From contig JBHPJE010000004.1 in NCBI GenBank assembly GCA_042568205.1, positions 1,280-65,279 of the forward strand: a stretch of DNA of 64,000 nucleotides. Reading direction: 5' to 3'. How positions within the stretch are numbered: the stretch's first letter is position 1; each line of letters opens with the position of its first letter. A program made the translations under genes and the position numbers. This stretch comes from Patescibacteria group bacterium (GTDB taxonomy: Bacteria; Patescibacteriota; Gracilibacteria; UBA1369; PNNO01). Of this stretch, positions 1 through 64,000 are shown in pieces. The notes under the pieces are model-generated. The model saw only the letters and a list, made by a program, of their open reading frames with translations, did no database searches and was not told where the DNA came from.

Positions 1-68
1 TAAATATTGTTACTAAAGAAAGAGACGAATTACAAGGACAAGTAAATAAACAAAATCCTGAAATTTAA
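1..68 (+). CDS. 3' end of an upstream ORF (partial), Lys/Glu-rich
   Basis: Frame open from the window edge to TAA at 66-68 (..NIVTKERDELQGQVNKQNPEI*). Too short to classify. Confidence 0.3.
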   Translation, partial: NIVTKERDELQGQVNKQNPEI

Positions 69-81
69 CCTTATTATATAT

Positions 82-246
82 ATGGCAAAAGAAGACAAAG
101 TTAAAGAAATGAATAAATTAATCGATAAATATAACAAACTTTTAGCTAAAAAGAAGCTTTTAGAAGAAGAAAGAGATAATTTGGAGAAAAAAGCATTTAA
201 AATGCTATTAGAACAAACGGAAAAATTAAACAAAAACGAAGAATAG
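82..246 (+). CDS. small coiled-coil-like protein (54 aa, MAKEDKVKEMNKLIDKYNKLL...)
   Basis: ATG at 82, TAG at 244-246. Charged heptad-like composition and same strand as flanking genes. Preferred over the antisense 30..263 track ORF, which is low-complexity Phe/Ser/Leu. Confidence 0.4.
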   Translation: MAKEDKVKEMNKLIDKYNKLLAKKKLLEEERDNLEKKAFKMLLEQTEKLNKNEE

Positions 247-270
247 GCTGGAAAAAAAGCCATTTTTCGG

Positions 271-290
271 GTATAATATATAGATAAAAT
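271..290 (+). promoter_or_regulatory. candidate -10 promoter block GTATAATATATAGATAAAAT
   Basis: TATAAT at 272-277, 27 nt upstream of the ATG at 304. The identical 20-mer recurs at 26063-26082 upstream of another + strand gene. Confidence 0.4.
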
Positions 291-303
291 AAATAAAAAA
301 CGT

Positions 304-3264
304 ATGGCTAGTAGAGCTGCTACAACTAGGGCCCCTCGCAGTAGAGTAACTTCTGAACAGACTAAGGAAATACTTAAATTTACGCAGTCTCGTAAAGCAC
401 TTTATCCTGAAATTAATTCAGTAGATGATTTAAAGGATAAAAAGTATGGCGATTTAATGAGACCACTTAAGAAAAAACCTGAGGCAATGCCAAAATATGC
501 AAAGAAGTTTTTTGGAAGATTAACTAAACTTGAAGGATATTTGCAGAATGTGGCTTTAAATAACTTCACTTATGCCAGTGCTAAAAGCATTGCAAAACCT
601 GCTGAAAAACCTCTTTTTGCAAAACTAGAAAACTCAATAAATACAATTACAGCTGCTAATGTTACGAGAACTGGAGGAATAACTACTTATCTTCCTCGTC
701 CACAGTTAAATACTCTATTTTCAGCATTATCAATGAATGATTTTAAAAGAAATTTAAACAATGTGAATATTGTTAATGCAAAGTTTGCACTTGATCGGGA
801 CTTTAAAGCTGCTGCTACTGCAGTAATGCAACATATTATTAAATATAGAAGAGATCATGCTCAAAAACTGAAAGAAGAATCTGTTTATGCATATTTGGAT
901 GAAATCTTTAGTACAAGTGAAGATAAAATTGATGATACAATCGATAAATCAAAAATTATTAATATGGCTTTAATTACTCAAAGTACTAGAGCCAGAATTA
1001 ACAAAGGATGGCACGAATATCAAGCTTATAGAGACCAATTAGACAAAAGATTAAAATTAGAAGCAATTGTTAATAAAGAAAAACAAACAATCTTTTCAAA
1101 ACCAGTTGAATATGCAAGAAGTGGTGGTAGATTTATTGCACAACAAATTCAAAAATTTAGAGCAAACTGGGCTGGAATGGATGGAAAAGAAAGAGTTGTT
1201 GCAGGGGCTACTTTATTAGTAGGGCTTGCTTGGTTTTTAAATAGTGATAATGAAGAAGCAGGAAAGCTTCGTGAAGCACTTAAAAAAGCTGGAATGATTG
1301 GTATTGGATATATTGCCCTAAATACTACAGCTAAAGCATTTACTGGAAGAACTTTAACTGCATCATTAAGTAATAGACTTGATGATATGTCAGGTAAAAG
1401 AGACCTTTTAAAAGATTCATTTAATACAAACAGAGAAGGAGCGGAAATTTTAAGTTATTCAATCGCTTATATAGGTAATTATAATTTTTCTGAAGTAGGA
1501 AATATGTATATGGATCAGCAAAATCTTTATAATGATCCTTCAAATACAATCCCTGATAATCTAAAAGAACTTCCAATTGGTGGTGTTGCTCAGGATGAAA
1601 TGAATGCAAATCAACTGTATAGAGCAGTAAGACTTGTTGATAATAAATTAAAGAAACAAGGTAGTAGTATTGAGCAGGTTTTATGGGCTATTGAAGAAAT
1701 GAAAGCAAAAGCTAAAGCAGAAGGTAAATCATTTACTGAGCCTACTTTTGCAATGATTGTTGCTGCAATTCTAATGAACCAGGATGTTAAATTTAAAATT
1801 GATAAGGAAGGTAGAATCGAAATGGTTAAAACAACTCCATTTGATGTTAAATGGACTCCAACTGACAGAGATTATACTGAGAATTGGTGGACTTTTACTG
1901 GGAAACCACATGAATGGAAAGACCAGATAGATGGAAAATTTCCAGGGAAAAAGATAAAAGTAGATAATTTAAAAAGAATTTCAAAAGATATTATGGCTGA
2001 AAGCAGACCTTTGGATAAATATATTACAACTGAAAGATTTGGTAGATATACAAAAGGATTTAAGGATCTTAATAATTTAGAAATAAAAAATAAGCCTGGG
2101 CAAAATGTACATACTTTAGTAACTACTGAAGGTGTTGGTTACATGAGTTCTTTAGTAAATATAAATCCTAATCTGAAAAGTAAAAATATGGCTTATATTG
2201 CAGCATATAAAAGTGCATATGAAATAGGATTAAGAGCATTTGAACAAGATTTACTAAAAAACAATCCTTCATTACATACAAAACTTAAAGGTAGATTTAA
2301 AGAATTCTTCCATATTGTTGGGGCAGTTGCTCTTGCACCTTCTAAAAAGAAAAAAGGTGTAGCAACTCCAAGTAAAAAACCAAATAAATTAAGATTATTT
2401 TTCAGATATGTACTTCCTAATACAAAAAAAACATCTGGCTCTCAAGAATTTGCATTACGTTACAATAAAGAATGGCCTCAGGGAGATATGTTACAGCAAA
2501 TGAAGGAATCGATTCTTAAACCTGGTGAAACTTTAACTAGAGGTGATTTTAATACGATTGCAAGAGAAACAGTTGTAAGACAAAAATCATTATTCTCGTT
2601 ACCTATTTATGATGGATATGATTCAAAATTTGCAGGAGCTTATGAAAGTTTCTTATCGAGAGTAGGATTAAAAAAATCAGAAAATGCAAAAATTGATAAA
2701 GTACTTAAATTCTATAGTATAAAATTTGCAAATTCAGGATTAACTAAAAGAGGTTTAATTAGATATTTAGCTACACATAGATTCACTACTGCAGAGATTA
2801 AAGAGGCTTTAGGATTGGCTGCTACTGCACCTTTAATACATTTTGGTTATATAGTACCTTCAGTAAGAAAAAGAACTAAACAAGTTTTATCAATGGCTGC
2901 TATGGGTGGAGGCATACTACCTCCTAGAGTTAAAGATATTTTTAAAAATATTGATTTAAATAAGAGGAATTCAATTGAAAGAGATATTTATGCAAAATAT
3001 GGAACTATATTTATACTCGCTTGTTATGGAGATCTAGCAGCATTAAAAGTACTAGAAAAGAGTAATAAAAAAGCACACGACGCTATAGTTGCAGAATTTG
3101 GTATAAATAAATCAACCGGTCAGGTATCTAAGTCACCAAATAAGAATACTTTTGAAACAAAAGTATTAAATCATTATCTAATCGGTATCTTAGAAGCATT
3201 TGCAGATGATAAGAAGCGACCTCTAGCTGCAAAAGCAGTTGGCGCATATTTAGCTACTTACTAA
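304..3264 (+). CDS. large Lys-rich hypothetical protein (986 aa) with two central hydrophobic segments
   Basis: Uninterrupted 986-codon ORF. Hydrophobic stretches VVAGATLLVGLAWFL and GMIGIGYIALNTTAKAF. No catalytic motif recognised. Confidence 0.8.
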   Translation: MASRAATTRAPRSRVTSEQTKEILKFTQSRKALYPEINSVDDLKDKKYGDLMRPLKKKPEAMPKYAKKFFGRLTKLEGYLQNVALNNFTYASAKSIAKPAEKPLFAKLENSINTITAANVTRTGGITTYLPRPQLNTLFSALSMNDFKRNLNNVNIVNAKFALDRDFKAAATAVMQHIIKYRRDHAQKLKEESVYAYLDEIFSTSEDKIDDTIDKSKIINMALITQSTRARINKGWHEYQAYRDQLDKRLKLEAIVNKEKQTIFSKPVEYARSGGRFIAQQIQKFRANWAGMDGKERVVAGATLLVGLAWFLNSDNEEAGKLREALKKAGMIGIGYIALNTTAKAFTGRTLTASLSNRLDDMSGKRDLLKDSFNTNREGAEILSYSIAYIGNYNFSEVGNMYMDQQNLYNDPSNTIPDNLKELPIGGVAQDEMNANQLYRAVRLVDNKLKKQGSSIEQVLWAIEEMKAKAKAEGKSFTEPTFAMIVAAILMNQDVKFKIDKEGRIEMVKTTPFDVKWTPTDRDYTENWWTFTGKPHEWKDQIDGKFPGKKIKVDNLKRISKDIMAESRPLDKYITTERFGRYTKGFKDLNNLEIKNKPGQNVHTLVTTEGVGYMSSLVNINPNLKSKNMAYIAAYKSAYEIGLRAFEQDLLKNNPSLHTKLKGRFKEFFHIVGAVALAPSKKKKGVATPSKKPNKLRLFFRYVLPNTKKTSGSQEFALRYNKEWPQGDMLQQMKESILKPGETLTRGDFNTIARETVVRQKSLFSLPIYDGYDSKFAGAYESFLSRVGLKKSENAKIDKVLKFYSIKFANSGLTKRGLIRYLATHRFTTAEIKEALGLAATAPLIHFGYIVPSVRKRTKQVLSMAAMGGGILPPRVKDIFKNIDLNKRNSIERDIYAKYGTIFILACYGDLAALKVLEKSNKKAHDAIVAEFGINKSTGQVSKSPNKNTFETKVLNHYLIGILEAFADDKKRPLAAKAVGAYLATY

Positions 3265-3289
3265 TTTTCAACATAGGCAAACTTTAGTA

Positions 3290-3318
3290 TTGACAAGGAG
3301 TCAAGTATTTGATATGAT
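3290..3318 (+). promoter_or_regulatory. sigma70-type promoter TTGACA-17 nt-TATGAT
   Basis: TTGACA at 3290-3295, 17-nt spacer, TATGAT at 3313-3318, 34 nt upstream of the ATG at 3352. Confidence 0.5.
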
Positions 3319-3351
3319 TCCGTCCTTTCGTATTTAAATAATTTTTAAGTC

Positions 3352-4242
3352 ATGGGACGGCACATTGGAAAGATACTACAATTTTTTGGATTACTTTTGC
3401 TCTTTGTTATCAACCAGCAAAATATATCTGCTTTCTATCAAGAAGATTTTGAAAATCAGCTTGCTGAGCAGGTACCAGAAACGTATAATAATCACGCTGC
3501 TTCGAATGATGAGCACTACGCAAATCAACTAGATTCCCTTAATTTAAGGCTTTATCCGGGATCTACTTACAAGACAGAAAGTCGAAGCACACTAGGCTCT
3601 TTGAATCATTGCAAGTCTCTCGTGTTCCAGACGTTAACGTCTTTACCAGAAGAACATCGAGAGTATCTTCAGCACCTTACATTATATTTCGCTGAAGGAC
3701 GTCGCGGTTTAGGTGGCGGATCAACTATCATATTAAGATGCTCAAATATTGATGATATGGCACTCAGTTCAGTACTTGTACATGAAATGGGACATGTCGT
3801 TGATACAGGTCTTAAAACAGGTAACAGTTGGACAGGTAAAAGTGAATTTATGGATGGAAGCGTTCCAATCTATAATGACGATCCAAGCTTACGATTCTAT
3901 AGAATTAGTTGGCTGGATGAAAAAACTATTAAACCTGAAGCTGAAAGACAAGACTTTGTTACTGGATATGGTATGACTGATCCTTATGAAGACTTCGCTG
4001 AAAGCTATAATTACTATCTTTTACACGGAAAACAGTTTAAAGAGATGGCTAAATACGATAAAGAGTTAAGACGAAAATACCTATACCTAAAGTACTTTAT
4101 CTTCTCAGGACAAGAGTTTGATAACGATCAAAGTGAATTACCAAACTTTATCATGCGAAGATATGACTCGACAGTACTTGCTTACGATCACGAGAAGTTC
4201 CTGCGCTCAAACAATAATAGGCAGGAAATAGCTACACTCTAA
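3352..4242 (+). CDS. secreted or membrane-anchored zinc metallopeptidase-like protein (HExxH)
   Basis: N-terminal hydrophobic anchor ILQFFGLLLLFVI. Zincin motif VLVHEMGHVVD. Confidence 0.6.
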   Translation: MGRHIGKILQFFGLLLLFVINQQNISAFYQEDFENQLAEQVPETYNNHAASNDEHYANQLDSLNLRLYPGSTYKTESRSTLGSLNHCKSLVFQTLTSLPEEHREYLQHLTLYFAEGRRGLGGGSTIILRCSNIDDMALSSVLVHEMGHVVDTGLKTGNSWTGKSEFMDGSVPIYNDDPSLRFYRISWLDEKTIKPEAERQDFVTGYGMTDPYEDFAESYNYYLLHGKQFKEMAKYDKELRRKYLYLKYFIFSGQEFDNDQSELPNFIMRRYDSTVLAYDHEKFLRSNNNRQEIATL

Positions 4243-4323
4243 ACGGTCTTAACCGTTTAAGACATATGTTAGTTTAGGATATCGAGGCTTTTCTAGGGCG
4301 TTGGTACTCCTAAGTCTAAAAAG

Positions 4324-4356
4324 AAACAGCCCCCCAAGTGGGGGCTGTTTTTTTTG
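4324..4356 (+). terminator. rho-independent terminator
   Basis: Stem AAACAGCCCCC / GGGGGCTGTTT with a 5-nt loop, followed by a T-run ending at 4356. Confidence 0.7.
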
Positions 4357-4524
4357 TTTGATTTTGCGATGAGCACGACGGTGCGAATCGGAAAAGCAAA
4401 TACGACGAAGTCAGCGAGATAGCGAGTTGAAGGCTCGCTATCGCCTAAGACTGAGTGGCCAAACATATAAATTTACAAACAATACTAATTCCATTTAAAA
4501 AACGCCCTAAAAACTAAGAAAATC

Positions 4525-4553
4525 TTGCCAATAAGGGGCAAAGTATATAGAAT
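4525..4553 (+). promoter_or_regulatory. candidate promoter for tRNA-His (TTGCCA-17 nt-TAGAAT)
   Basis: TTGCCA at 4525-4530, 17-nt spacer, TAGAAT at 4548-4553, about 30 nt upstream of the tRNA 5' end. Confidence 0.45.
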
Positions 4554-4584
4554 AGCTTTTGCGTTTAGATACGCTTATTACTAT

Positions 4585-4662
4585 GGTGAGTGTAGCTCAG
4601 TTGGTTAGAGCACCTGGTTGTGGTCCAGGGGGTCGTGGGTTCGAGCCCCATCACTCACCCCA
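4585..4662 (+). tRNA. trnH: tRNA-His (anticodon GTG) with encoded G-1 and CCA
   Basis: Hand-folded cloverleaf: G-1, acceptor GTGAGTG/CACTCAC, D arm GCTC/GAGC, anticodon stem CCTGG/CCAGG with loop TTGTGGT, T arm GTGGG-TTCGAGC-CCCAT, discriminator C, CCA. Confidence 0.95.
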
Positions 4663-4756
4663 TTTATTTAGAGGCGCTGTTTTGGTTTATTTGAAGACGT
4701 TTACGGCGATTCGAGCGAGGAGTAATGAGTATATAGTGATTATATGATGTTCGAAC
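4663..4756 (+). repeat. 94-nt tRNA-His trailer segment X1 (copy 1 of 2), ending in palindrome GTTCGAAC
   Basis: Aligns without gaps to 10878-10971 with 85 of 94 identical positions (hand alignment). Confidence 0.85.
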
Positions 4757-4758
4757 TT

Positions 4759-4787
4759 TTGACATACCTGGATAAAAGCACTATAAT
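4759..4787 (+). promoter_or_regulatory. consensus sigma70 promoter TTGACA-17 nt-TATAAT
   Basis: TTGACA at 4759-4764 and TATAAT at 4782-4787 with a 17-nt spacer, 24 nt upstream of the ATG at 4812. Begins 3 nt after the end of X1. Confidence 0.6.
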
Positions 4788-4811
4788 TCGTCCTCTTTAT
4801 ACTATTATATT

Positions 4812-5819
4812 ATGCCAATAGAAGGATACAGTAAACACGATGAACCAACTTTACACACCGTTGAGCATAACCGAGAAGTTATGTTAATTGGTGAAGGTGA
4901 TTTAAGATTTGAATTTGCATTTATTGATCTTATAGCTAAATGTCAATTTGATTGTCGAGGTTGTTTTAATCAGGTTTTAAATGATACAGGTGTATCGCTT
5001 AGACAAGAAGAATTAAGAAGTATTGTTGATTTTCTTAAAGAAAGAGGTGGGAGGAATATTACTTTTGCAGGATCAGGTGAACCATTATTGGATCCTGAAT
5101 TATTACCGTTAATTGAATATGCTCACGATAAAGGTATCAATTCGATACTATTTTCCAGCTTAACTACTGTTAATGAAGCAAATGAAGTTGTTCCAGTAAG
5201 TTTAGAAATGGTAGAAGCGTTAAATAAGTTAGATGTACATATAGTTGCGAAAAGAAGTTGTATAGATAATGAAAAACAAGCAGAGATTCTGGGTGTTCCT
5301 AATACAGATGTTGGAGATAAAATGAATTTAGCATTACAAAGTCTTATTGATGCAGGCTTTGCTGAAGATGGAAGATTGTTTATGGATTGCCCAATTGATA
5401 GATATACAATTAATGAAATTCCACAATTACTTAGATTCTGTAGAGAAAGAGGCATACTTCCTTATTTTGAATCATATATTATTCACGGACAGGACAAAGA
5501 AACACAAAAAGAATATAGAATAAGTACCAAAGAGCTTGGTCTTTTATTTCAAGAACTTGCAAGGATCGATCAAGAGGAGTTTGGTATTGATATAGAACTC
5601 GGAAAAGGTATGAGAATTTATCACGCTGATGCTTGTTTAAAACCAGAGTATGGTTTTGCTGTTAAGGCTAATGGAGATGTTAGAAGTTGCCCAACAGATG
5701 CTACTAAAGCGGTTGGAAACATTAAAGAATCGGCTCTTGGAGTCATATTATCACCAAACAATGCTGAATATAGAGCAAAGTTTGGCAAATTTGGTTGTTG
5801 CGCAGTACTTAAAATCTAA
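4812..5819 (+). CDS. radical SAM enzyme with C-terminal SPASM/twitch-like region
   Basis: CX3CX2C motif (CQFDCRGC). Later GSGEPLL glycine-rich SAM-binding-like segment. C-terminal GDVRSCPTD...VGNIKE resembles the SPASM/twitch consensus. Confidence 0.8.
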   Translation: MPIEGYSKHDEPTLHTVEHNREVMLIGEGDLRFEFAFIDLIAKCQFDCRGCFNQVLNDTGVSLRQEELRSIVDFLKERGGRNITFAGSGEPLLDPELLPLIEYAHDKGINSILFSSLTTVNEANEVVPVSLEMVEALNKLDVHIVAKRSCIDNEKQAEILGVPNTDVGDKMNLALQSLIDAGFAEDGRLFMDCPIDRYTINEIPQLLRFCRERGILPYFESYIIHGQDKETQKEYRISTKELGLLFQELARIDQEEFGIDIELGKGMRIYHADACLKPEYGFAVKANGDVRSCPTDATKAVGNIKESALGVILSPNNAEYRAKFGKFGCCAVLKI

Positions 5820-5825
5820 ATAACC

Positions 5826-5862
5826 GTTCGAACAAACACTAAACACTCACCCCATTGAAATT
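5826..5862 (+). repeat. att-like repeat R1: GTTCGAACAAACACTAAACACTCACCCCATTGAAATT
   Basis: Identical (37/37) to 10316-10352. Contains CACTCACCCCA, which is the acceptor 3' strand + discriminator + CCA of tRNA-His. Starts 6 nt after the radical SAM stop codon. Confidence 0.85.
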
Positions 5863-6344
5863 TACCAAACCTTAGATAACGCTTTCCTCGTTGCCCTAGG
5901 CAATCCCCCACAAAAAATTAGGTCTCTTAAGTCATTAGTAGTAATTCTTGTAGGATCTAATCCTAAGAGCTTACAGGCGGCACAGTTATCGAAAAATTGA
6001 CTTGGCTGCTCAAGATCACCTAATGGTGCATCAAACGGGCTCATCCCAAGTTCTTCACACTTTTCGTAGAAATATAAATAATACATGCTAAGGTCGTCAT
6101 ATGGACCAAATCCAAGCGCTGCGCACCTTTTTTCATAATCATCCCAGCTTACCCCACAATCATCAACTTCTGAAGCTCTTTCAGCTTCTTCATAATCTCG
6201 TGGTGCTGTAAAATAGTGGTAACGAAATACTGTAGCGGTCTCTGGATCCCAGCCCCACTCTGCACATTTTTCCTCAAAGCCTTCAGGCCTTCGCATTTGT
6301 ACTGCGGTGCAATCTGGCTCATTTTTACAATTGTTTAAAGTCAT
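5862..6344 (-). CDS. hypothetical acidic protein with four C-x-x-[LW]-G-x-x-P repeats (160 aa)
   Basis: ORF with repeats KCAEWGWDP, RCAALGFGP, KCEELGMSP, ACKLLGLDP. Visibly more GC-rich than neighbours. 11 nt downstream of the 769-aa gene. Confidence 0.6.
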   Translation of the reverse strand: MTLNNCKNEPDCTAVQMRRPEGFEEKCAEWGWDPETATVFRYHYFTAPRDYEEAERASEVDDCGVSWDDYEKRCAALGFGPYDDLSMYYLYFYEKCEELGMSPFDAPLGDLEQPSQFFDNCAACKLLGLDPTRITTNDLRDLIFCGGLPRATRKALSKVW

Positions 6345-6355
6345 TATATATTTGG

Positions 6356-8665
6356 TTAATTTTTATCAGGATCGATTTCGCTATCTATTTCTTCTGGTTT
6401 GTAATCTTCTGGTAATTCACTAAGAATATCATCAAAACGCTGCTCGTTAATTATTATTTCTCTAATAACTGGATCTAAATCCATAATTCGTTCTAGCTCT
6501 TCAGTTTGATCAGCATCAAGATGTCCCTGCTGCAATGCTGTATAATAATAATATGCAACGGCTTTTTTTAAATTGATATCGATTTCCATGGCCCTCTCTA
6601 TCATTTCTTTCTCTTCTTCAGTTACAGTTTCTGAGCCATTGCCTGTATATGTCCAAAAAAGGTCTAACATTCTGGCACTCTCTTCCTCAAAACCATTTTC
6701 TCCATATCCTTCTAACATTTTAGTGTATTCATCGCTTAACATTTCACAGTTATACAGATAGGTTAAAAGTCTTATTCCAAGTATTTCTGCTGCACTAATA
6801 GCTTCATCTGAGGCGTTGAGTAAATCAGGATTTAGCAATAAATGAGATATAAAATCTGGACTATCCCCATGTATCTCTGAAGCTTTTATGAGTTTTTCAT
6901 TGCCAGACTTATTACTTCCGATTACAAAACCTCTAACAATTGGGTCTATTCTACATATACTCATTAATTCATCAATTTGGATTGCACTGAGAAGCCCTTT
7001 TTCCCGAGCTTCAAATAAGTATACACCAACAACCCTTTTAAAATCTGGATCGGCATCCATGGCCTTTTTAATAACGTCCTTCTCTATGTCAGCTAGAGTA
7101 GGATGTTCTGGATGGTTCCCTACATATTTTATCATTTGAGTCTTTAAATCTTCACACTCCATTACAAAAGCAACTTTCTCATCTACATCTATCTCATCCA
7201 ATGCTCTAAGTTTTACTCGGGCACCTAAAGTTTTACAAACTTCCATAAGCGCCATAGGGCTAACGTTGAGAAGTTTTGCCGCTTCTATTGCTTCTGGTGT
7301 AGGATTGAGTTTTTCGTCTTCTTCATTATCAACTGCTGATTTTTTACTACTAAATTCACCTTTTTCAGCTTTTTCTATTAATTCTAATGCATCTATTATT
7401 TCAGCTATTTCGTCACTTACGTCAACATCTAAGCTCTCTTCTAAATTTAAAATATCTTCTAAAGTGATTTCTGTTGTATCAAAATTTTGTAAGACCCATT
7501 CATGTAACGAGAGAGCATAGCACTCCTCAAGTGCAAATTTAAAGTCAGGGTCTACTTCCATGGCCTTTTTTAGCCTCTCCTGCTCTTCCTCAGACAATGG
7601 ATTATTGTTGAAGCCTTTGTACGAAAAAATTCTACTCTGAAATTTTCTTACTTCTCTTACAAACTCACAATCAACAGATTTGTCGATTAGCGTCTCTAAT
7701 TCATCCTGCAATTCTTGCCTTACTGTACCTTTTAAATACATTAGTACAAGAGGATTTACCTTAAGAATTTTTGCTGCTTCCAGGGTTTCTGGCTTTCCAT
7801 TTATAAGGCTAGGTTTTTCCATCAATCTCTGAGCACGGTTATTAACGCTTACATCTTCGAACTCAGCTCTTATTCTATTTCTGATATCTCCTGGCTGTCC
7901 TTTGAAAATTTCATTTAATTTTCTTTTCTGCTCTCGATTTGGATATTTATAACCTAAAAATTGAAAGCACCTTATAGTTATGCTTTGTTTAAATTCATAA
8001 CTAAGTTCCATGGCCCATTCAATTTTCACTACTTCCTCATCAGAAATTTTATCATGCATATGAGTCGTATATGCAATAATTGAAGTTGAAAATTTCTTGT
8101 ACTCCTTTGCAAAATCGCATTCAGAGATGTTTTTTATGTCCAAAAAAAGTTTCCCTGCTAATTCACCTTCAAGCTTTAATAAATAAAGTAAATATGTCAG
8201 AGGACTCACACCTAAAATTTCTGCAACTCTCAATTGTTCAGGTGTAGGTTTTAGTGCTTGGGGATCCTTTAATAATTCCTCTATATAGTCTGGATTGTTT
8301 GTTTTAATTGAAGTTCCCTCATTCATTTTTAATGCAAAAGCTGGATCAATCTCTAATGCTTTTTCTATCCTCTCTCTATCTTTATCTTTTAATATTCCTG
8401 GTGGATAAAAACCTCTATATTCTAATGTTTTTTCTGTAAATTCTTGATAATCTCTTACAAATTGACAATCAGGACTGTTGAAAATTTCATCTTCTAACTT
8501 ATCCCTTAAATCATGTGGTAGTAGATTTTCGAAATACATAAGTGCTAAAGTGCTTACTTTCAGCACATGAGCAGCTGCCACGGTTGGTAAAGGAGCGTTT
8601 AGTTTTGTAGAATCAATTAGTAGCTCCTCGATATAGTCAGGATTTGTTGTATCTTTTACTTCCAT
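6356..8665 (-). CDS. hypothetical protein made of five ~120-150 aa repeats, each with an HTH-like A-A-x-[IL]-L-x-V-x-P-[LM] core (769 aa)
   Basis: Internal repeats: NPDYIEELL..AAHVLKVSTLAL / VAEILGVSPLTY / AAKILKVNPLVL / AAKLLNVSPMAL / AAEILGIRLLTY. Each is followed by a C-[EQD]-F-[VA] segment and a KAME[VI]DP-type segment. Confidence 0.8.
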   Translation of the reverse strand: MEVKDTTNPDYIEELLIDSTKLNAPLPTVAAAHVLKVSTLALMYFENLLPHDLRDKLEDEIFNSPDCQFVRDYQEFTEKTLEYRGFYPPGILKDKDRERIEKALEIDPAFALKMNEGTSIKTNNPDYIEELLKDPQALKPTPEQLRVAEILGVSPLTYLLYLLKLEGELAGKLFLDIKNISECDFAKEYKKFSTSIIAYTTHMHDKISDEEVVKIEWAMELSYEFKQSITIRCFQFLGYKYPNREQKRKLNEIFKGQPGDIRNRIRAEFEDVSVNNRAQRLMEKPSLINGKPETLEAAKILKVNPLVLMYLKGTVRQELQDELETLIDKSVDCEFVREVRKFQSRIFSYKGFNNNPLSEEEQERLKKAMEVDPDFKFALEECYALSLHEWVLQNFDTTEITLEDILNLEESLDVDVSDEIAEIIDALELIEKAEKGEFSSKKSAVDNEEDEKLNPTPEAIEAAKLLNVSPMALMEVCKTLGARVKLRALDEIDVDEKVAFVMECEDLKTQMIKYVGNHPEHPTLADIEKDVIKKAMDADPDFKRVVGVYLFEAREKGLLSAIQIDELMSICRIDPIVRGFVIGSNKSGNEKLIKASEIHGDSPDFISHLLLNPDLLNASDEAISAAEILGIRLLTYLYNCEMLSDEYTKMLEGYGENGFEEESARMLDLFWTYTGNGSETVTEEEKEMIERAMEIDINLKKAVAYYYYTALQQGHLDADQTEELERIMDLDPVIREIIINEQRFDDILSELPEDYKPEEIDSEIDPDKN

Positions 8666-8680
8666 AATTTAAGCAGTTAC

Positions 8681-9295
8681 TTAATTATTATAAGCATCCT
8701 TAGTTCTAATATTATGATGATCTAAATACCAATTAAGATTATCTGTGATTGGTTGTTGTAAAATTATATCTTTTGCTCTTTTTCTCCATTGTGCTATTAA
8801 ATCTTTACTAGCCTCAGGAAATTCAGTCATAGCAGCAGAATAACCTACAGTAAAAGATAAAAGAAAACATCTTAATTGCTTTACTTGTGTTTCTCTAAAA
8901 TCTCCACTTTCAATAAGCCCATTTACAACAACTGTTAACTCCTGTTTAGCAATTTTTCGTTTGGTTTCAGCAACGATTTCGTCGATATCTGCTTTCAATT
9001 TTTCTTTTTCTCTTTCCTCTCTCCTTGCTTGAGCTTCTTTCTTTTTAATCTGATCAATAGCCCAATACTTCCATGTTCGGTATGCATAACCTTTAGGATT
9101 ATCCATTTCTCCACCTGATACTATTAAAATCTTCTTATAGAGCACCTCAAGGGTGTTCATATTATATGTAATTTGAGGATAATTAATTGCTATTTCTTCA
9201 ATCCCTTGCTGAATACAAGTAATGAGTAATTTCTTTCTTAAATCTGAAGATTCATCCTGAGTCTCAGTAGCCAAATTGTGTTTAGCGTTTTCCAT
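8681..9295 (-). CDS. hypothetical protein with remote sigma-70/ECF-like features (204 aa)
   Basis: NPKGYAYRTWKYWAIDQIKKK resembles sigma region 2. C-terminal QVKQLRCFLLSFTVGYSAAMTEFPEASKDLIAQWRKRAKDII resembles the region 4 HTH. Similarity judged by eye only. Confidence 0.3.
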   Translation of the reverse strand: MENAKHNLATETQDESSDLRKKLLITCIQQGIEEIAINYPQITYNMNTLEVLYKKILIVSGGEMDNPKGYAYRTWKYWAIDQIKKKEAQARREEREKEKLKADIDEIVAETKRKIAKQELTVVVNGLIESGDFRETQVKQLRCFLLSFTVGYSAAMTEFPEASKDLIAQWRKRAKDIILQQPITDNLNWYLDHHNIRTKDAYNN

Positions 9296-9437
9296 ATATA
9301 TTAGTTAAGTATAAATCTTCGATGAATTGTTGATTTATTCAAGATACAACTTTAATGCCATTCGACACATATGTCAATGAATATATGTCAAATGCTCAAC
9401 TATGACCACTTTTTATGCTTGAATATACAATTTATTC

Positions 9438-9478
9438 TGTCAACAAATTTTGACAACATGCGCATTTAATGATAGAAT
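9438..9478 (+). promoter_or_regulatory. promoter TTGACA-17 nt-TAGAAT overlapped by inverted repeat TGTCAA-N6-TTGACA
   Basis: TGTCAA at 9438-9443 and TTGACA at 9450-9455 (also the -35), TAGAAT at 9473-9478, ATG at 9507. Two further ATATGTCAA direct repeats at 9369-9377 and 9383-9391. Confidence 0.45.
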
Positions 9479-9506
9479 GTGTTCATATATATAATTTAAA
9501 TTACTA

Positions 9507-10310
9507 ATGATAGAGAATATCCTCAAAAACATTGGCCTAAAACGAAAGGAAATTAAAATTTACCTAGCTTTATTGCCTCTTGGTAGCGCTCCTGCCTCTG
9601 TATTAGGTAAACAAACCAACATTAGTAGAAGCACCGCTCATTACACCTGCAAACAACTTGAACAAAAGGGCCTTGTAAGTTCTACTTTTAAAAAAAATAC
9701 TGATTATTTTAATGCTGAGCCACCTGATAAATTACAATTAATTGTGGATAGAAAAATAAAAAAATTGGAGGTTGATAAAGAAGAACTACATCGGATGTCG
9801 AGTAATTTGATGAGGTTGATTAATCCTCAAGCAGTTTTGCCAAAAATGCGCTTCTACGAAGGTGTTGACGGATTAATATCATTATTTAATGATGAGTTAA
9901 CCTTAAAGGAAGATGAAATTTTATATGGGGCGCATAGATACTTTAGGGATTCCCCAAAAGAATTGGTAGATTACTTTCAAAATACTTATGATAAAAAGAG
10001 AGAAAAACAAAAATACCAGTCATATTCAATTAGGACAAATATACCAGAGGCTATTGAAAGAAGTAAGTTAGACAAGGTAATAAATCGGACATCACTTTTT
10101 ATTCCTGAAAAAGAATTCCCTTTCGAATCCTCTTTTCAAATCTATAAGAATAAAATTGTATTTTATTCTTTACAAAAATCAGATTTAACAGGAGTACTTA
10201 TAGAAAATGATCATATGAAAACAACAATGCTAAGTTTATTTCGCATGGCCTGGAATTATGCAAAAACCCTTAAAATCAACAAAGGTTTCAAGAATATTCC
10301 AACTTTATAA
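9507..10310 (+). CDS. TrmB-family transcriptional regulator
   Basis: N-terminus LKNIGLKRKEIKIYLALLPLGSAPASVLGKQTNISRSTAHYTCKQLEQKGLVS matches the TrmB winged-helix pattern. Length is typical of the family. Confidence 0.7.
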   Translation: MIENILKNIGLKRKEIKIYLALLPLGSAPASVLGKQTNISRSTAHYTCKQLEQKGLVSSTFKKNTDYFNAEPPDKLQLIVDRKIKKLEVDKEELHRMSSNLMRLINPQAVLPKMRFYEGVDGLISLFNDELTLKEDEILYGAHRYFRDSPKELVDYFQNTYDKKREKQKYQSYSIRTNIPEAIERSKLDKVINRTSLFIPEKEFPFESSFQIYKNKIVFYSLQKSDLTGVLIENDHMKTTMLSLFRMAWNYAKTLKINKGFKNIPTL

Positions 10311-10315
10311 TTCCT

Positions 10316-10352
10316 GTTCGAACAAACACTAAACACTCACCCCATTGAAATT
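10316..10352 (+). repeat. att-like repeat R2 (identical to R1)
   Basis: GTTCGAACAAACACTAAACACTCACCCCATTGAAATT, starting 5 nt after the TrmB-like stop codon. Confidence 0.85.
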
Positions 10353-10359
10353 GGCTTGT

Positions 10360-10803
10360 TTAAGCTGTTTTCGGTCTTTTCATTAACACTTTTGGACAAG
10401 TCCCCTCTCTATTATGACCAGTGATTTCAAAACCATGTTTTTTATAGAAAGATATTGCTCTATCGTTATTCTCATAAGTGTCTAAGTGTATTTCTTTACC
10501 TTTCTGAATTAAATCATTAAGAAGTTTTGAACCTATTCCAAGACTTTGATATTCAGGTAGGATATTGAGCAATCCTAGATGAATAATGTTGTTTTTTTCA
10601 GACCAACTAATTAAACCTATCTTTTTATTTTTATAAAAAACTATCTTATCTCTTTCATAATTGATCTTTTTGGGAATCTCTTTTTTTTCTTTTTCTTCAT
10701 CCCAAGGCTTATATTGTTCAATTATAGATTTAATTGTAGCTTTCCTAATTAAAAAATAGAATTCTGATTCATCTTTTTCGACATTTTTTAATTCAATATC
10801 CAT
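10360..10803 (-). CDS. GNAT-family N-acetyltransferase
   Basis: Acetyl-CoA binding-type motif YQSLGIGSKLLNDLIQKGK and C-terminal NDRAISFYKKHGFEITG. Confidence 0.8.
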   Translation of the reverse strand: MDIELKNVEKDESEFYFLIRKATIKSIIEQYKPWDEEKEKKEIPKKINYERDKIVFYKNKKIGLISWSEKNNIIHLGLLNILPEYQSLGIGSKLLNDLIQKGKEIHLDTYENNDRAISFYKKHGFEITGHNREGTCPKVLMKRPKTA

Positions 10804-10848
10804 ATATATTATTAAATGTATACAAATTTATATTAAATCATAAAACCA

Positions 10849-10971
10849 GTTCGAACAAATACTAAACACTCACCCCATTTATTTAGAGGCGCTGTTTTGG
10901 TTTATTTGAAGATGTTTGCGGCGGTTTGACCGAGGAGTGATGAGTATGTAGTGATTATGCGATGTTCGAAC
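10849..10971 (+). repeat. att-like repeat R3 (29 nt) fused to X2, the second copy of the 94-nt tRNA-His trailer
   Basis: GTTCGAACAAATACTAAACACTCACCCCA at 10849-10877 has 1 mismatch to R1. It continues exactly as the sequence after the tRNA does (TTTATTTAGAGGCGCTG...) through GTTCGAAC at 10964-10971. Confidence 0.85.
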
Positions 10972-11104
10972 TTTTTGCCATATCTCATAATTGATGTTAA
11001 ATTCAAATTGTTTGTTGGATAATGAACGTCACAACCAAAAAGTGTAGGCGTTCGTTCAATACAACGCCTGCTCTTTGAAGACTCACGCAGAAAGAGAAAA
11101 AAAT

Positions 11105-11395
11105 ATGCCTGCTAAACCGAACACACCTCCACCTAAGATTCAAGTTAACACTGGGCAGAATACATTAAAAACTAACTGCTTGGCTGGTGCTTGGGGTAGA
11201 AATGATGGTGAAGACTCCATCGAAGGTTGCAAAGGTGATGCTAGCCATGAAGCAGTTTACGATGAGCTGTGGTCATTGAGATGCTGTAGCAATCCTGCCT
11301 GCCAGGAGTGGGCCAAAGGATATGTCGTCCGCGAAAGGAACAGAAACACCGTTCCAACTCTTCGTGGCGCACTGCAAGGCAAAATCGAGCTTTGA
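11105..11395 (+). CDS. small Cys-rich hypothetical protein (96 aa) in a GC-rich patch
   Basis: ATG at 11105 preferred over the TTG at 11075. Six Cys (..NCLAGAW..EGCKGD..LRCCSNPACQEW..). Local G+C visibly higher than surrounding DNA. 6-bp hairpin ACGATG..CATCGT follows the stop. Confidence 0.5.
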   Translation: MPAKPNTPPPKIQVNTGQNTLKTNCLAGAWGRNDGEDSIEGCKGDASHEAVYDELWSLRCCSNPACQEWAKGYVVRERNRNTVPTLRGALQGKIEL

Positions 11396-11484
11396 GCAGG
11401 AGTCAACTTACGATGAAGCGTGAGCATCGTGAGTTTGACCTAAATCAGTTTATTTGTCATATTCCCAAACCTTAATTTAGTTTC

Positions 11485-11825
11485 ATGAAAGGTGTAAAAA
11501 TTTCGAATGCTTACAATGCGGTATTTGTTGTTATACTCCACGCATTGATTTTGGTAACGGTGTAGTGAAGCCTCCAATGACTCCATGTAATTTTCTTGAA
11601 GTAGAAGAAATTAAAGATAGAGCATTAAGTGCTGCAAATTGTACTATACATGATAAAAAGCGACCTGATATTTGTGAAGATTTCACAAACAGTCAGTTTG
11701 GAGGACCATGTACAAGAGGACTTTTCTTTTGGAAAGAACATGTAGATAGAAATTTAGTTGATCTTGATAAAATTCCAGAAAAAGTACGTTTAATACTAGA
11801 AGGCATTTATAGTAGGACATCTTAA
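11485..11825 (+). pseudogene. YkgJ/UPF0153-type CxxCxxCC Fe-S/zinc protein, interrupted by a frameshift in an A5 run
   Basis: ATG at 11485 reads MKGVK, then goes out of frame at the A-run 11496-11500. The frame of track ORF 11565..11825 is open back to 11481 and encodes ..CKNFECLQCGICCYTPR.., i.e. the family signature lies upstream of any in-frame start. One extra A would give an intact ORF. Confidence 0.6.
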
Positions 11826-11829
11826 AACT

Positions 11830-11866
11830 GTTCGAACAACGTGTAAACACTCACCCCATTGAAATT
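11830..11866 (+). repeat. att-like repeat R4 (33/37 identical to R1)
   Basis: GTTCGAACAACGTGTAAACACTCACCCCATTGAAATT, starting 4 nt after the stop at 11825. Confidence 0.8.
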
Positions 11867-11940
11867 CGCTTTTTTGAGCTGTAGTTGTACATTAAATTCA
11901 AAATGGTATAATTTTATAATGTTAATTAACAATTATCCAC

Positions 11941-12231
11941 ATGGAAACAAAAGTTGTAAAATTTGAAATCGGAAAAATCTTAGCAATAATCATTGTAGTA
12001 ATTGCAATTGCAGTGCTAGCAAGTTTTGTTGTTAAAAGTACGTTTTTCGGAGGTAACATTAAAACTGCACCTATTGAGCCTTTAATTGAAAAGATTGAGT
12101 TTGATCCAACAAAGCATGAGCTTGATAAAACCTTTATAATTGATGAAAGCATTAATGTGCCAATCAATTCTGGTGATGAATTATTAGATCAAGATGCTGA
12201 CTTTAAGCCAGAATTTGAATCGCCAAAGTAA
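11941..12231 (+). CDS. small single-pass membrane protein (96 aa)
   Basis: TM segment ILAIIIVVIAIAVLASFVV followed by an acidic tail. Preferred over antisense ORF 11922..12167. Confidence 0.5.
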   Translation: METKVVKFEIGKILAIIIVVIAIAVLASFVVKSTFFGGNIKTAPIEPLIEKIEFDPTKHELDKTFIIDESINVPINSGDELLDQDADFKPEFESPK

Positions 12232-12250
12232 GCTACGATGGCGCTCTTTT

Positions 12251-12817
12251 TTATTCTCCTTTTAATATTTTTCTAAGTGCTTTATATGCTTCTTTATATT
12301 GCTTAGCGAAAGCTTCGCCATCCTCTTTAGTAACGTGTGTGATATTTGGTATTTGATATTGTGGCTCAAAAGAACATGCGTCCCGAATCTCTTTTGGAAG
12401 TAATTTTGCAAATGTATTTAGTCTTTCACTGCCATAGCCACTACTTAATCCTGTTTCTGGGTCAACATACAAAATAGTTAGACATTCTCCTTGTTTTATT
12501 TCTTCAGGAGTGTACATAGTCCCATCATTCTCGCATGGAAACGCCCCTAGAAGTAATTTACAACCTTTAGGGTATTTTTCTCTTAAATTTCTAAAATTTT
12601 GTTTAAAATAATCTAATTTTGCTTCGAGTAATTCGTCAGACATAAAATCATCACCATATACCTCAAACACTTCTTGTAAATCCTCTAATGGTATTGATTC
12701 TGCTTGATCAACAGATATTGGGACTCCTGCATTATTGTATTCGACGAGGCGTTGCGACTCATTCAATATTGTCATTGCAACTATTGCATCACTTTGATTA
12801 AATTCTAATTTATTCAT
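12251..12817 (-). CDS. acidic hypothetical protein (188 aa), downstream partner of the giant kinase-domain gene
   Basis: ORF starting 24 nt downstream of the stop of the 1962-aa gene on the same strand. No motif recognised. Confidence 0.65.
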   Translation of the reverse strand: MNKLEFNQSDAIVAMTILNESQRLVEYNNAGVPISVDQAESIPLEDLQEVFEVYGDDFMSDELLEAKLDYFKQNFRNLREKYPKGCKLLLGAFPCENDGTMYTPEEIKQGECLTILYVDPETGLSSGYGSERLNTFAKLLPKEIRDACSFEPQYQIPNITHVTKEDGEAFAKQYKEAYKALRKILKGE

Positions 12818-12841
12818 ATGTTTTTATGTTATTTATATTAA

Positions 12842-15800
12842 TTAAAGTTGATCAACTACATTTTGTAAAGATATATAATCCGGATCTCTGCTGCCGTCAG
12901 GTTTAAATTCTGTAGGATGGTTTCTGACATCTCTTAGTTTATTAGCTAGATCATACAATTTTTTCGCACTTGCAGGCGCATCTTCATTCAAAGTATAACT
13001 ATGATCCCAATCATCATCGGGTTTTGTCTTTGTAACATGTCCTCTTGCTTTTAGTCTTTCTAAAATAGTAGATCCTACTCCATATTTATCTCCGGCATCA
13101 ACCGGCAATTTACCGCTAACAGAATCTGAAATTAATTGCGGATTATGATAAAGGGCAGTAAATCCCACATTATACATTTGACCATCCTTTCCTTTAAAGA
13201 ATGGAATTTCAACTAAATTCCCTTGGATTTCAACTTGAAATACTGTAAGCCCACCAGCTTTATCCAATTTCCCAAAATTAGATTGCCTTGTCATACTACC
13301 TATATCGATAAGCTCGCCTGTATTAACCAACTTCCCTTCAGCGTTTTTTATTTTACCAATAACAACATTTGCGGGTTTTAAATCATTATGCGCCATCCCT
13401 TTTACGTGTAAAGAAATAGCTCCCTTGCACATTCCTTTTAAAACTTGTGAAAATTCCTTATCACTCAATGTTCCTAATTTTGACTCTAATTCATGCGATT
13501 CTCCTTTAATATCAGACACCTTTTCGTAAAGAATAAATCCTTTTGTTCTAAAAACAGGTTTTGCTATATGTGCATCACCAGGATGAGGACCATGTTCTTG
13601 ACTAGCTTGTGAATAATCTCCAACATTAAAGTGTTCATAATCAAATTGGGGTTTTGCTTCAGTATTACCCGGAATTAATATCTTATATGCCCCTTCTTTT
13701 AATTTATTAGACGGTTTAATTACATACCATGTTTCAAAAGCTACACCTATTCCACCCTCTTCACCCAATTGCTTTCCTTTATACATTCTTATTGTTCGAC
13801 CGTTTTCGTCTGTATGCTCTGTTGCTCCTTTTAGCATTGCTCTTATCATTTTCTCGTTTGCAATTTCTGGATTTGCCTTAAGAATCGCTTTATCATCTGG
13901 TGTTAATTCATGTCTCTTTTTCCCAGTTTCTATTAATTTATTTATTTGATCAGGACTCATCCCCTCAAACAATTTTGCTAAATTTTCCTTCATCATTGAA
14001 TCAAGTTTCGGTCTGATTCTTTTACCATGAGGATTAAACTCAGTACCAACATAAGCAATTAACAATTGTTTAAAATCTTTACCATCTTTTGATGTTCCAT
14101 TTATCAAATCAGCTAAATCAACAGCATTTTCTGAATTGAACTCAACACCATTTGCTTTTAATTGTGTAAGAGCTCTAACAAAGGCCTTACCTTTCATTAA
14201 CCGTACATCTAATGATGGGAATTCAGAATTATCGGATAAGTTTCCAAATCTTCCTGCATGTTTTTCCAAACCAAAATCGCGTAATTTTCCAACAACATCA
14301 CTAACTTCATCAGCTACTTGTTGTAAACGATCAAGTTCAGCAACTCTTTCCTGCAAAGTTGTAAATCTTGATTTATCACTATAATTAGTAACTTGCTTAA
14401 CTTCAGCTCCTAAACTTCTTATTCTTAAACTATCAGCTTTAAATTGAATTTCTCCATGTAGTTGAATAAGCTCTTTGACTATTTTTTGCCTTTGTTTTAA
14501 TGACTTCATTTGCCGCCCGGTACTTGTCATGAAAGATAGTTCCTTATTTGATATTTCTTTTGCTAAATCGTGCAAACTAATTTTTTCTAATTCTACTCTT
14601 AGCTTATCTAATTCAATTTGTACCATTTTGTCAGGTGCCTCTGCTCTCTTTGGTTCATATTTAATACCTTTAATACTTGCGGCTTTTGGTTGTGCTTTAG
14701 GAAATAAATCTACATTTCCACCTGATGCTGGCTCTCCTTGAACAAGTGTTCCTGCGGCTCTTGCTTCAGGCGAACCTATAGCTGGAGGTTTAGATGAAGA
14801 AGGAGGAGAGGGTTGTGCAGTTGAACCAGCCCATTCAATATTTGTCTTTCCTCTGATTTGATTCACAGATTTAAATTCAGGGATAGGGCCACAACCCATA
14901 GCTCCAAGTTTTTGAGTTGGTATAATTTTTATATCTAGTAAAAGTTTTGGTATTTTTTTCGCGTATTTAGTCAAACCATACTTTTTGTTAAATTTAGACA
15001 TAGAACCACCACAATCTTGCACCAATAGCGCAAAGGCTTCTCTTATGGTTTTGTTTTTGAAGTATTTAACAATCCTTACTTTATTCTTTACGAAGAATCT
15101 TTCGGCTTTCCTTCTATCGGCTATTTGCTGTTCTGACATAATTGCTGTTCCTTTTGGAAGTTTTACTTTAATTTCAACTCCTCCTTTTCTAATACTTACT
15201 GTCCCATCTTGATTCTGTATTGCTAAAAATCCTCGTTCTCTTAACTCTAGAATTGTTTCCTGATAATCTTCTTTATTTTTGAATGTATATTCGCCTTTTT
15301 TATTCTTAGTAAGATTTGGGATTCTTGTAATTTCTGCCTGAGGTGTTAAATTCTCGCTTTGTTTAGCAGGTTTAACTTCAAAAGCAGAGATTTCCTTATC
15401 TATAACTTTGCCATCCTTCCCTCTAACTTTTGTTTTAAGATAAATAAATACATTTTTATTTTTATCAATTTTATAACTAAAGTGTTGATCAGGCTTACTT
15501 CCAAATTTTGCAGCTAAATTTTGTACAAACTGTTTAGGATTTGCAGTTGTATAAACGAAATTATTTCCTTCGGTTGCAAATCCTACATCTGTAGCACCAA
15601 TTCCGTGTAAAGCTAATTGTGTATGTGGACTTTTAGAACAACCTATTGCCGAAACTATCCATCCTACATACGGATTTGTTCTTTCAGCACCTTCTTCGAA
15701 ACCCTCCTGACCTAATTCTCTACTAAAATCTCTAAAAGTACTATTTTTACCCTGAATATAATTTTCAGGATCTAAAAATTTACCAATACTTTGAATTTTT

Positions 15801-18730
15801 TTAAGTCCAAACTTTCCAAAGCCTTTATAAAATCTATTTGGTGATTTTGCCAACCTAGTGAGACCAGACATGGCTCCTCTAGCTGCATAAACTGCACTCA
15901 TACTCATTGCAAAACCAATAGCAAAATCTTTAGCTAAACCTTTTGCTTCCCAAATTTTCTTAAATCCACCATAATCAATAGCTCCGGTAGCTTGAAATGC
16001 TGACATTGCAAGTCTTGATCCAACAGCTCCTCCTGCTGATGCTCCAGCCATACTAGTTGAAGTAACTAAGAATTGCTGTACCCCTGCACTCGCTACACGA
16101 GCAAATAACCTTTGGCCAAGTGCTGCAAAAGCAGATCCACCTACCATTGCAGTAGCAACAGCTGTAGTTAAAATTGCTACATTTGCAATACTAGTTGCAA
16201 ATTCAGTCATAACTTTTTTATCAAGTGCGTTTTTAAGCTCTAATCTTTGAAGTGAGAGCTTAGTATCAAATCCTGAACCATAAATCGCTTTTTCATCATT
16301 ATGCATCTTCATAATTTTATCTCGAGCGACTTTAATATTTTTCTTTATTTGATCTCTTAATTGTGGACTATTTTTGTATTTTTGATTCGCCGCAAGAGAT
16401 GTTTTCCCTAATTCTACCCATTTAGCAAATAAGAAATCGTTTGCTTTTTCACTATGATTCGCTGCTTCTCCATATAATTTAATTGCTTTTTCATATCCAA
16501 AAGTAAAAGGCGTTGTAGGATTCTTCATAACAATTGCAATTGCATTAACCTTCCTTACTGCTTCATTAACATGCCCATCTTTACTAAATAGCTTAGTTTC
16601 AATTTCATCGAAGGGTTTTGAAAGTTCAGCTTTAACGAACGGTTGAATCAATTCAGAACTAGCTAAATTTTCATATTTAGATAAATTCTGTGTGACATTT
16701 AAGAAAATATTTAAAGCCTTGAGCTTTTCACCGTAAATATCAGCTCCTTTTCCTACAGTATCAGCAGTCTCACCCAAACTTTCATCAAAACGTTTAATTC
16801 CATGTGTATGTACTACTTCTCCAACACCTTTTCCTGTTCTGTACGTCCTAACATTATTACCATTCTTTTTAAGTATCTCCTTGAATGTTTTTCCCTTAGG
16901 CTCATTAAGCATTGCTGCCATTTTAAAATCCTGACAAATTTTTAAATATTTTGAATCTAATTTCCTTAGTAAATGCAACATTGAACCATATCCGATCAAC
17001 CTTGCTTTAACTTGTTCTTGTTTCTCAACAGGTTTAATATCAAATATTGTTTTATTCTCAGGCGGAGATTTACTAACAGTTTTGAAAAAATCTTCATGTT
17101 CTTGCATAGTCATACTAATTTGGGACATAGCATTCCGAGTATTCACAGCTTTCCGCTGTATAAGTTCCAAGTTTGTTTTCTTATCCCATGAAGGTGTTGT
17201 TTCAAGTTTCCCTGTTTTATAAAAATCATTATGAAATTCACGATAGAGGTCCCCATGTTCTCCTTCAAAGAGTCCAGAGGGATTATCTAAACTAATTAAT
17301 TCTTTTTCAGCAAGTATTGCTTGGTAACTACTAAACAAAGGAGACATTGGAATTTTGTGCTCTTTTGAAAACTTCTTTAATCCATTTAAATTTTCGGTAT
17401 CATTAAATTTACGTTGGCCAAAATATCCCAACATAGCACTAATATTTGCTTTTGTATCTTCTGATTTAAGATTAGTTGATGGTTTAGCTATGTACTTTTT
17501 CGTCATATCTTTAGCCATGTCCAAAAAAATCCTTAATGAATCCAGAGATTTTAACTTTAGTTTCTGTTGAACAATACTTTTTTGATGTTTAAGAATTTTA
17601 TCATCAACCTCATCTTTAGCATCATATTCTCGATATATTTGAAGTTGTTCAATTTCTTTTTTTAACTTTGAAGCACGTTGATTTCTATCCTTCTCAAGAT
17701 TAGTTTTATTTCTTATGTATTCTTTTTCTATATACATTGATTTTTTTGTATATTCAGCTGAACCACCCTTCATTAATGAGTGGTCAAAGATAAATCGAAG
17801 TAATTGCTTTGGTGGCATTTCTTTTGCCATTATCGCAAATTCTTTAGGGTTGAGTTTTTTCAAATATGCAACTTTTGCAAGAATAAATTGAGTTACTTTT
17901 GACTTAGGTATCCCAATGGATTCATACGCTGCCATTAGTCTATTAACTTGATGTAGCTCTAATCTAATCCCCTGACCTTCAACAGAATTTCGAATTTTCA
18001 AAAATTTTTCCTGAAACTTTTGTTGTTTTTTGAATTCTTTGAATATTTTCTCACCTGCTGAAATATTCCCATTACAGTAATGGCCAAGCATACTAAATAC
18101 TTGTGCTCTCTCACCTTTAGAAAAGAGTTTAGTTTGTACCCTAAAATCACTCGAAATAATATCTGCATCTAATTTGTTTTGTATTGTTTTATGTTGAAAA
18201 AATATTTTTATAGTCTCTTTCATTCGACTTTTAATCGTTTTAAGAGGGACTCTTTTTGAACTAGGCGTTCGTACATAAGCTTCAGCATATTGAGCAAACA
18301 TTTTTTTACCAATATTGCTATTTAAGAAATCATAATTAGTAATTGATTCTCTTATTGCATTAAAATCAAGTCGCGCTTTATGTGTTTCTATTTTTTTTCT
18401 TAAAGTTACTGTTCTAACTTTCAATTTGCTTTCAAACACGGCCATCTTTAAATTACCAGATGCCAATTTCCTAATTGCAGCAACCATATCTTTCAAATAT
18501 GCTTGCTTTTGTGCATCAACTATCTTGCCATGCTTATCAAGACCTTTTGTTTCATTCCATGCTCCTTTTGCAGCATCAGCCCATTTAGAAACTTCTTTAT
18601 GATGTTTTGCTAAATACTTAATTGTTCTTCCACGAAACTTAGTCCATTCTGCCTTAGTTTTAACTCCTTCAGGCTTTTTTTCTGGATCTATAAAAAGTTT
18701 TACTGCTCCTGCTACATCGTCAAATGGCAT
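12842..18730 (-). CDS. giant multidomain protein (1962 aa) with C-terminal Hanks-type protein kinase-like domain
   Basis: Last ~318 aa (nt ~12845-13798) contain a G-loop-like LGEEGGIGVAF, AYKIL (Lys), the catalytic loop HNDLKPAN (nt 13367-13390) and LIDIGS in place of DFG. A central Gly/Ala-rich hydrophobic block lies at nt ~15880-16200. The N-terminal ~1000 aa are Lys-rich. Confidence 0.85.
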   Translation of the reverse strand: MPFDDVAGAVKLFIDPEKKPEGVKTKAEWTKFRGRTIKYLAKHHKEVSKWADAAKGAWNETKGLDKHGKIVDAQKQAYLKDMVAAIRKLASGNLKMAVFESKLKVRTVTLRKKIETHKARLDFNAIRESITNYDFLNSNIGKKMFAQYAEAYVRTPSSKRVPLKTIKSRMKETIKIFFQHKTIQNKLDADIISSDFRVQTKLFSKGERAQVFSMLGHYCNGNISAGEKIFKEFKKQQKFQEKFLKIRNSVEGQGIRLELHQVNRLMAAYESIGIPKSKVTQFILAKVAYLKKLNPKEFAIMAKEMPPKQLLRFIFDHSLMKGGSAEYTKKSMYIEKEYIRNKTNLEKDRNQRASKLKKEIEQLQIYREYDAKDEVDDKILKHQKSIVQQKLKLKSLDSLRIFLDMAKDMTKKYIAKPSTNLKSEDTKANISAMLGYFGQRKFNDTENLNGLKKFSKEHKIPMSPLFSSYQAILAEKELISLDNPSGLFEGEHGDLYREFHNDFYKTGKLETTPSWDKKTNLELIQRKAVNTRNAMSQISMTMQEHEDFFKTVSKSPPENKTIFDIKPVEKQEQVKARLIGYGSMLHLLRKLDSKYLKICQDFKMAAMLNEPKGKTFKEILKKNGNNVRTYRTGKGVGEVVHTHGIKRFDESLGETADTVGKGADIYGEKLKALNIFLNVTQNLSKYENLASSELIQPFVKAELSKPFDEIETKLFSKDGHVNEAVRKVNAIAIVMKNPTTPFTFGYEKAIKLYGEAANHSEKANDFLFAKWVELGKTSLAANQKYKNSPQLRDQIKKNIKVARDKIMKMHNDEKAIYGSGFDTKLSLQRLELKNALDKKVMTEFATSIANVAILTTAVATAMVGGSAFAALGQRLFARVASAGVQQFLVTSTSMAGASAGGAVGSRLAMSAFQATGAIDYGGFKKIWEAKGLAKDFAIGFAMSMSAVYAARGAMSGLTRLAKSPNRFYKGFGKFGLKKIQSIGKFLDPENYIQGKNSTFRDFSRELGQEGFEEGAERTNPYVGWIVSAIGCSKSPHTQLALHGIGATDVGFATEGNNFVYTTANPKQFVQNLAAKFGSKPDQHFSYKIDKNKNVFIYLKTKVRGKDGKVIDKEISAFEVKPAKQSENLTPQAEITRIPNLTKNKKGEYTFKNKEDYQETILELRERGFLAIQNQDGTVSIRKGGVEIKVKLPKGTAIMSEQQIADRRKAERFFVKNKVRIVKYFKNKTIREAFALLVQDCGGSMSKFNKKYGLTKYAKKIPKLLLDIKIIPTQKLGAMGCGPIPEFKSVNQIRGKTNIEWAGSTAQPSPPSSSKPPAIGSPEARAAGTLVQGEPASGGNVDLFPKAQPKAASIKGIKYEPKRAEAPDKMVQIELDKLRVELEKISLHDLAKEISNKELSFMTSTGRQMKSLKQRQKIVKELIQLHGEIQFKADSLRIRSLGAEVKQVTNYSDKSRFTTLQERVAELDRLQQVADEVSDVVGKLRDFGLEKHAGRFGNLSDNSEFPSLDVRLMKGKAFVRALTQLKANGVEFNSENAVDLADLINGTSKDGKDFKQLLIAYVGTEFNPHGKRIRPKLDSMMKENLAKLFEGMSPDQINKLIETGKKRHELTPDDKAILKANPEIANEKMIRAMLKGATEHTDENGRTIRMYKGKQLGEEGGIGVAFETWYVIKPSNKLKEGAYKILIPGNTEAKPQFDYEHFNVGDYSQASQEHGPHPGDAHIAKPVFRTKGFILYEKVSDIKGESHELESKLGTLSDKEFSQVLKGMCKGAISLHVKGMAHNDLKPANVVIGKIKNAEGKLVNTGELIDIGSMTRQSNFGKLDKAGGLTVFQVEIQGNLVEIPFFKGKDGQMYNVGFTALYHNPQLISDSVSGKLPVDAGDKYGVGSTILERLKARGHVTKTKPDDDWDHSYTLNEDAPASAKKLYDLANKLRDVRNHPTEFKPDGSRDPDYISLQNVVDQL

Positions 18731-18732
18731 TT

Positions 18733-18987
18733 TTATTTTTTAAATTTATTAATATATTTTTTTGTAATTTTATCAACTTCTTCATGTAAATCATCCTCTA
18801 AATCATCCTCAAATATAAGTGTTAATGCTGTATCTAAGTCTTTTTTTTGATTATTTTTAAAATAGGTGTAAATCTTTTTCATTTCTTCCTGGTTTAGATC
18901 ATCTAAAAGCTCAATCCATTTAGATTTTTCAGATTCATCAATAAAATCAACACTATTGATCAAATTTTTTAATTTTTGTTTTAACAA
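18733..18987 (-). CDS. small acidic hypothetical protein (84 aa), upstream partner of the giant gene
   Basis: TTG-initiated track ORF whose stop lies 2 nt before the ATG of the 1962-aa gene. Start codon is uncertain. Confidence 0.45.
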   Translation of the reverse strand: MLKQKLKNLINSVDFIDESEKSKWIELLDDLNQEEMKKIYTYFKNNQKKDLDTALTLIFEDDLEDDLHEEVDKITKKYINKFKK

Positions 18988-19175
18988 AGTTTATTTTGGT
19001 TACATTTTATCTAAATATTATAACAAAAATTACACAAATTTACAATGCTCAAACAGGCATTTATTGTTTATTTAAAAACACTTTTAGAGACTTGACCTAA
19101 TTTTGTAACGGCTAACATCGCATTTCGTTTTAATAGGTGTTAGAATAAGTCGAATATTTAATTAACCTTTTATAT

Positions 19176-21035
19176 ATGAATAACAAGATCGTAAAGGTGC
19201 TACTCCCCTTTCTAGCTGTGATTGGGCTGTTTATTGTAGCATCATCGACTGTTTCTGCTGCGTATCAGACCCTACACGTAGACGGAGAGCTGATTTGGGT
19301 GGATTATGGGACATATGCTCATGGCCCTGCTGATTCCCCTTATTTAACCATTACTGAAGCATTAAATGCCATGGATTCAGACGGAGGCGTTATTAAAGTT
19401 GCTGAAGGTACTTATACAGAAAATCTTGATTTGCATGATTTAGATGATATTAGTATCAATGGAGGGTACAATGGTGGTCCTGGAGATTCAAATCCCTTTA
19501 CTACTCAGGATACAGAAGGTCAACAATCTGTTTTAGATGGCCAAATCACAGGTACGAATATTTCTGGTGCAATCAGTGGAATGACTTTTTCAAACAATAT
19601 TGGTGGGAATTTCTTAATTTCTATTAATCTTGCTGGAGGTGGTTATAGTTTTGAGGTTAGTGATAACTTTTTCAGCTATAACAATCTTACTCAATTTTTT
19701 GTAAGAGTTACTGCAAACTCAGGAAGCAGTGCTGAAATTTCAAACAACCATTTTGGGAATGTTACTAGTTCACAATCTTTAGTTGATACAGGTGGAACTG
19801 GAGATACGCATGTTATGAAAAACTTTTTTGACTGGGCAACTTCATTAAATGGATCTTATGGAATCATAAGAGCTACTGATGGAGCAAAAGTTTACAATAA
19901 TTTAATTGTAAATTCTGGTCCTAATAACCGAGTTGCAATTAGAATTTCTGATGCTGCTGAGGTTTATAACAACACAATCGCTGATGGAACAGCTACAACA
20001 GCTTCAATCGCATCAAGCGGAACAGAAGAACACAATGTTTACAATAATTTAGTTGCAAATATGACTGGACCTGACTTTGTTTGGTCTACTGCTGCTGATG
20101 AATCAAACAATTTTTCAAATTGTGATCCTGATTTCACTGGAGGATCTGGTCCTGACGCTTATAAATTAGGCGCATTATCTACTTGTATTGATGTTGGAAC
20201 TGCTGTTTCTACTGCAAATCGCGATTATTTCGGCACTTCAAGACCTCAAGGAGAAGAATATGATGTTGGATTCCATGAATTTGAAATCACGCCTGCATGC
20301 GGAAATGGATATTTAGAATCAGGAGAACAATGTGATGACGGGAACACAACTGACGGAGATGGATGTGATTCTTCTTGTCATACTGAATCAACTCCTCAAC
20401 CTGCTGTTTGCGGTGATGGTACTGTAGATTTAGGTGAAGAATGTGATGATGGAAATAGTGTGAACGGAGATGGATGTAATGCAATGTGTGAAGATGAAGT
20501 TGTTGTTGATTGTGGAAACTGGCTAGATATCAACTCTTCTGATGACCATTATGCTATTGCGGTTTATCTTTGTGAAAATGGTGAAATCGTTAAAGGAGAT
20601 ACTTACGGAAATCTAAGAATTGACGACGATTTAACTCGTGCAGAACTTCTAGCAATGGCATTTAGAGCTCGTGAGTATGAAGGCTATGGCGTTGTAGATG
20701 TTAATGCTGAAGCATGTTTCAACGATGTAACTGATGATTGGTATGCAAAATACTTCTGTACTGCAAAGGACGAAGGGTTTGTTGAAGGATATGCTGGAAA
20801 TGTTGCTAAACCTGGAGCAATCGTTCTTTTAGGAGAAGGATTGAAAATGTTCTTAGGAGCTTTAGATAAGAACTACACAATCGATACTGATGATTGTTGG
20901 TATTGTTCAATGGTAACTTCAGCAGGTAATTTAAATTGGATTCCATTCCAATTTAATGATCCAACTGAGGTTGGGCCAATGGAATTAAGCAGAAGATATG
21001 CAATGGATATGCTTTATAGGATTTTAACTAACTAA
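19176..21035 (+). CDS. secreted protein: beta-helix-like N-terminal region, two Cys-rich CGxG..E[QE]CDDGN repeats, SLH-like C-terminus
   Basis: Signal peptide LLPFLAVIGLFIVASSTVSA. Repeated N-rich turns (NNxxxN). CGNGYLESGEQCDDGNTTDGDGCDSSC and CGDGTVDLGEECDDGNSVNGDGCNAMC. LTRAELLAMAF plus FNDVTDDWYAKYF. Confidence 0.8.
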   Translation: MNNKIVKVLLPFLAVIGLFIVASSTVSAAYQTLHVDGELIWVDYGTYAHGPADSPYLTITEALNAMDSDGGVIKVAEGTYTENLDLHDLDDISINGGYNGGPGDSNPFTTQDTEGQQSVLDGQITGTNISGAISGMTFSNNIGGNFLISINLAGGGYSFEVSDNFFSYNNLTQFFVRVTANSGSSAEISNNHFGNVTSSQSLVDTGGTGDTHVMKNFFDWATSLNGSYGIIRATDGAKVYNNLIVNSGPNNRVAIRISDAAEVYNNTIADGTATTASIASSGTEEHNVYNNLVANMTGPDFVWSTAADESNNFSNCDPDFTGGSGPDAYKLGALSTCIDVGTAVSTANRDYFGTSRPQGEEYDVGFHEFEITPACGNGYLESGEQCDDGNTTDGDGCDSSCHTESTPQPAVCGDGTVDLGEECDDGNSVNGDGCNAMCEDEVVVDCGNWLDINSSDDHYAIAVYLCENGEIVKGDTYGNLRIDDDLTRAELLAMAFRAREYEGYGVVDVNAEACFNDVTDDWYAKYFCTAKDEGFVEGYAGNVAKPGAIVLLGEGLKMFLGALDKNYTIDTDDCWYCSMVTSAGNLNWIPFQFNDPTEVGPMELSRRYAMDMLYRILTN

Positions 21036-21052
21036 AAATCGCAGGTATAAGC

Positions 21053-21088
21053 AAAGAGCGCTGTCATATAACTGATAGCGCTCTTTTT
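21053..21088. terminator. bidirectional hairpin terminator between convergent genes
   Basis: AAAGAGCGCT / AGCGCTCTTT stem with a 14-nt loop, T-run on the + strand and A-run on the other side. Confidence 0.65.
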
Positions 21089-21095
21089 AATTAAT

Positions 21096-21551
21096 TTAGC
21101 TTTGTCTGTCCCAAGTTTCTGTCATAGGTCCTGTAACTACTGTCATTACTTCAACATCGCGTTCTTCATCATATTTAATCTCATATGTGTAAGGAACTGT
21201 GATTCCTGTAGGAACATTTGGACAAGTTGTACTATCTAAAGTGATTGTAATCTTATTTCCACCTTCATTCATAACTTTTCCTGTATTAATACAAGTACCT
21301 GTAGAAGTGTAATTTGTATTGTTTAAAGTCCAAATAGCTGGATCTTCACTTTCTAATTCTCCATTAACATATGTTGCTGTTCGTTGCCAAACACCAACAT
21401 AATCTTCTGGGAATGGATCAACTGTTTCAAGCGCTTCATCAACTGTTATTGGAGGTTGTTCATTTAATTCTTCGAGTGTAGGTTGCGGTTCAGTACATCC
21501 TGCAGCAAAAATAACAACGAAAATTGCTAAGAGGCTTAATAGCTTTTTCAT
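21096..21551 (-). CDS. lipoprotein (151 aa)
   Basis: Lipobox-like LLAIFVVIFAAGC at the N-terminus. Confidence 0.7.
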   Translation of the reverse strand: MKKLLSLLAIFVVIFAAGCTEPQPTLEELNEQPPITVDEALETVDPFPEDYVGVWQRTATYVNGELESEDPAIWTLNNTNYTSTGTCINTGKVMNEGGNKITITLDSTTCPNVPTGITVPYTYEIKYDEERDVEVMTVVTGPMTETWDRQS

Positions 21552-21595
21552 GTTTTAGGGATTACGAATATCAACCCCATTTTACACCAACTTAA

Positions 21596-22897
21596 TTATG
21601 GTGCAACTGGTAATCCATAACCTGAAGCAGCATCATAACCAGGACCTGCTCCCCCACCATATGCATCAGTTATATCTTCAGCAATGCTTCGTAAGTATAA
21701 ACGGGTACTTTCAGCATCACCCTGCCAAACTTTTGCTGCTAATCCAGAAACAGTTGGGGCTGACATTGAGGTCCCGCTAGATCTTACATAACAACCATTT
21801 ATTGAAAATGCAGATTCTACACTTCTTCCTCCAGCAACTAATTCAACTTCTTTTTCAACAATAGTTGAATCATCTCCATCATCGATTCCTCTTGCTGAGA
21901 AACTAACAACTTGCTTATTTTGATCAATTGCTCCAACTGCAACAACTTCTTTATAGGCAGCAGGATAACCAATTAACACTCCGTTATATCCATAATTTCC
22001 TGATGATGCAATAAATAGAACATCAGGATTACTTAAAATCGCTTCTTCTATCAATGGAGCTGGGACATCACTACTAAAACTCATACTAACGATTTCTGCC
22101 CCTCTTTTTCCTGCATAATTAATTGCTTCTGCTATATCATCATCATTACAATATCTTGAATAACAAACCTTAATTGCCCAAATATTTGCATTAGGTGCAA
22201 CACCAAATATCCCTAATCCATCAGGACCTCCATTTGCACCAACAGTTCCAGCTGTGTGAGTGCCGTGATAAATTGTATCTTCACAACCATTACTCATGCC
22301 ATTGCTTGTTGTGTCTTTACAAACTTTAATATTATCTAAATCAATATGATCTAAAAATGCTCCTGTATCTAACACTGCTACATCAATTTTGTCTCCTGAA
22401 GGTATTTGCCCACCATTAACCTGAGTAACATTGTATGGTATTTGATCAATTGGCTCGCAAGTTCTTTCCTTTGCTTTGTTAGAATTCGGATTTTTACACT
22501 GACAATAGTTACATTCTTTTCCTTCAGAACATTGAGGTAACCCAGTTTCTCCACATTGCTCTGACGCCTGAATCAAGCCATCCCCACAATATTTGGGACT
22601 TTCAAAATTTGCTATTTCTAATACAACTACATCTTCAACTTCAGCATATTGATCTAAAGATAAATCTTCAGGTATATTTGCTGAAAATTTCCCATCAAAT
22701 TCATGCATTACTTCAACATCTTTATTTTGTCGGATTGTAAGCTCAGACTTAGCATCATTTGGTTTAATTAAAACACGTTTAACTTTGTCTGAATGTGTGT
22801 CATTTTTAGCAATTAAAGTTGAGCTGATTAGCACACCTAAAAGTACTGCTAAACAAACAGTAACAATTAGCACAGAAGTATGTTTTTTTGTAGACAT
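21596..22897 (-). CDS. subtilisin-like (S8) serine protease, secreted
   Basis: Catalytic triad motifs AVLDTGA (Asp), HGTHTAGTVGA (His), SGTSMSAPTVSG (Ser). N-terminal TM/signal. Confidence 0.9.
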   Translation of the reverse strand: MSTKKHTSVLIVTVCLAVLLGVLISSTLIAKNDTHSDKVKRVLIKPNDAKSELTIRQNKDVEVMHEFDGKFSANIPEDLSLDQYAEVEDVVVLEIANFESPKYCGDGLIQASEQCGETGLPQCSEGKECNYCQCKNPNSNKAKERTCEPIDQIPYNVTQVNGGQIPSGDKIDVAVLDTGAFLDHIDLDNIKVCKDTTSNGMSNGCEDTIYHGTHTAGTVGANGGPDGLGIFGVAPNANIWAIKVCYSRYCNDDDIAEAINYAGKRGAEIVSMSFSSDVPAPLIEEAILSNPDVLFIASSGNYGYNGVLIGYPAAYKEVVAVGAIDQNKQVVSFSARGIDDGDDSTIVEKEVELVAGGRSVESAFSINGCYVRSSGTSMSAPTVSGLAAKVWQGDAESTRLYLRSIAEDITDAYGGGAGPGYDAASGYGLPVAP

Positions 22898-23003
22898 TTT
22901 TGTTTTTTGTTTAAATTTTACTGTTTAAATTATACCATAAATCACCCATTTGATCAACTGGCGTAACTTAATATATGATTTTCTTGTTCTTAACTCTAAA
23001 ACA

Positions 23004-23561
23004 ATGAAAAAAATTGTCGCTATTTCTATGCTGGCTGTGCTTTTATTTACTTTTAATGCGTGTGTTAAGCCTGCTGCAACCTTTGATGATGCTGCAAATC
23101 AAACAATCACAACTCTTAAAAACAAAGATTTAGATACTTTGGAAACTCTAATTCACCCAGAAAAAGGTGTTAGACTCTCTCCTTATGCAACTGTTGATAC
23201 AAAAAAAGATGTAATTTTAAAACCATTTGAATTAAACGATGGTAGTTCAAGATTGTGGGGACAATATGATGGGACTGGTCTTCCAATCACCCTTACCTTA
23301 AATGAATATTTTGATAAATTTGTTTTTAGTGCTGATTTCGAAAATGCGCCGCAAATAAAGAAAAATGAGATAATTGGATCGGGAAATTCTTTAAATAATC
23401 TTGAAAAAGTCTATGGAGAAGCAAATTTTATTGAATATCACTTTCCTGAATTTGATCCAGAGATGTATGGCATGGACTGGCAAAGTTTAAGACTGGTTTT
23501 TGAGGAATATGAAGGTGAATTTAAACTTGTTGGGATCATTCACGATCAATGGACAATCTAA
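23004..23561 (+). CDS. lipoprotein (185 aa)
   Basis: Internal ATG at 23004 gives MKKIVAISMLAVLLFTFNAC (lipobox). The track start at 22950 adds an implausible 18-aa extension. Confidence 0.65.
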   Translation: MKKIVAISMLAVLLFTFNACVKPAATFDDAANQTITTLKNKDLDTLETLIHPEKGVRLSPYATVDTKKDVILKPFELNDGSSRLWGQYDGTGLPITLTLNEYFDKFVFSADFENAPQIKKNEIIGSGNSLNNLEKVYGEANFIEYHFPEFDPEMYGMDWQSLRLVFEEYEGEFKLVGIIHDQWTI

Positions 23562-23600
23562 AGAAAGTATGATATAATATATGTGAAATAAAAATAAATA

Positions 23601-23777
23601 ATGGCTGATAGTAAAGCAAAACAAGATGTACTCAAGAAGCTACAAATTGCTTCTAAATACAAAAAAATTAAAACCGTCCTTGCCAAAGAAACAGACAAGG
23701 TTGGAGAATTTAAAGTAAAACAAAAAGATCAAAAAGAAATAGATGAAATAAAACAAAAACTAAATGAGAAACGCTAA
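23601..23777 (+). CDS. small Lys-rich protein (58 aa, MADSKAKQDVLKKLQIASKYKK...)
   Basis: ATG at 23601 preceded by a TATAAT-containing block (GATATAATATATG). Stop at 23775-23777 overlaps the next ORF start by 14 nt. Confidence 0.35.
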   Translation: MADSKAKQDVLKKLQIASKYKKIKTVLAKETDKVGEFKVKQKDQKEIDEIKQKLNEKR

Positions 23778-24645
23778 TCAACCAGACAATTTAGAACAAG
23801 TACAAGCTCCAACTCCAGCAATGGATAATGTTGCAATGCAGCATATTAAAAATCATGAATACGAAAGTGCTTATGCACCTTTATCTAGAGCAGAATATGC
23901 GGATACGCAATGGAATAATTTAAGCAAAGGGATCGATAATGCTTCATTACCAGAAGATCCAAATAGAAAAGAACCCTTAAGTCCTGAAGAATATGAGGCA
24001 GCTCAAAAGGAGCAGATTAAAGAAGATGCTGATAATTTTGGTGCAGAAGCTAGTCCAGAAATGGAAATGAATAATGAATCTATAGTTTTAATCGAAGAGG
24101 TAAATGTTTTAATTGAAAAATTATTAGAGGAAGTTGCTGCAGCGCGAGAGCAAATTGGGAAGTTGAAAGAAAACGCTTCTACAACAACGTTATTTCCAAT
24201 AATTGGTGGAATTTCTAAGATTTTTAAACAACGGAAATATAAAAAAATAATGGCAAGAGTAAAGGAAGCTCAAGCAAAACTTCAGGATAAAACCGGAGAA
24301 TTACAACAACGGATAGAGATCGACAATTTAAGCCCAGATTTAAGCAACAAATCAATGACTACTTCAGGAATTGCAGATATTGGAGAATTAGCTAGTGCTG
24401 TAGGCTCATTAAGTAATTGTGCAATGATCTTTGGTGGAGTTTCAGGATTATTTGATATAATAGGCACTGATAATGCATTTAAAAATCATGAAAAGTTAAT
24501 TAGAACAGATGTTAAGCTTGAAGATATTGAAGGTCAATTACAAAATGCGCAGGTAGGAAATACCGAATCTTTAGCAAAATTAAAAGTTAGAAGAGATTAT
24601 TATAGAGATGGAGTAATTGAAAATGCTCAAAGATTAGCAGCCTAA
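23764..24645 (+). CDS. hypothetical protein (293 aa)
   Basis: Clean ORF with coiled-coil-like middle and Gly-rich hydrophobic patches. No motif recognised. Confidence 0.65.
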   Translation: MRNANQPDNLEQVQAPTPAMDNVAMQHIKNHEYESAYAPLSRAEYADTQWNNLSKGIDNASLPEDPNRKEPLSPEEYEAAQKEQIKEDADNFGAEASPEMEMNNESIVLIEEVNVLIEKLLEEVAAAREQIGKLKENASTTTLFPIIGGISKIFKQRKYKKIMARVKEAQAKLQDKTGELQQRIEIDNLSPDLSNKSMTTSGIADIGELASAVGSLSNCAMIFGGVSGLFDIIGTDNAFKNHEKLIRTDVKLEDIEGQLQNAQVGNTESLAKLKVRRDYYRDGVIENAQRLAA

Positions 24646-25331
24646 TCTTTTGCTTCAGGGTCCTCAATATCTTTCAACTCTTTTTGTTTTAAAACTTTAT
24701 CTGCTACTTTTTCCATAATTCCACTTAAAAAGAACTGGCTGAAATCCTTTAAATCTTCATAATTAGCTTCTTCTTTATGTTTTTCAAGATAATCTCTTAA
24801 TATAAAAGCACATAATTGAACTAAAGGTAAAATAACATGCTTATCTGAATCTAGTGCAGTCTGTAATAACTTATGTGGATTATCCAAAGCCGATGAAAGA
24901 ATGCTTTTAAGCCAATCGTCAATCCTAACTTTCAGCTTAACTGGAAGGAGTTGATCTTTATCCATTGTTGCAAGAGACATCTCTTCAATATCTTTAGATT
25001 TTTCAGGAGCTTTTAAAAGAGTCTTGCTTTCATCTTCATTCAAAACATCCTCATTTCCTAACAAAACAATACTTAGGATAAAAATTGAAGGTATATTTTG
25101 TTCTAAAAGACGCGCAATTAGTAACATGATATCCTTTTTTTGATGATTTTTAACAAATCTAAGAAGAATCTTTATAAGTTTTTCTTCCTTTTTACGTACT
25201 TTCTGCTCCCCTTTTTGAATAGCTTTAATCTGAGCTTGTGCAGCTTTTATTCGCTCTTTAAACTTTTCAAATGATGCTTCATCTACTCCACCAGAGTCAT
25301 CTACACCACCAAAAATTTCAAAATCACTCAT
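24642..25331 (-). CDS. hypothetical protein (229 aa)
   Basis: ORF co-directional with and 3 nt downstream of the 85-aa membrane gene. One hydrophobic segment IPSIFILSIVLLG. Confidence 0.65.
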   Translation of the reverse strand: MSDFEIFGGVDDSGGVDEASFEKFKERIKAAQAQIKAIQKGEQKVRKKEEKLIKILLRFVKNHQKKDIMLLIARLLEQNIPSIFILSIVLLGNEDVLNEDESKTLLKAPEKSKDIEEMSLATMDKDQLLPVKLKVRIDDWLKSILSSALDNPHKLLQTALDSDKHVILPLVQLCAFILRDYLEKHKEEANYEDLKDFSQFFLSGIMEKVADKVLKQKELKDIEDPEAKD

Positions 25332-25334
25332 ATA

Positions 25335-25592
25335 TTATGATGCACTACCTGGTGCAATTAAATTATATATCCATGCAAATAATAGACCACCAATTAATCC
25401 ATCAATAAATCCCCAAATTAAACCAGCAACAGCTCCCTGTAAACTAATTTCATAATAAGGATAAACACCGATCATAAGTTCAGCAATGTGAGTTAAATAA
25501 TTAGCATAAAGTGCTAATAGGGTCATAATTAAAAAACCTAGGCCTGATAGAATTCCCATTGCAAGCCCAACTGCTTTAGGTGAAAGCTTCAT
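25335..25592 (-). CDS. small integral membrane protein (85 aa)
   Basis: Three hydrophobic helices (GLAMGILSGLGFLIMTLLAL, GAVAGLIWGFIDGLIGGLLFAWIY). Downstream of rpmA on the same strand. Confidence 0.6.
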   Translation of the reverse strand: MKLSPKAVGLAMGILSGLGFLIMTLLALYANYLTHIAELMIGVYPYYEISLQGAVAGLIWGFIDGLIGGLLFAWIYNLIAPGSAS

Positions 25593-25610
25593 TTTGGAAA
25601 GGGTTAATTG

Positions 25611-25901
25611 TTATTTTGATGATTTTTTTTCAAGGATATTTATAAAAACATCTTTGAATTTTCTACCATCATATTTTGTAGTCTGTTTTTCAGTGAATTT
25701 AACTTCTCCTGTAGTTAATGCGAAAAGAGTGTGATCTTTCCCCATTCCAACTTTATCACCTGCATGAAATTTAGTCCCTCTTTGACGAACTAAAATGCTT
25801 CCTGCACTTACTACTTCACCACCAAATGCTTTTACTCCCAGCCGCTTCGCCACCGAATCACGACCGTTCTTGGTTGATCCTCCTGCTTTCTTCTTAGACA
25901 T
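25611..25901 (-). CDS. rpmA: 50S ribosomal protein L27
   Basis: [45 protein letters not shown] is the canonical L27 sequence pattern. Confidence 0.95.
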
Positions 25902-26062
25902 ATAAAAAAATTATTAATTTAAGCATGATGATTTTAGTTGAATTATAGCTGAAATGCAAGAGAAAATGAGTTTCTTAACCAAAGGACTTTGGTTAAGAAA
26001 GGACTTTGCTAGAAAAAGTCCTTTGCCTCTCCCAAACCCCTTTAAATAAGATTAAAAATAGT

Positions 26063-26082
26063 GTATAATATATAGATAAAAT
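26063..26082 (+). promoter_or_regulatory. candidate -10 promoter block GTATAATATATAGATAAAAT (second identical copy)
   Basis: TATAAT at 26064-26069, upstream of the ATG at 26104. Identical 20-mer at 271-290. Confidence 0.4.
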
Positions 26083-26103
26083 TGCGCTTAGATAAAACAA
26101 AAA

Positions 26104-27579
26104 ATGAAAAAAATCACAAACACGCTTAAAGGAAAAATTGGGATATTAACAATCTTTGTATTGGTGCTTCCGCTTGTAACTGTTTATGCAGAAGATGCTC
26201 CGGAAGATGAAAAAGTGCCAGTTGAAATTTCGCAAAATACTAAAAATCAGCAATTTTTACTACAATTAAAGCATCAGCTTCAAAATTCTAGAAATGATTA
26301 TTTTCAGATTGGTAAAAGCGTTGATGATGCAAAAGAACGATTGCTTGAAACCGCAGATTCAATAAGCCTTCTTAATAAGCAATTAGCAAATTTTGATTAT
26401 CTAATCGGGAATTCTCAAGCAAAAATTGTAAATGTCCAAAAGCAGATTGCTCAAAAAAGAAATCAAATTTCAGTAATAAAAGAAGATATTGATATTAAAA
26501 AAATCGAACTTGAAAATCAAAAACTCCTTCTTAAAGATTATCTTAAGCTGCTTTATTTACAAGAAAACGATTTCTTTGATAAAGCTGGAAATGCCGATAT
26601 TTCTGCTTCAAAACTTCTTTTAGGTGACGCATCAGTTGGAGACTCTTTTAAGAAAATTGAATACTTTAGCATCCTTGAACAAACAGGTCAGAATATTTTC
26701 ACTAAACTCGACACTATCAAAGAAGAATATCGAGTAAAAAGGACTGAGCTGCAACAAACAAGGCAAAAATTAACAAAGCTTGATGTTGATCTAAAAGAAG
26801 AGCAAAAAACTATGAAGCTTCAAAAAAATGCTAAATATCACCTGCTAAAACAAACAGAAGGTGAAGAGGAGATTTATAGAGAGCTAATCGCTCAATCAAA
26901 ACGTGAACAGCTAGAAATTATTCAGGAAATAAATGTTCTCAAGCAAAATCTTTTATTTGTTCAGGAAAAAATTGCAGAAGATGGTGAGAATTTCAATCCA
27001 GATAATTATCAGGATCTAATAAATCCAAATATCAGAGCGATTTATGATTTTGAAATGGCTGCTGAATTTGCAACGGGTGAAAAACTTAATTGGCCGGTTG
27101 AGCCGACTCGTGGTATTTCTGCATATTTCCGCGATTCTTCTTATAAGGCGGTGTTTGGAATTCCGCATAACGCAATTGACATTCCTATTCTTCAGGAATC
27201 TTCAGTTAGGGCTCCTGCTGCGGGTGTTGTTTATAAGGTTAAAGATAATGGTGATAACTCGTATGCATATGTGATTATTGCCCATAAAGGAGGCCTGCTT
27301 ACTGTTTATGGCCATTTAACTGAAATACTTGTTGATGAGCGTGATATTGTGCTTCCTGGCGAAGTTATAGGTCTTTCTGGTGGTATTCCTGGCACAAAAG
27401 GAGCAGGATATTTAACTACAGGGGCACACTTGCACTTTGAAGTTATTAAAAATGGTGTTCATATAAATCCATTATTCATGCTGGATTTAGAGAAACTGTC
27501 AGAAGATTATATTCCAGAATCAATGAAAGAAAAAGAGGATGAAGAGGAAGAAGTTGAAAGTGAAGAAGAAAAAGACTAA
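26104..27579 (+). CDS. M23-family murein endopeptidase with long N-terminal coiled coil (EnvC-like architecture)
   Basis: Signal/TM, ~280 aa coiled coil, then M23 motifs HNAIDI (HxxxD) and GAHLHFEV (HxH). Acidic C-terminal tail. Confidence 0.85.
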   Translation: MKKITNTLKGKIGILTIFVLVLPLVTVYAEDAPEDEKVPVEISQNTKNQQFLLQLKHQLQNSRNDYFQIGKSVDDAKERLLETADSISLLNKQLANFDYLIGNSQAKIVNVQKQIAQKRNQISVIKEDIDIKKIELENQKLLLKDYLKLLYLQENDFFDKAGNADISASKLLLGDASVGDSFKKIEYFSILEQTGQNIFTKLDTIKEEYRVKRTELQQTRQKLTKLDVDLKEEQKTMKLQKNAKYHLLKQTEGEEEIYRELIAQSKREQLEIIQEINVLKQNLLFVQEKIAEDGENFNPDNYQDLINPNIRAIYDFEMAAEFATGEKLNWPVEPTRGISAYFRDSSYKAVFGIPHNAIDIPILQESSVRAPAAGVVYKVKDNGDNSYAYVIIAHKGGLLTVYGHLTEILVDERDIVLPGEVIGLSGGIPGTKGAGYLTTGAHLHFEVIKNGVHINPLFMLDLEKLSEDYIPESMKEKEDEEEEVESEEEKD

Positions 27580-27606
27580 AGTTAGAGTAGTTCTTAACTT
27601 TATGTT

Positions 27607-28023
27607 ATGGCTACTCATACTGAGTATTTAATGTTCAATACTAAAGATCGTTACGACACAGTTCATATAACAAATGAAGTGGCGGATATTGTTGCAGAAA
27701 GTGGGATTGTCGAAGGGATGTGTCTTGTTTCTGCTATGCATATTACTGCTGGTGTTTATGTTAATGATTTAGAAAGTGGTTTGATTGAGGATATTCATGA
27801 ATGGCTTGAAAAGCTTGCTCCGTTTGGTGAAAACTATCGACATCATCAAACAGGTGAAGATAATGGAGATGCTCATTTAAAAAGAATTTTAATTGGTCAT
27901 CAGGTTATTATTCCAATAACTGAAGGTAAAATGGATTTAGGTAGATGGGAGCAGATATTTTATGCTGAATTTGATGGTCGTCGTAAAAAACGTGTAATTG
28001 TTAAAGTAATGGGAGAAAGATGA
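27607..28023 (+). CDS. YjbQ/UPF0047 family protein
   Basis: Family-typical [26 protein letters not shown]...[36 protein letters not shown]. Confidence 0.8.
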
Positions 28024-28652
28024 AAAAAAATGCATACGAATATTTCGATAGATTAAGCAAAATGTATCCAAATCCAAAATGTGCATTAAATTTTAGCAGT
28101 GCCTGGGAACTTTTGGTTGCAACTATTTTGAGTGCTCAATGTACGGATAAGAGAGTAAATTTAATTACTCCCCAATTGTTTAAAGAACTTCCAACAATGC
28201 AAGACTACATTGATGTTGAACAAGGGCATCTTGAACAATTAATTAGATCAAGTGGTTTCTTTAGAAATAAGGCAAAAAACATAAAGGCAGCTGCAAAAAC
28301 ACTGGTTGAACAATTTAATAGTACGGTCCCTGATGAAATGGATGATTTGTTAAAGATTCCTGGGATAGCCAGAAAATCTGCAAATGTGCTTTTATTTGTT
28401 TGGTTTGGTAAAAATGAAGGAGTAGTTGTGGATACACATGTAAAAAGGCTCTCAAATCGCTTAGGACTAACGAAAGAACAAAATCCAGTAAAGATAGAAA
28501 GAGACTTAATGAAACTTTTTAAACAAAAGGATTGGGGAATGTTTTCATACTATCTTGTAGATCATGGGAGAGCGCTTTGTAAAGCCCCTACTCCAAAATG
28601 CGCATTGTGTAAATTGAATGATATTTGCCCAAGCGCAAAAAAGTACCTTTAA
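28020..28652 (+). CDS. nth: endonuclease III (DNA glycosylase / AP lyase)
   Basis: [19 protein letters not shown], HhH region [17 protein letters not shown]-terminal Cys cluster [21 protein letters not shown] overlap with the upstream gene. Confidence 0.9.
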
Positions 28653-28717
28653 ATTGTAACGAAAGGCATCAAAACTGGTTAAATATTAGGAGAAAACAGT
28701 TAACCTTTATTTTTGTT

Positions 28718-30589
28718 ATGAGCTCACCAGAACAACAAACACATACAACCATTGAAGAGAGTATTTTTGAATCAATAATGCCAATAACTGATCGAGAGGT
28801 CAGAAAAGCCATTATTAGAAGAAAATGTGCTGAACTTGGTAAAAGTTTGGGCTTCGAAGAAGTGCAAGGTAAAGTATTAGCTCAGTATTATTTTAAAATG
28901 TTAGATATTGATCCTGAAAGAGCAGATAAATTTTGGGAAGCATTATACAACCTGCATTACCATGCTACTGACCCTGTTGCAACTAAACAAAATTTAACAA
29001 TACTTTCAGGTTTAACAACTGAGTCAGGTTTAACTTATTTGTGGAACTTAGCCCAAGGAATTATTAGAGGTGAATATGAAGTTTTACATGGTGATATAAT
29101 GCCTGGAACAAGATGCTATTTTCTTTATTACAGAGCAGATGCAGAGGATCAACGTAAAAATCCTAAAAGACATGCTTCATTAAAAACAGCTAGAGAACTA
29201 GTAGATGGAATAGTTCTTACTAAACCACCTCTTGGTCTTAGAAAACAAGATTTTGTTGGGCTTAGCAAATATGAAACCGATCAATTTAGAGGCATTTGCA
29301 AAACAATAGGTAAGCATATTGATGTACTTTTAAATGCAAAAGTAGAGATTGAAGATATATTTGAATATTTTGAATGGATTAAAAGTAAATTAAATTCAAT
29401 TATTAAAGAATTAGGTGTTTCTGAAGAAATCAAAGCAAGATATCAAATATTTGTTGATTCTGTTGTTGTTAATTATTTAAGTGAATTGTATGATTATGCA
29501 TCTGATATGAGTGAAAAAGAACAAGAGAATGAATTTGTAAGAGATATCATGAACGAATCTTTTGTGATCTTTAATGGAACAGTAGACGATGACCATATTG
29601 GGATTCCACCTGTTGAACGACTTCGAGCTGAATGGAGCAGTCTTAAAACTAACTTAACTGCTTTTCATCAGGATCCACAAAATGCAAATGATGCAATGTT
29701 TGGGACTTCAGCTAATAATAACGCTTTAGATCAAACAGTATTTTTTGTGGGAGGGGCAACACCAGTTCTGGGAGAACCTATTCCTACAAAATCTCAAGAG
29801 CAAGCTCCATCAGATCGTAAAAAAACACAGTTTGGTTTCCCAGCTTACAGGGGAGATATATTAGAATCCAAACATCATGACGAGCCTGTCCCAGAGAAAG
29901 TTAAAGCTGTTGCTCCACAAATGATAGGAACTCCAAATGCGCAACCAGAACCTACACCTCAGCCTAAACCTACACCTACTCCTCAGGTAGTTGCTGCATC
30001 TGTACAAGATTCACTTAAAGGAACAAAACTTGGCATGACTACTTTAACAGATGAAGTACCAATTATCACTAAATCTGAACAAGGTAGTGAACCTCTAGCA
30101 GCCCAAGTTGAAGAGAAGACTGTAGTTCCAGAAGAATCCCTACAATCTCCTACTGCTTTATTTGAAGAAATAAGGGGGAAGATGCCTTCATATAAAATAA
30201 AGAGTAAAATGCGTGCGTATATTGCAAAGCAGGGTATAATTCCTAGATTGGATAATTATGAGAAAGAGTTAAAAACATTTTTAAATGGAGTTGAAATTTC
30301 TCAAATATATTCAGATTTGGAAGAAGTTCTTAGAAGAGCAACAGATCCATTATATATAATCCAACAGAAAGCTGAAGAAATTAGAAATAGATTAGATGAG
30401 TTGAAAAAAAGGCGAAAAGAATTTACTGGTGGATGGTGGTCAATATCACTTAGAGGCCTAGGTAAGAAGGGAAAAGGCGTAAATCAAGAAATGACAGAAT
30501 ATTTTGATCAAATAGATTCGGTTATCGAAGAATTGTGGGAAAAGGAAATTACGACTACGTTAAACAAATTTGCTAAACAATATGCTTAG
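28718..30589 (+). CDS. hypothetical protein with Pro-rich linker (623 aa)
   Basis: ATG at 28718 (MSSPEQQTH) avoids overlap with nth. PEPTPQPKPTPTPQ linker. No catalytic motif. Confidence 0.65.
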   Translation: MSSPEQQTHTTIEESIFESIMPITDREVRKAIIRRKCAELGKSLGFEEVQGKVLAQYYFKMLDIDPERADKFWEALYNLHYHATDPVATKQNLTILSGLTTESGLTYLWNLAQGIIRGEYEVLHGDIMPGTRCYFLYYRADAEDQRKNPKRHASLKTARELVDGIVLTKPPLGLRKQDFVGLSKYETDQFRGICKTIGKHIDVLLNAKVEIEDIFEYFEWIKSKLNSIIKELGVSEEIKARYQIFVDSVVVNYLSELYDYASDMSEKEQENEFVRDIMNESFVIFNGTVDDDHIGIPPVERLRAEWSSLKTNLTAFHQDPQNANDAMFGTSANNNALDQTVFFVGGATPVLGEPIPTKSQEQAPSDRKKTQFGFPAYRGDILESKHHDEPVPEKVKAVAPQMIGTPNAQPEPTPQPKPTPTPQVVAASVQDSLKGTKLGMTTLTDEVPIITKSEQGSEPLAAQVEEKTVVPEESLQSPTALFEEIRGKMPSYKIKSKMRAYIAKQGIIPRLDNYEKELKTFLNGVEISQIYSDLEEVLRRATDPLYIIQQKAEEIRNRLDELKKRRKEFTGGWWSISLRGLGKKGKGVNQEMTEYFDQIDSVIEELWEKEITTTLNKFAKQYA

Positions 30590-31878
30590 TTAGCACTGCT
30601 TTTCTCAAAACTCAGAATAAACAAATAAACAACTATTCCGGTCAGAATCAATCCAAATCCTCCAAGAACTATCATTGTTTCTATTTGAGATAAAAAGAAT
30701 ATGCAAGTTAGAAATCCAAAAAATGCTAATATTGGCATTTTCCCTAAATTTAGAGGCATTTTGAATTTTCTCTCAACTTCTGGCTGTTTAAATCTTAATG
30801 CAATAACTACAAGATTGATAACTGCAAATGTTATAAATACAGTGAAATTAGTTAATTCTGCAATTAATCCAACATCACTAATAAAGCTGAATAAAATTGC
30901 TAATCCCATAACAGTCCAAATTGCAACATGTGGTGTTTTTCTTTTCTTATGTACCTTACGGAATGGTTTTAGAAGCTTGTAGTATCTCGATATTCCATAT
31001 AAAGTTCTTGAACCAGTAATTAAACCAATTAAAACAGTATTTCCAGTTGAAAATAATGCAATAACTGAAATTGCAATGAAAGCATTATTACCAAGAACCA
31101 TCTCTGCGACAGTCGCAAGAGGAGCGCTTGAAGCAGCTAAAACCTGCCAATCTAAAACACTAACAGCTGCAATAGCAACCATTAAATATAAAGCAGTAGT
31201 GATTCCAATAGAAAGTAATAAAGCCAAAGGGATTGTACGTCTTGGATTTTTTACTTCTTCAGTTAATTTAATCACACTTTCAAATCCTAAAAATGCAAAA
31301 AATACTAAAGCTGATGCTTTAAATACACCTTCAATTCCATGAGGCATATCAAGTAGTGCAACATCTTGTCCGTAAAAGATCCCTAATCCAATAATTACTA
31401 GTAATCCTATTACTTCTAAAGAAGTAAAAAGTACATTGGTCCAAGCTGATTCTTTTATACTTCTATAATTAAGTATTGAGAATAGAATTATAATAACAAT
31501 TGAAACAAGAATTGTATTATCAAAATTAAATAAAGCAGAAAAATAACCTGCAAAACCTGTTGCAACAGCTGCCGATGCAATAATGGCACCTAGTAAAACA
31601 AAATATCCTATAAAAAAGGCTAAACCACGGCCAAATGCTTCTTTGGTATATTTATATTCCCCTGCATCATCCGGAAACATTGATGAAAGTTCAGCATAGG
31701 CAAGCCCTGTCAATAAAGCAACAACAGCAGAAAGAATGAATGCAAACCATACAGCATTACCTGCTGTAGCAGTTGCTTCACCGATTAAAACATACACTCC
31801 AGCACCTAATATCAATCCTACTCCGATTGCAGTTGCATGAAATAATCCTAATTCACGTTTTAAAGTTGGTTGATTCAT
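30586..31878 (-). CDS. APC-superfamily amino acid permease
   Basis: About 12 hydrophobic helices. N-terminal GLFHATAIGVGLILGAGVYVLIG pattern is typical of amino acid/polyamine transporters. Confidence 0.8.
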   Translation of the reverse strand: MNQPTLKRELGLFHATAIGVGLILGAGVYVLIGEATATAGNAVWFAFILSAVVALLTGLAYAELSSMFPDDAGEYKYTKEAFGRGLAFFIGYFVLLGAIIASAAVATGFAGYFSALFNFDNTILVSIVIIILFSILNYRSIKESAWTNVLFTSLEVIGLLVIIGLGIFYGQDVALLDMPHGIEGVFKASALVFFAFLGFESVIKLTEEVKNPRRTIPLALLLSIGITTALYLMVAIAAVSVLDWQVLAASSAPLATVAEMVLGNNAFIAISVIALFSTGNTVLIGLITGSRTLYGISRYYKLLKPFRKVHKKRKTPHVAIWTVMGLAILFSFISDVGLIAELTNFTVFITFAVINLVVIALRFKQPEVERKFKMPLNLGKMPILAFFGFLTCIFFLSQIETMIVLGGFGLILTGIVVYLFILSFEKSSAN

Positions 31879-34800
31879 AAGTTATAGTTACGATATCCTA
31901 ATTCTGCAACAAATGCAGCTGTGTCTTTAATTCCAAATAAGAATTCGCTTCTTTCAGCATCTTGAAGAGTGTCGAAAATCAGTTCTAGAAGTTCAGAATT
32001 TACCATATTGAATCCTGAATATTGATTAATGTGATCTATTGCACTTGCAATATACAACATTCTTGCATCCAAGGCAAAAACTTCGGCTCGTACTGCCGGA
32101 TTATCTGCAAATGTGAATCTTGCAGGGTCATTTAATCCTTCACAAGTATAAGTTGCTGCTAAAGTTCTGACATTTAACTCATTGTTTTCGAAATCAGGTG
32201 AGTTAACAAGATCTTTTGGTAAACAAACATCAGCCACAATTCTGAAATTCACTACAAACGGGATATATGGTGTATACCAAGCGTCCGGTCTTGCATCATA
32301 ATAGTAAGCCAACGGATCATCAACTATATTTCCTGTATGCAATTCAGCTACTATCGCTTCTAAATCTGCAGCATTTACAAATACTTTAAGGATTTCAGCA
32401 CGAGTTATAAATGAGTTCCATTCAGCGTATCCGATACCATCAGTATGAATTCTTCCGTCAATAATTCCTTCATCATAAGCCTTATACATAACATTTAGAA
32501 TAAATTCTAAATCTTTGTCTTTAACCCATTCTCTATCCAAATGATCATCAGGCAATTCACGTGGGAAGTCAGGGAATTCAGGTCTTGCACCTGCAATATT
32601 ACCTGCATTAATTCTTTCTTCAGTCGTATAAATCGGTATACAGAAAGAAGTAAGAGCCATTTTTACAGTTTCGAACCTATTGGTAAAATCTAAAGGTCTA
32701 ATTGTTGTATTTTCAGTAGATTCATCACCATAATAAGAACCATCTCCACTTATAATATATTGTTTTGGCGAACCAATTCTATAAATCTTACTTAAGAAAT
32801 TCACATAATCTGCAGGCCAACCTTCATTATCTTTATAATTTATTGGTCTACGGTCGTTATATTGAAGACAAGCTTCCGGAGCAGCTTCCTGTAACTCTGG
32901 TTCAGGAGTTGGCTCAGGATCTCCTCCACCAGGACCATCATCATCGTCGTCATCATCATCGTCACCATGAGGCCTATCTTTATCAAAAAATACTGGGATA
33001 TTATTATTTATAATAATTGGATCTCCAGGTTCTAAATCAAATGTAGAGTAATAACCAGTACATGCATTTGAAGATAAGAATCCAGTGTTTCCTACTTCAC
33101 TATTTCCTAAATTAACAGGATTTGGACTTGCAGTAGGATCAAATGCTGGTGGATCTAACTTATTACAACTAGGATGTAAGAAATATCCTACTGGAGTAGT
33201 AACTGTCATTGTATAAGTTCCAGGAGTATCATCAGTTACCCATTTATAGTATCCTGCTGAACCATCTTCTAAAATCGTAACAACGCCAGGCCCAGTTACA
33301 CTTATCCCTCCACCTGCGATTATTTTTCCATCACTCAATTGATAGAAGTATCCCATTGGATTGTAATCTAAATATTCCGGATGAGTATCACCATCAACAT
33401 CATCATCAGTAGGATCATTATTTCCATTTAAATCTTCATCAATTGTATCAATTAAATCATCGTCATCATCATAATCACGCCAATCTCTTACATTATCAGA
33501 ATCAAAATCCTGTAAAGGTGCATTTGAACCGATTTCATTAAATGGATCTCCGATAGGTAATGTGTCATAAGCATCATCCAGCCCATCATTGTCACTATCA
33601 CTCCCTGTTGGAGTTGTATCTGCAATACCATCAAAATTTACATCATGACCTTCAATCAAATCAGGCACAGTATCATTATCAGTATCGAGATCTAAATAAT
33701 CAGGGATCAAATCTGCATCTCTATCAACCGGGAAGATTAAGAATCCTCCATTATCTGGGTCATAAGCATCATCAAGTTCATCACCATCGGCATCTAAACC
33801 AGTAGGAGGAATATATGAACCTTCTGATTGTCCTTCAATATTATCTACAATCCCATCATCATCAGCATCAATATCTAAATAATTTGGAAATCCGTCTGAA
33901 TCTGTATCTGGACATCCTATAAAAGGAGGCGCTCCAGGACACTCTACAATATCTCTTATTCCATCTCCATCATCATCAGAATGAGTATCAAAAAATCCGT
34001 AATCAGCATTGTTATAATCCTGGCCTATACCTAAAACTATTAGTTCAGGAGCAGGATTCCCACCTGTTTGTATAAAATTAGTTAAAATTCCACCAGTATC
34101 AGTAATATCTACCCAATAATTAGCAGGGCTTAATGTTAAAAAGTCATATGCACCTCCACCAGAGGTTGTTTGACTCAAAAGTGCAACTCCATCAGCACCA
34201 CCTGGTTGAAAAATGCTATCACCATTATCTAAATATAAATCAACAGTTACACCATCTAAACCAGGTTCTCCTCCATCCTGAACTCCATCACCGTCTACAT
34301 CATGCCAAATAAAATCTCCAAGACTCGAACTTGCAGTAATATCTACTAAATAATCTTCAACTTCACCGTCAGGAGCAGGCCCAATAAATGGCAATCCACC
34401 AAGTGTACTAAACCTAAATCTTGCATACGTAGCACCAGGAGTTGCTGTTAATGGTATTGGTGCAGGCAAAACAACTGAATTAAGTCCTGGAACAACCGGT
34501 GTATTTACCAATATTTGATCCCCAGGAGTTGCCCATGAACCATCTGCATTCATATCAATCCATGCATCTATTGCACCAGGAGCTGAAGCAACGATATCAA
34601 TTGTTGCAGGGCTTCCTGGAACTAAAGGAGTTACAAAAGTAACACCATCTTCATCATCAGTTCCATCAAAGAAATCATCTCCTGATGCTAACGGATCAGG
34701 TTGTCCATCAGGTTCAGAATCTATTAATGTTCCTAAGTACATACCAGGAACAATTGTATGAACAGCACCTGTACTTGCAATTAGGGTAGGATAGGTTGGA

Positions 34801-36215
34801 TCCGGTGCATCTCCGTAATCATCTGCAGAAATAGTAGCAACAGTCGGATCATCATTTCCTGTGTCTCCATCATTACAATTATTCCCTGATCCATCTGAAC
34901 ATTCTAAACCGTCGTCGTAAGAAGGGTCATCACTATATTGATTATTTGGAAGTTCGTTTGTTACACCATAACCTTGGTTATAATAAGTTCCACCACCTGG
35001 ATAAGTAACTTTATATTTTATTGTTGCAGAATCGTAAAGCGGAGTTGAAGAACCTGCAGGATAAAGCCAATCCAAATAAAAATTAACTGAGCCTGCAGAA
35101 TAATCTGCCTCACACCCTAAATAAGTACATCCTCCTGAATCCGGAGAATCTGCACTATTTGTCATATTATAAGTATTTCCATCAATTATAACTTGAATTC
35201 CTGATCCGCCAGCATATGCATTTGTTTCAAATGTACCACCTGCAGTTAAAGGATCAGTATAAACTAAACCACTTAAAGTATTTGATAAATTGTTAATATC
35301 CACTCTATATTCAACTGTATTCCCTACAATTCCATTTACTGTTTTCTCAATTTCATAAGCTGAATCTCCTAAAATAATAGGATCAGAAGGCAATAATAAA
35401 TCTAAGATATAATCTTTATGATAAGGATTATTGTGATTTGCTGAAGTAGAGATTTTAGAAACTTCAAGTGTAGAACCTTCACATAATTGTTGAACACTAC
35501 TATCATCATCAAATTCAGATAAAGGAAGTTGGAAATCTAAAAAAGATTCATCATAATCCCCTACTGTTCCATTATCCGGAGTCAAAAAAGCTCTAACTAA
35601 TCCACTATCTAAAGGATTAACATTATTTGATACAACTGGTTCTCCAGTTGGATCTGCATCACCACTTGTTTCCCAAATAATATCTAAATGTTCATCTACT
35701 TTTTTTCCATTTCCATTTAATCTGATATAAAAATCAGGAGCGTTATCTCCATCTATATCAAATAAATACCACCAATAATCATTTGTTAAACCATTAGTAG
35801 CATTTGATTGAAGAGGATCACCTACTAAACGAGTTCTAAAATATAAATAATCATCAGAAATATTGCTACAACCACTTGAATCACCAAGGGCATCTTCATA
35901 ATAAAGAGCAGCAGAATATGTATTTTGGTCTGTAGCTCCAGGCTGTCCATCATTACCAGGATTGTAATGAGGAGCAGGTCCCTGACAATCAGCTTGAGAA
36001 CCAATGTCATTAGCTCCAGAAATATTTGCATTTCGTGTTGCATCTAGACAACTTCCTCTTTCCTCTGCATCGACCAGAACCATTCCGTTATGCGTAAGTA
36101 GGTTCCAAGCGCCTTCAGCAGGCCAAGAAGATGGTGCTAGCAAAGCTACACCAAACAATGAGAATGCAACAAGCACGCCCAAGAAAATGAGTCCTAAGTG
36201 TATGTGTTTTTTCAT
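31875..36215 (-). CDS. giant secreted surface protein (1446 aa): SdrD-B-like and thrombospondin-type-3-like Asp repeats, poly-Asp tract, SLH-like C-terminus
   Basis: Signal peptide. [29 protein letters not shown]. Repeated DxDxDGxxDxxD calcium-binding-type motifs. [16 protein letters not shown]. C-terminal ..[17 protein letters not shown] overlap with the permease start. Confidence 0.85.
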   Translation of the reverse strand: [1446 protein letters not shown]

Positions 36216-36379
36216 TTTTATTTTTGTTATTTTTTACTTATATATTATAACAGAAAATGGCTTGTTTTTCAAGTAAAGAGCATGTCCAGGACTACCCACT
36301 GGACCGGGACAGGATTATTCATTGTTTAATTGTATTATTCCTGTTAAAATCACGTGGATTCGAATTTCTAACTAATATA

Positions 36380-38173
36380 ATGGATATATATAATATTGCC
36401 ATTGTCGCGCATGTAGATCATGGAAAAACAACTTTAGTAAATGCACTTTTAAAAGCAAGTGATAGTTTTGATACTCACAAGGGTATAGATGAGCGTGCAA
36501 TGGACAGTAATGACCAAGAAAAAGAGCGTGGAATTACTATTTATGCTAAAAATGCTGCGATTACTCACAATGGTAAAAAAATGAATATCGTTGATACTCC
36601 TGGGCATGCAGATTTTGGTTCAGAAGTTGAGCGAGTTTTAAAAACTGTGGATGCGGTTATTTTGGTTGTTGATGCCTATGAAGGGCCGATGCCACAAACA
36701 AAGTTTGTATTAAAAAAATCGCTTGAGTTAGGTCATAAAGTATTGGTTGTTATTAATAAAATTGATAAGCCAATGGCAAGACCAGATGAAGTCGTAGATT
36801 TAACTTTTGATTTATTTGCTACCTTAGGGGCAACTGAAGAACAATTAAACTTCCCATATATTTATGCTAATGCAAAAAAAGGTACAGCAATAAAAAAGCT
36901 TAAAGATGAACAAAAAGACATCACCCCTTTGATTGATTTTATTTTTGAAAATGTAAAACCAGCGGAAAGCAATACAGAAGTACCTTTTAGAATGCAGCCA
37001 GCAACTCTAAAATATGATAATTTTTTAGGGAGATTAGCTATTGGAAGAGTTTATGAAGGTATGCTTAAAGCTAATCAGCCGGTTACTGTTATTAAATCCG
37101 ACAACGAAAAATACACTGGAAAGGTTTCAAAACTTTTCACATTTGAAGGAATGGATAGAGTTGAAGTTCAGGAAGCCCAAGCTGGAGATATGGTTGCCAT
37201 AGCAGGTTTGCCTGAGATTTATGTAGGTGAAACAATTACTGATGATGCCAATGCAGAGCCTTTGCCTGCGATTAAAGTTGATCCTCCGGCATTAGCGATT
37301 GATTTTATGGTTAATGACTCCCCTTTTGCAGGCCGTGAAGGGAAATATGTAACTGGTCGTCATATTAAAGATAGGTTAGAAAAAGAATTAGAAACAAATG
37401 TTGGATTGAAAATTGAACCAGTTGAAGGAAGTGATTCATACAAGGTTTATGGACGTGGCGAAATGCATATTGCAGTTTTGATAGAGACAATGAGACGTGA
37501 AAGTTTTGAATTGCAGATTTCTCAGCCAGAAGTAATTATGCATGAAGTTGATGGTGAAAAGCACGAACCTATTGAAAATGCAGTAATTAATGTTCCGGAT
37601 GAGATGTCTGGTTCTGTAATTGAGGCTTTGGGTAAAAGAAAAGGGATATTAACTAATATGAAATCAGAAAATGGTAATACTTTGATGGAGTTTGAAGTCC
37701 CTACTCGTGGTCTTTTGGGATTCCGCTCAATCTTCTTACTTTTAACTCGTGGTGAAGGGACTCTTTATCATTCTTTTGATCATTTTGCTCCTTTTGTTGG
37801 AAGCATTGCAAAACGTACAGTAGGATCTCTAATCTCTGGCAACAAGGGTTCGACAATGGCTTATTCCCTTTGGAAACTGCAAGAAAGAGGCCCTCTGTTT
37901 ATTGGGCCAAGTACTGAGGTTTACGAAGGAATGATTATTGGAGAGCATAACCAGGGAACTGACTTGGTTGTAAATCCTATTAAAAATAAACAGCTTACAA
38001 ATGTTCGATCTTCTGGTGCTGATGAAGCACTAAATTTAACGCCAATCATACCAATGACTCTTGAAAGCGCGATTGAATACATCAAAGAAGACGAATATGC
38101 AGAAATCACTCCAACAAGGGTGCGTCTTCGCAAAAAAATTCTAAATGGGATGGAGAGGAAGAGGAGTAGGTAA
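36380..38173 (+). CDS. typA: translational GTPase TypA/BipA
   Basis: [24 protein letters not shown] (G1), DTPGHADF (G3), NKID (G4). Length and C-terminal domain fit BipA. The track start at 36257 adds a non-homologous extension. Confidence 0.9.
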
Positions 38174-38303
38174 AAAAGAGTCATAGGGTTTTAATGACTC
38201 TGTACTTGACTATCCGATTTGCTATGCTCATCGCATATTCAAGGGCTGCCAAGATCTTCGGCTTCGCTGCGTCGCGTTGCTCCTTACTCAGCTCGAATTC
38301 AAT

Positions 38304-38378
38304 TGGCTGGGGCGGAGGGATTCGAACCCCCGAATGCATGGACCAAAACCATGTGCCTTACCACTTGGCCACGCCCCA
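38304..38378 (-). tRNA. trnQ: tRNA-Gln (anticodon TTG)
   Basis: Reverse complement folds as acceptor TGGGGCG/CGCCCCA, anticodon stem CATGG/CCATG with loop TTTTGGT, T arm GGGGG-TTCGAAT-CCCTC, discriminator G, CCA. Confidence 0.9.
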
Positions 38379-38494
38379 GTGTTTGATTTGCAAAAATAAC
38401 TTTAAGTAAATTGCCTCACAAAGTCAATGTTTCTCTTGAATTCATTTGCCAATTAGCGTAAATTGTTTAGAGGTAAATTTATTAACCATAAATT

Positions 38495-40837
38495 ATGAAA
38501 ACACTCAAGAAAAACCTCGCTCTTTTTGCAGGCGGTGCGCTTTTAGCTGCGCTCGTTATTGCAAATAGTGTTGGAGTTTTTGCAGCTGAGGCCCCGGTAC
38601 AGCCGGACCCAACAGAATGTACTGACTGTCAGTTAATTCAGGATGATCTCGATGCAGCTTATGCTGATTACGATGCTCTTGTTGCAGATGCAGGAGAATA
38701 CAGTACTCAAATGGAAGGACTTCTGGATCAAGCAACTACAAATGTATATGCAGGAGATGCTGGCTTAATGGTAGATAATCTTGAAAGTGAATTTTTATCT
38801 GGACATTTATTAAGAGGTACAAGTTGTACTACCCCTGCTGACACATTTGCATACTTTTCTTCATTTAGTTATGAAGGGGTTGAATATTGTTTTGAAAATG
38901 AAGATATGTGGTATGGAGTTGAACCAAGCTATTTCAACTTTTATGATCACATGATGTATTTGAGTGAAACATGGGATCCAGGCGCATTACCTCAATGGCA
39001 AGCACTTTGGGATGATTGGATTGAAGTCCTTTACGATCATGATGGAGGCGGAGAGCCAGGATTAACAGAAATAATTGATTTAATTAATTCATTAATCGGA
39101 GATATTGGTGATTGTGAAGACACTAATTGTCCTGAAGTAATTTGTCCTGATTGTGAATCTGTTGCTGCAGAGTTAGATGTAGCTCTTGATGATTTAGCTC
39201 TTTTAGAAGTAGATGCTGATATTTTAGATGCAGAATTAGCTGCACTAGAAGCTGAAATTGATACTGTTCTTGATCAACTTCTTGAATGGGAAACTCTTAA
39301 AGCAGATTTTGAAGCTATGGTAGAAGATGCAGGAGGACAACATGGTGCTGATTGTGATGATTTTGAACCAGCTTCAGGCCAAGCTTGGGGAATTGCACAT
39401 AACTTCGGAGATACTCAATGGTGTTTTACTAATGAAGGTCAAATCGAAGATATGATTCAAAATCTTGATGAATACTGGCAAACTCATAGCAGTACTCACT
39501 TACCAAGTGAAACTGCATTAAACGAGCAATTAGATACTTTAATGAATGACTATTTTACTGCATTAGATGATTATCTTGCAGTACTTGATGACATTGAAGC
39601 TCAACATGACCTTATTGATATTCTAAGTGTTGAACTTGAAGATTGTCTTGCTGAATTACAAGCACTTCAAGATATTGGTGAATGTTTAGATCAAGATATC
39701 GCAGCTATGCAGGCAATTTTAGATGAAGCAAATGGTGTTGTACCATTTGCACCAGAACCTGCTCCAGCAGATACGCCTGAAGATACACCAGAGGACACTC
39801 CTGAAGATGAAGGTCCTGGAGATATTGGAGGTCATTGGGCAGAAGATTTTTTAAAGGGATTATTCGATAATTTAGTTATGACTGGTGACGGAGATACTGG
39901 AGATATGAGACCAAATGATCCTTTAAATAGAGCTGAAGCTGCAAAACTTCTTGTACTTGCACATGAAGATGTTGTGATAGATTCATTTTTTGATGTTTTC
40001 TTTGATGTAACTGAAGATGACTGGTTTTGGTCATTTGTAAATACTGCTGCAGATCTTTTATATTTTGAAGGATATGAAGATGGAAGTTTTGGTCCTTCAA
40101 ATTCTATTTTAAGAGCTGAAGCAATTGCTATTGTTTTAAGAGCTCTTGGATTTGATGTCCCTGAATATGACACTTATTCGTTTACTGACTTAACTGGAGA
40201 TGAATGGTTTGCTGATCCAGCTGAAAAAGCTTTCCAATGCGGATTAGTTCAAGGTCGTGATGGTGATTTTGCTGGTGGTGAAACTATTACAAGAGCAGAA
40301 ATTGCTAAGATTTTATGGTTAGCATTCTTTGAAGATTTAGATGAAACAGATTGTGCTGACTTTGAATGTCCTGATTGCGATGCAGTATGGGCTGAAGTAG
40401 AAACACTTAGTGCCGAATTAGATGCACTTGGTTTAGAAGTTGAAGCTATATTTGATCAAATGTTAGAACTTGAAGACTTAAGACAAGCATTTAGAGATAT
40501 GGTTGAAGCTGCAGGTGGTATGACTGATGCTGATTGTGATGGATTCGAAGTTGGTTCAGGCCAGGCTTGGGGTGTTGCACATGCATTTGGAGATGTTCAA
40601 TATTGTTTAACTGCTGAATCTCAAATTCCAGCACTTACTGATCAATTAAATGAATATTGGCAAAACAATAGCTCATCTCATTTACCTTCAGAAACTGAAT
40701 TAAATGAAGCAATGGATGGAGCTACACAAGCATATAGTGATAAATTAGATGAATATTTAGATAAACTTACTGAATACGACGAATGCCTTGAAGAACTTGA
40801 AGATTTACAAGCTCAAGGTTTGTGTTTAGATGAGTAA
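38495..40837 (+). CDS. highly acidic secreted protein with three central SLH-like domains and a duplicated Cys-containing module (780 aa)
   Basis: Signal peptide. SLH-like ..NRAEAAKLLVLA, ..ILRAEAIAIVLRALG, ..ITRAEIAKILWLAF. The module CPDC..ADCD.FE..SGQAWG.AH.FGD.Q.C.T....I......L.EYWQ..SS.HLPSET.LNE occurs twice. Confidence 0.85.
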   Translation: MKTLKKNLALFAGGALLAALVIANSVGVFAAEAPVQPDPTECTDCQLIQDDLDAAYADYDALVADAGEYSTQMEGLLDQATTNVYAGDAGLMVDNLESEFLSGHLLRGTSCTTPADTFAYFSSFSYEGVEYCFENEDMWYGVEPSYFNFYDHMMYLSETWDPGALPQWQALWDDWIEVLYDHDGGGEPGLTEIIDLINSLIGDIGDCEDTNCPEVICPDCESVAAELDVALDDLALLEVDADILDAELAALEAEIDTVLDQLLEWETLKADFEAMVEDAGGQHGADCDDFEPASGQAWGIAHNFGDTQWCFTNEGQIEDMIQNLDEYWQTHSSTHLPSETALNEQLDTLMNDYFTALDDYLAVLDDIEAQHDLIDILSVELEDCLAELQALQDIGECLDQDIAAMQAILDEANGVVPFAPEPAPADTPEDTPEDTPEDEGPGDIGGHWAEDFLKGLFDNLVMTGDGDTGDMRPNDPLNRAEAAKLLVLAHEDVVIDSFFDVFFDVTEDDWFWSFVNTAADLLYFEGYEDGSFGPSNSILRAEAIAIVLRALGFDVPEYDTYSFTDLTGDEWFADPAEKAFQCGLVQGRDGDFAGGETITRAEIAKILWLAFFEDLDETDCADFECPDCDAVWAEVETLSAELDALGLEVEAIFDQMLELEDLRQAFRDMVEAAGGMTDADCDGFEVGSGQAWGVAHAFGDVQYCLTAESQIPALTDQLNEYWQNNSSSHLPSETELNEAMDGATQAYSDKLDEYLDKLTEYDECLEELEDLQAQGLCLDE

Positions 40838-40856
40838 TTTAGTCAACATGTAATTA

Positions 40857-40890
40857 AGGCCGCCTCTTGCATATGGGGCGGCTTTTTTTT
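40857..40890 (+). terminator. rho-independent terminator
   Basis: GCCGCCTC / GGGGCGGC stem (one G-T pair) followed by T8. Confidence 0.75.
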
Positions 40891-40904
40891 AGGATGAATA
40901 AGCT

Positions 40905-42482
40905 ATGAGTAATATAAATTATGACATTGTAATTATCGGAGGTGGCACTGCTGGCCTTAAAGCAGCTCTTGAAGCAATTAAATCTGAAGATTTATCTGTT
41001 TGTGTTATTTCAAAGGTTCATCCTTTAAGGAGCCAATCATGTATGGCTCAGGGTGGTATGAATGCTGCAACTCAAGGTTCTATTGATGCACATATAAGTG
41101 ACACAATTAAAGGTGGTGATAATTTAAGTGATAAAAAGGCTGTTGAGTATTTTTGTGAAGAAGCTCCTAAGGCAATTGAAGAATTAGAAGAAATGGGAAT
41201 GATCTATAGTCGAAATGAAGATGGGACTGTTGCTCAAAGAGCTTTTGGAGGTCAAACAGAAGTTCGTACTTGTTATTCACGTGATTACACGGGGCATAAT
41301 TTAATTACTACACTTTTCACAGAGTGCCTAAGATATAACGTTGATTTTTTAAATGAATGGTATGTTCATTCAATAATTGTTGAAGATGGAAATTTGAAAG
41401 GTTTAAATGCTTTTGAAATGAAAAATGGTGAGCTTCATGAAATTCAAGCTAAATCAGTAATTTTAGCTACAGGAGGAGCAGGTCAAATTTACAAGAATAA
41501 TGTAAATGCCAGTATTTCAACAGGAGATGGCATGGCACTCGCCTATCGTGCGGGTTGTGCTTTAAAAGATATTGAATTTGTGCAATTTCATCCAACAACA
41601 CTTCATCATAAAGCGCTTTTAATTTCAGAAGGAACGCGAGGAGAAGGAGCTCATTTGATAAATAAAGATGGGAAACGTTTTATTGATGAATTAGCTCCTA
41701 GAGATATCGTTGCAAGAGCAATTGAAACAGAGATTGAAGAAGGTAGAGGTATTGATGGTGCTGTCCATCTGGATTTAAGACACTTAGGTGAAGATATTGT
41801 ATTAGGAAAATTGGCTCAAATCCATAAACTTGCTTTAGATTTTGCGGGTATTGATTGTTTAAAGGATCCAATTTCTGTAAAACCAGGTGCTCATTATTTT
41901 ATGGGAGGTGTTGCTGCCAATCATAAATGCGAAACTGAAATTAAAGGATTATTTGCATGCGGTGAATGTGCTTGTGTTGGAATCCATGGAGGCAATAGAC
42001 TTGGAGGGAATTCTTTAATGGAAACAGTTGTATTTGGAAAAAAGGCAGGTGAAATGGCATCCAAATATGCTAAAACAATTGAATTCAAGAAAATTAAATC
42101 TTCAAAAAGGATAGAGATATTAGCCGATGTTGAAAATTTAATGAAGGAAGGTTCAGAAAACCAATTTGAGATTAAAAATAAAATGAAAACTGAAATGCTA
42201 TTAAGTGCAGGAATTTTTAGAAATAAAGGATCTCTATCAAATGGATTAAGTTGTATAAAAAATTTATACAAGAAGGCTCAAAACATTAGTATTGGAAACG
42301 ACTCAAAACACTTTAATATGGCTTTATACAATGCATTTGAGCTTAAAAATATGCTGGACATTTCTAAAGCAATTTTAACAACAGGACTTGATCGTAAAGA
42401 AAGCCGAGGTGCTCATTATCGAACTGACTTCCCTGACAAATTAGAACCAAAACATTCCTTAATTTATTATGGCAAAGATTAA
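40905..42482 (+). CDS. fumarate reductase/succinate dehydrogenase-type flavoprotein subunit (short form, non-covalent FAD predicted)
   Basis: FAD fold VIIGGGTAGLKAAL. RSQSCMAQGG, where classical SdhA/FrdA has R-S-H (Gln at nt 41034-41036). HPT, EGTRGEG, GGNRLGGNSL, active-site ESRGAHYR. Confidence 0.85.
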   Translation: MSNINYDIVIIGGGTAGLKAALEAIKSEDLSVCVISKVHPLRSQSCMAQGGMNAATQGSIDAHISDTIKGGDNLSDKKAVEYFCEEAPKAIEELEEMGMIYSRNEDGTVAQRAFGGQTEVRTCYSRDYTGHNLITTLFTECLRYNVDFLNEWYVHSIIVEDGNLKGLNAFEMKNGELHEIQAKSVILATGGAGQIYKNNVNASISTGDGMALAYRAGCALKDIEFVQFHPTTLHHKALLISEGTRGEGAHLINKDGKRFIDELAPRDIVARAIETEIEEGRGIDGAVHLDLRHLGEDIVLGKLAQIHKLALDFAGIDCLKDPISVKPGAHYFMGGVAANHKCETEIKGLFACGECACVGIHGGNRLGGNSLMETVVFGKKAGEMASKYAKTIEFKKIKSSKRIEILADVENLMKEGSENQFEIKNKMKTEMLLSAGIFRNKGSLSNGLSCIKNLYKKAQNISIGNDSKHFNMALYNAFELKNMLDISKAILTTGLDRKESRGAHYRTDFPDKLEPKHSLIYYGKD

Positions 42483-43359
42483 AATTCAAAAATTTGATCC
42501 TGCAAAAGATGAAAAACCATACTTTGAAGAGTATGAGTTTGATTGTGCGCAAAATCAAACAGTTTTAGAACTCTTAAATTGTATAAAAGAAGAAAAAGAT
42601 CCAACTTTGGGATTTAGGCATTCCTGTAAGGCTGGAATTTGCGGTTCTTGTTCAATGCGAATTAATGGACGTGCAAGATTAACATGTAAATTAATGGCTG
42701 CAGATGAAGTTGAAAAATTTGGAGAGATTGTTATACAGCCAATTGGGAATCTTAAAGTTGAAAAAGATTTAATTGTTGATATGGAACCATTTTATAACGA
42801 AATGCGAGCAGTTAAACCTTGGTTTGATAGAGTTACAGGGTCAAAAGTTTTGCCAGAAGATGTTAAAAAAATTGAAAAATCATCTGAGTGTATTTGGTGT
42901 GCTGCATGTTTTTCAGATTGTCCTTCTAGGGACGTTTCAAAAGGTTATTTAGGACCAGCTGCATCAGTTTTAGCCCATAGATATATTGATGATGTTAGAG
43001 ATGATTCAAAAAGAGAAAGATTGTTAAATGTTATTAGAAGGCAACTTTGGGCATGTGCACATTGTGAAAAATCTTCAGAAAACTGCCCGCAAGACATTGA
43101 GCCTCAGGAAGTTATCTCCAAATTAAGAGAAGAATCAATTAAAGAAGATTTAATTTATAATACTGGTGCTCGGCATGCAAAAACTATAAAAAGACATGTT
43201 GAGAAGTATGGTGAAATAGTCGAATCAAGATTACCATTGGGTGCTTTAGGTCCAATTAAAATATTTAAATTGATGCCTGTTTTGATACGAATGTTATTAA
43301 AAGGCATGATCCCTCCCCTATTCATTAAAAAAGTTAAAGGATGGAAGAAAAGAAAATAA
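42469..43359 (+). CDS. Fe-S subunit of fumarate reductase/succinate dehydrogenase type
   Basis: 2Fe-2S motif CKAGICGSC..11 aa..C. Ferredoxin-type CIWCAACFSDCP and CAHCEKSSENCP. 14-nt overlap with the flavoprotein gene. Confidence 0.85.
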   Translation: MAKIKIQKFDPAKDEKPYFEEYEFDCAQNQTVLELLNCIKEEKDPTLGFRHSCKAGICGSCSMRINGRARLTCKLMAADEVEKFGEIVIQPIGNLKVEKDLIVDMEPFYNEMRAVKPWFDRVTGSKVLPEDVKKIEKSSECIWCAACFSDCPSRDVSKGYLGPAASVLAHRYIDDVRDDSKRERLLNVIRRQLWACAHCEKSSENCPQDIEPQEVISKLREESIKEDLIYNTGARHAKTIKRHVEKYGEIVESRLPLGALGPIKIFKLMPVLIRMLLKGMIPPLFIKKVKGWKKRK

Positions 43360-44108
43360 AATATGCTTATTTTCCTGGATGTGCATCCAAGCAAATGGCT
43401 AAAAAATATAATAATTCAACACGTAAAGCATGCGAGGCGCTAGGTATTGAGCTTGTTGATGTCCCTGAATTTAGTTGTTGTGGGGCCGGCGTTGTAAAAG
43501 AAGCAGATCATGAGCTAAATGAATATATGAATGAGCGTAATTTTAAAGTTGCTGATGGATTGGATATTATGACTATTTGTTCTACATGCGTAATTAATCT
43601 ACGCAAAGACTTATTTAGATTAAAAGGTGTTGGTAAATATGAAAATTTTAATGTGAAACATTGGCTTTGGGTGTTAAGTGAGGATTTAGGGATAGACAGG
43701 CTGCGTGCCTCAATTAAAAAACCTCTGACAGGGATTAAAATTGCTACTTACTATGGTTGCCATATAGTTAGACCTTCAAAATTTGTAAAAGATCATCAAA
43801 AAACAGATAATCCAAATAATTTTGAAGAGTTTGTTAAAGCTTTAGGTGCTATTCCGGTTGATCTTCCAACTAAAATGGATTGTTGTGGATTTCATTCAAA
43901 TCTCGTCGACCCTAAAGGTTCACAAAAAATGAGTGAAAAATACTTAAGCGATGCTAATAATCAAAAAGCAGATATAATTATTACGAACTGCCCTTTCTGT
44001 CATATGCAATTTGATATTTTCCAAAAGAAATACAAAATCCCTGTGCTTCATATGAGCGAAGTTCTTTGCATGGCACTTGGGATTCAAAAAACAGCGCCCT
44101 ATTTCTAG
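43341..44108 (+). CDS. CCG-domain (HdrB/SdhE/GlpC-like) cysteine-rich subunit
   Basis: Two CCG-type modules: PGC..FSCCGAG..CSTC and YGC..MDCCGFH..CPFC. Overlaps the Fe-S subunit gene by 19 nt. Confidence 0.8.
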   Translation: MEEKKIKYAYFPGCASKQMAKKYNNSTRKACEALGIELVDVPEFSCCGAGVVKEADHELNEYMNERNFKVADGLDIMTICSTCVINLRKDLFRLKGVGKYENFNVKHWLWVLSEDLGIDRLRASIKKPLTGIKIATYYGCHIVRPSKFVKDHQKTDNPNNFEEFVKALGAIPVDLPTKMDCCGFHSNLVDPKGSQKMSEKYLSDANNQKADIIITNCPFCHMQFDIFQKKYKIPVLHMSEVLCMALGIQKTAPYF

Positions 44109-44127
44109 AGCGCTGCTATATAGGTCA

Positions 44128-44158
44128 CCAATCGACATAGGTCACCAAAGTCGATTGG
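44128..44158. other. 9-bp hairpin between convergent genes (possible terminator without U-tract)
   Basis: CCAATCGAC (44128-44136) / GTCGATTGG (44150-44158). Embedded direct repeat ATAGGTCACCAA occurs twice. Confidence 0.3.
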
Positions 44159-44164
44159 GGTAGG

Positions 44165-46879
44165 TTATTTACGTTTTCTTCTCATCCAAGCACCACCTAA
44201 TGCTACTCCAATTAATGGAATAATCAGTCCAGGACCAGTTTGAGGTGTAGCAGGTGCAGCGTGTAATGGATCACCAGCAGCTACATAAGTTGGAGCTGGC
44301 TCACTTGGCTCATCAGGTGCAGCGCCATGTACAGGGGCTGGAACATCTGGATCAGCTGGTTCAACTCGCGTTCCACCACCAGGTCCATTTCGATCTCTAT
44401 CATCTGGTGGAGTATAAGCTATTGAAGGTGGAGGCTCTTCTTCTTCCGGAGGGGTATAAGATAAAGAAGGTGGAGCGTCCTCTTCTTCAGGAGGTGTATA
44501 AGATAAAGAAGGTGGAGCGTCCTCTTCTTCAGGAGGTATATAAGATAAAGAAGGAGGAGTGTCATTATCTACAGTAACTGTGAATGTATCTAAACAATCT
44601 GTAAGTGGTTGTTGAGTTTCTGGATCTAAAGCAACTACTTCAATTGTCTCAGAATCATTAGTAGTTGGTCTTCCATTCATTAAGACTGTTAAAGCATCTA
44701 TTGTTAAAGGATTTGCAGAATCAAAAGTAATATCTGCATTTCCTGTAGTTGTTGAATAAGTTAAATTTGCCCAAGATCCTTGATCACCATCTATTTCAAC
44801 AGTTAAAGGTTGATCAACAAATCCACCAGCAGGAATAACAAACGCTGCTGATCCTTCTTGATCTGCTTCTGCAGGAGAAACAATACTTAATGATCTACAA
44901 ACTGGATCTGAAGGTTCCGGAGCTCTTGAAATTACTATTGAATCAATACATTCTGTCATTGGACGTCCTGTTACTTCCATAGCCTGAACCGTAAGCGTTA
45001 CAGGATCATCTACATATGGATTACCTGATAAACTTACCGTTTTATAATCTGAATAAATATTTGAGTCCTGCCCATCAAATACAAGTGAATCATTTGAAGC
45101 AAATATATGATAATTTGCAACATTGTCTGTTCCGGTAACTGTAAATTCTACTTTATCAGTTGTAGGATCAAAATCTTCTGTAATCTCCATATCATCATTA
45201 GAAGGCAACGTTATTTCTAAAAGTGAGCAATTTTCCGGTTCCGGTGCTTTTCTTGTAACTGTAATTTGATCTTTACACTCACCTATTTGATTACCACTGT
45301 CATCTACAGCTTGTACAAAAACAGTAACTGGTTTATCAAGTTCCGGACCACCACTTAATGATACTGAATTTTGATAAGAAATTACATCAGCGTCTTTACC
45401 ATCAAATACAAGTGAATCATTTGAAGCAGAAATTCTATACGCAGTACTTTCGTCTGTCCCGGTTGAAGTAAATTCTACTTTGTCAGTTGCAGGATCAAAA
45501 TCTTCAGAAATTTCCATACTATCTGTTGTAGGTTGGAGAATATCTATAGTTGAGCAATTTGGTTCTGGCTCTGGTGCACAAACTGGGTGAGTATTAAGTA
45601 CATCTTGCAATATTGAAAGTATTGTTGGAGATAGAGTAGTTGATTGTGCATAAGCTATTGTCAAAACACCTTCATTAAAATATACAACAGGGCTGGTAAT
45701 TGCTGATGCTGATGTTGCACCTGTAGCGCCAGTTGCATTTCTAATAGCTGTACTTGCTGGAAATAATGATAAAATATCAAAACTTGGATTATTTACAAAA
45801 GCTTCAAGTTCTACACATTGACAACCAGTAACGTATTCTCCTGCTAAATCCTTTAAATATGCAGTATATTCAGATTCAAGGGTCCCTCCTGCTTCTTGTG
45901 TTGATTTATCTATATCACTCATAACCTGAGCAACTAATGCTAATAAATTAAATTGGTTATCACATCCAGTACATTCTGCTTGATATTCGACAGCAACTTG
46001 CTTTGCTGCTACTAAATTATTTGTCTGTAAATAAAAGATCTCCTTATAAAGCTTTTCCTTACAAGTTGAAATACAACCCTCTTCAACCATCTTTAACAAT
46101 ACTTCGTTGAATTTGTCCCAATTTTTAGCCGTATATGCAGTTTTAAAATCATTAATATAATTATTACATCTTTCTTCTTGTGTTAATGGAGCTTTTTCAC
46201 AATTTTGAGCATACCAAATGTTAATACCTGTTGCCATTATTACATCCAATTGTGTCCTAACAGTTGGATGATTCAAATTATTCGCTGCTCCTGCTTTAAC
46301 TACATCTTGTGTTAAAGCACAATAATTTACAGGTTTACAAGATCCTGTTGCACCAACAATATTAGTGAAGATACTCGTATCATTACATGTACATGGTATT
46401 GGAATACGTAAAGGATTTTGGTCCTGACCATAAGTTGGTGTAAGTCCTAAACTTGCATCACAAACGCAAGAGGTTCCGTCAGATACAAGACCCCTGTCTG
46501 TAGGACATACCAAAGTGTCTTTATCACCAGTAACTAAGATTAAACCATCAGCTCCGATACTCTCACCTGAAGTTGTAACACCACTTAAAGTCCTTTCTGC
46601 AGGTTTTTCAACGTGTGTAAGAGTAAACCCTTGAAATCTTTCAGAAGTCTGAGAGTAAATAATCGCACCTACAATGGCAGCAATTACTACTAACACAGCA
46701 AAAAATGCAATTATTTTACCAGTAGTAAAAAATGGCTTTTTTTCTTTTGGAGCTTTTTTAGCCTCGACAGGCTTAGCAACTTCTGCCTTTGGAGCTTCAG
46801 GTACAGCAGGAGTAGGTTGAGTTGTTTCAGCAGGCTTCTTCTCTTCAGGAGAAGAGCTTGAAAGTAAAGGATTTTCCAT
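44165..46879 (-). CDS. surface protein with N-terminal TM anchor, duplicated ~110-aa modules, Pro/Glu tandem repeats and LPXTG-like C-terminal sorting signal (904 aa)
   Basis: C-terminus ..ATPQTGPGLIIPLIGVALGGAWMRRKRK (motif + hydrophobic segment + basic tail). Repeated modules ..DFDP.TDKVEFT.TGTD......ASNDSLVFDG.D... PPSLSY[IT]PPEEEDA repeats. Confidence 0.8.
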   Translation of the reverse strand: MENPLLSSSSPEEKKPAETTQPTPAVPEAPKAEVAKPVEAKKAPKEKKPFFTTGKIIAFFAVLVVIAAIVGAIIYSQTSERFQGFTLTHVEKPAERTLSGVTTSGESIGADGLILVTGDKDTLVCPTDRGLVSDGTSCVCDASLGLTPTYGQDQNPLRIPIPCTCNDTSIFTNIVGATGSCKPVNYCALTQDVVKAGAANNLNHPTVRTQLDVIMATGINIWYAQNCEKAPLTQEERCNNYINDFKTAYTAKNWDKFNEVLLKMVEEGCISTCKEKLYKEIFYLQTNNLVAAKQVAVEYQAECTGCDNQFNLLALVAQVMSDIDKSTQEAGGTLESEYTAYLKDLAGEYVTGCQCVELEAFVNNPSFDILSLFPASTAIRNATGATGATSASAITSPVVYFNEGVLTIAYAQSTTLSPTILSILQDVLNTHPVCAPEPEPNCSTIDILQPTTDSMEISEDFDPATDKVEFTSTGTDESTAYRISASNDSLVFDGKDADVISYQNSVSLSGGPELDKPVTVFVQAVDDSGNQIGECKDQITVTRKAPEPENCSLLEITLPSNDDMEITEDFDPTTDKVEFTVTGTDNVANYHIFASNDSLVFDGQDSNIYSDYKTVSLSGNPYVDDPVTLTVQAMEVTGRPMTECIDSIVISRAPEPSDPVCRSLSIVSPAEADQEGSAAFVIPAGGFVDQPLTVEIDGDQGSWANLTYSTTTGNADITFDSANPLTIDALTVLMNGRPTTNDSETIEVVALDPETQQPLTDCLDTFTVTVDNDTPPSLSYIPPEEEDAPPSLSYTPPEEEDAPPSLSYTPPEEEEPPPSIAYTPPDDRDRNGPGGGTRVEPADPDVPAPVHGAAPDEPSEPAPTYVAAGDPLHAAPATPQTGPGLIIPLIGVALGGAWMRRKRK
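44406..44573. repeat. four tandem copies of a 42-bp repeat inside the 904-aa gene
   Basis: Copies at 44406-44447, 44448-44489, 44490-44531 and 44532-44573. The two middle copies differ at one position. Encodes the PPSLSY-PPEEEDA units. Confidence 0.85.
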
Positions 46880-46974
46880 GTTTATATTTGTTATTTATTT
46901 AATTAAAAATGGCACAATACCATTAGTATATTATACCATCTTAGTTGCGTTGCGTCAAATTTATTGACTAGTTC

Positions 46975-47088
46975 TTATTGTTGGAATAGAACCGAGATTG
47001 CAGGTGCAAAACTTGTAAGCATTAGCGAAATAATTGCTAATAATCCCACAATTCGCACTACTTTCTTTTGTCCTTTATTTAAAGCCAT
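46975..47088 (-). CDS. possible 37-aa membrane peptide (MALNKGQKKVVRIVGLLAIISLMLTSFAPAISVLFQQ)
   Basis: ATG at 47088 and TAA at 46975-46977, in the gap between two co-directional surface genes. Basic N-terminus plus one TM helix. Below the ORF-track length cut-off. Confidence 0.3.
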   Translation of the reverse strand: MALNKGQKKVVRIVGLLAIISLMLTSFAPAISVLFQQ

Positions 47089-47094
47089 AATGTA

Positions 47095-49347
47095 TTAGTT
47101 AGTTAATTCTCCGGAAACTGTAATAAATTGAGATGTCACATCAACAACATTTTGTGCATCAGCTATCTCAAGCACTACTTCATATGAACCTGGTGCTTTA
47201 AATATATGATTAGGTTTATGCTGTGTAGATGTTTCTCCATCACCGAAATCCCACTTATACCTTGCTATTGTACCAGTAGAACAAGAAGGATTAAATGTTA
47301 TATTTAAAGGAGCATCTCCTTCAGATTTAGAAGGTTCAAAACATGATTTTAATGGCACCTGTCTTACACTAATTAAAATATCAGTAGTTTCCTCAACATT
47401 ATCATTGGTTCTTACTTTAACTTTTGCAGTAAAATTACCTATTTTCCTATATTGATAAGTAACCTGCCCAGTATCACTTCTTTTTGGAGATCCATCTCCA
47501 AAGTCCCATTCATAACTAACAATTTGACCATCAGCATAAGTCGAGCTGGTTGCGTCAAATTCAACAGTTAAAGGCACTACACCAGAAACTGGTTCTGCTA
47601 ATAATGTAGCTTGTAAACCAGGTGATTCTGCTTTAACAAGTAAAGTTTCTTTTCCTTCAAATCCTGCTGAATCTACAACTACTAATGTAACATTATAGCT
47701 TCCAACAGTATTGAATGCATAAGAAGTTGTTTCACCAACAGAATCATAGGCTCCATCACCATCAAAATCCCATTTATAATCAACTATATCATCATCAGGA
47801 TCTGTACTTGAAGTTGCATCAAAATTCACTTCAAATGGAACAGTTCCTGTAATGAAATTATCATCTTTATTTGCTTTTTCTGGATTTGTAATCATTACTG
47901 CTTCAGGCGAAGAAGGCGCTAATTCAACATCAAGCACCATTTCTGATGTAGCAGTTTTATTTTCTTCATCAACAATCGTTAATACTACTTTATATGTACC
48001 GGCAGCACTAAATGAATGCTGAGCAGTTCTTGTTCTAGCTTTTGAAGTACCATCACCAAAATCCCATTCATAATTAGTGATTGTACCAGCAGGGCTTGTA
48101 GATTTAGAAGCATCAAAAGTATAAGTTTTATCTACATAGAATTTACTTGAATCATCATTTAATATTTCAATTTCTGCATTTGGTAAATTGCTTCCAGAAA
48201 CTTCAATTTTCTGTTCAGCAATTGCATATTCACCTTTTTGATTAGTAACCCGAAGAGTAACATTATATGTACCTAATTGATCGAATGTATGACTAAATAC
48301 TGGTCCGCCCTCTTCAAATCCCTGACCATCAATTTCCCAAGCATATGTACTAATTTGACCATCTGGATCCATTGAATCAGATCCATCAAACGTTACCCTT
48401 AATGGGGCTTCACCCTCAACAACATCTGCAATAATTATTGCAGTAACTGCTTCATCACCAATTGTAACTGTATGTTCAATTGTTTCACTTGATTCAGAAC
48501 CATCATTTTTATTCTTAAATGTAAGGATTAATTTAACATCATATCTGCCATCACCTTTTCTTTCGTAAATGTGAGTTTCAAGGCTTGTCCCAGGCCCAGA
48601 TTGACCATCACCAAAATCCCAAAAATACGAAATAACATCAAATGCTCGTGAATCATAAGGAAGATTTGAAGCATCAAATGTTACTTCAACCGGAGCAATT
48701 AAATTTATTGTTTCTTCAGGGATTGTAACAAGGCCTGAAGGTTTTGGTTCTGAAGGAATTTGCTGATTACTAAGATAGAACCAAGCTCCAATCCAAAGTC
48801 CAATAATAATTACTAATACTCCAAATGCACTACCTGCAAGCATGTATCCTCTTTTCTTTGCAAACTTATCCTCTTTTCTAGCCATTAAAGCTTTGAAAAT
48901 TCCACCAATCGACATAATAAATGCTACAAATGCACCAATTCCAAAGAATAAGTTAACAATTGTGATTAATGTGTTAATCAATTGTTGTTGATTGATTCCC
49001 AAAGATTGAGCAAGTGCACTTGATCCTGTTCCAGCTGTTCCAACAAAAACAAAGATTAATACAAGTAGCAGAATTGTTCCGCATCCAAATGTTCCTCCAC
49101 ATCCAATTATCACTTTCTTATTTCTAGCTCTTTCTTTTTGAATCATTTCTTCTTTTGTAAGAACTTTTTTTACACCTGGTTTTTGTAGAGGCTGTGGCGC
49201 TGGCTTCGCAGGTATTTGTTGTTGCGGCGCTGGAGCTGGTGGGGGCGTAGGTACCTGCGCTGGTTGCTGAGCTGGTTGCTGCGGTGCAGCTGCTGGCTCA
49301 GTGCCAAAATTTGCAGGCTGATTATTAGGTTGATTTGTTTCTTCCAT
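47095..49347 (-). CDS. membrane-anchored protein with Pro/Gln-rich N-terminus, pilin-like two-helix hairpin and six PKD-type domains (750 aa)
   Basis: Six WDFGDG-type motifs (YFWDFGDG, YAWEIDGQG, YEWDFGDG, YKWDFDGDG, YEWDFGDG, YKWDFGDG). Hairpin LINTLITIVNLFFGIGAFVAFIMSIGGIFKALMARKEDKFAKKRGYMLAGSAFGVLVIIIGLW. Confidence 0.85.
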   Translation of the reverse strand: MEETNQPNNQPANFGTEPAAAPQQPAQQPAQVPTPPPAPAPQQQIPAKPAPQPLQKPGVKKVLTKEEMIQKERARNKKVIIGCGGTFGCGTILLLVLIFVFVGTAGTGSSALAQSLGINQQQLINTLITIVNLFFGIGAFVAFIMSIGGIFKALMARKEDKFAKKRGYMLAGSAFGVLVIIIGLWIGAWFYLSNQQIPSEPKPSGLVTIPEETINLIAPVEVTFDASNLPYDSRAFDVISYFWDFGDGQSGPGTSLETHIYERKGDGRYDVKLILTFKNKNDGSESSETIEHTVTIGDEAVTAIIIADVVEGEAPLRVTFDGSDSMDPDGQISTYAWEIDGQGFEEGGPVFSHTFDQLGTYNVTLRVTNQKGEYAIAEQKIEVSGSNLPNAEIEILNDDSSKFYVDKTYTFDASKSTSPAGTITNYEWDFGDGTSKARTRTAQHSFSAAGTYKVVLTIVDEENKTATSEMVLDVELAPSSPEAVMITNPEKANKDDNFITGTVPFEVNFDATSSTDPDDDIVDYKWDFDGDGAYDSVGETTSYAFNTVGSYNVTLVVVDSAGFEGKETLLVKAESPGLQATLLAEPVSGVVPLTVEFDATSSTYADGQIVSYEWDFGDGSPKRSDTGQVTYQYRKIGNFTAKVKVRTNDNVEETTDILISVRQVPLKSCFEPSKSEGDAPLNITFNPSCSTGTIARYKWDFGDGETSTQHKPNHIFKAPGSYEVVLEIADAQNVVDVTSQFITVSGELTN

Positions 49348-49361
49348 ATTATTTAAATTAT

Positions 49362-52300
49362 TTATTCATTTAGAGAAAGTTTATAAAGACTTAAGCTTAT
49401 AATACCAAATAAAAGTATGCTTACAAGGATTGTTGAAATTTGTCCACTTGCAGAACCTAATAAATTTACCTGCATATTGCTTAGTCCTTGGTCAATATTG
49501 TTATCAAAAATAACATTAACTTCCTTCATATCGATTCCACCATCTTTACCATAAACTGTTAATCTTACTTTAATTTTTTCAGCTTCAGGATTAAAAGTTG
49601 TTGTATAAATACCTGCTTTTGATGTTACATAATCTTCATCATCAGCTTTTCTACCATTATTATTAGAATCTACATAAACATTATTATCAAAAACATATTT
49701 TTTAATACTTCCTTCTGAATTTGCAAAGTTAAAACTTGCCTCATCAAAACTGCCTTGTAGATGAATTGCCCCATCTTCAGGACTCAAAGCTGGATCTGTA
49801 AGGAAATCTGCCTTTAGATCCCCTACTGCTTCCTCGACTTCACCAGAATCTTTCACATTAACAAATTTAACAACTTCAGATTCACTATTGTAATTATCTG
49901 TAACAATTAATCTAGTTCTATAAATTCCAGGTTGTTCATAAGTCCAAATAGGATTTTTTTCAAATGAATCAATATCATTATCCAAAATACCATCTGCATC
50001 ACTATCAGCACTTGGTAAATTACTACTTAAATCGAAATCCCATTTAAATGTATCAAGAACAGTTCCTGCTACTTCATCAGCAACAGAATTATTAATGAAT
50101 CCTATTTTATTAGTTCCGATTTGAACAAATCTATAATCAGCAATTGGCTCACCAGCGCTTACATCAACATAAATTTTAACTGGCAATGAAATTGATTCTG
50201 CAAAGTTATCATCTATTACTTTAAGTCTTACATTAATACCTTCATCATCAGGTTGTGTATAAATGTGTGAAATTGTAGATTTAGTAACTTCTTCATTATT
50301 TCCAAATCCATCACCTTCAAAATCCCAGATATAACTTACTATTTTGCCATCAGGATCATACGAACTACTGGTAAAGTTAACTGTATCTCCTGCCATAACA
50401 CTTGATCGATCAACATTAAAGTTAGCAACAGGAATGTCATTTGGCCCGTTAATAACTGTAACTGATGGAAGTACATTTTCTTTAAGAATTTCTCGTGCAC
50501 TTATTGTAAAGTTTTCCTGATCAGTCATTTGAAGACCAAATTTATAAGTAACTGGATCACCTTCAGCCCCTCTTGTACCAAGAGTAACTACGGCTTGTGG
50601 ATCCTGAGTTATTGTATGCCCCATAGACATGCTTGAATCTTTTTCGTTGTAATACCACCATAGATATTTAACGATTTGTCCGTCTGGATCCTTTGCCCCA
50701 ACAGCTTCAAGCTTAACTCTCACTGGAGTAGTTAAATCGCTTTGCTGAGGAACTGCAGTAAATGCCTGCATAGTTGGAAGCTCTCCAACTACTTTAATAT
50801 TAATACCTGCAACTGAAGTTCTAGTTAAGTCATCTTTATCCAGCACTTTTAATGAAGCATAGTAATGACCAGGATCTTCTGGACTTAAATCAGTATAAGT
50901 ATGAGTTATTTTTTTCTCTGTTGATCTTTGAGTATCTCCAAAATCCCATTGATAACCAAGTCTTCTACTTGTTCCATCAACATTTAAAGATCTTTCTGCA
51001 TTAAATACAATTACAGATTTTCGATTCACTTCAATTGGCTCAGTAAAGTCATATATTTCATTCCCATCTACTTCAACTGCGATAACAGCAACAGGGCTAT
51101 TAGCATCACCTATAACAATTCTACGTTTAATTGTATTTTCATTATCTTCTCTATCAAATACAGTCAAACGAACATCGTAAGATCCTGCTAAATCGTAAAT
51201 ATGCTTAACATCAGTTCTACCACCAACCATATCACCTGAAACATCGGTAGTTTCATCTCCAAAATTCCATTCATATGCAACAGCGTTTTCAGAAATTCCC
51301 ATAAAATCAATAGTTGTCTCACCATTTTCATCAAGAATTCCTGCAGCCTGTTCTACATTTCCAAAAGCAACATCTAAGATACTACTAACTTGAATAATTT
51401 GTTCATGAATTATTCCTGGATTTTCAGGTTCATTCAAATCATCAACTTGAAGTGAAACTTTGTAGTCTCCAGTTCTAAAAAATTTTAAATACATTGATTC
51501 TTTATTAGCACCTTCTGTATCAACTTCTCCAGTTAAAGGATCAATAAAATCATAATCTTCATCAATTGCATGCACTTTCCATTTATAAATATACTGTCCA
51601 GTTTGTATATTTCCATCAGGATCCAAGCTTTGCGAACCATCTAGATAGTAAATATGAGGCTTACTGTTGTCTGGATTAGTAAAAATAAACTTAGCTTCAG
51701 GGGGCTGAGATTCAATTGTTAAAACAGATGAATCTGTAGCAACGTTCCCTAAATTGTCAGTCACTCTTAAATTAACTGCGTAAACTCCTGGGCTATCAAA
51801 AGATTTTATAAAACTTTGGTCGGTTTCCTCAGCAGCATATCTTAACTGCGTATTATTAATTTTCCAATTATATCCAGTAATCTGACCTCCATCTGTAGAT
51901 GAATTACTTGCATCAAAAGTAATATCTTCGTTTATTCGTGCAACATTACTAGGTAACACATCAACTCTAGCAGCAGGAGAATCAACGACTACTTCAAATA
52001 CTTTTCTATCTTTAATTCCTCTTGAATCTTCAACTTCAATTACAACAGGATATGTTCCTTCTTCACCGTAATAATGTGTTTGAATATCCTGAGCAACCAT
52101 TTCTCCAAAGATTCTATCGCTTCCATCTCCAAATGCCCAACCAATTGTTTGAACATATGTTTCACCTGCTTCCTGAGCTTGTTCTGTTTGGAATCCTCCA
52201 CGAGTTTCAGAAGCATCAAAAGTAATACCAATGTCTCTTGCTTCTGTTAAAGTTACATTTAATCTATTTTTATCAATTACAAGGAATCCATCTTTGTAGA

Positions 52301-53804
52301 AACTCATGTAACCAAGATATCTTTCCCCTACTGCAACCTGTAAATTTATTTGAGATGCAGGTGGTTTAATTGTGATGTCCTTATATGCAATGCCTGAGGC
52401 AATTGCATTAGTTGAATCACCTTTAATTTTTAATTTGATAATATATGAACCAACTTTTCTATATACATGTGAAGTAGCGAATTTCCCTTCAACTAATGTT
52501 CCGTCACCAAAATCCCATTCAATATCTCCTTCATTAATACTTTGGAAATCCGGTCTTGCAGACTTCAATGCATCAACATTCACTATTAATGGTGCATTAC
52601 CTTCATCAACATCAGCTGAAATAACCGCTGCAACAAACTGAATATTCATCACAACCTGATGGAGTTCGTTTAATGCTTCTAATGCATCAACTACTTTTAC
52701 ATTTGAAGGAATATCAAATGCTGTTGGGATTAATAATTCTAGTGCATCAACAGCCCTATCATAAGCAACTCCAAAATCAGTTTCAGCAGTTGTAACTAAT
52801 CCTGATTCATCAATTAAAGCTTTTAAATCTTCTAGATTATTCAGAATTTCGTCGATTTTATCTGCAAAGTCTAACAAGTTTGCTCTCCAAATACTTTCAC
52901 CTTCTGGACCAGCTTGTGTTAGATAATTATCAATATTTAATTGTAGTTCAGCACTTTCATCAACCCACCAAAAAGTCCAATCGTCTTCTAATTGTTGTTG
53001 AGATTGTCTTAAGAAAATATCCACATAATCTTCTGCATCACTTGATACTTCAGAAACTCTACTTAACTCTCCAGATGCATTTTTAACTCTTTGAAGTGCT
53101 CTTTTAATATCACTTAAGAAAACATGTAGTTGTTCTGCTCGATCAACATAAGGCACTGATTCAAGATCACCAAGTGCATCATTCACATCAACATAATGTG
53201 CGTAATTAGTTGCAAGATCACGTGCAGCCTTTTCAACTTGATTTGCTGCAGCAAAGAATAACCTTCTTACACTTTGAGTTTGATCACCTGTTAATTCACT
53301 TGGAGCAGAACTTGAAAGTGTAGTTTCAGTATCTGGGCCAAGATCAGTTCCTTTTCCTACTCCTTTTATTACTGTGTTGACTAAAGCATAAGAAACTAAA
53401 ATTATCACAATTCCAATAACTGCGTACATTACAGATTTTTTTCCTTTTGTTGTTTGTTCTTCAGCTCCTCCTGCAATTACATACATAAATCCTCCGTAAA
53501 TCACCATTATAACTGCAACAAGCCCAAGGAATCCAAGAACAAAGTTAACTGCATTAACAATAAAATCTCTTAAATTTGTTTGCTGAGTTAATGTAGGATC
53601 ATATCCTTCTGAACTTGGTGCTTGCAGTCCTCCCTGAAATTGAGTAAAGCTTGTTGCTTCCTCGCCTCCACAAGAGAAAAATCCACCAGTAGATTTTGCC
53701 AAATCTCCACAAAGATCCGCACTTGCGGTTTGTACAGATACAAAGAATGTCGCAATTAATGCGATAATAAATGTAAGTAATATGTATTTGTTTAGTTTCT
53801 TCAT
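49362..53804 (-). CDS. giant surface protein (1480 aa): N-terminal VirB2/TrbC-like pilin hairpin, helical region, about nine PKD-type domains, C-terminal TM
   Basis: Signal peptide. NLRDFIVNAVNFVLGFLGLVAVIMVIYGGFMYVIAGGAEEQTTKGKKSVMYAVIGIVIILVSYALVNTVI (nt ~53350-53590). Repeated [WF]xFGD-type PKD motifs. C-terminal ISTILVSILLFGIISLSLY. Confidence 0.85.
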   Translation of the reverse strand: MKKLNKYILLTFIIALIATFFVSVQTASADLCGDLAKSTGGFFSCGGEEATSFTQFQGGLQAPSSEGYDPTLTQQTNLRDFIVNAVNFVLGFLGLVAVIMVIYGGFMYVIAGGAEEQTTKGKKSVMYAVIGIVIILVSYALVNTVIKGVGKGTDLGPDTETTLSSSAPSELTGDQTQSVRRLFFAAANQVEKAARDLATNYAHYVDVNDALGDLESVPYVDRAEQLHVFLSDIKRALQRVKNASGELSRVSEVSSDAEDYVDIFLRQSQQQLEDDWTFWWVDESAELQLNIDNYLTQAGPEGESIWRANLLDFADKIDEILNNLEDLKALIDESGLVTTAETDFGVAYDRAVDALELLIPTAFDIPSNVKVVDALEALNELHQVVMNIQFVAAVISADVDEGNAPLIVNVDALKSARPDFQSINEGDIEWDFGDGTLVEGKFATSHVYRKVGSYIIKLKIKGDSTNAIASGIAYKDITIKPPASQINLQVAVGERYLGYMSFYKDGFLVIDKNRLNVTLTEARDIGITFDASETRGGFQTEQAQEAGETYVQTIGWAFGDGSDRIFGEMVAQDIQTHYYGEEGTYPVVIEVEDSRGIKDRKVFEVVVDSPAARVDVLPSNVARINEDITFDASNSSTDGGQITGYNWKINNTQLRYAAEETDQSFIKSFDSPGVYAVNLRVTDNLGNVATDSSVLTIESQPPEAKFIFTNPDNSKPHIYYLDGSQSLDPDGNIQTGQYIYKWKVHAIDEDYDFIDPLTGEVDTEGANKESMYLKFFRTGDYKVSLQVDDLNEPENPGIIHEQIIQVSSILDVAFGNVEQAAGILDENGETTIDFMGISENAVAYEWNFGDETTDVSGDMVGGRTDVKHIYDLAGSYDVRLTVFDREDNENTIKRRIVIGDANSPVAVIAVEVDGNEIYDFTEPIEVNRKSVIVFNAERSLNVDGTSRRLGYQWDFGDTQRSTEKKITHTYTDLSPEDPGHYYASLKVLDKDDLTRTSVAGINIKVVGELPTMQAFTAVPQQSDLTTPVRVKLEAVGAKDPDGQIVKYLWWYYNEKDSSMSMGHTITQDPQAVVTLGTRGAEGDPVTYKFGLQMTDQENFTISAREILKENVLPSVTVINGPNDIPVANFNVDRSSVMAGDTVNFTSSSYDPDGKIVSYIWDFEGDGFGNNEEVTKSTISHIYTQPDDEGINVRLKVIDDNFAESISLPVKIYVDVSAGEPIADYRFVQIGTNKIGFINNSVADEVAGTVLDTFKWDFDLSSNLPSADSDADGILDNDIDSFEKNPIWTYEQPGIYRTRLIVTDNYNSESEVVKFVNVKDSGEVEEAVGDLKADFLTDPALSPEDGAIHLQGSFDEASFNFANSEGSIKKYVFDNNVYVDSNNNGRKADDEDYVTSKAGIYTTTFNPEAEKIKVRLTVYGKDGGIDMKEVNVIFDNNIDQGLSNMQVNLLGSASGQISTILVSILLFGIISLSLYKLSLNE

Positions 53805-53866
53805 TATTTTATTTTAATTTTTCCTTATATTATAGCAGAAAATTAAGGTTTTTTCAATTGTAAATG

Positions 53867-54811
53867 TTAAGTTCCTGGTTCAAGCTGAATAACTGTATTT
53901 ACCAGTGCAAAAGCGCCTAAACCGAGCACCATTGCAATAACAGCACCAATCAATACTTTTTTAGCATTTTGCGTCTTTTCTTCGTTTCCTGTAGCTGTTA
54001 CATAAAGGAAACCTCCATACATTGAAGCAATAAATGCTGATATTGAAATAAATGCTGATGTAAAGTTGGTAAATCTAACAATCATTAATATTCCCTGCCT
54101 TGCTTCTGGAATCTTTGAACCCTTATCCGGGAATAAGAAATCCTGAACAACAAATTCAGCAAGTCCAATAATAAATAAACCTACAACAAGCCAAGTAATT
54201 TGCTTTTTCACCTTTGTTTGAGCTTCTTCATTACCTGCACTTACAAGAAGTCTAAATCCTGCAACAACCATCATAAATATTGCTAAAGCACCTGCAACAA
54301 GCATGGCAATATTATAAAATCCTTTAATTTGTCTTGTACCTTCAGTTGCTGCTATCTGAGCAGTAGCTTCACTATCATAAACCTCTCCTTCAAGCCCAAA
54401 AAACACATTTTTGACTAACACATCGGCAACTATTATCATAACAACACCAGTAGCAAGCATTATCATTTGCTCTTTCATCTTTGGCATAACTTCGTCAATC
54501 TTCTTTCTGGCTAAGATAAGCCTTCCGCCAGTGATTATAATCATAATAACCGCAATTGAAGCTATTAAAAATTTAAAGAAATCCAAAGTGAAATATATTG
54601 CTGTAGTTATATTAGAAACTCCTTGCTTTTTAATTGCATCACCATGAGTCAAAGTGTCGTATGTCGGTAGTTCAGTTGCCCCTTCAATTATTTCAAGATA
54701 TCCATCAAATTTTGCATTAACCTGTTCATTCATAACAATATTAACTGATAAAACCAGTGTAGTTATTGCCATGACTAAGGCCAATGATGTTAGGAATTTA
54801 TTAATTTTCAT
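53867..54811 (-). CDS. membrane protein composed of three tandem VirB2/TrbC-like pilin hairpins (314 aa)
   Basis: Signal/TM, then three units of hydrophobic helix - G-G/[AS]-x-x-[LY] turn with N/G-E-E-x-x-T/K-K - hydrophobic helix. Example: FISISAFIASMYGGFLYVTATGNEEKTQNAKKVLIGAVIAMVLGLGAFALVNTVI. Confidence 0.75.
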   Translation of the reverse strand: MKINKFLTSLALVMAITTLVLSVNIVMNEQVNAKFDGYLEIIEGATELPTYDTLTHGDAIKKQGVSNITTAIYFTLDFFKFLIASIAVIMIIITGGRLILARKKIDEVMPKMKEQMIMLATGVVMIIVADVLVKNVFFGLEGEVYDSEATAQIAATEGTRQIKGFYNIAMLVAGALAIFMMVVAGFRLLVSAGNEEAQTKVKKQITWLVVGLFIIGLAEFVVQDFLFPDKGSKIPEARQGILMIVRFTNFTSAFISISAFIASMYGGFLYVTATGNEEKTQNAKKVLIGAVIAMVLGLGAFALVNTVIQLEPGT

Positions 54812-54818
54812 ATTTGAT

Positions 54819-55952
54819 TTATGGGCTAAATTGACCAGCTACAATCGTACTTACTATTGCAAATGAACCGTAAATAAGCACCATCCCGGCAATTGAAAGG
54901 AATATAATTTTCTTTGCTTTATTTGTTTGTTCTTCCTTTCCTCCAGCTGTTGCATACATAATTGCACCCACAATAAGCATTAGAATTGCAAGCGGAGCTA
55001 CAAATGTAACAGCCATATTAGTAAATCCAATCATTTCCTGAACTGCTCGTGTTGGATTAATAGCAGGATCCAATCCCATAGAAGAGTATTTTGAAGGATC
55101 AACAATATATAAAACTTTATCAATTAAAGTAGTAGCTAAAATTATGGCAACTAAACCAACTGAAGTATAAATAAGATTTTTCTTATCTAAAGCTATACTC
55201 TCTTCACTTCCTGCCAGACCAATAAGCCTGATCCCATTTCTAATAAACATAAATATCGCAACTCCTCCAATCAAATATTTAATAAATGTAATTATAACTC
55301 TGGTTTCCTGTTTAAATAATGCTGCCTGTCGAATAATATTATTCGGATCTTTTAAAAATCCACCTCTGGCACATTCAGTCTCCCCCGGAGCACAGGCAAC
55401 TGATAAAACTTTTGCAAATTCATCACCAAATCCAATTATTAATAAACCAATTATTCCGTATGTTATGGCATTTTTTTGCTTTGTAATCGTATCATCATTA
55501 CCCTGTGAAATAATTAATTTAAGTGCAGAAAGCATTATAAATAGCACAGCAACTGCACCCAGAATAAACTTTGCATTTCTAATAAGACCATTAGCAAATT
55601 CACTAAGCATTCCAGTAGGCGTAGTACTTGATAATTTAGGGAAATCCGGATACGCCGCAGGATTTAAAGGAATATAAATATAATCATCTTTGTATGCACC
55701 AGGTTCGGTTACAGGTGTTGAAGTAGTTGTTGGTGAAGTTTTAGCAGGAGCTACTGCGCTTGGAGCAGACCCTGCACCACTTCCCCCAGTCCCTTGAGCA
55801 GCAGTTCCACCTGAGCTACCACCACCAGTACCAGATGTAACATCCTGCGCACTAGTAATTGGTGCAAGCATCGCTAAAACTATTCCTAAAACAAAAAGAA
55901 ATGCTACGAATTCTTTTAAAAATCTACTAATTGTTTTTTGTTTTTGGGCCAT
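54819..55952 (-). CDS. membrane protein with Gly/Ser/Thr-rich N-terminal region and three tandem VirB2/TrbC-like pilin hairpins (377 aa)
   Basis: Same unit three times. Example: MAVTFVAPLAILMLIVGAIMYATAGGKEEQTNKAKKIIFLSIAGMVLIYGSFAIVSTIV. 7-nt gap to the next gene. Confidence 0.75.
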   Translation of the reverse strand: MAQKQKTISRFLKEFVAFLFVLGIVLAMLAPITSAQDVTSGTGGGSSGGTAAQGTGGSGAGSAPSAVAPAKTSPTTTSTPVTEPGAYKDDYIYIPLNPAAYPDFPKLSSTTPTGMLSEFANGLIRNAKFILGAVAVLFIMLSALKLIISQGNDDTITKQKNAITYGIIGLLIIGFGDEFAKVLSVACAPGETECARGGFLKDPNNIIRQAALFKQETRVIITFIKYLIGGVAIFMFIRNGIRLIGLAGSEESIALDKKNLIYTSVGLVAIILATTLIDKVLYIVDPSKYSSMGLDPAINPTRAVQEMIGFTNMAVTFVAPLAILMLIVGAIMYATAGGKEEQTNKAKKIIFLSIAGMVLIYGSFAIVSTIVAGQFSP

Positions 55953-55963
55953 TTATTTAATTT

Positions 55964-58357
55964 TTAGGCTTTTGCTTTTTTTGGTTGTTTCTTCTTTTTG
56001 ATTGCTTCTTCGAAAACTGGGATGAGAGCATCGGTATGTTTTATTAATTGTTTTCTTAATTTATCTGATCTGACTATATCTCTTGAACTTCCATTATTTT
56101 TTTTAAATCTAATAAATTTTATTATTTTAGGTTGGTCCTTCTTGTTGAAATCTTCCAACTTCCCATTTAATTTTTTTTGTAAACTTTTAAGTTTATCAAA
56201 TTTAGTTAAAGCCGTCATTCGCTCATTTATTGTTCTTTGTAATTTTGAAGGAAGCTTCTTAATATCATTTGCATCAGGCTTTTTAAATGTAACTTTAATT
56301 GTATCTTTGTTATAAAATGGAACTCTTTTGCTGGTCATTTTATTTCCCTTCAACAGATAAGCTGTCTTTTCACCTGGAACATACAATGCTTCTCTTTTTC
56401 CTTTTGGGCCATCGATTGTGATATATGCAAACTTATCTCTTACGTTATTAAAATTCATTAATTGATGGATTTTTCTATTTAATAATTTTCTTTCATTCCT
56501 ATTAGGCTTTTCTTTTCCAACAGTAAATTTATAAGGATCTTTTGCATCGTAATTAATCAAACCTTTAAAATCAGGATTTAAATGGGCTTCCATATTTGCT
56601 CTATCCTTCTTAAATTTCTCTTTTGCTTTTTGAGCCTCAGTTTTCTCTGACGCTGCTTTTTGTTCTTCTTTGGTCAATACTCCAAGTTCTTTTGAACCGC
56701 TTCTATCAATCTTTCCTTTCTTATCCTGCTTTGCTACCAATAATTTATTTGTTCTTGTATGAAATAAATATGTACGTCCTCCTGCTGTGATTTTAAATTC
56801 ACCCTGACCACCACCTTCATTTCTAAAATACACTTTTGTTCCTCCTTCATTGATTACGAGTCCATAGCCACCACGTGTACTTCCAGGCAATCTTGCATTC
56901 TTGGCATAATCTCTTAATGATTGCTTTACTTGATTCAATTCTCCCATATTTTTCATTTTCAATTGACTCAAATTCTTTTGAAAACTAGCCATTACTGAAT
57001 GAGCTTTTATTACATGAAGTGCTTTTAAATGATCTGGATGTCCACCTTCCTGAGGAGTACTTAAATCAAAACCACCGCCTGCTTCAGTCCCATCTCCTGT
57101 CATATAACATACTACTTTACCTTGTCTATAAATAACCATTGTAGGATATCCCCTGTATGATTTATTCGGATCTTTTGGTTTTGGCCAGTTTATTGCTGCA
57201 GCTTCATAGCCATCAGGTAATGATGTTGTTTTTACTTTTCCAGGACTGCCATTATGTAAAAGACCTTTCACATTGTTGAGAACTTTATTTTTTGCTTCAC
57301 TAAAATTAGGTGCAGTCCCATTTTCAAGATGATTTAGATTCTCAACCATAGTTCTTTGACTTTCACTTAATTTTTTCAATTCTTCTTTGCTCATTCTCCC
57401 AGGAGCTTTTATTGGAGTGCCTGGCTTTGGAGCTGGTCCAATACTTTCATAAAGAGGATCTGATGGTGGCATCTCATTAGGCTTTGTAGCATTAGCAGGA
57501 TTTGGCGGAATTGTTATTTTTTGTTTTTTTGCTTCTTTATCAATTTCTGTATTTAAATCTGTTAAGAGTTCGTTTCTTTTTTTAGGATCTGTTTTTGCAT
57601 CAGCTAATTTTTTTATTTTTTTAATTGTTTGTAAACTCTCATAAGCCTGCTTATATTGTTTTGATCCTTTCATTGCCTGATTATGTGTATATTTGCCTCT
57701 TTTTTTCTCTAATACTCCTTCAAGGAATTTAATTTTATAGGCAATATCTGCACTTAATTTTTCATTTTTTTGTTCAATGGTTTGCGGTTTTTCATTTTGC
57801 GCCTCTGGTTTTCCTGCGGCAGCTTTTGGAGGTGCAGCTGGTGTTCGAGAAGGTTGTGCAGTAGCTTGAGTTGCAGGTTTTCTTTTAGAAATATTGATAA
57901 ATTTCTTTTTCTTACCTCTACGTTTTCCGCTTCTTAAATATGCTTGCTCATTATGATAATCAATTCTACTTTGAAGATGCTGATCAATCCCTTTTAATGT
58001 TTGTTTTTTTACTTCCCCTTTTAATTTTTTGGCTTTTTCTAATTTTTCTTTCAATAATTTCACAGTATCTTTCATCACACTTGCTCTCTCTTTAATTTTT
58101 TCTGCTTGCCTTCTTCTTCTTTTACTTTTACTTTTTGACAATTTATTTCCCTTCTCCTCAAGATTAGTTGCGACTTCATCAAATTGATTCAACTTATGTT
58201 CAACATCTTTTTGTAGTTCATCAGCACTTTTTGGTTTTTGAGAAGGCCCTTTTGGCGCTCCTCCAGGCGTAGCCGGAGGTTTCCCTCCGGGACCCATATA
58301 CAAAAACTTACTTTCAAATAGGAAATTATTAATATATTTTTGAAACAAATTTTTCAT
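55964..58357 (-). CDS. very basic Lys-rich hypothetical protein (797 aa), first gene of the surface cluster
   Basis: Long ORF with no TM segment. Lys/Arg runs (KSKSKRRRRQ, GKRRGKKKK), Pro-rich linkers and a Gly-rich central beta-like region. Confidence 0.75.
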   Translation of the reverse strand: MKNLFQKYINNFLFESKFLYMGPGGKPPATPGGAPKGPSQKPKSADELQKDVEHKLNQFDEVATNLEEKGNKLSKSKSKRRRRQAEKIKERASVMKDTVKLLKEKLEKAKKLKGEVKKQTLKGIDQHLQSRIDYHNEQAYLRSGKRRGKKKKFINISKRKPATQATAQPSRTPAAPPKAAAGKPEAQNEKPQTIEQKNEKLSADIAYKIKFLEGVLEKKRGKYTHNQAMKGSKQYKQAYESLQTIKKIKKLADAKTDPKKRNELLTDLNTEIDKEAKKQKITIPPNPANATKPNEMPPSDPLYESIGPAPKPGTPIKAPGRMSKEELKKLSESQRTMVENLNHLENGTAPNFSEAKNKVLNNVKGLLHNGSPGKVKTTSLPDGYEAAAINWPKPKDPNKSYRGYPTMVIYRQGKVVCYMTGDGTEAGGGFDLSTPQEGGHPDHLKALHVIKAHSVMASFQKNLSQLKMKNMGELNQVKQSLRDYAKNARLPGSTRGGYGLVINEGGTKVYFRNEGGGQGEFKITAGGRTYLFHTRTNKLLVAKQDKKGKIDRSGSKELGVLTKEEQKAASEKTEAQKAKEKFKKDRANMEAHLNPDFKGLINYDAKDPYKFTVGKEKPNRNERKLLNRKIHQLMNFNNVRDKFAYITIDGPKGKREALYVPGEKTAYLLKGNKMTSKRVPFYNKDTIKVTFKKPDANDIKKLPSKLQRTINERMTALTKFDKLKSLQKKLNGKLEDFNKKDQPKIIKFIRFKKNNGSSRDIVRSDKLRKQLIKHTDALIPVFEEAIKKKKQPKKAKA

Positions 58358-58558
58358 TTTGTTTTTTTTTATTTATTTTCTTCTTATTATTTTAACATAA
58401 AATGCCCTAAAAATAAAGGGATTATGGCCTCTTAAGTGGTCGTGTCGGTTGAGGCACAAAATTTTGCTAATTTTCGCTTGCATAAAATAAAATTTAATAA
58501 TATAATCTTTTTCGAACAGGGGGCTTTTTAAGAGTGTTCCCGTTAAACAATAATTATC

Positions 58559-58753
58559 ATGGCAAAAAAAGCATTATTTGGATACTTCACAGATAGTTGG
58601 CAGGAGCTTAAAAAAGTAACCTGGCCAACAAAAAATCAGGCTATAAAACTAACTGGAATTGTACTAGGATTCTGTTTTGTTTCAGCAGTAGTTTTAGGAC
58701 TGGTAGATGGAATATTCAGTTACGTTTATAAATTATTACTTACACTAGCATAA
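58559..58753 (+). CDS. secE: preprotein translocase subunit SecE
   Basis: WQELKKVTWPTKNQAIKLTGIVLGFCFVSAVVLGLVD is the canonical SecE pattern. Immediately upstream of nusG. Confidence 0.9.
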   Translation: MAKKALFGYFTDSWQELKKVTWPTKNQAIKLTGIVLGFCFVSAVVLGLVDGIFSYVYKLLLTLA

Positions 58754-58754
58754 T

Positions 58755-59300
58755 ATGGCTAAACAAGCTGCAGGTACAGGTCGACATTGGTATGTGGTTC
58801 ACACATATTCAGGATATGAAGATGCTGTACGCGAAGCTTTACAACAAAGAATTGAAACAATGAATATGCAGGATTATATATTCGATGTTGTTGTGCCAAA
58901 AGAAACTCAAATTGTTATTAAAAAAGGTGAACCTACTACAGAAGAAAAAAGAATTTTCCCAGGTTATGTTCTTGTTGATATGACAGTAACTGATGAATCA
59001 TGGTATGTGGTTCGAAATACTCCAAATGTAACTGGATTTGTAGGATCTGGAACTACTCCGGTTCCTGTTTCTGAAGATGAATGGAAGGTTATTGAAAAAC
59101 ATATGGGTAAGGAAGAACCAAGATTTAAAATCGACTTCAGCATTAGTGATACTGTTACAGTTCTTGATGGACCTTTTGCAAATTATGAAGGTATCATCAA
59201 TAAAATCGACGAAGAAAAAGGTAAAGTTACTGTTATGATCACTATCTTCGAACGTGAAACTCCTGTTGAACTCGACTTTACACAAGTTAAGAAGAAATAA
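58755..59300 (+). CDS. nusG: transcription termination/antitermination factor NusG
   Basis: HWYVVHTYSGYEDAV, FPGYVLVDM, NTPNVTGFVG, and KOW region DTVTVLDGPFANYEGII. Confidence 0.95.
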   Translation: MAKQAAGTGRHWYVVHTYSGYEDAVREALQQRIETMNMQDYIFDVVVPKETQIVIKKGEPTTEEKRIFPGYVLVDMTVTDESWYVVRNTPNVTGFVGSGTTPVPVSEDEWKVIEKHMGKEEPRFKIDFSISDTVTVLDGPFANYEGIINKIDEEKGKVTVMITIFERETPVELDFTQVKKK

Positions 59301-60004
59301 TGAATAAGCTTACAACAATTTTTATCATTGTGACGGTTTTGATTGTCAGTGTCGTTGGCACTCTTCTTGGTATTAGATATTTTTCAGGAGACAATCAAGA
59401 GTCTGAACAACCGCTGTATGTAGCAGAAGAAGAGCCTGAAGACACTTCACCTCCTCCGACAATAGCATTACCTTTTGATGAGCCAGAAGGACCACCAGAA
59501 CCAATAACAACTCCGTCTTCCCCTCCTCCATCAATACCTTCTCCTTTTGATTTTATGGAAGAAGAGGAATTAAAAGCACCAATTATGGCTGGCATTGATT
59601 TAAAAATGATTAATGATGCTGGTTTTAAAGATAATACTTTAGATATTTCGGAATTTGATGGAATCGTTTTTAATGATTTCAACATGGCTGAGTACAATGA
59701 CGACGATCACATTTTATATATTTTATTGTCTGGTGAAGAAGAATCTGCAAAAATTACTGAACTCTTCTTTCCGTCTTTAGAAATCTCTAACGAGGTTTAC
59801 GCTTCTCTAAAGGCAAAAATGGCAGATAGTGGGTACTTTGAATTAAATGAAACGAATCAATATGGAGACCACTCATATTTTGCCAATCATGCTACAGAAA
59901 AGAACTCTGTATTTTTAGTTGTAAAGATAAGAGAGCGCTTGTATACTCTTCACTACCCAGCTAAGAACCACAATAAAATTAAGAATTTAATTAACCAATT
60001 ATAG
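59300..60004 (+). CDS. hypothetical membrane-anchored protein with Pro-rich linker (234 aa), inserted between nusG and rplK
   Basis: ATG shares one base with the nusG stop (TAATG). TM IFIIVTVLIVSVVGTLLGI. Stop lies 3 nt before rplK. Confidence 0.7.
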   Translation: MNKLTTIFIIVTVLIVSVVGTLLGIRYFSGDNQESEQPLYVAEEEPEDTSPPPTIALPFDEPEGPPEPITTPSSPPPSIPSPFDFMEEEELKAPIMAGIDLKMINDAGFKDNTLDISEFDGIVFNDFNMAEYNDDDHILYILLSGEEESAKITELFFPSLEISNEVYASLKAKMADSGYFELNETNQYGDHSYFANHATEKNSVFLVVKIRERLYTLHYPAKNHNKIKNLINQL

Positions 60005-60007
60005 AAA

Positions 60008-60433
60008 ATGGCTAAAACAATAATGACTGTTATAAAACTTCAGATTCCAGCAGGTAAAGCTAATCCAGCGCCTCCTGTAGGACCTGCTCTAGGTCAGCAT
60101 GGAATTGCAATTCAGGAGTTCTGTACACAGTTCAACAATCAAACTAATCAAATGGGCGATACAATCGTTCCAGTTGAAATTACAGTTTATGAGGACAGAT
60201 CTTTCACGTTTATTAAGAAAACTGCGCCTGCTGCTGTACTAATTAAGAAAGCTATCAATCTTAAAAAAGGATCAGGTGAACCAAATAAGGATAAAGTAGG
60301 AACTATTACAAGAGATCAATTAAAGAAAATTGCAGAAGAAAAAATGGAAGATTTAAATGCAAATGATGTAGAAGCAGCAGCTAATATTATCGCTGGTACT
60401 GCCCGAAGTATGGGAGTTGAAGTAAAAGGATAA
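60008..60433 (+). CDS. rplK: 50S ribosomal protein L11
   Basis: [35 protein letters not shown] is the canonical L11 N-terminus. Confidence 0.95.
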
Positions 60434-60444
60434 CCAATTAATTT

Positions 60445-60855
60445 ATGCCTCCAAAACCTCACAAAAGAAGCAAAATCTCAATTGTTAGATTCATTTATTT
60501 GTATCTGATCAGCGCAATAACATTTATTGTTTTTCTCATTGGAGCAGTGACAATCGTTGATCAAGGTTTAAAATCTTTTGTATTTGGAGTTGAAGAATAT
60601 GACTACAACAGACCAGTTCCGGTAATGATCGATTGTGAAAGATATGTTAGTCTTGATGATGAATCATATGAAAATTGTTTAAAAAAAGTTGAATTAATAG
60701 ACGAAATAGGAGAACCAGAAAAATCAATATTCACAAACGAAGCAAGAAAAAGACTTTCAATCGGAGTTGCACAAGTATTAGTTGCATTCCCTTTATGGAT
60801 TTTCCACTGGGGAATAATTGAAAGAGATCGAAAGAAAAAATATCCTAAAAAATAA
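60445..60855 (+). CDS. hypothetical two-TM membrane protein (136 aa), inserted between rplK and rplA
   Basis: TM segments FIYLYLISAITFIVFLIGAVTIV and VAQVLVAFPLWIFHWGII. 11 nt after the rplK stop. Confidence 0.6.
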   Translation: MPPKPHKRSKISIVRFIYLYLISAITFIVFLIGAVTIVDQGLKSFVFGVEEYDYNRPVPVMIDCERYVSLDDESYENCLKKVELIDEIGEPEKSIFTNEARKRLSIGVAQVLVAFPLWIFHWGIIERDRKKKYPKK

Positions 60856-60911
60856 TTTATTTCTAGTGGGAGAGCATTTTACTGCTCGTTTACCACTTAA
60901 CCACATACACT

Positions 60912-61604
60912 ATGAGACGTAGCAAAAACTACAAAGCAGCAAAGGAACTGCTAAAAGACAAAGAGTTTTACACACTCGATGAAGCTTTAAAAATCCTTTT
61001 AGAATCAGCGAAAACCAAGTTCGATGGTTCTTGTGAAATTCATATGAATCTTGGAATTGATCCAAAACAAGCTGAACAAGCTTTAAGAGGAACTATGAAT
61101 TTACCTCATGGAACAGGTAAGACTGTAAAAGTTGCAGCTTTTGTTCCAGATGACAAAGTAAAAGAATGTAAAGATGCAGGTGCAGTTGAGGCTGGTGCTG
61201 AAGATTTAATTGAAAAAGTAAGTAAAGGATGGCTAGATTTTGACATTGCTGTTGCTACTCCAGAAATGATGAAACAAATTGGTAAAGTTGCTAAAACACT
61301 TGGTCAAAAAGGGCTTATGCCTAATCCAAAATCAGGCACAGTTACTCCAGAACCAGGTAAAATTATTGGAGAATTAATGAAAGGTAAGATCGAATACAGA
61401 AACGACAAACTTTCAAATCTTCACAATACTTTTGGTAAAGTTTCTTTTGGAGAAGCAAAGCTAAAAGAAAATCTTGATGCATACATTAAAGCAATTGTTG
61501 ATGTAAAACCATCTGGATTAAAAGGAGCTTATATCAAATCAGTTACTCTAACTTCAACAATGGGTCCTGGAATTCATATTGATTTAGCAGAGGTAACTAG
61601 ATAG
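60912..61604 (+). CDS. rplA: 50S ribosomal protein L1
   Basis: LRGTMNLPHGTGKTVKVAAF and overall L1 pattern. Confidence 0.95.
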   Translation: MRRSKNYKAAKELLKDKEFYTLDEALKILLESAKTKFDGSCEIHMNLGIDPKQAEQALRGTMNLPHGTGKTVKVAAFVPDDKVKECKDAGAVEAGAEDLIEKVSKGWLDFDIAVATPEMMKQIGKVAKTLGQKGLMPNPKSGTVTPEPGKIIGELMKGKIEYRNDKLSNLHNTFGKVSFGEAKLKENLDAYIKAIVDVKPSGLKGAYIKSVTLTSTMGPGIHIDLAEVTR

Positions 61605-61633
61605 TTGTCAAATTTTAGAAATTTTCAAATTTT

Positions 61634-61662
61634 GAAAAGTCGCGAAATGCGGCTTTTCTTTT
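61634..61662. terminator. bidirectional rho-independent terminator
   Basis: GAAAAGTCGC / GCGGCTTTTC stem (one G-T pair) with a 5-nt loop, T-run on + and A-run upstream. Lies between convergent rplA and the DUF1385 gene. Confidence 0.65.
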
Positions 61663-61746
61663 GCTTAAATATGCGATGAGCGAAGCAAATCGGATAGTTA
61701 AGTACGACGGAGTGTTACTTCTAGCCACCCTAGCCGAATAACTTTT

Positions 61747-62709
61747 TTATACAACTACTGCCTGAGAAGGCTTATTCTCCTCCTCCAATTCCAATGCCTT
61801 ATCTAAAGCTTTTAAAGCAACTTCTAACTGCTTATCATCAGGTTCTTTTGTAGTGAGTTTTTGAAACCAAAGGCCTGGAGCAATCGCCCAATTAATAAAT
61901 TTATTGTCAGTATGCTTTGCACTCCACTTAAGAAATTCGTAAGAAATCCCTGCAATTAAAGGTAAAAATGCGAGCCTACGAGCAAAGTGCATTAAAAAGT
62001 CAGGATCTCGAGGTAGCATTGTGTATGTAAGAATACTGATCATAAATACAATAAGAATAAAACTTGTTCCACATCGTGGGTGGAATCTAGATTGTTTTTT
62101 AGCATGTTCAACTTCTAAAGGAAGCCCTTTTTCATATGTATAAATCGACTTATGTTCTGCTCCGTGATATTCAAATACTCTTCTAATGCTTGGCATGAGA
62201 GTTAAAATTGCAATATAAGCAATGAAAAATGAAGTTTTTAAAACACCATCAATAACATTGTAGTAAAAAGATTGCCTTAATGGTTCATACATTCCTGAAA
62301 TCCAGTCTGTTATCCATAAAGGTAAAAATTTAAATAAAAATAAACTAAGTCCAATGGCAAAAACAAAGGAAAAACCGAACATCAATTTCTCAGCAAATTG
62401 TGCTTTTTTTGATTTATCTTCTCTTTTGATTCCTTCTTCTTCCTCAATCATTACATTTGCAGAGTAATTCAAAGCTTTCATTCCAACAATCATCATCTCA
62501 AAAAGCCCTACCACTCCCCTAACCAAAGGCCATCCTAATACTTTAATTTTCTTAGTAATAGACTTAAAAGGATCATCTTTAAGCTCAATTCCACCGCTTT
62601 CTTTACGTACAGCAACAGTAATAAAATCATTTGATCTCATCATTACACCTTCGATCACAGCTTGACCTCCAACAGCGAAATCGATTTTCTTCCCGTCTTT
62701 TGTTTCCAT
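61747..62709 (-). CDS. DUF1385-family membrane protein
   Basis: N-terminal VGGQAVIEGVMMR signature followed by multiple TM helices and EYHGAEHK. Confidence 0.75.
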   Translation of the reverse strand: METKDGKKIDFAVGGQAVIEGVMMRSNDFITVAVRKESGGIELKDDPFKSITKKIKVLGWPLVRGVVGLFEMMIVGMKALNYSANVMIEEEEGIKREDKSKKAQFAEKLMFGFSFVFAIGLSLFLFKFLPLWITDWISGMYEPLRQSFYYNVIDGVLKTSFFIAYIAILTLMPSIRRVFEYHGAEHKSIYTYEKGLPLEVEHAKKQSRFHPRCGTSFILIVFMISILTYTMLPRDPDFLMHFARRLAFLPLIAGISYEFLKWSAKHTDNKFINWAIAPGLWFQKLTTKEPDDKQLEVALKALDKALELEEENKPSQAVVV

Positions 62710-62781
62710 ATATATTTTATTATTTGACTACAAACAGTGTTTTATTATACCGTAAACACATCATTAAATCAATCATGGATT

Positions 62782-63222
62782 ATGAACGATAAAGCTAAGA
62801 TAAAGCGTATAGATACAAACTTACCGTTGCCAGTTTATGAAACTGGAGGAAGTGTAGGATTTGATATTATTGCTCGTGAAAAAGCCGAAATCCCCCCTAA
62901 AGAAATAAAACTTATACCTGGCAATATAATTGTAGAGGTTCCTAAAGGATATATGCTAATGGTGGCTTCCAGAAGCAGTACTCCTAAGAAAAAAGGGCTT
63001 ACTCCTCCGCATGGATTAGGTATAATTGACCATGATTATTGTGGAAATGAAGATGAAATTAAGATCCAGGTATATAATTTCACTGATGAACCTGTTATAG
63101 TTGAGCGCGGTGAAAAAATCGCTCAAGGAGTATTTATAAGAATAGATAAGCTGGAATGGGAAGAAGTTGATGATATGACTAGTGATTCAAGAGGCGGCTT
63201 TGGTTCAACAGATAACAAATAA
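62782..63222 (+). CDS. dut: dUTP diphosphatase
   Basis: GLGIIDHDYCGNEDEI (motif 3) and RGGFGSTD (motif 5). ATG at 62782 (MNDKAKIKRID) preferred over the GTG at 62737. Confidence 0.85.
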   Translation: MNDKAKIKRIDTNLPLPVYETGGSVGFDIIAREKAEIPPKEIKLIPGNIIVEVPKGYMLMVASRSSTPKKKGLTPPHGLGIIDHDYCGNEDEIKIQVYNFTDEPVIVERGEKIAQGVFIRIDKLEWEEVDDMTSDSRGGFGSTDNK

Positions 63223-63225
63223 TAC

Positions 63226-63816
63226 ATGTTTAAAGGCAAATTTATTACATTTTACGGCATCAATAACATTGGCAAGTCCACTCATGCCAGAATCCTTGTT
63301 GATAAGCTTAAAAAGGAAGGTTTTGACCCTGTTTATATAAAATATCCTATATATGACCTTGAACCTACTGGTCCATATTTAAATAAGATACTTAGAGATG
63401 GCTCTCAAGCGGTTTCTGAAGAGGAATTACAGCTTTGGTTCACTATAAATAGGCATCAATTTGAAGCTGAACTCAAAAAAATGCTTATGAAAGGCAAAAC
63501 AGTGATTGCTGAGGACTATATTGGCACTGGTTTAGCCTGGGGAATGACTAAAGGATGCGACGAAGAGTGGCTTGAGCAGATAAACAGGTACTTAATAAGA
63601 TCGGATATGGCTATTTTAATTGATGGTGAACGCACGAAACAGGCTATAGAGAAGGGACATATCCACGAAACTAATGATAATTTGATGCGAAAAGCGCGTG
63701 AATCGCACATGCATATCGCAAAAAAGTATGCTTGGTACATAATAAAACTTCAGGAAAAGAAGGAAGATACCGCAAAATTAGTTTGGGAAGGTGTCAAAGA
63801 GTATTTTGAATACTAA
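63226..63816 (+). CDS. tmk: thymidylate kinase-like P-loop kinase
   Basis: FITFYGINNIGKSTHARILVDKLKKEGF resembles the dTMP kinase P-loop region. Adjacent to dut. Confidence 0.6.
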   Translation: MFKGKFITFYGINNIGKSTHARILVDKLKKEGFDPVYIKYPIYDLEPTGPYLNKILRDGSQAVSEEELQLWFTINRHQFEAELKKMLMKGKTVIAEDYIGTGLAWGMTKGCDEEWLEQINRYLIRSDMAILIDGERTKQAIEKGHIHETNDNLMRKARESHMHIAKKYAWYIIKLQEKKEDTAKLVWEGVKEYFEY

Positions 63817-64000
63817 TCTATGAAGCAAAATAAAGCGTTATAAGCCCCATTGTCCATAGTAGGGCTATTCCACACAAGGTAATAGAAATAGCTGAAACAA
63901 GCCAAGACTGGCTATTTAGAAAGTCTACAATTCTGTATCGAGTTTTTGATTTACATTGAATTTTCATTTGTATTTTTGTTTTCTTCTGCATATATAATAC

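Follow-up and report, generated by a model that had tools for sequence, protein, structure and literature searches.

Arrays of integrated elements at conserved genes

In staphylococci, SCC and SCCmec elements use Ccr large serine recombinases (LSRs) to insert into the essential gene rlmH (orfX) at its 3' end. They build tandem arrays in which direct repeats copy the rlmH 3' end, and pseudo-SCC cassettes without ccr rely on mobilisation in trans. In integrons, the tyrosine recombinase IntI is encoded beside attI and acts together with folded single-stranded attC sites. The ssrA islands of Dehalococcoides lie in tandem 3' of a stable-RNA gene, bounded by 20 bp repeats of the 3' end of that gene, and a conserved motif that is not alignable to the RNA gene occurs just 5' of the repeat (McMurdie et al. 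2011, PMC3146451). A CcrB-like LSR is encoded on the reverse strand beside attL, and 15 islands without an integration module have been read as cis-mobilizable (PMC3146451). CIMEs of the ICESt1/ICESt3 family keep attL and attR, but their genes for integration and transfer are lost or absent. Such elements occur in tandem with others sharing their att sites, and the composites can be excised and transferred in one piece (PMC5704250).

The locus described here lies in a 64-kb stretch of DNA (the window) from a Peregrinibacteria-like bacterium of a Patescibacteria lineage, in which repeats of the tRNA-His 3' end (R units) delimit small gene cassettes (A to D). By analogy, the array is CIME/SCC-like and resembles the ssrA islands of Dehalococcoides. 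With these it shares the tandem segments, the direct repeats of an RNA-gene 3' end, an upstream motif whose counterpart would be the left part of R (R-left) and the occurrence of segments without an integration module; the reverse-strand LSR beside attL has its parallel in elements of related genomes. In contrast, the target here is tRNA-His and not tmRNA, the host is of another lineage, the R-type segments are far smaller (0.5-4.5 kb, 1-4 genes), none of 10 R-type segments contains an integration module, the integrase-bearing elements found at tRNA-His have arms other than those of R, and a DsiA/CcrA-like small serine recombinase was not seen as a second enzyme. The likeness to SCC/SCCmec would lie in the tandem array, the 3'-end direct repeats, the LSR-type enzyme and the recombinase-less cassettes, whereas the SCC target is protein-coding and SCC elements usually span 3-60 kb. 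CIMEs are also recombinase-less, att-bounded tandem segments, but they are defined as decayed ICEs or IMEs, mostly with tyrosine integrases, and no remnant of a larger element is found here. What sets this array apart from known ones is the very small size and close packing of its cassettes, not one of which is autonomous.

Repeats of the tRNA-His 3' end

The tRNA gene and the four R units downstream of it are the following:

4586-4662, + strand: tRNA-His (GTG), called by ARAGORN (Rfam tRNA, 65.5 bits); left half of the integration site
5826-5862, + strand: R1, consisting of R-left (attP-type left half-site), core and 8 nt of trailer T1
10316-10365, + strand: R2 with full T1, a 50-bp attP-like site (GTTCGAACAAACACTAAACACTCAC joined to CCCATTGAAATTGGCTTGTTTAAGC)
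10849-10877, + strand: R3, R-left and core joined to a native-type trailer, 1 mismatch; attR-type junction
11830-11879, + strand: R4 with T1, attP-like, the most distal and most diverged unit (33/37 positions in 11830-11866)

The core CACTCACCCCA, identical to the last 11 nt of tRNA-His (4652-4662), occurs at 4652, 5844, 10334, 10867 and 11848, always on the + strand; none of 100 shuffles reached five matches. The sequence-only reading had reported that the tRNA 3' end recurs four times in a conserved unit, and sequence matching confirmed the positions. The identity of R1 to R2 over all 37 nt (5826-5862 and 10316-10352), the single mismatch of R3 and the 33/37 match of R4 were all reproduced. 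Also, the spacing of 4-6 nt that it gave between + strand stop codons and the starts of R1, R2 and R4 was measured as 6, 5 and 4 nt, and the minus-strand ORF 5862..6344 does end on the last base of R1, the rest of T1 being displaced by the end of this gene.

All R units have one orientation and lie within 7.3 kb of tRNA-His. No R copy occurs in the other 52 kb of the window, and a search of the 64 kb with the R-left pattern GTTCGAACAANNNNYAAACACTCAC, allowing up to 3 mismatches, recovered none beyond R1-R4. The motif GTTCGAAC occurs 6 times against 0.23 expected, with 6/6 inside the tRNA-His locus. Scattering of the unit had been named beforehand as the mark of a dispersed repeat; R is not scattered in the 64 kb, and the integration reading stands. 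It is extremely improbable that R is instead a short sequence with a function or a selfish spread of its own (a terminator, REP-like repeat or tRNA-like 3' tag) whose likeness to the tRNA end is accidental. The location of R1, R2 and R4 just 4-6 nt past + strand stops and the single orientation of all copies would suit such an element, but the 64 kb hold no copies away from tRNA-His, and minus-strand genes border R as well. Also, no R has a terminator-like site, R RNA folds no better than shuffles (z from -1.1 to +1.0), Rfam gave no match to R, and the junctions of R with the second trailer, T2, mirror the attR structure of integrase-bearing elements.

Two copies of this trailer occur in the window:

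4663-4770, + strand: T2a, native tRNA-His trailer copy, from the core up to GTTCGAAC (4749-4756) plus a -35 box
10878-10985, + strand: T2b, second native trailer copy, ending in GTTCGAAC (10964-10971), after which comes a promoter-like site

T2a and T2b are 92% identical, as are the 109-nt stretches 4652-4760 and 10867-10975, which confirms the earlier observation that R3 continues as the tRNA trailer and refines it to the native trailer T2. Judging from its position, T2 is the native chromosomal trailer, because its homologs lie directly 3' of the attR core of LSR elements in relatives L011 and L019; this would make R3 an attR-type junction. R2 and R4, joined to T1, are attP-type internal junctions.

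The tRNA-His locus in related genomes

In five Peregrinibacteria-like genomes, R-type repeats flank differing cassettes of 0.5-4.5 kb. The relatives' loci are organized as follows:

L009: tRNA joined to T1, 278-aa gene, R joined to T2, ParE toxin-antitoxin pair, decayed R
L008: tRNA joined to T1, 496-aa gene, R
L002: tRNA joined to T1, GNAT gene, R joined to T1, two genes, decayed R
L001: R 5' of the same conserved DUF4215/SLH neighbourhood as in the window

Three further relatives carry at tRNA-His an 8-10 kb element with an LSR gene, and the LSR elements at this site fall into three lineages (L004/L011, L015-L018 and L019). The last codons of the LSR gene overlap the tRNA 3' end, with the stop codon inside it, and at the far end ACTCACCCCA, AGTCACCCCAT or CACCCCA is repeated and followed by the native trailer T2. 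Comparison of the locus across relatives, proposed earlier as a check, thus revealed different cargo bounded exactly at the tRNA-derived core and an integrase-bearing element in three cases. On these comparisons, the tRNA-His locus is an integration hotspot in Peregrinibacteria-like genomes. In line with this, five contigs from independent assemblies (L006, L007, L020-L022) stop between the peptidase gene and tRNA-His, and no tRNA was called on them.

The junction of R with T2 is identical over 37 nt between the window and L009, versus just 67% identity of the flanking peptidase proteins, a conservation that by this measure is beyond neutral expectation. R units decay with distance from the tRNA, R1 and R2 being equal, R3 having 1 mismatch and R4 having 4, and the cores of the distal R copies of L002 and L009 are broken.

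Among window ORFs of 130 aa or more, Pfam found no recombinase or transposase, and tblastn of the window with a relative's serine recombinase gave no match; both searches being empty across the window, the lack of an integrase or transposase near the repeats that had been pointed out holds. Also, the 10 R-type cassettes seen across 5 genomes all lack a recombinase. The best candidate for the missing enzyme would be the LSR family found at the relatives' tRNA-His. The backbone genes of the LSR elements have left no trace in the window, which makes it unlikely that such elements simply decayed here.

It is very unlikely that the locus is an integron-like platform at which a dedicated host recombinase captures and shuffles single-gene cassettes (P', promoter/ORF, R-left), R-left standing in for attC and the tRNA end for attI. 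As in integrons, small, mostly single-gene, recombinase-less units of diverse cargo are stacked at one site, and the recombination site touches or overlaps stop codons. The 10/10 R-type cassettes of 0.5-4.5 kb and 1-4 genes would fit this scheme, as would stop codons 0-11 nt from R-left or within it (L008 and the L002 helicase both use the TAA of CTAAAC as their stop), the retention of R-left between genomes with 67-87% identity in the flanking proteins, and cargo that is unrelated and partly foreign. However, no recombinase gene adjoins the platform in any R-type genome, R lacks the folded structure of attC, several cassettes have their own promoter, arrays are short (1-4 cassettes), and the same cassette is never seen in two contexts. 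The tight packing may reflect just the compact genomes of these bacteria.

Architecture of the proposed recombination sites

R-left consists of an outer motif, GTTCGAACAA, a variable 4-nt linker and a conserved inner motif; both GTTCGAACAA and YAAACACT are kept in the 5 genomes, with variation in the intervening 4 nt. In R-left, GTTCGAAC begins 22 nt 5' of CACC, and in tRNA-His the T-loop GTTCGAGC begins 17 nt 5' of it. This 5-bp shift agrees with the published offset of the outer motif between LSR attP and attB sites (PMC3783163), and on this ground R-left looks like an LSR attP half-site. The resemblance of the start of R to the T-loop, noticed before, stands and is probably functional, GTTCGAAC being a predicted outer recombinase-binding motif offset by 5 bp in attP versus attB. 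In the LSR elements, P arms have GTTCGGAAC or GTTTAG(T/G)AAC from 22-23 nt 5' of CACC.

The outer motifs of R2 form an inverted repeat, 25 nt each from the centre, and R-left joined to T1 forms a 50-bp dyad in which 7/10 of the outer nucleotides match their mirror in R2, R4 and the R of L002 (counted by hand from the junction table). Three observations count against an LSR site: at no single site is the dyad symmetry more than modest in statistical terms, R1 and the R of L008 and L001 are without the outer T1 motif, and the LSR elements differ from R-left and T1 in both P and P' arms except for the outer motif. Because of this difference in arms, the LSR family is put forward as no more than a candidate for the enzyme of R.

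The same serial build-up could be due to a tyrosine recombinase encoded elsewhere, either a classical tRNA-targeting integrase or an Xer-type enzyme (compare pdif modules and IMEX elements), and the hotspot would then have the LSR elements as other users; we consider this unlikely. Tyrosine integrases classically target tRNA 3' ends, R and the tRNA are identical over 11-13 nt, more than a serine recombinase needs, the LSR-element arms are not identical to R-left or T1, and the window is without an LSR. Yet no tyrosine recombinase was found in the window or at any relative's tRNA-His locus, and the R core has no 6-8 bp spacer between inverted arms of 9-13 bp. The outer motif and its 5-bp offset suit LSR geometry, and LSRs occur at exactly this core in three independent lineages.

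Proposed assembly of the array

The array probably arose by serial site-specific integration at the 3' end of tRNA-His, with an LSR as candidate enzyme. Serial integration had been suggested from the window, and the relatives' differing cargo at the same core and the integrase-bearing elements in three of them speak for it. The array would have been built by rounds of recombination at the 3' end of the tRNA, presumably crossing over within CACCCCA. Each R would combine an element-side arm (R-left, 22 nt) with a tRNA-derived core and mark the right end of an inserted segment, and the attP-type internal junctions at R2 and R4 would be products of tandem integration. New segments would enter beside the tRNA, so that distal junctions would be older and more decayed. 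An LSR of the family seen at the relatives' tRNA-His may act on R in trans, or in cis by accretion, binding an attP of about 50 bp (R-left with T1) and an attB of about 40 bp (tRNA with T2); in attP, the outer motif GTTCGARC would lie 5 bp more distant from the core than it does in attB. The cassettes, several with their own promoter, would be non-autonomous (CIME-like) carriers of horizontally acquired cargo, and may currently be mobile.

Serine integrases usually recombine attP x attB alone, and tandem insertion into an occupied site would therefore need a relaxed, Ccr-like specificity. Also counting against the proposed explanation, the left end of the array reads tRNA joined to T2, whereas a single attB x attP event predicts tRNA joined to T1; a composite or re-integrated segment is therefore needed. 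By analogy with CIME composites, a tandem transferring as a unit would explain the duplicated T2.

Cargo of the cassettes

The following features were identified between and beyond the repeats:

4759-4787, + strand: sigma-70-type promoter (TTGACA, 17 nt spacer, TATAAT; 12/12 consensus) before the radical SAM gene
4812-5819, + strand: cassette A cargo, radical SAM/SPASM enzyme (Pfam)
5862-10310: cassette B cargo, three minus-strand ORFs and one + strand gene
9507-10310, + strand: TrmB-type HTH protein of cassette B (Pfam)
10360-10803, - strand: cassette C cargo, GNAT acetyltransferase (Pfam)
11075-11825, + strand: cassette D cargo, Cys-rich ORF and YkgJ-like reading frame
11075-11395, + strand: G+C-rich, Cys-rich ORF of cassette D
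11880-19175: lineage-specific DNA without R copies, up to the conserved DUF4215/SLH gene

Pfam agreed with the identities that the sequence-only reading had assigned to the radical SAM, TrmB and GNAT genes, and the promoter in cassette A and the G+C-rich ORF in cassette D (46% at 11000-11400 vs 34% overall) were likewise upheld. The other gene of cassette D had been called a frameshifted YkgJ-like gene. The proposed frameshift is plausible: the CxxCxxCC frame lacks an in-frame start, an ATG lies in the adjacent frame beside an A5 run, and the frame is probably shifted at this run (near 11496). The YkgJ-like identity fared less well, the PF03692 match being weak (E = 0.054) and below the curated cut-off.

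None of the window's cassette proteins is present at any relative's locus. The nearest homologs of the radical SAM protein, 72% and 60% identical to it, come from unrelated genomes that have neither R nor tRNA-His. No family was found for the minus-strand ORFs of cassette B (160, 769 and 204 aa), and no homolog of the cargo of this cassette occurs at any relative's locus. The GNAT stop codon falls within the outer motif of T1. The ORFs at 11880-19175 encode a pilin-like protein of 96 aa, a 188-aa protein, a giant protein of 1962 aa and an 84-aa protein, with no homologs among the relatives' loci; the DUF4215/SLH gene, which in relatives follows the tRNA-His locus, is syntenic with L009, L019 and L001. 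No conjugation genes lie in or adjoin the array, and ORFs with T4SS-pilin domains are located at 49362-55952, 38 kb away.

Repeat array downstream of tRNA-His

A tRNA-His gene was called by ARAGORN on the + strand, and its last 11 nt, CACTCACCCCA, occur again at 5844, 10334, 10867 and 11848, giving five copies, all on the + strand and with the additional ones downstream of the intact tRNA. Five matches to this core were reached in 0 of 100 shuffles. The downstream copies lie within repeat units (R1 to R4), consisting of a 22-nt arm 5' of the core (R-left) and the core itself, which is followed by one of two alternative sequences, T1 or T2.

Features of the tRNA-His locus in the window
4586-4662, + strand, tRNA-His (GTG)
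4663-4770, first trailer copy (T2a)
Cassette A, between T2a and R1: radical SAM gene
5826, + strand, start of R1
Cassette B, between R1 and R2: three minus-strand ORFs and a TrmB-type gene
10316, + strand, start of R2
Cassette C, between R2 and R3: GNAT gene
10849, + strand, start of R3
10878-10985, second trailer copy (T2b)
Cassette D, between T2b and R4: Cys-rich ORF and YkgJ-like frame
11830, + strand, start of R4

The 37-nt unit GTTCGAACAAACACTAAACACTCACCCCATTGAAATT is identical at R1 and R2. R3 carries one mismatch and then continues into a second copy, 92% identical, of the 109 nt that follow tRNA-His, while R4 matches at 33 of 37 positions. The tRNA call, the five core copies, the shuffles and the 37-mer identity establish that the set of tRNA 3'-end repeats proposed in the sequence-only reading is real.

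That reading had also considered that R might be a generic element scattered after unrelated genes. A degenerate R-left pattern allowing up to 3 mismatches recovered only the four R copies within the 64 kb, and R has no copies outside the locus in this stretch. R borders genes on both strands, no terminator-like sites were found at any copy, and R regions are predicted to fold as RNA no better than shuffled sequence, arguing against a dispersed repeat or terminator. Rfam searches on R and T2 returned tRNA as sole match, so that neither corresponds to a known RNA family. Also, the only R match in the genome collection (single-cell genome L001) falls within the syntenic locus, and the only metagenome match, a chance match aside, is on contig L002, which begins in the tRNA-His 3' end; the match in L003, a G+C-rich genome, was discarded as a chance match.

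The palindrome GTTCGAAC occurs 6 times, versus 0.23 expected, always at the tRNA-His locus, with 4 copies in R and 2 at the ends of the trailer copies. The possibility that GTTCGAAC is itself the crossover site was considered, with cassettes A and D inserted into a palindrome formed by the T2 end and R-left. That reading fails because homology between T2 copies passes GTTCGAAC into a -35 box in 4 of 4 copies, and because the flanks on the cassette side do not resemble the arms in inverted form.

Gene content of the cassettes

Cassettes A to D have core-containing sites at both bounds, and neither recombination nor transfer functions are encoded in them. Across the 64-kb window, recombinase and transposase families were matched by none of the ORFs of 130 aa or more, in agreement with the earlier observation that no recombinase is encoded near the repeats. 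The gene positions and cassette contents first described also held, except that the label YkgJ-like corresponds to a sub-threshold Pfam match. Ten R-type cassettes were recognized in five genomes, each of 0.5-4.5 kb and containing one to four genes, and none of them carries a recombinase or any remnant of the backbone of the large serine recombinase (LSR) elements found at the same tRNA in relatives.

Genes are tightly fitted to the repeats. Stop codons lie 0-11 nt ahead of R-left or within it, the conserved TAA of CTAAAC being the stop codon of both the gene in L008 (a related locus) and the L002 helicase, and minus-strand genes end 1-16 nt past the core. Several cassettes have promoters of their own. 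The cargo is foreign, as indicated by the best homologs of its radical SAM enzyme, which at 72% and 60% identity belong to unrelated genomes without R, and by the G+C content of cassette D (46%, versus 34% for the window). The contexts of the radical SAM homologs are ordinary chromosomal genes, again without R. Searches of the cassette proteins yielded only generic radical-SAM-core and HTH matches in PADLOC and only weak or generic matches (radical SAM, acetyltransferase) in PHROGs.

The YkgJ-like CxxCxxCC frame (11486-11825) lacks a start codon, an ATG being present in the neighbouring frame beside an A5 run (~11496-11500), and is either a genuine pseudogene or the product of a sequencing error in the homopolymer. 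In cassette B, a 769-aa ORF (6356-8665, - strand) with no protein family match contains an internal repeat of ~470-500 nt, whose copies at 6566, 7037 and 7538 have TCCATGGCC in common.

The tRNA-His locus in related genomes

Relatives were retrieved through the protein encoded upstream of tRNA-His, together with DNA pattern scans. This protein is 100% identical to one from a 'Patescibacteria group bacterium', and its homologs are named Peregrinibacteria or Gracilibacteria. In every relative contig reaching that far, tRNA-His adjoins the gene for this flanking protein and the downstream content is different each time.

R-containing loci in relatives (flank identity refers to the flanking protein)
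L009/L010, flank identity 67%: tRNA, TTAAAATTGGCTTGTTTGAGC (T1), 278-aa gene, R, TTTATTTAAAGGTACTGTTTT (T2), ParE toxin-antitoxin pair, decayed R
L008, flank identity 87%: tRNA joined to T1, 496-aa gene, R
L002, metagenome contig starting within the tRNA 3' end: T1, GNAT, R joined to T1, two genes, decayed R
L001, single-cell genome: R upstream of a DUF4215/SLH - subtilase - M15 peptidase neighbourhood

The neighbourhood found in L001 also follows the variable region of the window. Different cargo occurs at the same core in L002, L008, L009 and in three further loci (L011, L015 and L019), with breakpoints at the repeat. Homologs of the window proteins encoded between 4.8 and 19.0 kb are absent from all the relative loci, so that the stretch from 4663 to ~19175 is lineage-specific. 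Within it, a 1962-aa ORF (12842-18730, - strand), likewise without homologs in any related locus, shows weak matches to protein kinases (residues 1743-1794) and to PADLOC PD-T4-6.

Five contigs of independent assemblies stop short of tRNA-His, in the interval that separates it from the gene for the flanking protein, a peptidase, and carry no called tRNA. A recurrent assembly break upstream of tRNA-His is also seen in L025-L030, six contigs of different sequencing runs encoding an identical peptidase (P0008), each of which ends exactly 21 nt past the peptidase stop codon.

Integrase-bearing elements at tRNA-His

In three related lineages (L004/L005/L011, with 85% flank identity; L015-L018; and L019, a complete 1.37-Mb genome with 65%), a minus-strand LSR gene encoding 492-499 aa adjoins tRNA-His, its last codons being encoded by the tRNA 3' end. 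The products contain Resolvase (PF00239) and Recombinase (PF07508) domains and, in L019, also a zinc ribbon (PF13408). R-left-type arms were not linked to any of these LSRs, and the window encodes no LSR. The elements are 8-10 kb long and have in common a backbone of the LSR, a 382-aa protein, a SpoVG-like protein and a 418-aa protein, an HTH_17 gene being called only in L011 and L015. Their cargo consists of a type III restriction-modification (R-M), type I R-M or AAA_15 system. The far end repeats the core as ACTCACCCCA, AGTCACCCCAT or CACCCCA; the last, from L019, is the smallest core common to the sites. In L011 and L019, the far end is followed by ~100 nt homologous to the trailer of the window.

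A further element, in L013, differs in that its restriction-subunit gene is shorter and a methylase is not called. With one conserved backbone and varied cargo, including AAA_15/YaaC-like genes, at the same tRNA-His, the elements of L004/L011, L013, L015 and L019 look like a mobile defence-island family in Peregrinibacteria. Scans of viral contigs with the R pattern and both LSRs recovered nothing useful, and no LSR homolog of NCBI origin could be assigned to the present genome by its cluster name.

Anatomy of R and its trailers

Alignment of 19 junctions defines R-left as GTTCGAACAA-NNNN-YAAACACT, then CACC, both blocks being conserved in five genomes and only the 4-nt linker varying (ACAC, ATAC, CGTG, AGGT, AGGG or AAAT); together with the core, the pattern reads GTTCGAACAA-N4-YAAACACTCACCCCA. 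The GTTCGAAC motif of R-left starts 22 nt before CACC and the tRNA T-loop, GTTCGAGC, 17 nt before it, while the P arms of the LSR elements, GTTCGGAAC in L019 and GTTTAG(T/G)AAC in L011 and L015, start 22-23 nt before CACC. Serine integrases act on an attP of ~50 bp and a shorter attB (~40 bp), in which the outer (ZD) motif is 5 bp nearer the centre (PMC3783163). At the sequence level, the 5-bp offset of the outer motif between R and tRNA-His matches this attP/attB geometry. R-left joined to T1 forms a 50-bp dyad, GTTCGAACAA...CAC/CCCA...TTGTTTRAGC, whose outer 10 nt agree with their mirror image at 7 of 10 positions. For any one site the evidence is modest, but the dyad recurs across genomes.

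Since a T2 homolog follows the far end of the L011 and L019 elements, T2 is the native tRNA-His trailer (B' arm). R3 joined to T2b is an attR-type junction, and R2 and R4, both joined to T1, represent internal junctions of attP type, such as tandem integration makes. The 37-nt junction of R with T2 is identical in the window and in L009 despite flanking proteins only 67% identical, indicating either constraint on the site or recent transfer. The R-star repeat of L009 had been considered to mark the crossover point, but R joined to T1 with a 3-nt deletion is the better interpretation.

T2 itself is conserved over ~100 nt (4663-4770 and 10878-10985 in the window; 945-1066, - strand, in L011; 20640-20760 in L019) among genomes whose flanking proteins are just 65-85% identical. 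An internal T-loop sequence, GGTTCGAGC, and the terminal GTTCGAAC are able to form a stem of ~10 bp, and T2 ends in 22 nt that resemble R-left in inverted, degenerate form, matching it at 16-18 of 22 positions. T2 may be a fossil att site, or it may function as an accessory recombinase site or promoter operator. Upstream of tRNA-His, ~230 nt of non-coding sequence with higher G+C (4356-4585) follow a strong bidirectional terminator (4319-4355) and give only sub-threshold Rfam matches (MCS4, leader peptides).

Origin of the array

Taken together, the repeats are very probably real att-site junctions generated by serial site-specific integration at tRNA-His. R1 and R2 are identical, R3 differs at 1 position and R4 at 4, and the most distal copies are broken in L002 (core CACTCATGCCA) and L009 (without CCA). 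This distal increase in divergence and decay fits insertion beside the tRNA, with older junctions displaced outward. A single attB x attP event does not fit the presence of T2a, rather than T1, after tRNA-His. The most economical account would be that a 6.2-kb composite (T2a, A, R1, B, R2, C and the left part of R3) was excised from a related genome, with a tRNA core and a core of R as its end points, and then re-integrated at the tRNA-His of the window, from which a T2a/T2b identity of 92% rather than 100% would follow. Composite transfer is known for accreted elements (PMC5704250).

An LSR is, by a slight preference, the likely enzyme acting at the array. The cassettes might be regarded as decayed LSR elements, yet tblastn revealed no trace of the LSR or backbone genes in the window, and decay of larger elements is not an easy source of small, packed, recombinase-less cassettes. 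A dedicated system of cassettes that is served in trans could accommodate this picture. In its strongest and rather improbable form, R-left joined to T1 would define a dedicated class of miniature cassettes in Peregrinibacteria-like CPR, encoding no recombinase and often having their own promoter, which a trans-acting LSR captures, stacks and exchanges at tRNA-His, as a functional analogue of integrons built on serine-recombinase chemistry and a tRNA-derived site.

Comparison with described systems

The closest described case is that of the Dehalococcoides ssrA islands, which are arranged in tandem, have the 3' end of the RNA gene repeated at their boundaries and show a conserved non-homologous motif directly upstream of each repeat; a CcrB-like serine integrase is encoded on the reverse strand beside attL, and many islands lack the integration module and are interpreted as cis-mobilizable (PMC3146451). 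Tandem repeats, upstream motif, reverse-strand LSR (here in relatives) and module-less members are features in common. The same logic applies to SCC composite islands and to CIME/ICE accretion in streptococci. The array described here differs from the described cases in its target (tRNA-His), its host (Patescibacteria), its very small and tightly packed cassettes, several with their own promoters, and the absence of an autonomous member with the R-left arm. Cassettes A to D resemble CIMEs in being flanked by att sites and devoid of integration and transfer genes; however, the ICE/IME decay origin is unsupported here, no LSR-backbone remnant or mobility gene being present. Compared with tandem genomic-island arrays, tRNA 3'-end repeats and variable content are shared, but a recombinase in or beside the window array is absent. 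Integrons have a gene for the tyrosine recombinase IntI with attI and Pc beside it, whereas neither the window nor the relatives with R-type cassettes encode an integrase close to tRNA-His, and attC sites fold as single-stranded imperfect palindromes whereas R folds no better than shuffles. No paper containing all of the terms Patescibacteria, serine recombinase, tRNA and integrative was found in a full-text search of the literature.

The genomes of candidate-phyla bacteria are tiny, with few mobile elements recognized in them, and the acquisition of genes by these bacteria is therefore poorly understood. The locus shows a defined integration hotspot at tRNA-His, where, within one lineage, integrase elements carrying R-M (L011, L015) or AAA-ATPase (L019) systems alternate with tiny recombinase-less cassettes that have a conserved 22-nt arm in common. 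If mobilized in trans, these cassettes would represent a minimal unit of horizontal gene transfer in candidate-phyla bacteria and a natural case in which a serine integrase serves numerous cargoes that are not autonomous. Both the att sequences and the integrases associated with them are concrete candidates for genome-engineering toolkits.

Elsewhere in the window, and not linked to the array, a minus-strand cluster at 47095-55952 contains ORFs of 314-1480 aa, three with T4SS-pilin domains (49362-55952) and two with repeated PKD domains (47095-53804), which probably encode surface or pilus proteins.

Follow-up and report, generated by a model that had tools for sequence, protein, structure and literature searches.

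A repeat-bounded cassette beside tRNA-His in a Peregrinibacteria-type genome carries a TrmB-family regulator and an orphan operon with a predicted five-unit all-alpha protein

Results

Gene content of cassette B

In the window, the whole stretch of 64,000 nucleotides analysed here, positions 5862-10310 hold a 4.45-kb cassette (cassette B) in which the single recognisable gene encodes a TrmB-family regulator. Opposite this regulator, the open reading frame list places three minus-strand genes, spaced 15 and 11 nt apart, which encode proteins of 204 aa (8681-9295, the first gene of the operon), 769 aa (6356-8665), and 160 aa (5862-6344); the coordinates and gaps agree with a sequence-only reading that had described a tight minus-strand trio facing a TrmB regulator. 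A SPASM-type radical SAM gene (4812-5819) is convergent with the 160-aa gene and lies 43 nt from its end.

The 204-, 769-, and 160-aa proteins were orphans among 5.8 billion clusters and matched nothing above cut-off in Pfam, NCBIfam, PHROGs, or PADLOC, in keeping with the earlier remark that the architecture belongs to no characterised family. Phage and plasmid collections gave no matches, and a profile search run exhaustively over 1.84 billion representatives recovered a sole relative, P0004, a free-standing single unit of 161 aa. By these sequence comparisons, the three-gene operon is judged to consist of lineage-restricted orphans.

The 267-aa protein (9507-10310, plus strand) matched Pfam TrmB PF01978 at 40.2 bits (cut-off 25.6; E 3e-10) with a winged helix-turn-helix (wHTH) at residues 6-71, confirming the proposed family. 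It is one of six paralogues in the genome, members of a lineage-specific expansion with 1-16 copies per ∼1 Mb genome, and its nearest relatives have no similar operon adjoining. The divergent control region of 211 bp (9296-9506), read directly, contains promoter-like sites on the operon side (TTGACA-17-TAAAGT; 9377-9349, minus strand) and on the TrmB side (TTGACA-17-TAGAAT, with TG; 9450-9478, plus strand). In the same directly read sequence, TGTCAA half-sites form a direct pair, ATATGTCAA (9369-9377 and 9383-9391), and an inverted TGTCAA-N6-TTGACA (9438-9455) that overlaps the -35 of the TrmB gene; half-sites overlap the -35 boxes on both sides, and we regard them as putative operators.

Bounding repeats and the tRNA-His island

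Cassette B is bounded by a 37-nt direct repeat, R (GTTCGAACAAACACTAAACACTCACCCCATTGAAATT), whose left (5826-5862) and right (10316-10352) copies, both on the plus strand, are identical at 37/37 positions. The left copy shares its final base with the stop codon of the 160-aa gene, and the right copy starts 6 nt past the stop codon of the TrmB gene. The last 11 nt of the upstream tRNA-His(GTG) (4586-4662, plus strand), CACTCACCCCA, are copied into every R repeat, only ∼13 of the 37 nt matching the tRNA itself, and within the genome R is confined to this single locus. The tRNA anchors a variable island of ∼14.5 kb in a 1.16-Mb genome of an uncultured, Peregrinibacteria-type (CPR) bacterium. In a same-genus genome, G001, other cargo lies between tRNA-His and one single R copy, the island flank genes are kept at 50-75% identity, and the interior is absent. 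Cassette B is missing from this congener and is therefore variable island cargo; it looks horizontally acquired, and the perfect repeats with the tRNA-His 3′ end, together with the conserved flanks, support its description as a repeat-bounded, probably mobile cassette. Neither the cassette nor the island contains a recombinase; the genome's one tyrosine recombinase is on contig C20. The cassette has a native-like GC3, and its TrmB family is one typical of the order; a related lineage was therefore the probable donor.

The 769-aa protein and its single-unit relative

The 769-aa protein contains five repeats, with diagonal scores up to 64 against a shuffle maximum of 42 (n = 20). On the minus strand, the units span 8312-8665 (unit 1, residues 1-118), 7841-8311 (unit 2, 119-275), 7331-7840 (unit 3, 276-445), 6872-7330 (unit 4, 446-598), and 6359-6871 (unit 5, 599-769). 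They align colinearly at 23-34% identity, and their own profile recovered all five as separate domains (E 1e-49 to 1e-67) and detected no paralogue in the rest of the genome. The five long repeats had been recognised from the sequence, as had the AAxxL[GKN]VSP core and the KAMEVDPDFK-like segment, both of which every unit contains. The C-[EQD]-F-[VA] segment, assigned to every repeat, retains its Cys in three of the five, units 4 and 5 reading VAFV and NGFE. The protein is strongly acidic (pI 4.56; net charge ∼-67), its D+E content of 20.7% falling in the top 3.4% of the proteome, and transmembrane and signal segments were sought and not found. A unit model, built on the five-sequence alignment of these internal repeats, folded confidently as a helical domain, with nine helices, a pLDDT of 78.8 (∼90 over residues 1-115), and a pTM of 0.63; Foldseek returned no fold neighbour of any kind. 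From the sequence and this model, the 769-aa protein is predicted to repeat a new all-alpha domain of ∼115-170 aa five times, in copies that are old and diverged.

The unit is autonomous: P0004 aligns over its full length with one unit of the 769-aa protein and scored 35.5 bits (E 8e-4 in the search of 1.84 billion proteins; proteome background ≤7.6 bits). Its host genome is closely related (UvrA 75.7% identical), and its gene neighbours encode UvrA and an HTH_17 protein; equivalents of the 204- and 160-aa proteins are absent beside it. Because the domain family has only two known members, its neighbourhood gives no functional clue. P0004 matched Pfam zf-HC2 at 19.1 bits (E 0.0014; cut-off 22.2), the match coinciding exactly with the stretch of P0004 that is homologous to the Y-x-G...LSEEE-ERI-KAME-DPDF core, and none of ten composition-matched decoys matched Pfam. 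None of the five units of the 769-aa protein matched zf-HC2, the family profile retrieved no anti-sigma chain from the PDB even at E ≤ 10, and hhalign of the family against zf-HC2 gave P 0.2 over 15 columns, with the repeat core aligning to genuine zf-HC2 sequences in the expected register. We treat the near-threshold anti-sigma match as one weak lead towards sigma binding, unconfirmed by three further tests.

The 204-aa and 160-aa proteins

The 204-aa protein is soluble (pI 7.7) and predicted to be helical, with a Lys/Glu-rich central helix. Its supposed resemblance to sigma-70 regions 2 and 4 proved to be at noise level. The top three NCBIfam matches were all ECF sigma models, at 15.8-17 bits against cut-offs of 42.9-211, and five of ten composition-matched decoys reached equal E-values to random NCBIfam families; Pfam Sigma70_r2 and Sigma70_r4 gave no match, and a lineage ECF profile ranked the protein 231st among 3,108 ORFs. 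Against 20 ECF sigmas, hhalign scored 18.4 (P 0.054); the reversed sequence scored 17.7, and a true ECF reached 154. The hhalign score, the profile rank, and the decoys do not support the sigma-factor reading of this protein.

The 160-aa protein is soluble, acidic (pI 4.4), and rich in Cys (9) and aromatic residues. The fourfold Cys motif noted earlier is real: C-x-x-[LW]-G-x-x-P begins at Cys 27, 74, 96, and 124, and none of 200,000 shuffles of the protein gave at least three copies. The proposed kinship between this motif and the 769-aa core was not detectable, as reciprocal HMMs missed each other even at E ≤ 100 among the 3,108 ORFs.

Discussion

Interpretation of the cassette

We give about an even chance to cassette B being an acquired, TrmB-controlled operon that encodes a soluble scaffold, assembled from a new all-alpha domain, for multivalent protein binding. 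The TrmB-like protein would bind the TGTCAA half-sites over both -35 boxes of the shared control region and would therefore gate both the operon and its own gene. The 769-aa protein would act as a protein-binding scaffold rather than a DNA binder, with the 204-aa and/or 160-aa products of the same operon as the most plausible partners for its five units to capture or sequester. The gene anatomy, the repeats, the orphan status, the soluble, acidic, and helical character, the perfect flanking repeats, and the absence from a congener are shown; control by TrmB, binding of proteins, and the choice of partners are inferred. Counting against this reading are the missing recombinase, the lack of a conserved neighbourhood in a two-member family, the closest TrmB relatives having no similar operon beside them, and a fold model built on five internal repeats.

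Several other explanations were weighed against this one. A mobile sigma/anti-sigma module, in which the 204-aa protein is an extremely divergent ECF-type sigma and the 769-aa protein a soluble anti-sigma of five tandem zinc-less anti-sigma-domain (ASD)-like units, is unlikely, although a sigma gene followed after 15 nt by its anti-sigma gene would match the canonical layout, and ECFs are genomically associated with their class I anti-sigma domain proteins (ASDIs), ∼44% of which lack the zinc motif and ∼35% of which are soluble (PMC7406223). The zf-HC2 match of P0004, the hhalign register of the repeat core, the ECF identity of the best NCBIfam matches, and a weak match of 769-aa residues 89-116 to an ‘anti-sigmaE’ model (E 0.15) point the same way; however, every sigma test of the 204-aa protein remained at noise level, the five units failed to match zf-HC2, neither the PDB profile search nor Foldseek found anti-sigma chains, P0004 has no nearby sigma gene, and the four real ECF sigmas of the genome are already paired with their own membrane partners. 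Distinctly unlikely is cargo acting on other cells or elements, whether as an acidic DNA-mimic/anti-restriction-type protein or as a host-interaction factor of an episymbiotic lineage: the variable island adjoins a giant polymorphic-toxin-like protein and the helical repeats are strongly acidic, but no secretion signal was detected, PADLOC and PHROGs annotation and phage or plasmid matches are absent, and classical DNA mimics are more acidic than 20.7% D+E.

It is very unlikely that the 160-aa protein, perhaps with the Cys of units 1-3, is a substrate cross-linked or modified by the radical SAM/SPASM enzyme, as in RiPP or QhpC-type maturation. The enzyme gene is close at hand, and the four regular Cys motifs stand beside acidic and aromatic residues; yet the two genes are convergent with the R repeat bounding the cassette between them, in G001, G410, and G088 no Cys-repeat protein is encoded near the enzyme's relatives, and 160 aa without a leader/core layout is atypical for RiPP precursors. 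The sequence-only view of the 769-aa protein as a poly-HTH DNA-binding scaffold with five Fis/excisionase-like motifs is highly improbable and was not supported. The AAxxLGVSPxxL core has HTH-like spacing, the model places an HTH-like hairpin on it (H17-26, H30-37), and the hairpin has sub-threshold matches to RWP-RK (E 0.18) and HTH_43 (E 0.09). Against this, the protein is acidic, the second helix of the hairpin, the supposed recognition helix, is wholly hydrophobic (PLTYLLYL, PLVLMYLK, PMALMEVC) and lacks Arg, Lys, Gln, Ser, or Thr at reading positions, no HTH family rose above noise, and the sole HTH_8 match covers profile positions 1-15, outside the HTH and on a segment other than the core; Foldseek found no HTH protein with TM > 0.27.

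Comparison with known systems

Our preferred reading, a TrmB-controlled scaffold operon, shares features with several known systems. Like ASDI proteins (zf-HC2 PF13490; RsrA, ChrR, RslA, RsiW), the 769-aa protein is soluble and encoded directly downstream of a ∼200-aa protein, its unit is short and helical, and the unit pattern C...Y-x-G-(x)-L-S-x-E-E-x-E-R-I-x-x-A-[LM] is in register with C...YLDGELSxEExxxVExHL. In contrast to ASDIs, the units carry A-M-x-x-D-P-x-F in place of the Hx3Cx2C ligands, are ∼150 aa long with additional helices at both the N and the C terminus, number five per chain, and lack significant profile, PDB-sequence, or fold matches, and the protein encoded upstream cannot be shown to be a sigma; we know of no characterised anti-sigma with five repeated ∼150-aa units in one chain. 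The 204-aa protein resembles ECF (group 4) sigmas (TIGR02937; Sigma70_r2/Sigma70_r4_2) in length, in being encoded by the first gene of its operon, and, by eye, in colinear F/Y-x-x-W-x-Y (residues 70-77) and R-x-F-L-L...G-Y-S...R-A-K (residues 141-178) patches, whereas reversed or shuffled controls score no differently, its region 2.4-equivalent helix is too short by ∼5 residues and has lost the polar residues conserved there, and it does not register where the four real ECFs of the genome score 84-109 bits.

The second half of the unit aligns with the whole protein A B/Z domain (the 58-aa three-helix bundle of affibodies; E 0.027-0.37 against PDB sequences) through D-P-x-F-K...[FY]-[YF]...L...Q-x-x-E-L-x-x-I-x-x-x-D-P; the match scores marginally, the staphylococcal protein comes from an unrelated taxonomic and genomic context, and Pfam support is lacking. 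The resemblance probably reflects convergence of helix-capping patterns within a small bundle of helices. As in TrmB sugar-responsive regulators (PF01978), the N-terminal wHTH of the 267-aa protein passes the curated cut-off, the gene diverges from its presumed target operon, and palindromic half-sites lie over its own promoter, whereas the C-terminal part has no curated TrmB sensor domain match and the lineage expansion has no sugar-metabolism context. Compared with tRNA-targeted integrative elements and genomic islets, whose tyrosine-integrase att sites lie over a tRNA 3′ end, cassette B and its island lack an integrase or excisionase, the cassette is only 4.45 kb, and its 37-nt repeats are mostly non-tRNA; it is like them in being flanked by direct repeats with the tRNA 3′ end, in the tandem units downstream of one tRNA, and in content that differs between congeners.

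Organization of cassette B and its divergent regulator

Cassette B consists of three minus-strand genes, encoding proteins of 160 aa (5862-6344), 769 aa (6356-8665), and 204 aa (8681-9295), and a divergent plus-strand gene encoding a 267-aa TrmB-family regulator (9507-10310). The positions of all four ORFs, and the gaps of 11 and 15 nt that separate the minus-strand genes, agree with the earlier reading of the sequence; the junctions were also inspected directly in the sequence. The description of the cassette as repeat-bounded also holds: copies of R (GTTCGAACAAACACTAAACACTCACCCCATTGAAATT), a 37-nt direct repeat, lie at 5826-5862 and 10316-10352 and are identical at 37 of 37 positions. The former shares one base with the stop codon of the 160-aa gene, and the latter starts 6 nt past the stop codon of the TrmB-type gene.

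The assignment of the 267-aa protein to the TrmB family of winged-helix regulators was confirmed by a match to PF01978 over residues 6-71 (40.2 bits vs. a cut-off of 25.6); beyond residue 71 there was no Pfam match, and the NCBIfam model TrmBL1 matched residues 4-162 only at E 0.0018. Full-length TrmB-like relatives were found in 100 of the 101 genomes of the order, with 28-40% identity to the cassette copy (best, 40%). The family is represented by 1-16 copies per ~1-Mb genome, including six in the source genome, and its members are typically only 28-35% identical to one another; such an expanded TrmB-like family is a hallmark of the order. The six closest relatives of the cassette copy have only housekeeping neighbors, with no similar operon nearby, and a literature search for TrmB in CPR bacteria found nothing. 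Two promoter-like sites were located in the 211-bp divergent region, specifically TTGACA-17-TAAAGT on the minus strand (9377-9349) and TTGACA-17-TAGAAT with a TG on the plus strand (9450-9478). Direct reading of the same region gave two copies of ATATGTCAA (9369-9377 and 9383-9391) and one TGTCAA-N6-TTGACA (9438-9455), which overlaps the -35 of the TrmB gene. This layout of half-sites would fit a dimeric winged-helix repressor that gates both promoters.

The C-x-x-[LW]-G-x-x-P motif of the 160-aa protein indeed occurs four times (at least three copies in 0 of 200,000 shuffles); beyond the motif, the units of this protein are only weakly alike (best diagonal score, 32; 95th percentile of shuffles, 30). 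The suggested relationship between this motif and the AAxxL[GKN]VSP hairpin of the 769-aa protein was without statistical support, as reciprocal HMMs missed each other even at E <= 100 among the 3,108 ORFs of the source genome; the same HMMs ruled out the motif as a short version of the AAxxLGVSP hairpin. Residues 66-103 of the 160-aa protein (within 5862-6344) locally resemble saccharopine dehydrogenase 4rl6 (YEKRCxxLGF...EKxxExG, E 0.15), a resemblance that is probably due to chance. No transmembrane or signal-like segment was detected in any of the three minus-strand proteins (maximum KD19 = 1.46).

Cassette B as cargo of a tRNA-His island

In total, the source genome has four copies of R, every one of them at this locus and in the plus orientation, and each contains CACTCACCCCA, which corresponds to the final 11 nt of tRNA-His (4586-4662). 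After the third copy comes a 109-nt duplicate of the tRNA-His 3′ end and trailer (10849-10975 vs. 4652-4760, 92% identity). Three related genomes contain one R-like copy each. In G001, a genome of the same genus, the tRNA-His gene is followed by one unrelated gene encoding a 456-aa secreted protein and then by a single R (G001:C19, L023). The window genes at 3352-4242 and from 19176 onward have G001 counterparts at 50-75% amino acid identity, and the stretch from 4663 to ~19,100 has none. Thus, with conserved flanks and an interior that is missing from G001, cassette B is cargo of a variable island of ~14.5 kb that is headed by and anchored at tRNA-His (4586-19100). GC3 of the cassette genes is 0.21-0.32, inside the genome range of 0.24 +/- 0.10. 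Together with the expansion of the TrmB-like family in this order, this suggests that the cassette probably came from a related lineage. Pfam and NCBIfam searches identified no recombinase among the cassette proteins, and none is encoded in the island; the sole PF00589 tyrosine recombinase in the 88%-complete assembly (G000:C20:1647-2126) is unlinked to it.

The 769-aa protein contains five copies of an autonomous all-alpha domain

The three minus-strand proteins have no Pfam or NCBIfam family above threshold, and in word-indexed homolog searches of a 5.8-billion-cluster collection each matched only itself, which bears out the earlier statement that no characterized family has this architecture. 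The five repeats described for the 769-aa protein were recovered in a BLOSUM62 diagonal scan, where 25-residue self-matches scored up to 64 vs. a maximum of 42 in 20 shuffles. The resulting units (residues 1-118, 119-275, 276-445, 446-598, and 599-769) align colinearly at 23-34% identity. Each opens with an N-P-D-Y-I-E-E-L-L-like start, followed by a P-E-x-x-x-A-A-x-x-L-[GKN]-V-S-P-x-x-L hairpin and an acidic helix, and later contains Y-x-G, a loop, and L-S-E-E-E-x-E-R-I-K-K-A-M-E-x-D-P-D-F-K; units 2-5 carry an extra helical tail. The C-[EQD]-F-[VA] segment attributed to every repeat is present after the acidic helix in each unit, but its Cys occurs in units 1-3 only. The DNA copies of the units are only 66-71% alike over 56 nt (family D3), and the duplication is therefore old.

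The repeat profile revealed no paralog in the source genome (1.16 Mb, 42 contigs, 88% complete) and nothing credible in 60 relatives; the only two matches across these genomes, of 12 and 11 bits, were judged to be noise. An exhaustive HMMER search with this profile against 1.84 billion representatives returned one match besides the query, the 161-aa protein P0004 from a related genome (35.5 bits; library-wide E 8e-4; proteome background <= 7.6 bits). P0004 aligns over its full length with one unit, including the N-terminal hairpin (VAEMFGMG) and a C-terminal D-P-I-L-R-E-I helix, which indicates that the repeat unit is an autonomous domain, occurring singly or five-fold. The P0004 gene is flanked by uvrA and by an HTH_17 (excisionase-like) gene, and the UvrA of its genome is 75.7% identical to that of the source genome; given this relatedness, the repeat-domain family appears restricted to this lineage. 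The MAG that contains P0004 (L008; GCA_042576625.1, JBHPEV010000024.1) is labeled ‘Pseudomonadota bacterium’ at NCBI, which is probably wrong in light of the UvrA identity to this CPR genome.

An AlphaFold2 model of unit 3, with the five units as the alignment, comprised nine helices (mean pLDDT 78.8, ~90 over residues 1-115; pTM 0.63). Foldseek found no neighbor of this model in the PDB (best E 0.67, TM <= 0.27) and nothing significant in BFVD (best E 1.4). The sole match of the family profile among PDB sequences was the staphylococcal protein A/affibody three-helix bundle, which corresponds to the second half of the unit (E 0.027-0.37), specifically in units 2-5 (window 6359-7900) and residues 88-140 of P0004. 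This resemblance rises once P0004 joins the profile; it is marginal and probably convergent. The units represent a previously undescribed all-alpha domain, five copies of which make up a soluble, acidic protein.

Sigma, DNA-binding, and anti-sigma interpretations

The 204-aa protein was previously proposed to be sigma-like. By eye, it contains colinear F/Y-x-x-W-x-Y and R-x-F-L-L...G-Y-S...R-A-K patches, and its top three NCBIfam matches, all to ECF models, had E 0.005-0.008, with 15.8-17 bits vs. cut-offs of 42.9-211 (TIGR02937, 15.8 bits, E 0.008, cut-off 42.9). No Pfam sigma domain, including Sigma70_r2, matched at E <= 1. When TIGR02937 was applied across the genome, the four true ECFs scored 84-109 bits and the 204-aa protein was unlisted even at E <= 10. 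Similarly, a lineage ECF HMM made from 17 ECFs of related genomes recovered the four ECFs of the source genome at E <= 1e-31 and ranked the 204-aa protein 231st of 3,108 ORFs (E 41). Ten composition-matched decoys of the protein (reversed sequence and local shuffles) were scanned against NCBIfam, and five of them matched unrelated families at E 0.003-0.05; an E of ~0.005 is thus noise for its Lys/Glu-rich composition. Alignment with 20 ECFs by hhalign gave a score of 18.4 (P 0.054, Prob 1%, 22 columns), compared with 17.7 for the reversed sequence, 9.8-16.1 for shuffles, and 154 (99.6%) for a left-out true ECF. A single-sequence AlphaFold2 model was all helical and too poor for fold comparison (pLDDT 49.5, pTM 0.23). 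The sigma-like assignment is therefore without statistical support, with Pfam, the lineage HMM, the decoys, and hhalign all negative; since none of the ten decoys matched a sigma family, a very remote sigma relationship is still conceivable.

The view of the 769-aa protein as a poly-HTH, DNA-binding scaffold was not upheld either. The hairpin matched no HTH family above noise (RWP-RK, E 0.18; HTH_43, E 0.09). A match to the Fis-type family HTH_8 (E 0.0014) covers only profile positions 1-15, which is the helix preceding the HTH, and sits on the EKDVIKKAMDADPDF segment (E-K-D-V-I-K-K-A-M-D-A-D-P-D-F), ~65 residues from the hairpin. The second helices of the hairpins (PLTYLLYL, PLVLMYLK, PMALMEVC, TLALMYFE, and LLTYLYNC) are purely hydrophobic, not polar or basic, and the protein is strongly acidic (pI 4.56; D+E 20.7%, in the top 3.4% of the proteome; K+R 12%); DNA binding by the units is therefore unlikely, and the role of the hairpin is probably structural, within the core of the domain.

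Class I anti-sigma domains (ASDIs) offer another reading of the units, one that we consider unlikely. Its origin is a match of P0004 to Pfam zf-HC2 (E 0.0014, 19.1 bits, cut-off 22.2) over the segment I-M-Q-Y-L-E-G-E-L-S-E-S-D-R-E-R-I-E-S-A-L-V, to which the best-conserved stretch of the units is homologous; none of ten P0004 decoys had a Pfam match at E <= 0.1, so this match, unlike the sigma match of the 204-aa protein, stands above compositional noise. In the zf-HC2 register, the zinc ligands Hx3Cx2C would be replaced by A-M-x-x-D-P-x-F, and the corresponding unit positions read A-M-E-V-D-P-D-F. The zinc motif, which spans helices 2-3, is present in ~56% of ASDIs and missing from ~44%, and ~35% of class I anti-sigma domains are soluble (PMC7406223); units that do not have the motif are thus still compatible with a non-zinc ASDI. 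However, zf-HC2 matched none of the five units at E <= 10, a search of PDB sequences with the family profile (E <= 10) recovered no anti-sigma chain, no anti-sigma was among the top 50 Foldseek matches in the PDB, and hhalign of the family with five genuine zf-HC2 segments from the phylum aligned 15 columns in the expected register at P 0.2. Features of the genomic context also tend to weigh against this reading: the 7.6 kb upstream and the 8 kb downstream of P0004 contain no sigma gene, zf-HC2 was found in none of 101 genomes of the order, and each of the four real ECFs of the source genome has a membrane protein encoded directly downstream. The gene upstream of the 769-aa gene is that of the 204-aa protein, whose identity as a sigma could not be demonstrated. 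Descent of the unit from an anti-sigma-like ancestor is a weak lead. Extended to the whole cassette, it would describe a mobile, self-contained switch, in which an extremely divergent ECF-like 204-aa factor is held by a soluble, pentavalent, zinc-less anti-sigma derived from such domains, with the Cys-repeat protein as sensor or co-factor and the TrmB repressor above, and which spreads among CPR genomes via the tRNA-His site with no recombinase of its own. We regard this composite as quite improbable, and to our knowledge no multivalent soluble anti-sigma has been described on a mobile cassette.

It is very unlikely that the 160-aa Cys-repeat protein is a substrate of the neighboring radical SAM/SPASM enzyme (4812-5819), whose gene is convergent with the 160-aa gene and lies beyond the R boundary of cassette B; relatives of the enzyme in three genomes are without a Cys-repeat neighbor. 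Nor did database searches point to a defense or phage origin of the orphans: PADLOC returned nothing for the three proteins, the only PHROGs match was one of 23 summed bits between the repeat core and phrog_11636, a family of unknown function, and phage and plasmid collections searched by tblastn with the 769-aa protein yielded no match. For the TrmB regulator, PHROGs and PADLOC gave generic wHTH matches.

Several observations were made on related loci. ECF sigma genes number 3-6 per genome in this family, and zf-HC2 was found in six of 301 genomes of the phylum; one 119-aa CPR protein contains two tandem zf-HC2 (Hx3Cx2C) motifs (ORF 1480-1839 of L075, in the region of G116:C1:92339-92443). 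The genes downstream of the source-genome ECFs (contigs C1, C3, and C38) encode single-pass membrane proteins with no recognized anti-sigma domain. In G001:C9 (L086), a relative of the radical SAM gene is flanked by two copies of a 111-aa gene (2129-2464 and 5028-5363) with identical N-terminal sequence, and an integrase-N-terminal-domain-like ORF is located a few kb away; this region may be another small mobile region. The idea, taken from the same contig, that cassette B split an older module of radical SAM, GNAT, and 6-Cys genes was rejected, as neither the GNAT nor the Cys proteins of that contig are genuine counterparts.

Significance and comparison with known elements

The described anatomy of cassette B is thus confirmed, and the unit is cargo that was acquired. 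The sigma and poly-HTH interpretations of the sequence-only reading are unsupported. In the most economical mechanism, the TrmB regulator would gate an operon of three lineage-restricted orphans, and the 769-aa protein would serve as a multivalent scaffold that binds or sequesters other proteins, the likely partners being the products of the neighboring operon genes. If true, cassette B would provide a clean example of tiny CPR genomes gaining lineage-specific regulatory or protein-interaction modules, and would indicate that such modules enter at a tRNA hotspot in the form of compact cassettes equipped with their own regulator. Orphan operons are common in CPR genomes, and a specialist would not be very surprised by one more. 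The new autonomous all-alpha domain, in its single and five-fold forms, has a confidently predicted structure with no neighbor in the PDB or BFVD; its practical value is modest, as a new family for deposition, and only confirmation of the anti-sigma-like lead would give it wider interest. Compared with tRNA-targeted integrative elements, cassette B differs in having no integrase or recombinase of its own, but shares with them both the flanking repeats that carry a tRNA 3′ end and the presence/absence polymorphism among related genomes.

Follow-up and report, generated by a model that had tools for sequence, protein, structure and literature searches.

What is the function of a 1962-aa protein that ends in a kinase-like domain and is encoded between two small genes? 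The question is raised by a locus on the chromosome of an uncultured Peregrinibacteria-type (CPR) bacterium, within a window of 64,000 nt, by which we mean the whole stretch of DNA that was analysed. An earlier note, made from the sequence alone, had likened the arrangement to secreted effector or toxin modules with chaperone or immunity partners. Here we examine the locus and its relatives, and weigh that proposal against other explanations.

The locus

The unit comprises three genes on the minus strand (positions 18987-12251), the strand to which all coordinates below refer. In order of reading they are an 84-aa ORF (18987-18733; TTG start, encoding a small Lys/Glu-rich protein), the giant gene (18730-12842; ATG start, 1962 aa) and a 188-aa ORF (12817-12251). 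The first stop codon lies 2 nt before the giant ATG, and 24 nt separate the giant gene from the 188-aa ORF; these sizes and gaps, read directly from the sequence, agree with the earlier description, as does the basic character of the giant protein (pI 9.6). Upstream of the 84-aa ORF, a promoter-like site (19017-19045; TTGTAA, 17 nt, then TATAAT with a preceding TG) is a candidate operon promoter. It reaches 10/12 with an extended -10 in a consensus scan, a consensus match alone, in a region that has fewer such sites than shuffled sequence.

The giant protein is identical to the NCBI entry 'hypothetical protein ACFL3T_02070 [Patescibacteria group bacterium]'. Its architecture of scaffold plus kinase, together with both flanking ORFs, is also present in L003, a locus assembled independently from another metagenome, and thus the three-gene feature is not a product of chance. 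The earlier note had suggested looking for the arrangement in other genomes, and had allowed that the flanking ORFs might prove unconserved or non-coding; both are conserved coding genes in relatives. The loci of the window and its relatives sit among housekeeping genes, with conserved synteny that includes metabolic genes.

A family with a constant body and exchangeable C-termini

An exhaustive HMMER search with the conserved core recovered at least 34 cluster representatives at E<=1e-3 (24 at E<=1e-10). All named representatives are from Peregrinibacteria or Patescibacteria, and no description of the family was found in the literature searched. By homology, the giant protein belongs to an undescribed family in which a constant, predicted membrane-inserting body is combined with a swapped enzyme tip and a matching small partner gene.

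Family members have in common the N-terminal ~1300 aa, including the Gly/Ala-rich block. The body opens with a ~110-aa domain starting MPF(D/K/E) (18401-18730), which members of the close subfamily keep at their N-terminus and which also starts a tandem paralogue in L003 whose body otherwise diverges. This second giant gene and P0003 have the N-terminal domain in common (46% over ~110 aa) and otherwise only a hydrophobic block, and the domain is a candidate for partner binding or targeting. A Lys-rich scaffold region follows, defined by composition (aa 111-649, 16784-18400). Most family members have a match to it, at profile positions equivalent to aa ~200-630; searches of Pfam, PHROG and NCBIfam gave none. 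The conserved core (aa 650-1297, 14840-16783) is the most widely common part of the family; it has no homologue among PDB sequences and no tblastn match among 50,697 phage or 72,556 plasmid records.

Within the core, hydropathy places a Gly/Ala/Ser-rich hydrophobic block at aa ~843-958 (15857-16204), as the earlier note had claimed. One helix in it (aa 845-871) is strong enough to exceed a strict Kyte-Doolittle cut-off for transmembrane segments; two weaker helices are rich in small residues. A transmembrane-like segment stands at the equivalent position in nearly all family members, in conserved alignment columns, and we regard the block as the predicted membrane-inserting part of the constant body. 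The constant region ends with the motif MGCGPIPEF (aa 1278-1286, 14873-14899), which the window protein and P0002 have in identical form and L002 retains as CG..P.E..SV.

Just beyond this motif, similarity breaks off. With both P0002 and L002, 68-90% of residues are identical as far as aa 1300, and ~20% beyond it. The variable part begins with the Pro/Ser linker that had been noted before, a Pro/Ser/Ala-rich low-complexity stretch at aa ~1298-1344 (14699-14839; aa 1301-1400 hold 11 each of Pro and Ser), and continues with an adaptor region (aa 1345-1639, 13814-14698). In BLASTP comparisons, aa 1357-1962 are 30% identical to P0003, and parts of the adaptor are 27-34% identical to P0002, P0004, P0008 and L002; weakly related segments stand before other payload modules in relatives. 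A kinase forms the C-terminus of the window protein, P0003 and P0008. In P0002 three tandem, divergent HExxH modules take that place (close relatives overall carry one to three), in L002 an HD domain; GGDEF occurs in five family members and FHA in two. The modules are shuffled among members, some of which carry mixed arrays, such as the HExxH plus GGDEF of P0005 and P0007. Another member, P0004, is named 'metallophosphoesterase' by NCBI.

Partner genes

The 84-aa ORF is 70% identical to its positional counterpart in L001, likewise of 84 aa, and in L003, L005, L006/7, L008/9, L010 and L011 a homologue of 88-119 aa immediately precedes the giant gene. As a member of this family stands before the giant gene in each of the eight close-subfamily loci with known upstream sequence, the 84-aa ORF is, judged by gene order, the constant upstream partner of the scaffold. 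Both small proteins had been described as acidic. This holds for the 188-aa protein (pI 4.7) and, mildly, for the 84-aa protein of the window (pI 5.0), but not for the upstream family: six of nine relatives examined are basic (pI 9.1-9.8) and three fall at 5.6-6.3, so the upstream family has not conserved an acidic character. A conserved W is present in the family.

The 188-aa ORF is 41% identical to the 188-aa ORF that follows the P0003 kinase (E 9e-52) and 37-39% identical to a 186-aa ORF after the P0008 kinase. This family is found downstream of kinase-ended members only (three of three) and is absent after non-kinase relatives. A different, unrelated acidic family of 176-180 aa follows all three GGDEF ends with known downstream sequence. 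In P0002 and P0004 the giant gene is not directly followed by a small ORF on the same strand, and the small flanking ORFs are absent in more distant subfamilies. Searches of Pfam, PDB, PHROG and PADLOC gave no match to the 188-aa protein. Its distribution makes it a candidate cognate partner of the kinase module, perhaps an inhibitor or immunity protein; a role as substrate or regulator is also possible.

Effector or endogenous scaffold

A sharp breakpoint (here at aa ~1300), shuffled C-termini and a covarying downstream ORF mark out the loci of polymorphic effectors or toxins. Our best reading, to which we assign a probability of about 0.45, takes the giant protein for a polymorphic effector whose cognate partner is an inhibitor or immunity protein. 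The likeness to effector and toxin modules that had been proposed stands in these respects; it does not extend to secretion, for which neither a signal nor linkage to a secretion system was found. The earlier observation that no known secretion signal is recognisable agrees with our searches of Pfam, NCBIfam and PHROG, in which LXG, PAAR, TPS, Rhs, MafB-N and other trafficking domains gave no match, and the N-terminus, set beside those of the close subfamily, is not a signal peptide. In the window and the relative loci the neighbours are housekeeping genes, with no conserved linkage to a secretion system.

A close parallel is with polymorphic toxins such as CdiA-CT/CdiI, Rhs and MafB, as described in the part of the survey by Zhang et al. 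2012 (PMC3482391) considered here. Both have a large constant N-terminal region with a variable C-terminal enzyme, a sharp breakpoint after a short motif (CGPIPEF here, VENN or PxxxxDPxGL there), a small downstream gene that covaries with the C-terminal domain, and cassettes shuffled among relatives. The giant family differs in its novel, lineage-restricted body with no recognisable trafficking domain or signal peptide, in the members that have no downstream partner, and in that no orphan cassette arrays were seen. It also differs in its payloads, which are Hanks kinase, GGDEF, HD and FHA in place of nucleases, deaminases and pore-formers; in the part of the survey considered, the first four do not occur as terms.

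Besides the missing secretion signal and linkage, the lack of a downstream ORF in P0002 and P0004 and of flanking ORFs in the distant subfamilies speaks against the effector reading. In addition, kinase, GGDEF, HD and FHA are classic intracellular signalling modules and not classical toxins, and an even number of helices in the block would put both ends of the protein in the producer's cytoplasm. The main rival explanation, which we consider somewhat unlikely, is an endogenous membrane-anchored signalling or regulatory scaffold. Here the block would be a helical hairpin, the N-terminal region and the enzyme would both face the producer's cytoplasm, the enzyme would act on the cell's own targets, the downstream protein would be a regulator or substrate, and the upstream protein an assembly factor. 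The payloads match the standard bacterial signalling toolkit (Pkinase, GGDEF, FHA and HD, with P0004 a named 'metallophosphoesterase'), but orthologues ~68% identical over 1300 aa that lead to biochemically unrelated outputs across a knife-edge breakpoint would be unusual for a wired-in pathway, and the three HExxH modules of P0002 and the mixed arrays elsewhere look like an effector array. ATP- and GTP-dependent enzymes need a cytoplasm, neither signal peptide nor secretion linkage was found, and the gene is a stable chromosomal resident of conserved housekeeping neighbourhoods, all of which suit a scaffold. The downstream partner is missing in some members, as a scaffold would allow; where small acidic partners are present, however, they covary with the payload, which is the pattern of immunity genes. 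Canonical bacterial Hanks kinases carry the kinase at the N-terminus, whereas here it lies at the extreme C-terminus, after the transmembrane block.

The kinase domain

The C-terminal ~320 aa (aa 1640-1962, 12845-13813) contain the four kinase motifs previously pointed out: LGEEGGIGVAF (aa 1655), AYKIL (aa 1681), HNDLKPAN (aa 1781-1788, at the stated 13367-13390) and LIDIGS (aa 1807). The sequence and fold matches are without exception to protein kinases, none lying outside the kinase fold, and we assign the region as a predicted divergent Hanks-type Ser/Thr kinase domain. Pfam Pkinase (PF00069) matches the window protein at 23.1-25.9 bits, P0003 at 26.8 and P0008 at 30.3, all under the 31.7-bit gathering threshold, with E-values of 4e-7 to 6e-5 and no competing family. 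Among PDB sequences STK16 matched at E 7e-6, and a three-sequence profile matched 187 PDB kinases (E<=0.01), IRAK4 and PknB among them at 1e-7; the matches in Pfam, PDB, PHROG and PADLOC all centre on the catalytic loop. AlphaFold2 models were of low confidence (pLDDT 39.6 from the single sequence; pLDDT 44.2 and pTM 0.44 from the three-sequence alignment). In a Foldseek search of the kind the earlier note had advised, the top 50 PDB matches to such a poor model were all kinases or pseudokinases (best E 5e-4, probability 0.99, TM-scores ~0.3).

The predicted catalytic residues are K1683, E1699, D1783, K1785, N1788 and D1809, with D1881 at subdomain IX. The catalytic motifs are all invariant in P0003 and P0008, two relatives of 32-37% identity, and such invariance among three homologues only 30-37% identical argues for selection on catalysis. 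In the G-loop, G1656, G1659 and G1660 are invariant; the window form, LGEEGGIGVA, has a one-residue insertion relative to GxGxxGxV, and the loop aligns to that of IRAK4. The beta3 Lys (K1683) and the alphaC Glu (E1699, in an F.YE motif) are likewise invariant and colinear with the K and E of IRAK4. The catalytic loop reads HNDLKPAN in the window and HNDFK(P/L)AN in relatives, which makes the kinase a non-RD type since it has HND and not HRD. The Lys of the loop H-R/x-D-L-K-x-x-N is a sign of Ser/Thr specificity. The metal-binding Asp, which the earlier note had expected the DIG variant to keep, is invariant (D1809), within DIG in the window and P0003 and DPG in P0008; the Phe of DFG is not kept. 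At subdomain IX the motif DK(Y/F)xVG holds the invariant D1881. Judged by these residues, the kinase appears catalytically competent.

These data also bear on the possibility that the domain is a pseudokinase, or its motifs a chance occurrence, and the protein a large surface or structural protein, which we consider very unlikely. The sub-threshold Pfam scores, the poor models and the JAK2 pseudokinase domains at the top of the Foldseek matches would be expected of such a protein, but both N-lobe and C-lobe matches are colinear with IRAK4, twitchin and PKR (N-lobe and catalytic-loop segments in the profile alignment), and P0008 has a canonical G-loop, LGEGGFGSV, and a Pfam match spanning profile positions 5-137. 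The APE position is degenerate (YHNPQ, FHDQT or YSDPA across the three homologues), and the activation segment, ~45 aa from DIG to the APE-like motif, has a ~20-aa insertion relative to the two homologues; against this, all residues for phosphotransfer, from the G-loop glycines to D1809, are present and invariant.

Comparison with other systems

Small targeting factors adjoin effectors in Esx systems (PMC13622651), and T7SSb LXG toxins of Bacillota, with small helical Lap targeting factors, resemble the locus in having small upstream genes, a large protein with a C-terminal toxin domain and an immunity gene. The giant body is ~10 times longer than an LXG domain and has a transmembrane block. 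We rejected assignment as a T7SSb LXG toxin locus: neither the giant protein nor the 84-aa ORF matched LXG, WXG100, DUF3130 or DUF3958 in Pfam, the 84-aa family has no WxG motif, and no EssC or other T7SS genes were seen in the window. MARTX and large clostridial toxins are also giant polypeptides with a hydrophobic or glycine-rich translocation region and exchangeable effector arrays, comparable to the three modules of P0002 and the HExxH plus GGDEF of P0005 and P0007. The giant family has no cysteine-protease autoprocessing domain, RTX repeats, CROPs or T1SS, would probably target bacteria and not eukaryotic cells, and has cognate downstream partners, which these toxins do not.

With Hanks-type kinases such as PknB and IRAK4, the domain has in common the G-loop, VAIK Lys, alphaC Glu, HxDxKxxN, DxG Asp and subdomain IX Asp. 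It differs in its sub-threshold Pfam score, its HND, DIG/DPG and degenerate APE motifs and its activation-segment insertion, and in a ~300-aa preceding adaptor and a dedicated 188-aa partner. Translocated bacterial kinase effectors are known, among them LegK, YpkA, OspG and NleH, and in these too a larger protein linked with delivery carries the kinase as its terminal payload.

Phage tape measure proteins with upstream chaperones have a similar layout, and were rejected as a match for want of PHROG matches to the body, nearby tail genes or phage and plasmid tblastn matches, and in view of the housekeeping context. A mobile-element origin, in which the protein would be a tape-measure-like or 'polyvalent' component or remnant of a phage or conjugative element, enter cells along with the DNA and have the upstream ORF as its assembly chaperone, is extremely improbable: its long N-terminal region, Gly/Ala-rich segment, C-terminal enzyme and small upstream ORF, the multi-enzyme arrays of relatives and the T4SS-pilin-like genes elsewhere in the window (49-56 kb) would fit, but the only PHROG match is the kinase, LPD (large polyvalent protein-associated) domains were not matched in Pfam, the core is absent from the phage and plasmid records searched, no phage or conjugation genes adjoin it in ten distinct relative loci or the window, and synteny with metabolic genes is conserved.

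Proposed mechanism and implications

Under the preferred reading of a polymorphic effector, the 84-aa protein would serve as chaperone or targeting factor by binding the N-terminal region of the giant protein. The hydrophobic block would enter a membrane, either the producer's envelope or that of a contacted cell, and its insertion would carry or expose the C-terminal enzyme. The kinase would then phosphorylate Ser/Thr targets in the recipient cytoplasm, a site suggested by its requirement for ATP. In the producer or its kin, the 188-aa acidic protein would bind and silence the kinase as an immunity protein or inhibitor. Cassettes may be exchanged by recombination at the conserved CGP-motif boundary, and an immunity or inhibitor role would explain why the 188-aa gene travels with the kinase cassette at each exchange.

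A bolder form of the effector reading, distinctly unlikely in our view, is that these proteins constitute a Peregrinibacteria-specific, self-contained family for effector translocation. With the aid of its small upstream partner, the ~1300-aa scaffold would lodge the block in the membrane of a host bacterium that the producer contacts and deliver interchangeable signalling enzymes (a Ser/Thr kinase, diguanylate cyclase, HD hydrolase or metalloproteases) that reprogramme the host without killing it, each payload with a co-inherited acidic inhibitor. If this is true, the family would have the window protein as its founding member and would give this CPR lineage its first candidate effector system for host manipulation. 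A Hanks-kinase payload would likewise be a first among polymorphic systems, and delivery would take a route independent of known secretion systems.

Results

We find that the 1962-aa giant protein is encoded on the minus strand (18730-12842) within a conserved three-gene unit, between an 84-aa ORF with a TTG start (18987-18733, minus strand) and a 188-aa ORF (12817-12251, minus strand). The intergenic gaps, read directly off the sequence, are 2 nt and 24 nt, respectively, and at 19045-19017 on the minus strand there is a candidate promoter-like site whose -10 is extended. Coordinates and gaps agree with the three-ORF arrangement described in an earlier note on this DNA, as do the motif positions it gave, including HNDLKPAN at nt 13367-13390. 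Its description of both small partners as acidic holds for the 188-aa protein (pI 4.7), but the 84-aa protein, at pI 5.0, is just mildly so and most of its homologues are basic; the giant protein itself is basic (pI 9.6). Hydropathy places a single strong transmembrane-like segment at aa 845-871, within a ~115-aa Gly/Ala/Ser-rich block. NCBI lists the identical giant protein as 'hypothetical protein ACFL3T_02070 [Patescibacteria group bacterium]'; a search for exact matches to the 188-aa product gave no called gene on record, absence from the assembly index not being proof of absence. Neither the kinase nor the 188-aa ORF nor the scaffold occurs a second time within the window. A plus-strand 96-aa ORF (11941-12231) converges on the 188-aa ORF and stops 20 nt short of it; it has one clear N-terminal transmembrane helix and no homologues among the small ORFs of related loci.

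The window is AT-rich (about 34% GC) and carries housekeeping genes (BipA, NusG, ribosomal protein L1 and an aspartate-oxidase-like flavoprotein) together with many large unannotated proteins, SLH-domain proteins and T4SS-pilin-like proteins, a profile typical of the Candidate Phyla Radiation (CPR). Divergent from the operon (19176-22897) are genes for a 619-aa DUF4215-repeat and SLH protein, a 151-aa ORF and a 433-aa subtilase (Peptidase_S8); a distant family member (P0023, at locus L012) likewise has a subtilase-plus-SLH protein nearby. A 1446-aa giant with GEVED and SdrD B-like domains (31875-36215, minus strand) is probably a surface protein. At 47095-58357 on the minus strand, 30 kb from the giant gene, a cluster of large surface-type genes encodes, besides a 797-aa protein without matches, two proteins of 314 and 377 aa that each have three T4SS_pilin (PF18895) domains, a 1480-aa protein in which six PKD domains accompany a T4SS/TrbC-like pilin domain, and a 750-aa protein of PKD repeats. 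This cluster may be part of a patescibacterial T4SS-like apparatus; it has no link to the giant family in other genomes. A gene-poor stretch at 10900-11600 forms a 45-50% GC peak in a ~33% GC genome and holds only short odd ORFs, for example a Cys-rich 106-aa ORF with a TTG start (11075-11395); it has no Rfam match at E ≤ 1, and its folding is not clearly above that of shuffled sequence (z -1.7 and 0.0 on the plus and minus strands, respectively). The region 3352-5819 encodes a putative zinc metallopeptidase-like ORF (weak Peptidase_Mx), tRNA-His (4586-4662) and a radical SAM/SPASM-domain protein (4812-5819), and the two protein-coding genes could form a peptide-maturation pair.

A word-indexed search with the whole protein returned the giant protein and one relative, P0002 (3205 aa), which is 68% identical over aa 1-1297 and unrelated beyond; a second relative, recovered by genome scan from a Peregrinibacteria MAG (L002), is 67% identical to the same point. 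In 50-aa windows, identity to P0002 is 62-90% up to aa 1300 and 8-30% past it, and identity to L002 is 36-84% (falling from aa ~1200) and then 8-30%. The break comes directly past MGCGPIPEF, a conserved motif. With a profile of the body (the N-terminal ~1300 aa), an exhaustive HMMER search of 1.84 billion representatives retrieved 34 proteins at E ≤ 1e-3, 24 of them at E ≤ 1e-10, mostly 1000-2900 aa long; the named relatives come from Candidatus Peregrinibacteria MAGs. Regions common to the family span aa ~200-630 and, most strongly, aa ~650-1200, and nearly all members have a transmembrane-like segment at the equivalent position. Pfam gave no matches to the family bodies, and the core (aa 650-1297) has no sequence homologue in the PDB. 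The family neighbourhoods consist of metabolic and housekeeping genes in two recurring arrangements, one with GT4, NAD kinase and PEPCK or PPDK upstream and glutamate dehydrogenase downstream, the other with a DinG-like helicase, ICMT and the CPSase small chain upstream and ATCase and DHOase downstream. Metagenome DNA-pattern scans with the scaffold and 188-aa alignments returned nothing, the patterns probably being too specific or too degenerate.

Beyond the breakpoint, the window protein continues through a Pro/Ser linker and a ~300-aa adaptor region into the kinase (aa ~1640-1962); the P0002 tail comprises three divergent ~330-aa repeats with an HExxH motif in each, and the L002 tail carries a Pfam-significant HD domain (42 bits) and an unknown domain. 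Across the family, Pfam detects GGDEF (five members), FHA (two) and Pkinase (two) in the tails. An all-against-all comparison found tail modules recurring in differing combinations, with HExxH plus GGDEF in P0005 and P0007, and a P0004-like module plus a kinase in P0008. The NCBI name of P0004, 'metallophosphoesterase', was not reproduced with Pfam at E ≤ 0.05. These alignments reveal a constant body bearing a conserved, predicted membrane-inserting block, and cassettes that appear to be exchanged at a fixed boundary with the partner gene moving along.

The HExxH modules of P0002 (aa 1560-3205, locus L001) are arranged in tandem, are mutually 23-27% identical and carry YPNG..LR.T...W as a conserved C-terminal motif. 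Neither Pfam nor the PDB has a match to them; they also occur in P0005, P0007, P0033 and P0034, and may constitute a new family of putative metallopeptidase-like modules. At L003, the locus of P0003, a second giant gene (13924-16944, running into P0033) lies in tandem, directly downstream of the kinase-ended gene with its 188-aa partner; the tail of this second giant carries HExxH modules resembling those of P0002. Because it has in common with P0003 only the ~110-aa N-terminal domain of the close subfamily (MPF; 46% identity) and a Gly/Ala-rich block, the MPF domain may be an independent functional module.

The earlier note's claim of a C-terminal kinase was borne out by database matches that are weak, yet all to protein kinases. 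Pfam Pkinase scores 23-26 bits, under its 31.7-bit gathering score, the closest PDB match is STK16 (E 7e-6), and weak matches include a PHROG 'serine-threonine kinase' family and the PADLOC PD-T4-6 kinase. The PD-T4-6 matches are confined to the catalytic loop and a PADLOC defence-system identity is without support. Stronger evidence comes from two homologues of the kinase module that the family search yielded, P0003 and P0008, 30-37% identical to that of the window. Invariant in all three are the G-loop glycines (canonical LGEGGFGSV in P0008), K1683 and E1699 (giant-protein numbering), the catalytic loop H1781-N-D1783-x-K1785-x-A-N1788, D1809 (in a DIG or DPG context), D1881 within DK(Y/F)xVG, and an NHP motif at the C-terminus. 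A profile built from these sequences matches 187 PDB kinases at E ≤ 0.01 (top, IRAK4 and PknB, 1e-7), its N-lobe segment (G-loop, Lys, Glu) and catalytic-loop/DFG segment being colinear with PDB kinases, and P0008 reaches 30.3 bits against Pfam Pkinase (profile positions 5-137). AlphaFold2 models of the domain were poor (pLDDT 39.6 from the single sequence, 44.2 from the three-sequence alignment); the top Foldseek PDB matches are all kinases or pseudokinases, but because the models are low-confidence and TM-scores only ~0.3, they are only suggestive of a kinase fold. Word-indexed searches returned nothing for the C-terminal 622 aa, not even the giant protein, and only two weak ordinary kinases for the three-sequence profile, with P0003 and P0008 missing; this search apparently misses C-terminal regions when proteins are long, and absence is not implied. 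We conclude that the domain belongs to the known Hanks-type kinase superfamily as a new, divergent member, and its conserved residues point to a Ser/Thr kinase that is probably active.

The flanking ORFs have homologues at matching positions in relatives' loci. Homologues of the 84-aa ORF (84-119 aa) lie directly upstream of the giant gene in every close MPF-subfamily locus with upstream sequence (the window, L001, L003, L005, L006/7, L008/9, L010 and L011), with two paralogous copies each in L010 and L011. Directly after the kinase ends of P0003 and P0008 come 188-aa and 186-aa homologues of the window's 188-aa ORF (41% identity, E 9e-52, and 37-39%, E 5e-39, respectively), and none follows relatives with non-kinase ends. 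This family has no PDB or Pfam relatives. GGDEF-ended proteins have a distinct acidic family (176-180 aa) directly downstream in 3/3 cases, P0002 and P0004 have no co-directional small ORF directly downstream, and small flanking ORFs are absent from distant subfamilies at the loci examined. Each flanking ORF co-varies with a different part of the giant protein.

Discussion

The family joins an unchanging body to enzymatic tips that are shuffled beyond a sharp breakpoint, with partners that co-vary, and this combination is the genetic signature by which polymorphic effector or toxin systems are known. As the gene unit, payload, body and cassette exchange match this signature, we prefer to read the giant protein as an exchangeable-payload effector, at a probability of roughly 0.45, in which the 188-aa protein would keep the kinase payload inactive. 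The upstream small gene resembles the targeting factors or chaperones that T7SS, T3SS and T4SS encode beside their effectors (PMC13622651). Membership of the LXG/T7SS, Rhs, CDI or MARTX groups was rejected, as none of their defining domains is present.

Several observations weigh against an effector. No export route was recognised, the giant gene is not linked to a secretion system in the window or at the relatives' loci examined, the downstream partner is missing in some members, and kinase, GGDEF, HD and FHA are signalling modules. These four terms are also absent from the available portion of a 2012 polymorphic-toxin survey (PMC3482391). The giant protein could instead be an endogenous membrane-anchored signalling scaffold with the downstream partner as its regulator or substrate; we regard this, the main rival reading, as less likely, and it would entail unusual output-domain swapping between close orthologues. 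The window kinase is of non-RD type, reads DIG where DFG is usual, has a degenerate APE motif and, compared with P0003 and P0008, carries ~20 inserted residues in its activation segment; comparison of the three modules nonetheless shows selection for catalytic residues in this kinase-like payload, and a dead kinase is unlikely. A mobile-element or tape-measure origin is also unlikely, and a phage tape-measure or polyvalent origin was rejected, with no PHROG match to the body, no tblastn match to the core in phage or plasmid collections and no mobile-element neighbours.

We found no description of the giant family in the literature on Peregrinibacteria or CPR giant proteins, effectors or polymorphic toxins, and in NCBI the members are called 'hypothetical' or take the name of one tail domain. 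CPR/Patescibacteria account for a large portion of bacterial diversity and are presumed to live on other cells; to our knowledge, almost nothing is known of their host-acting proteins beyond a few cultivated Saccharibacteria. The locus defines a lineage-restricted family with signalling enzymes as payloads, and on either the effector or the scaffold reading its ~650-aa core and the two small partner families represent new protein families without structural or functional annotation. Concrete candidates are two pairs, the kinase and its 188-aa protein, and the GGDEF module and its 176-180-aa protein. The family suggests polymorphic-effector logic built on a new scaffold and fitted with unusual payloads, in a phylum of which little is known; if the effector reading is true, polymorphic effector biology would extend to a new scaffold, a new payload chemistry and a new phylum.
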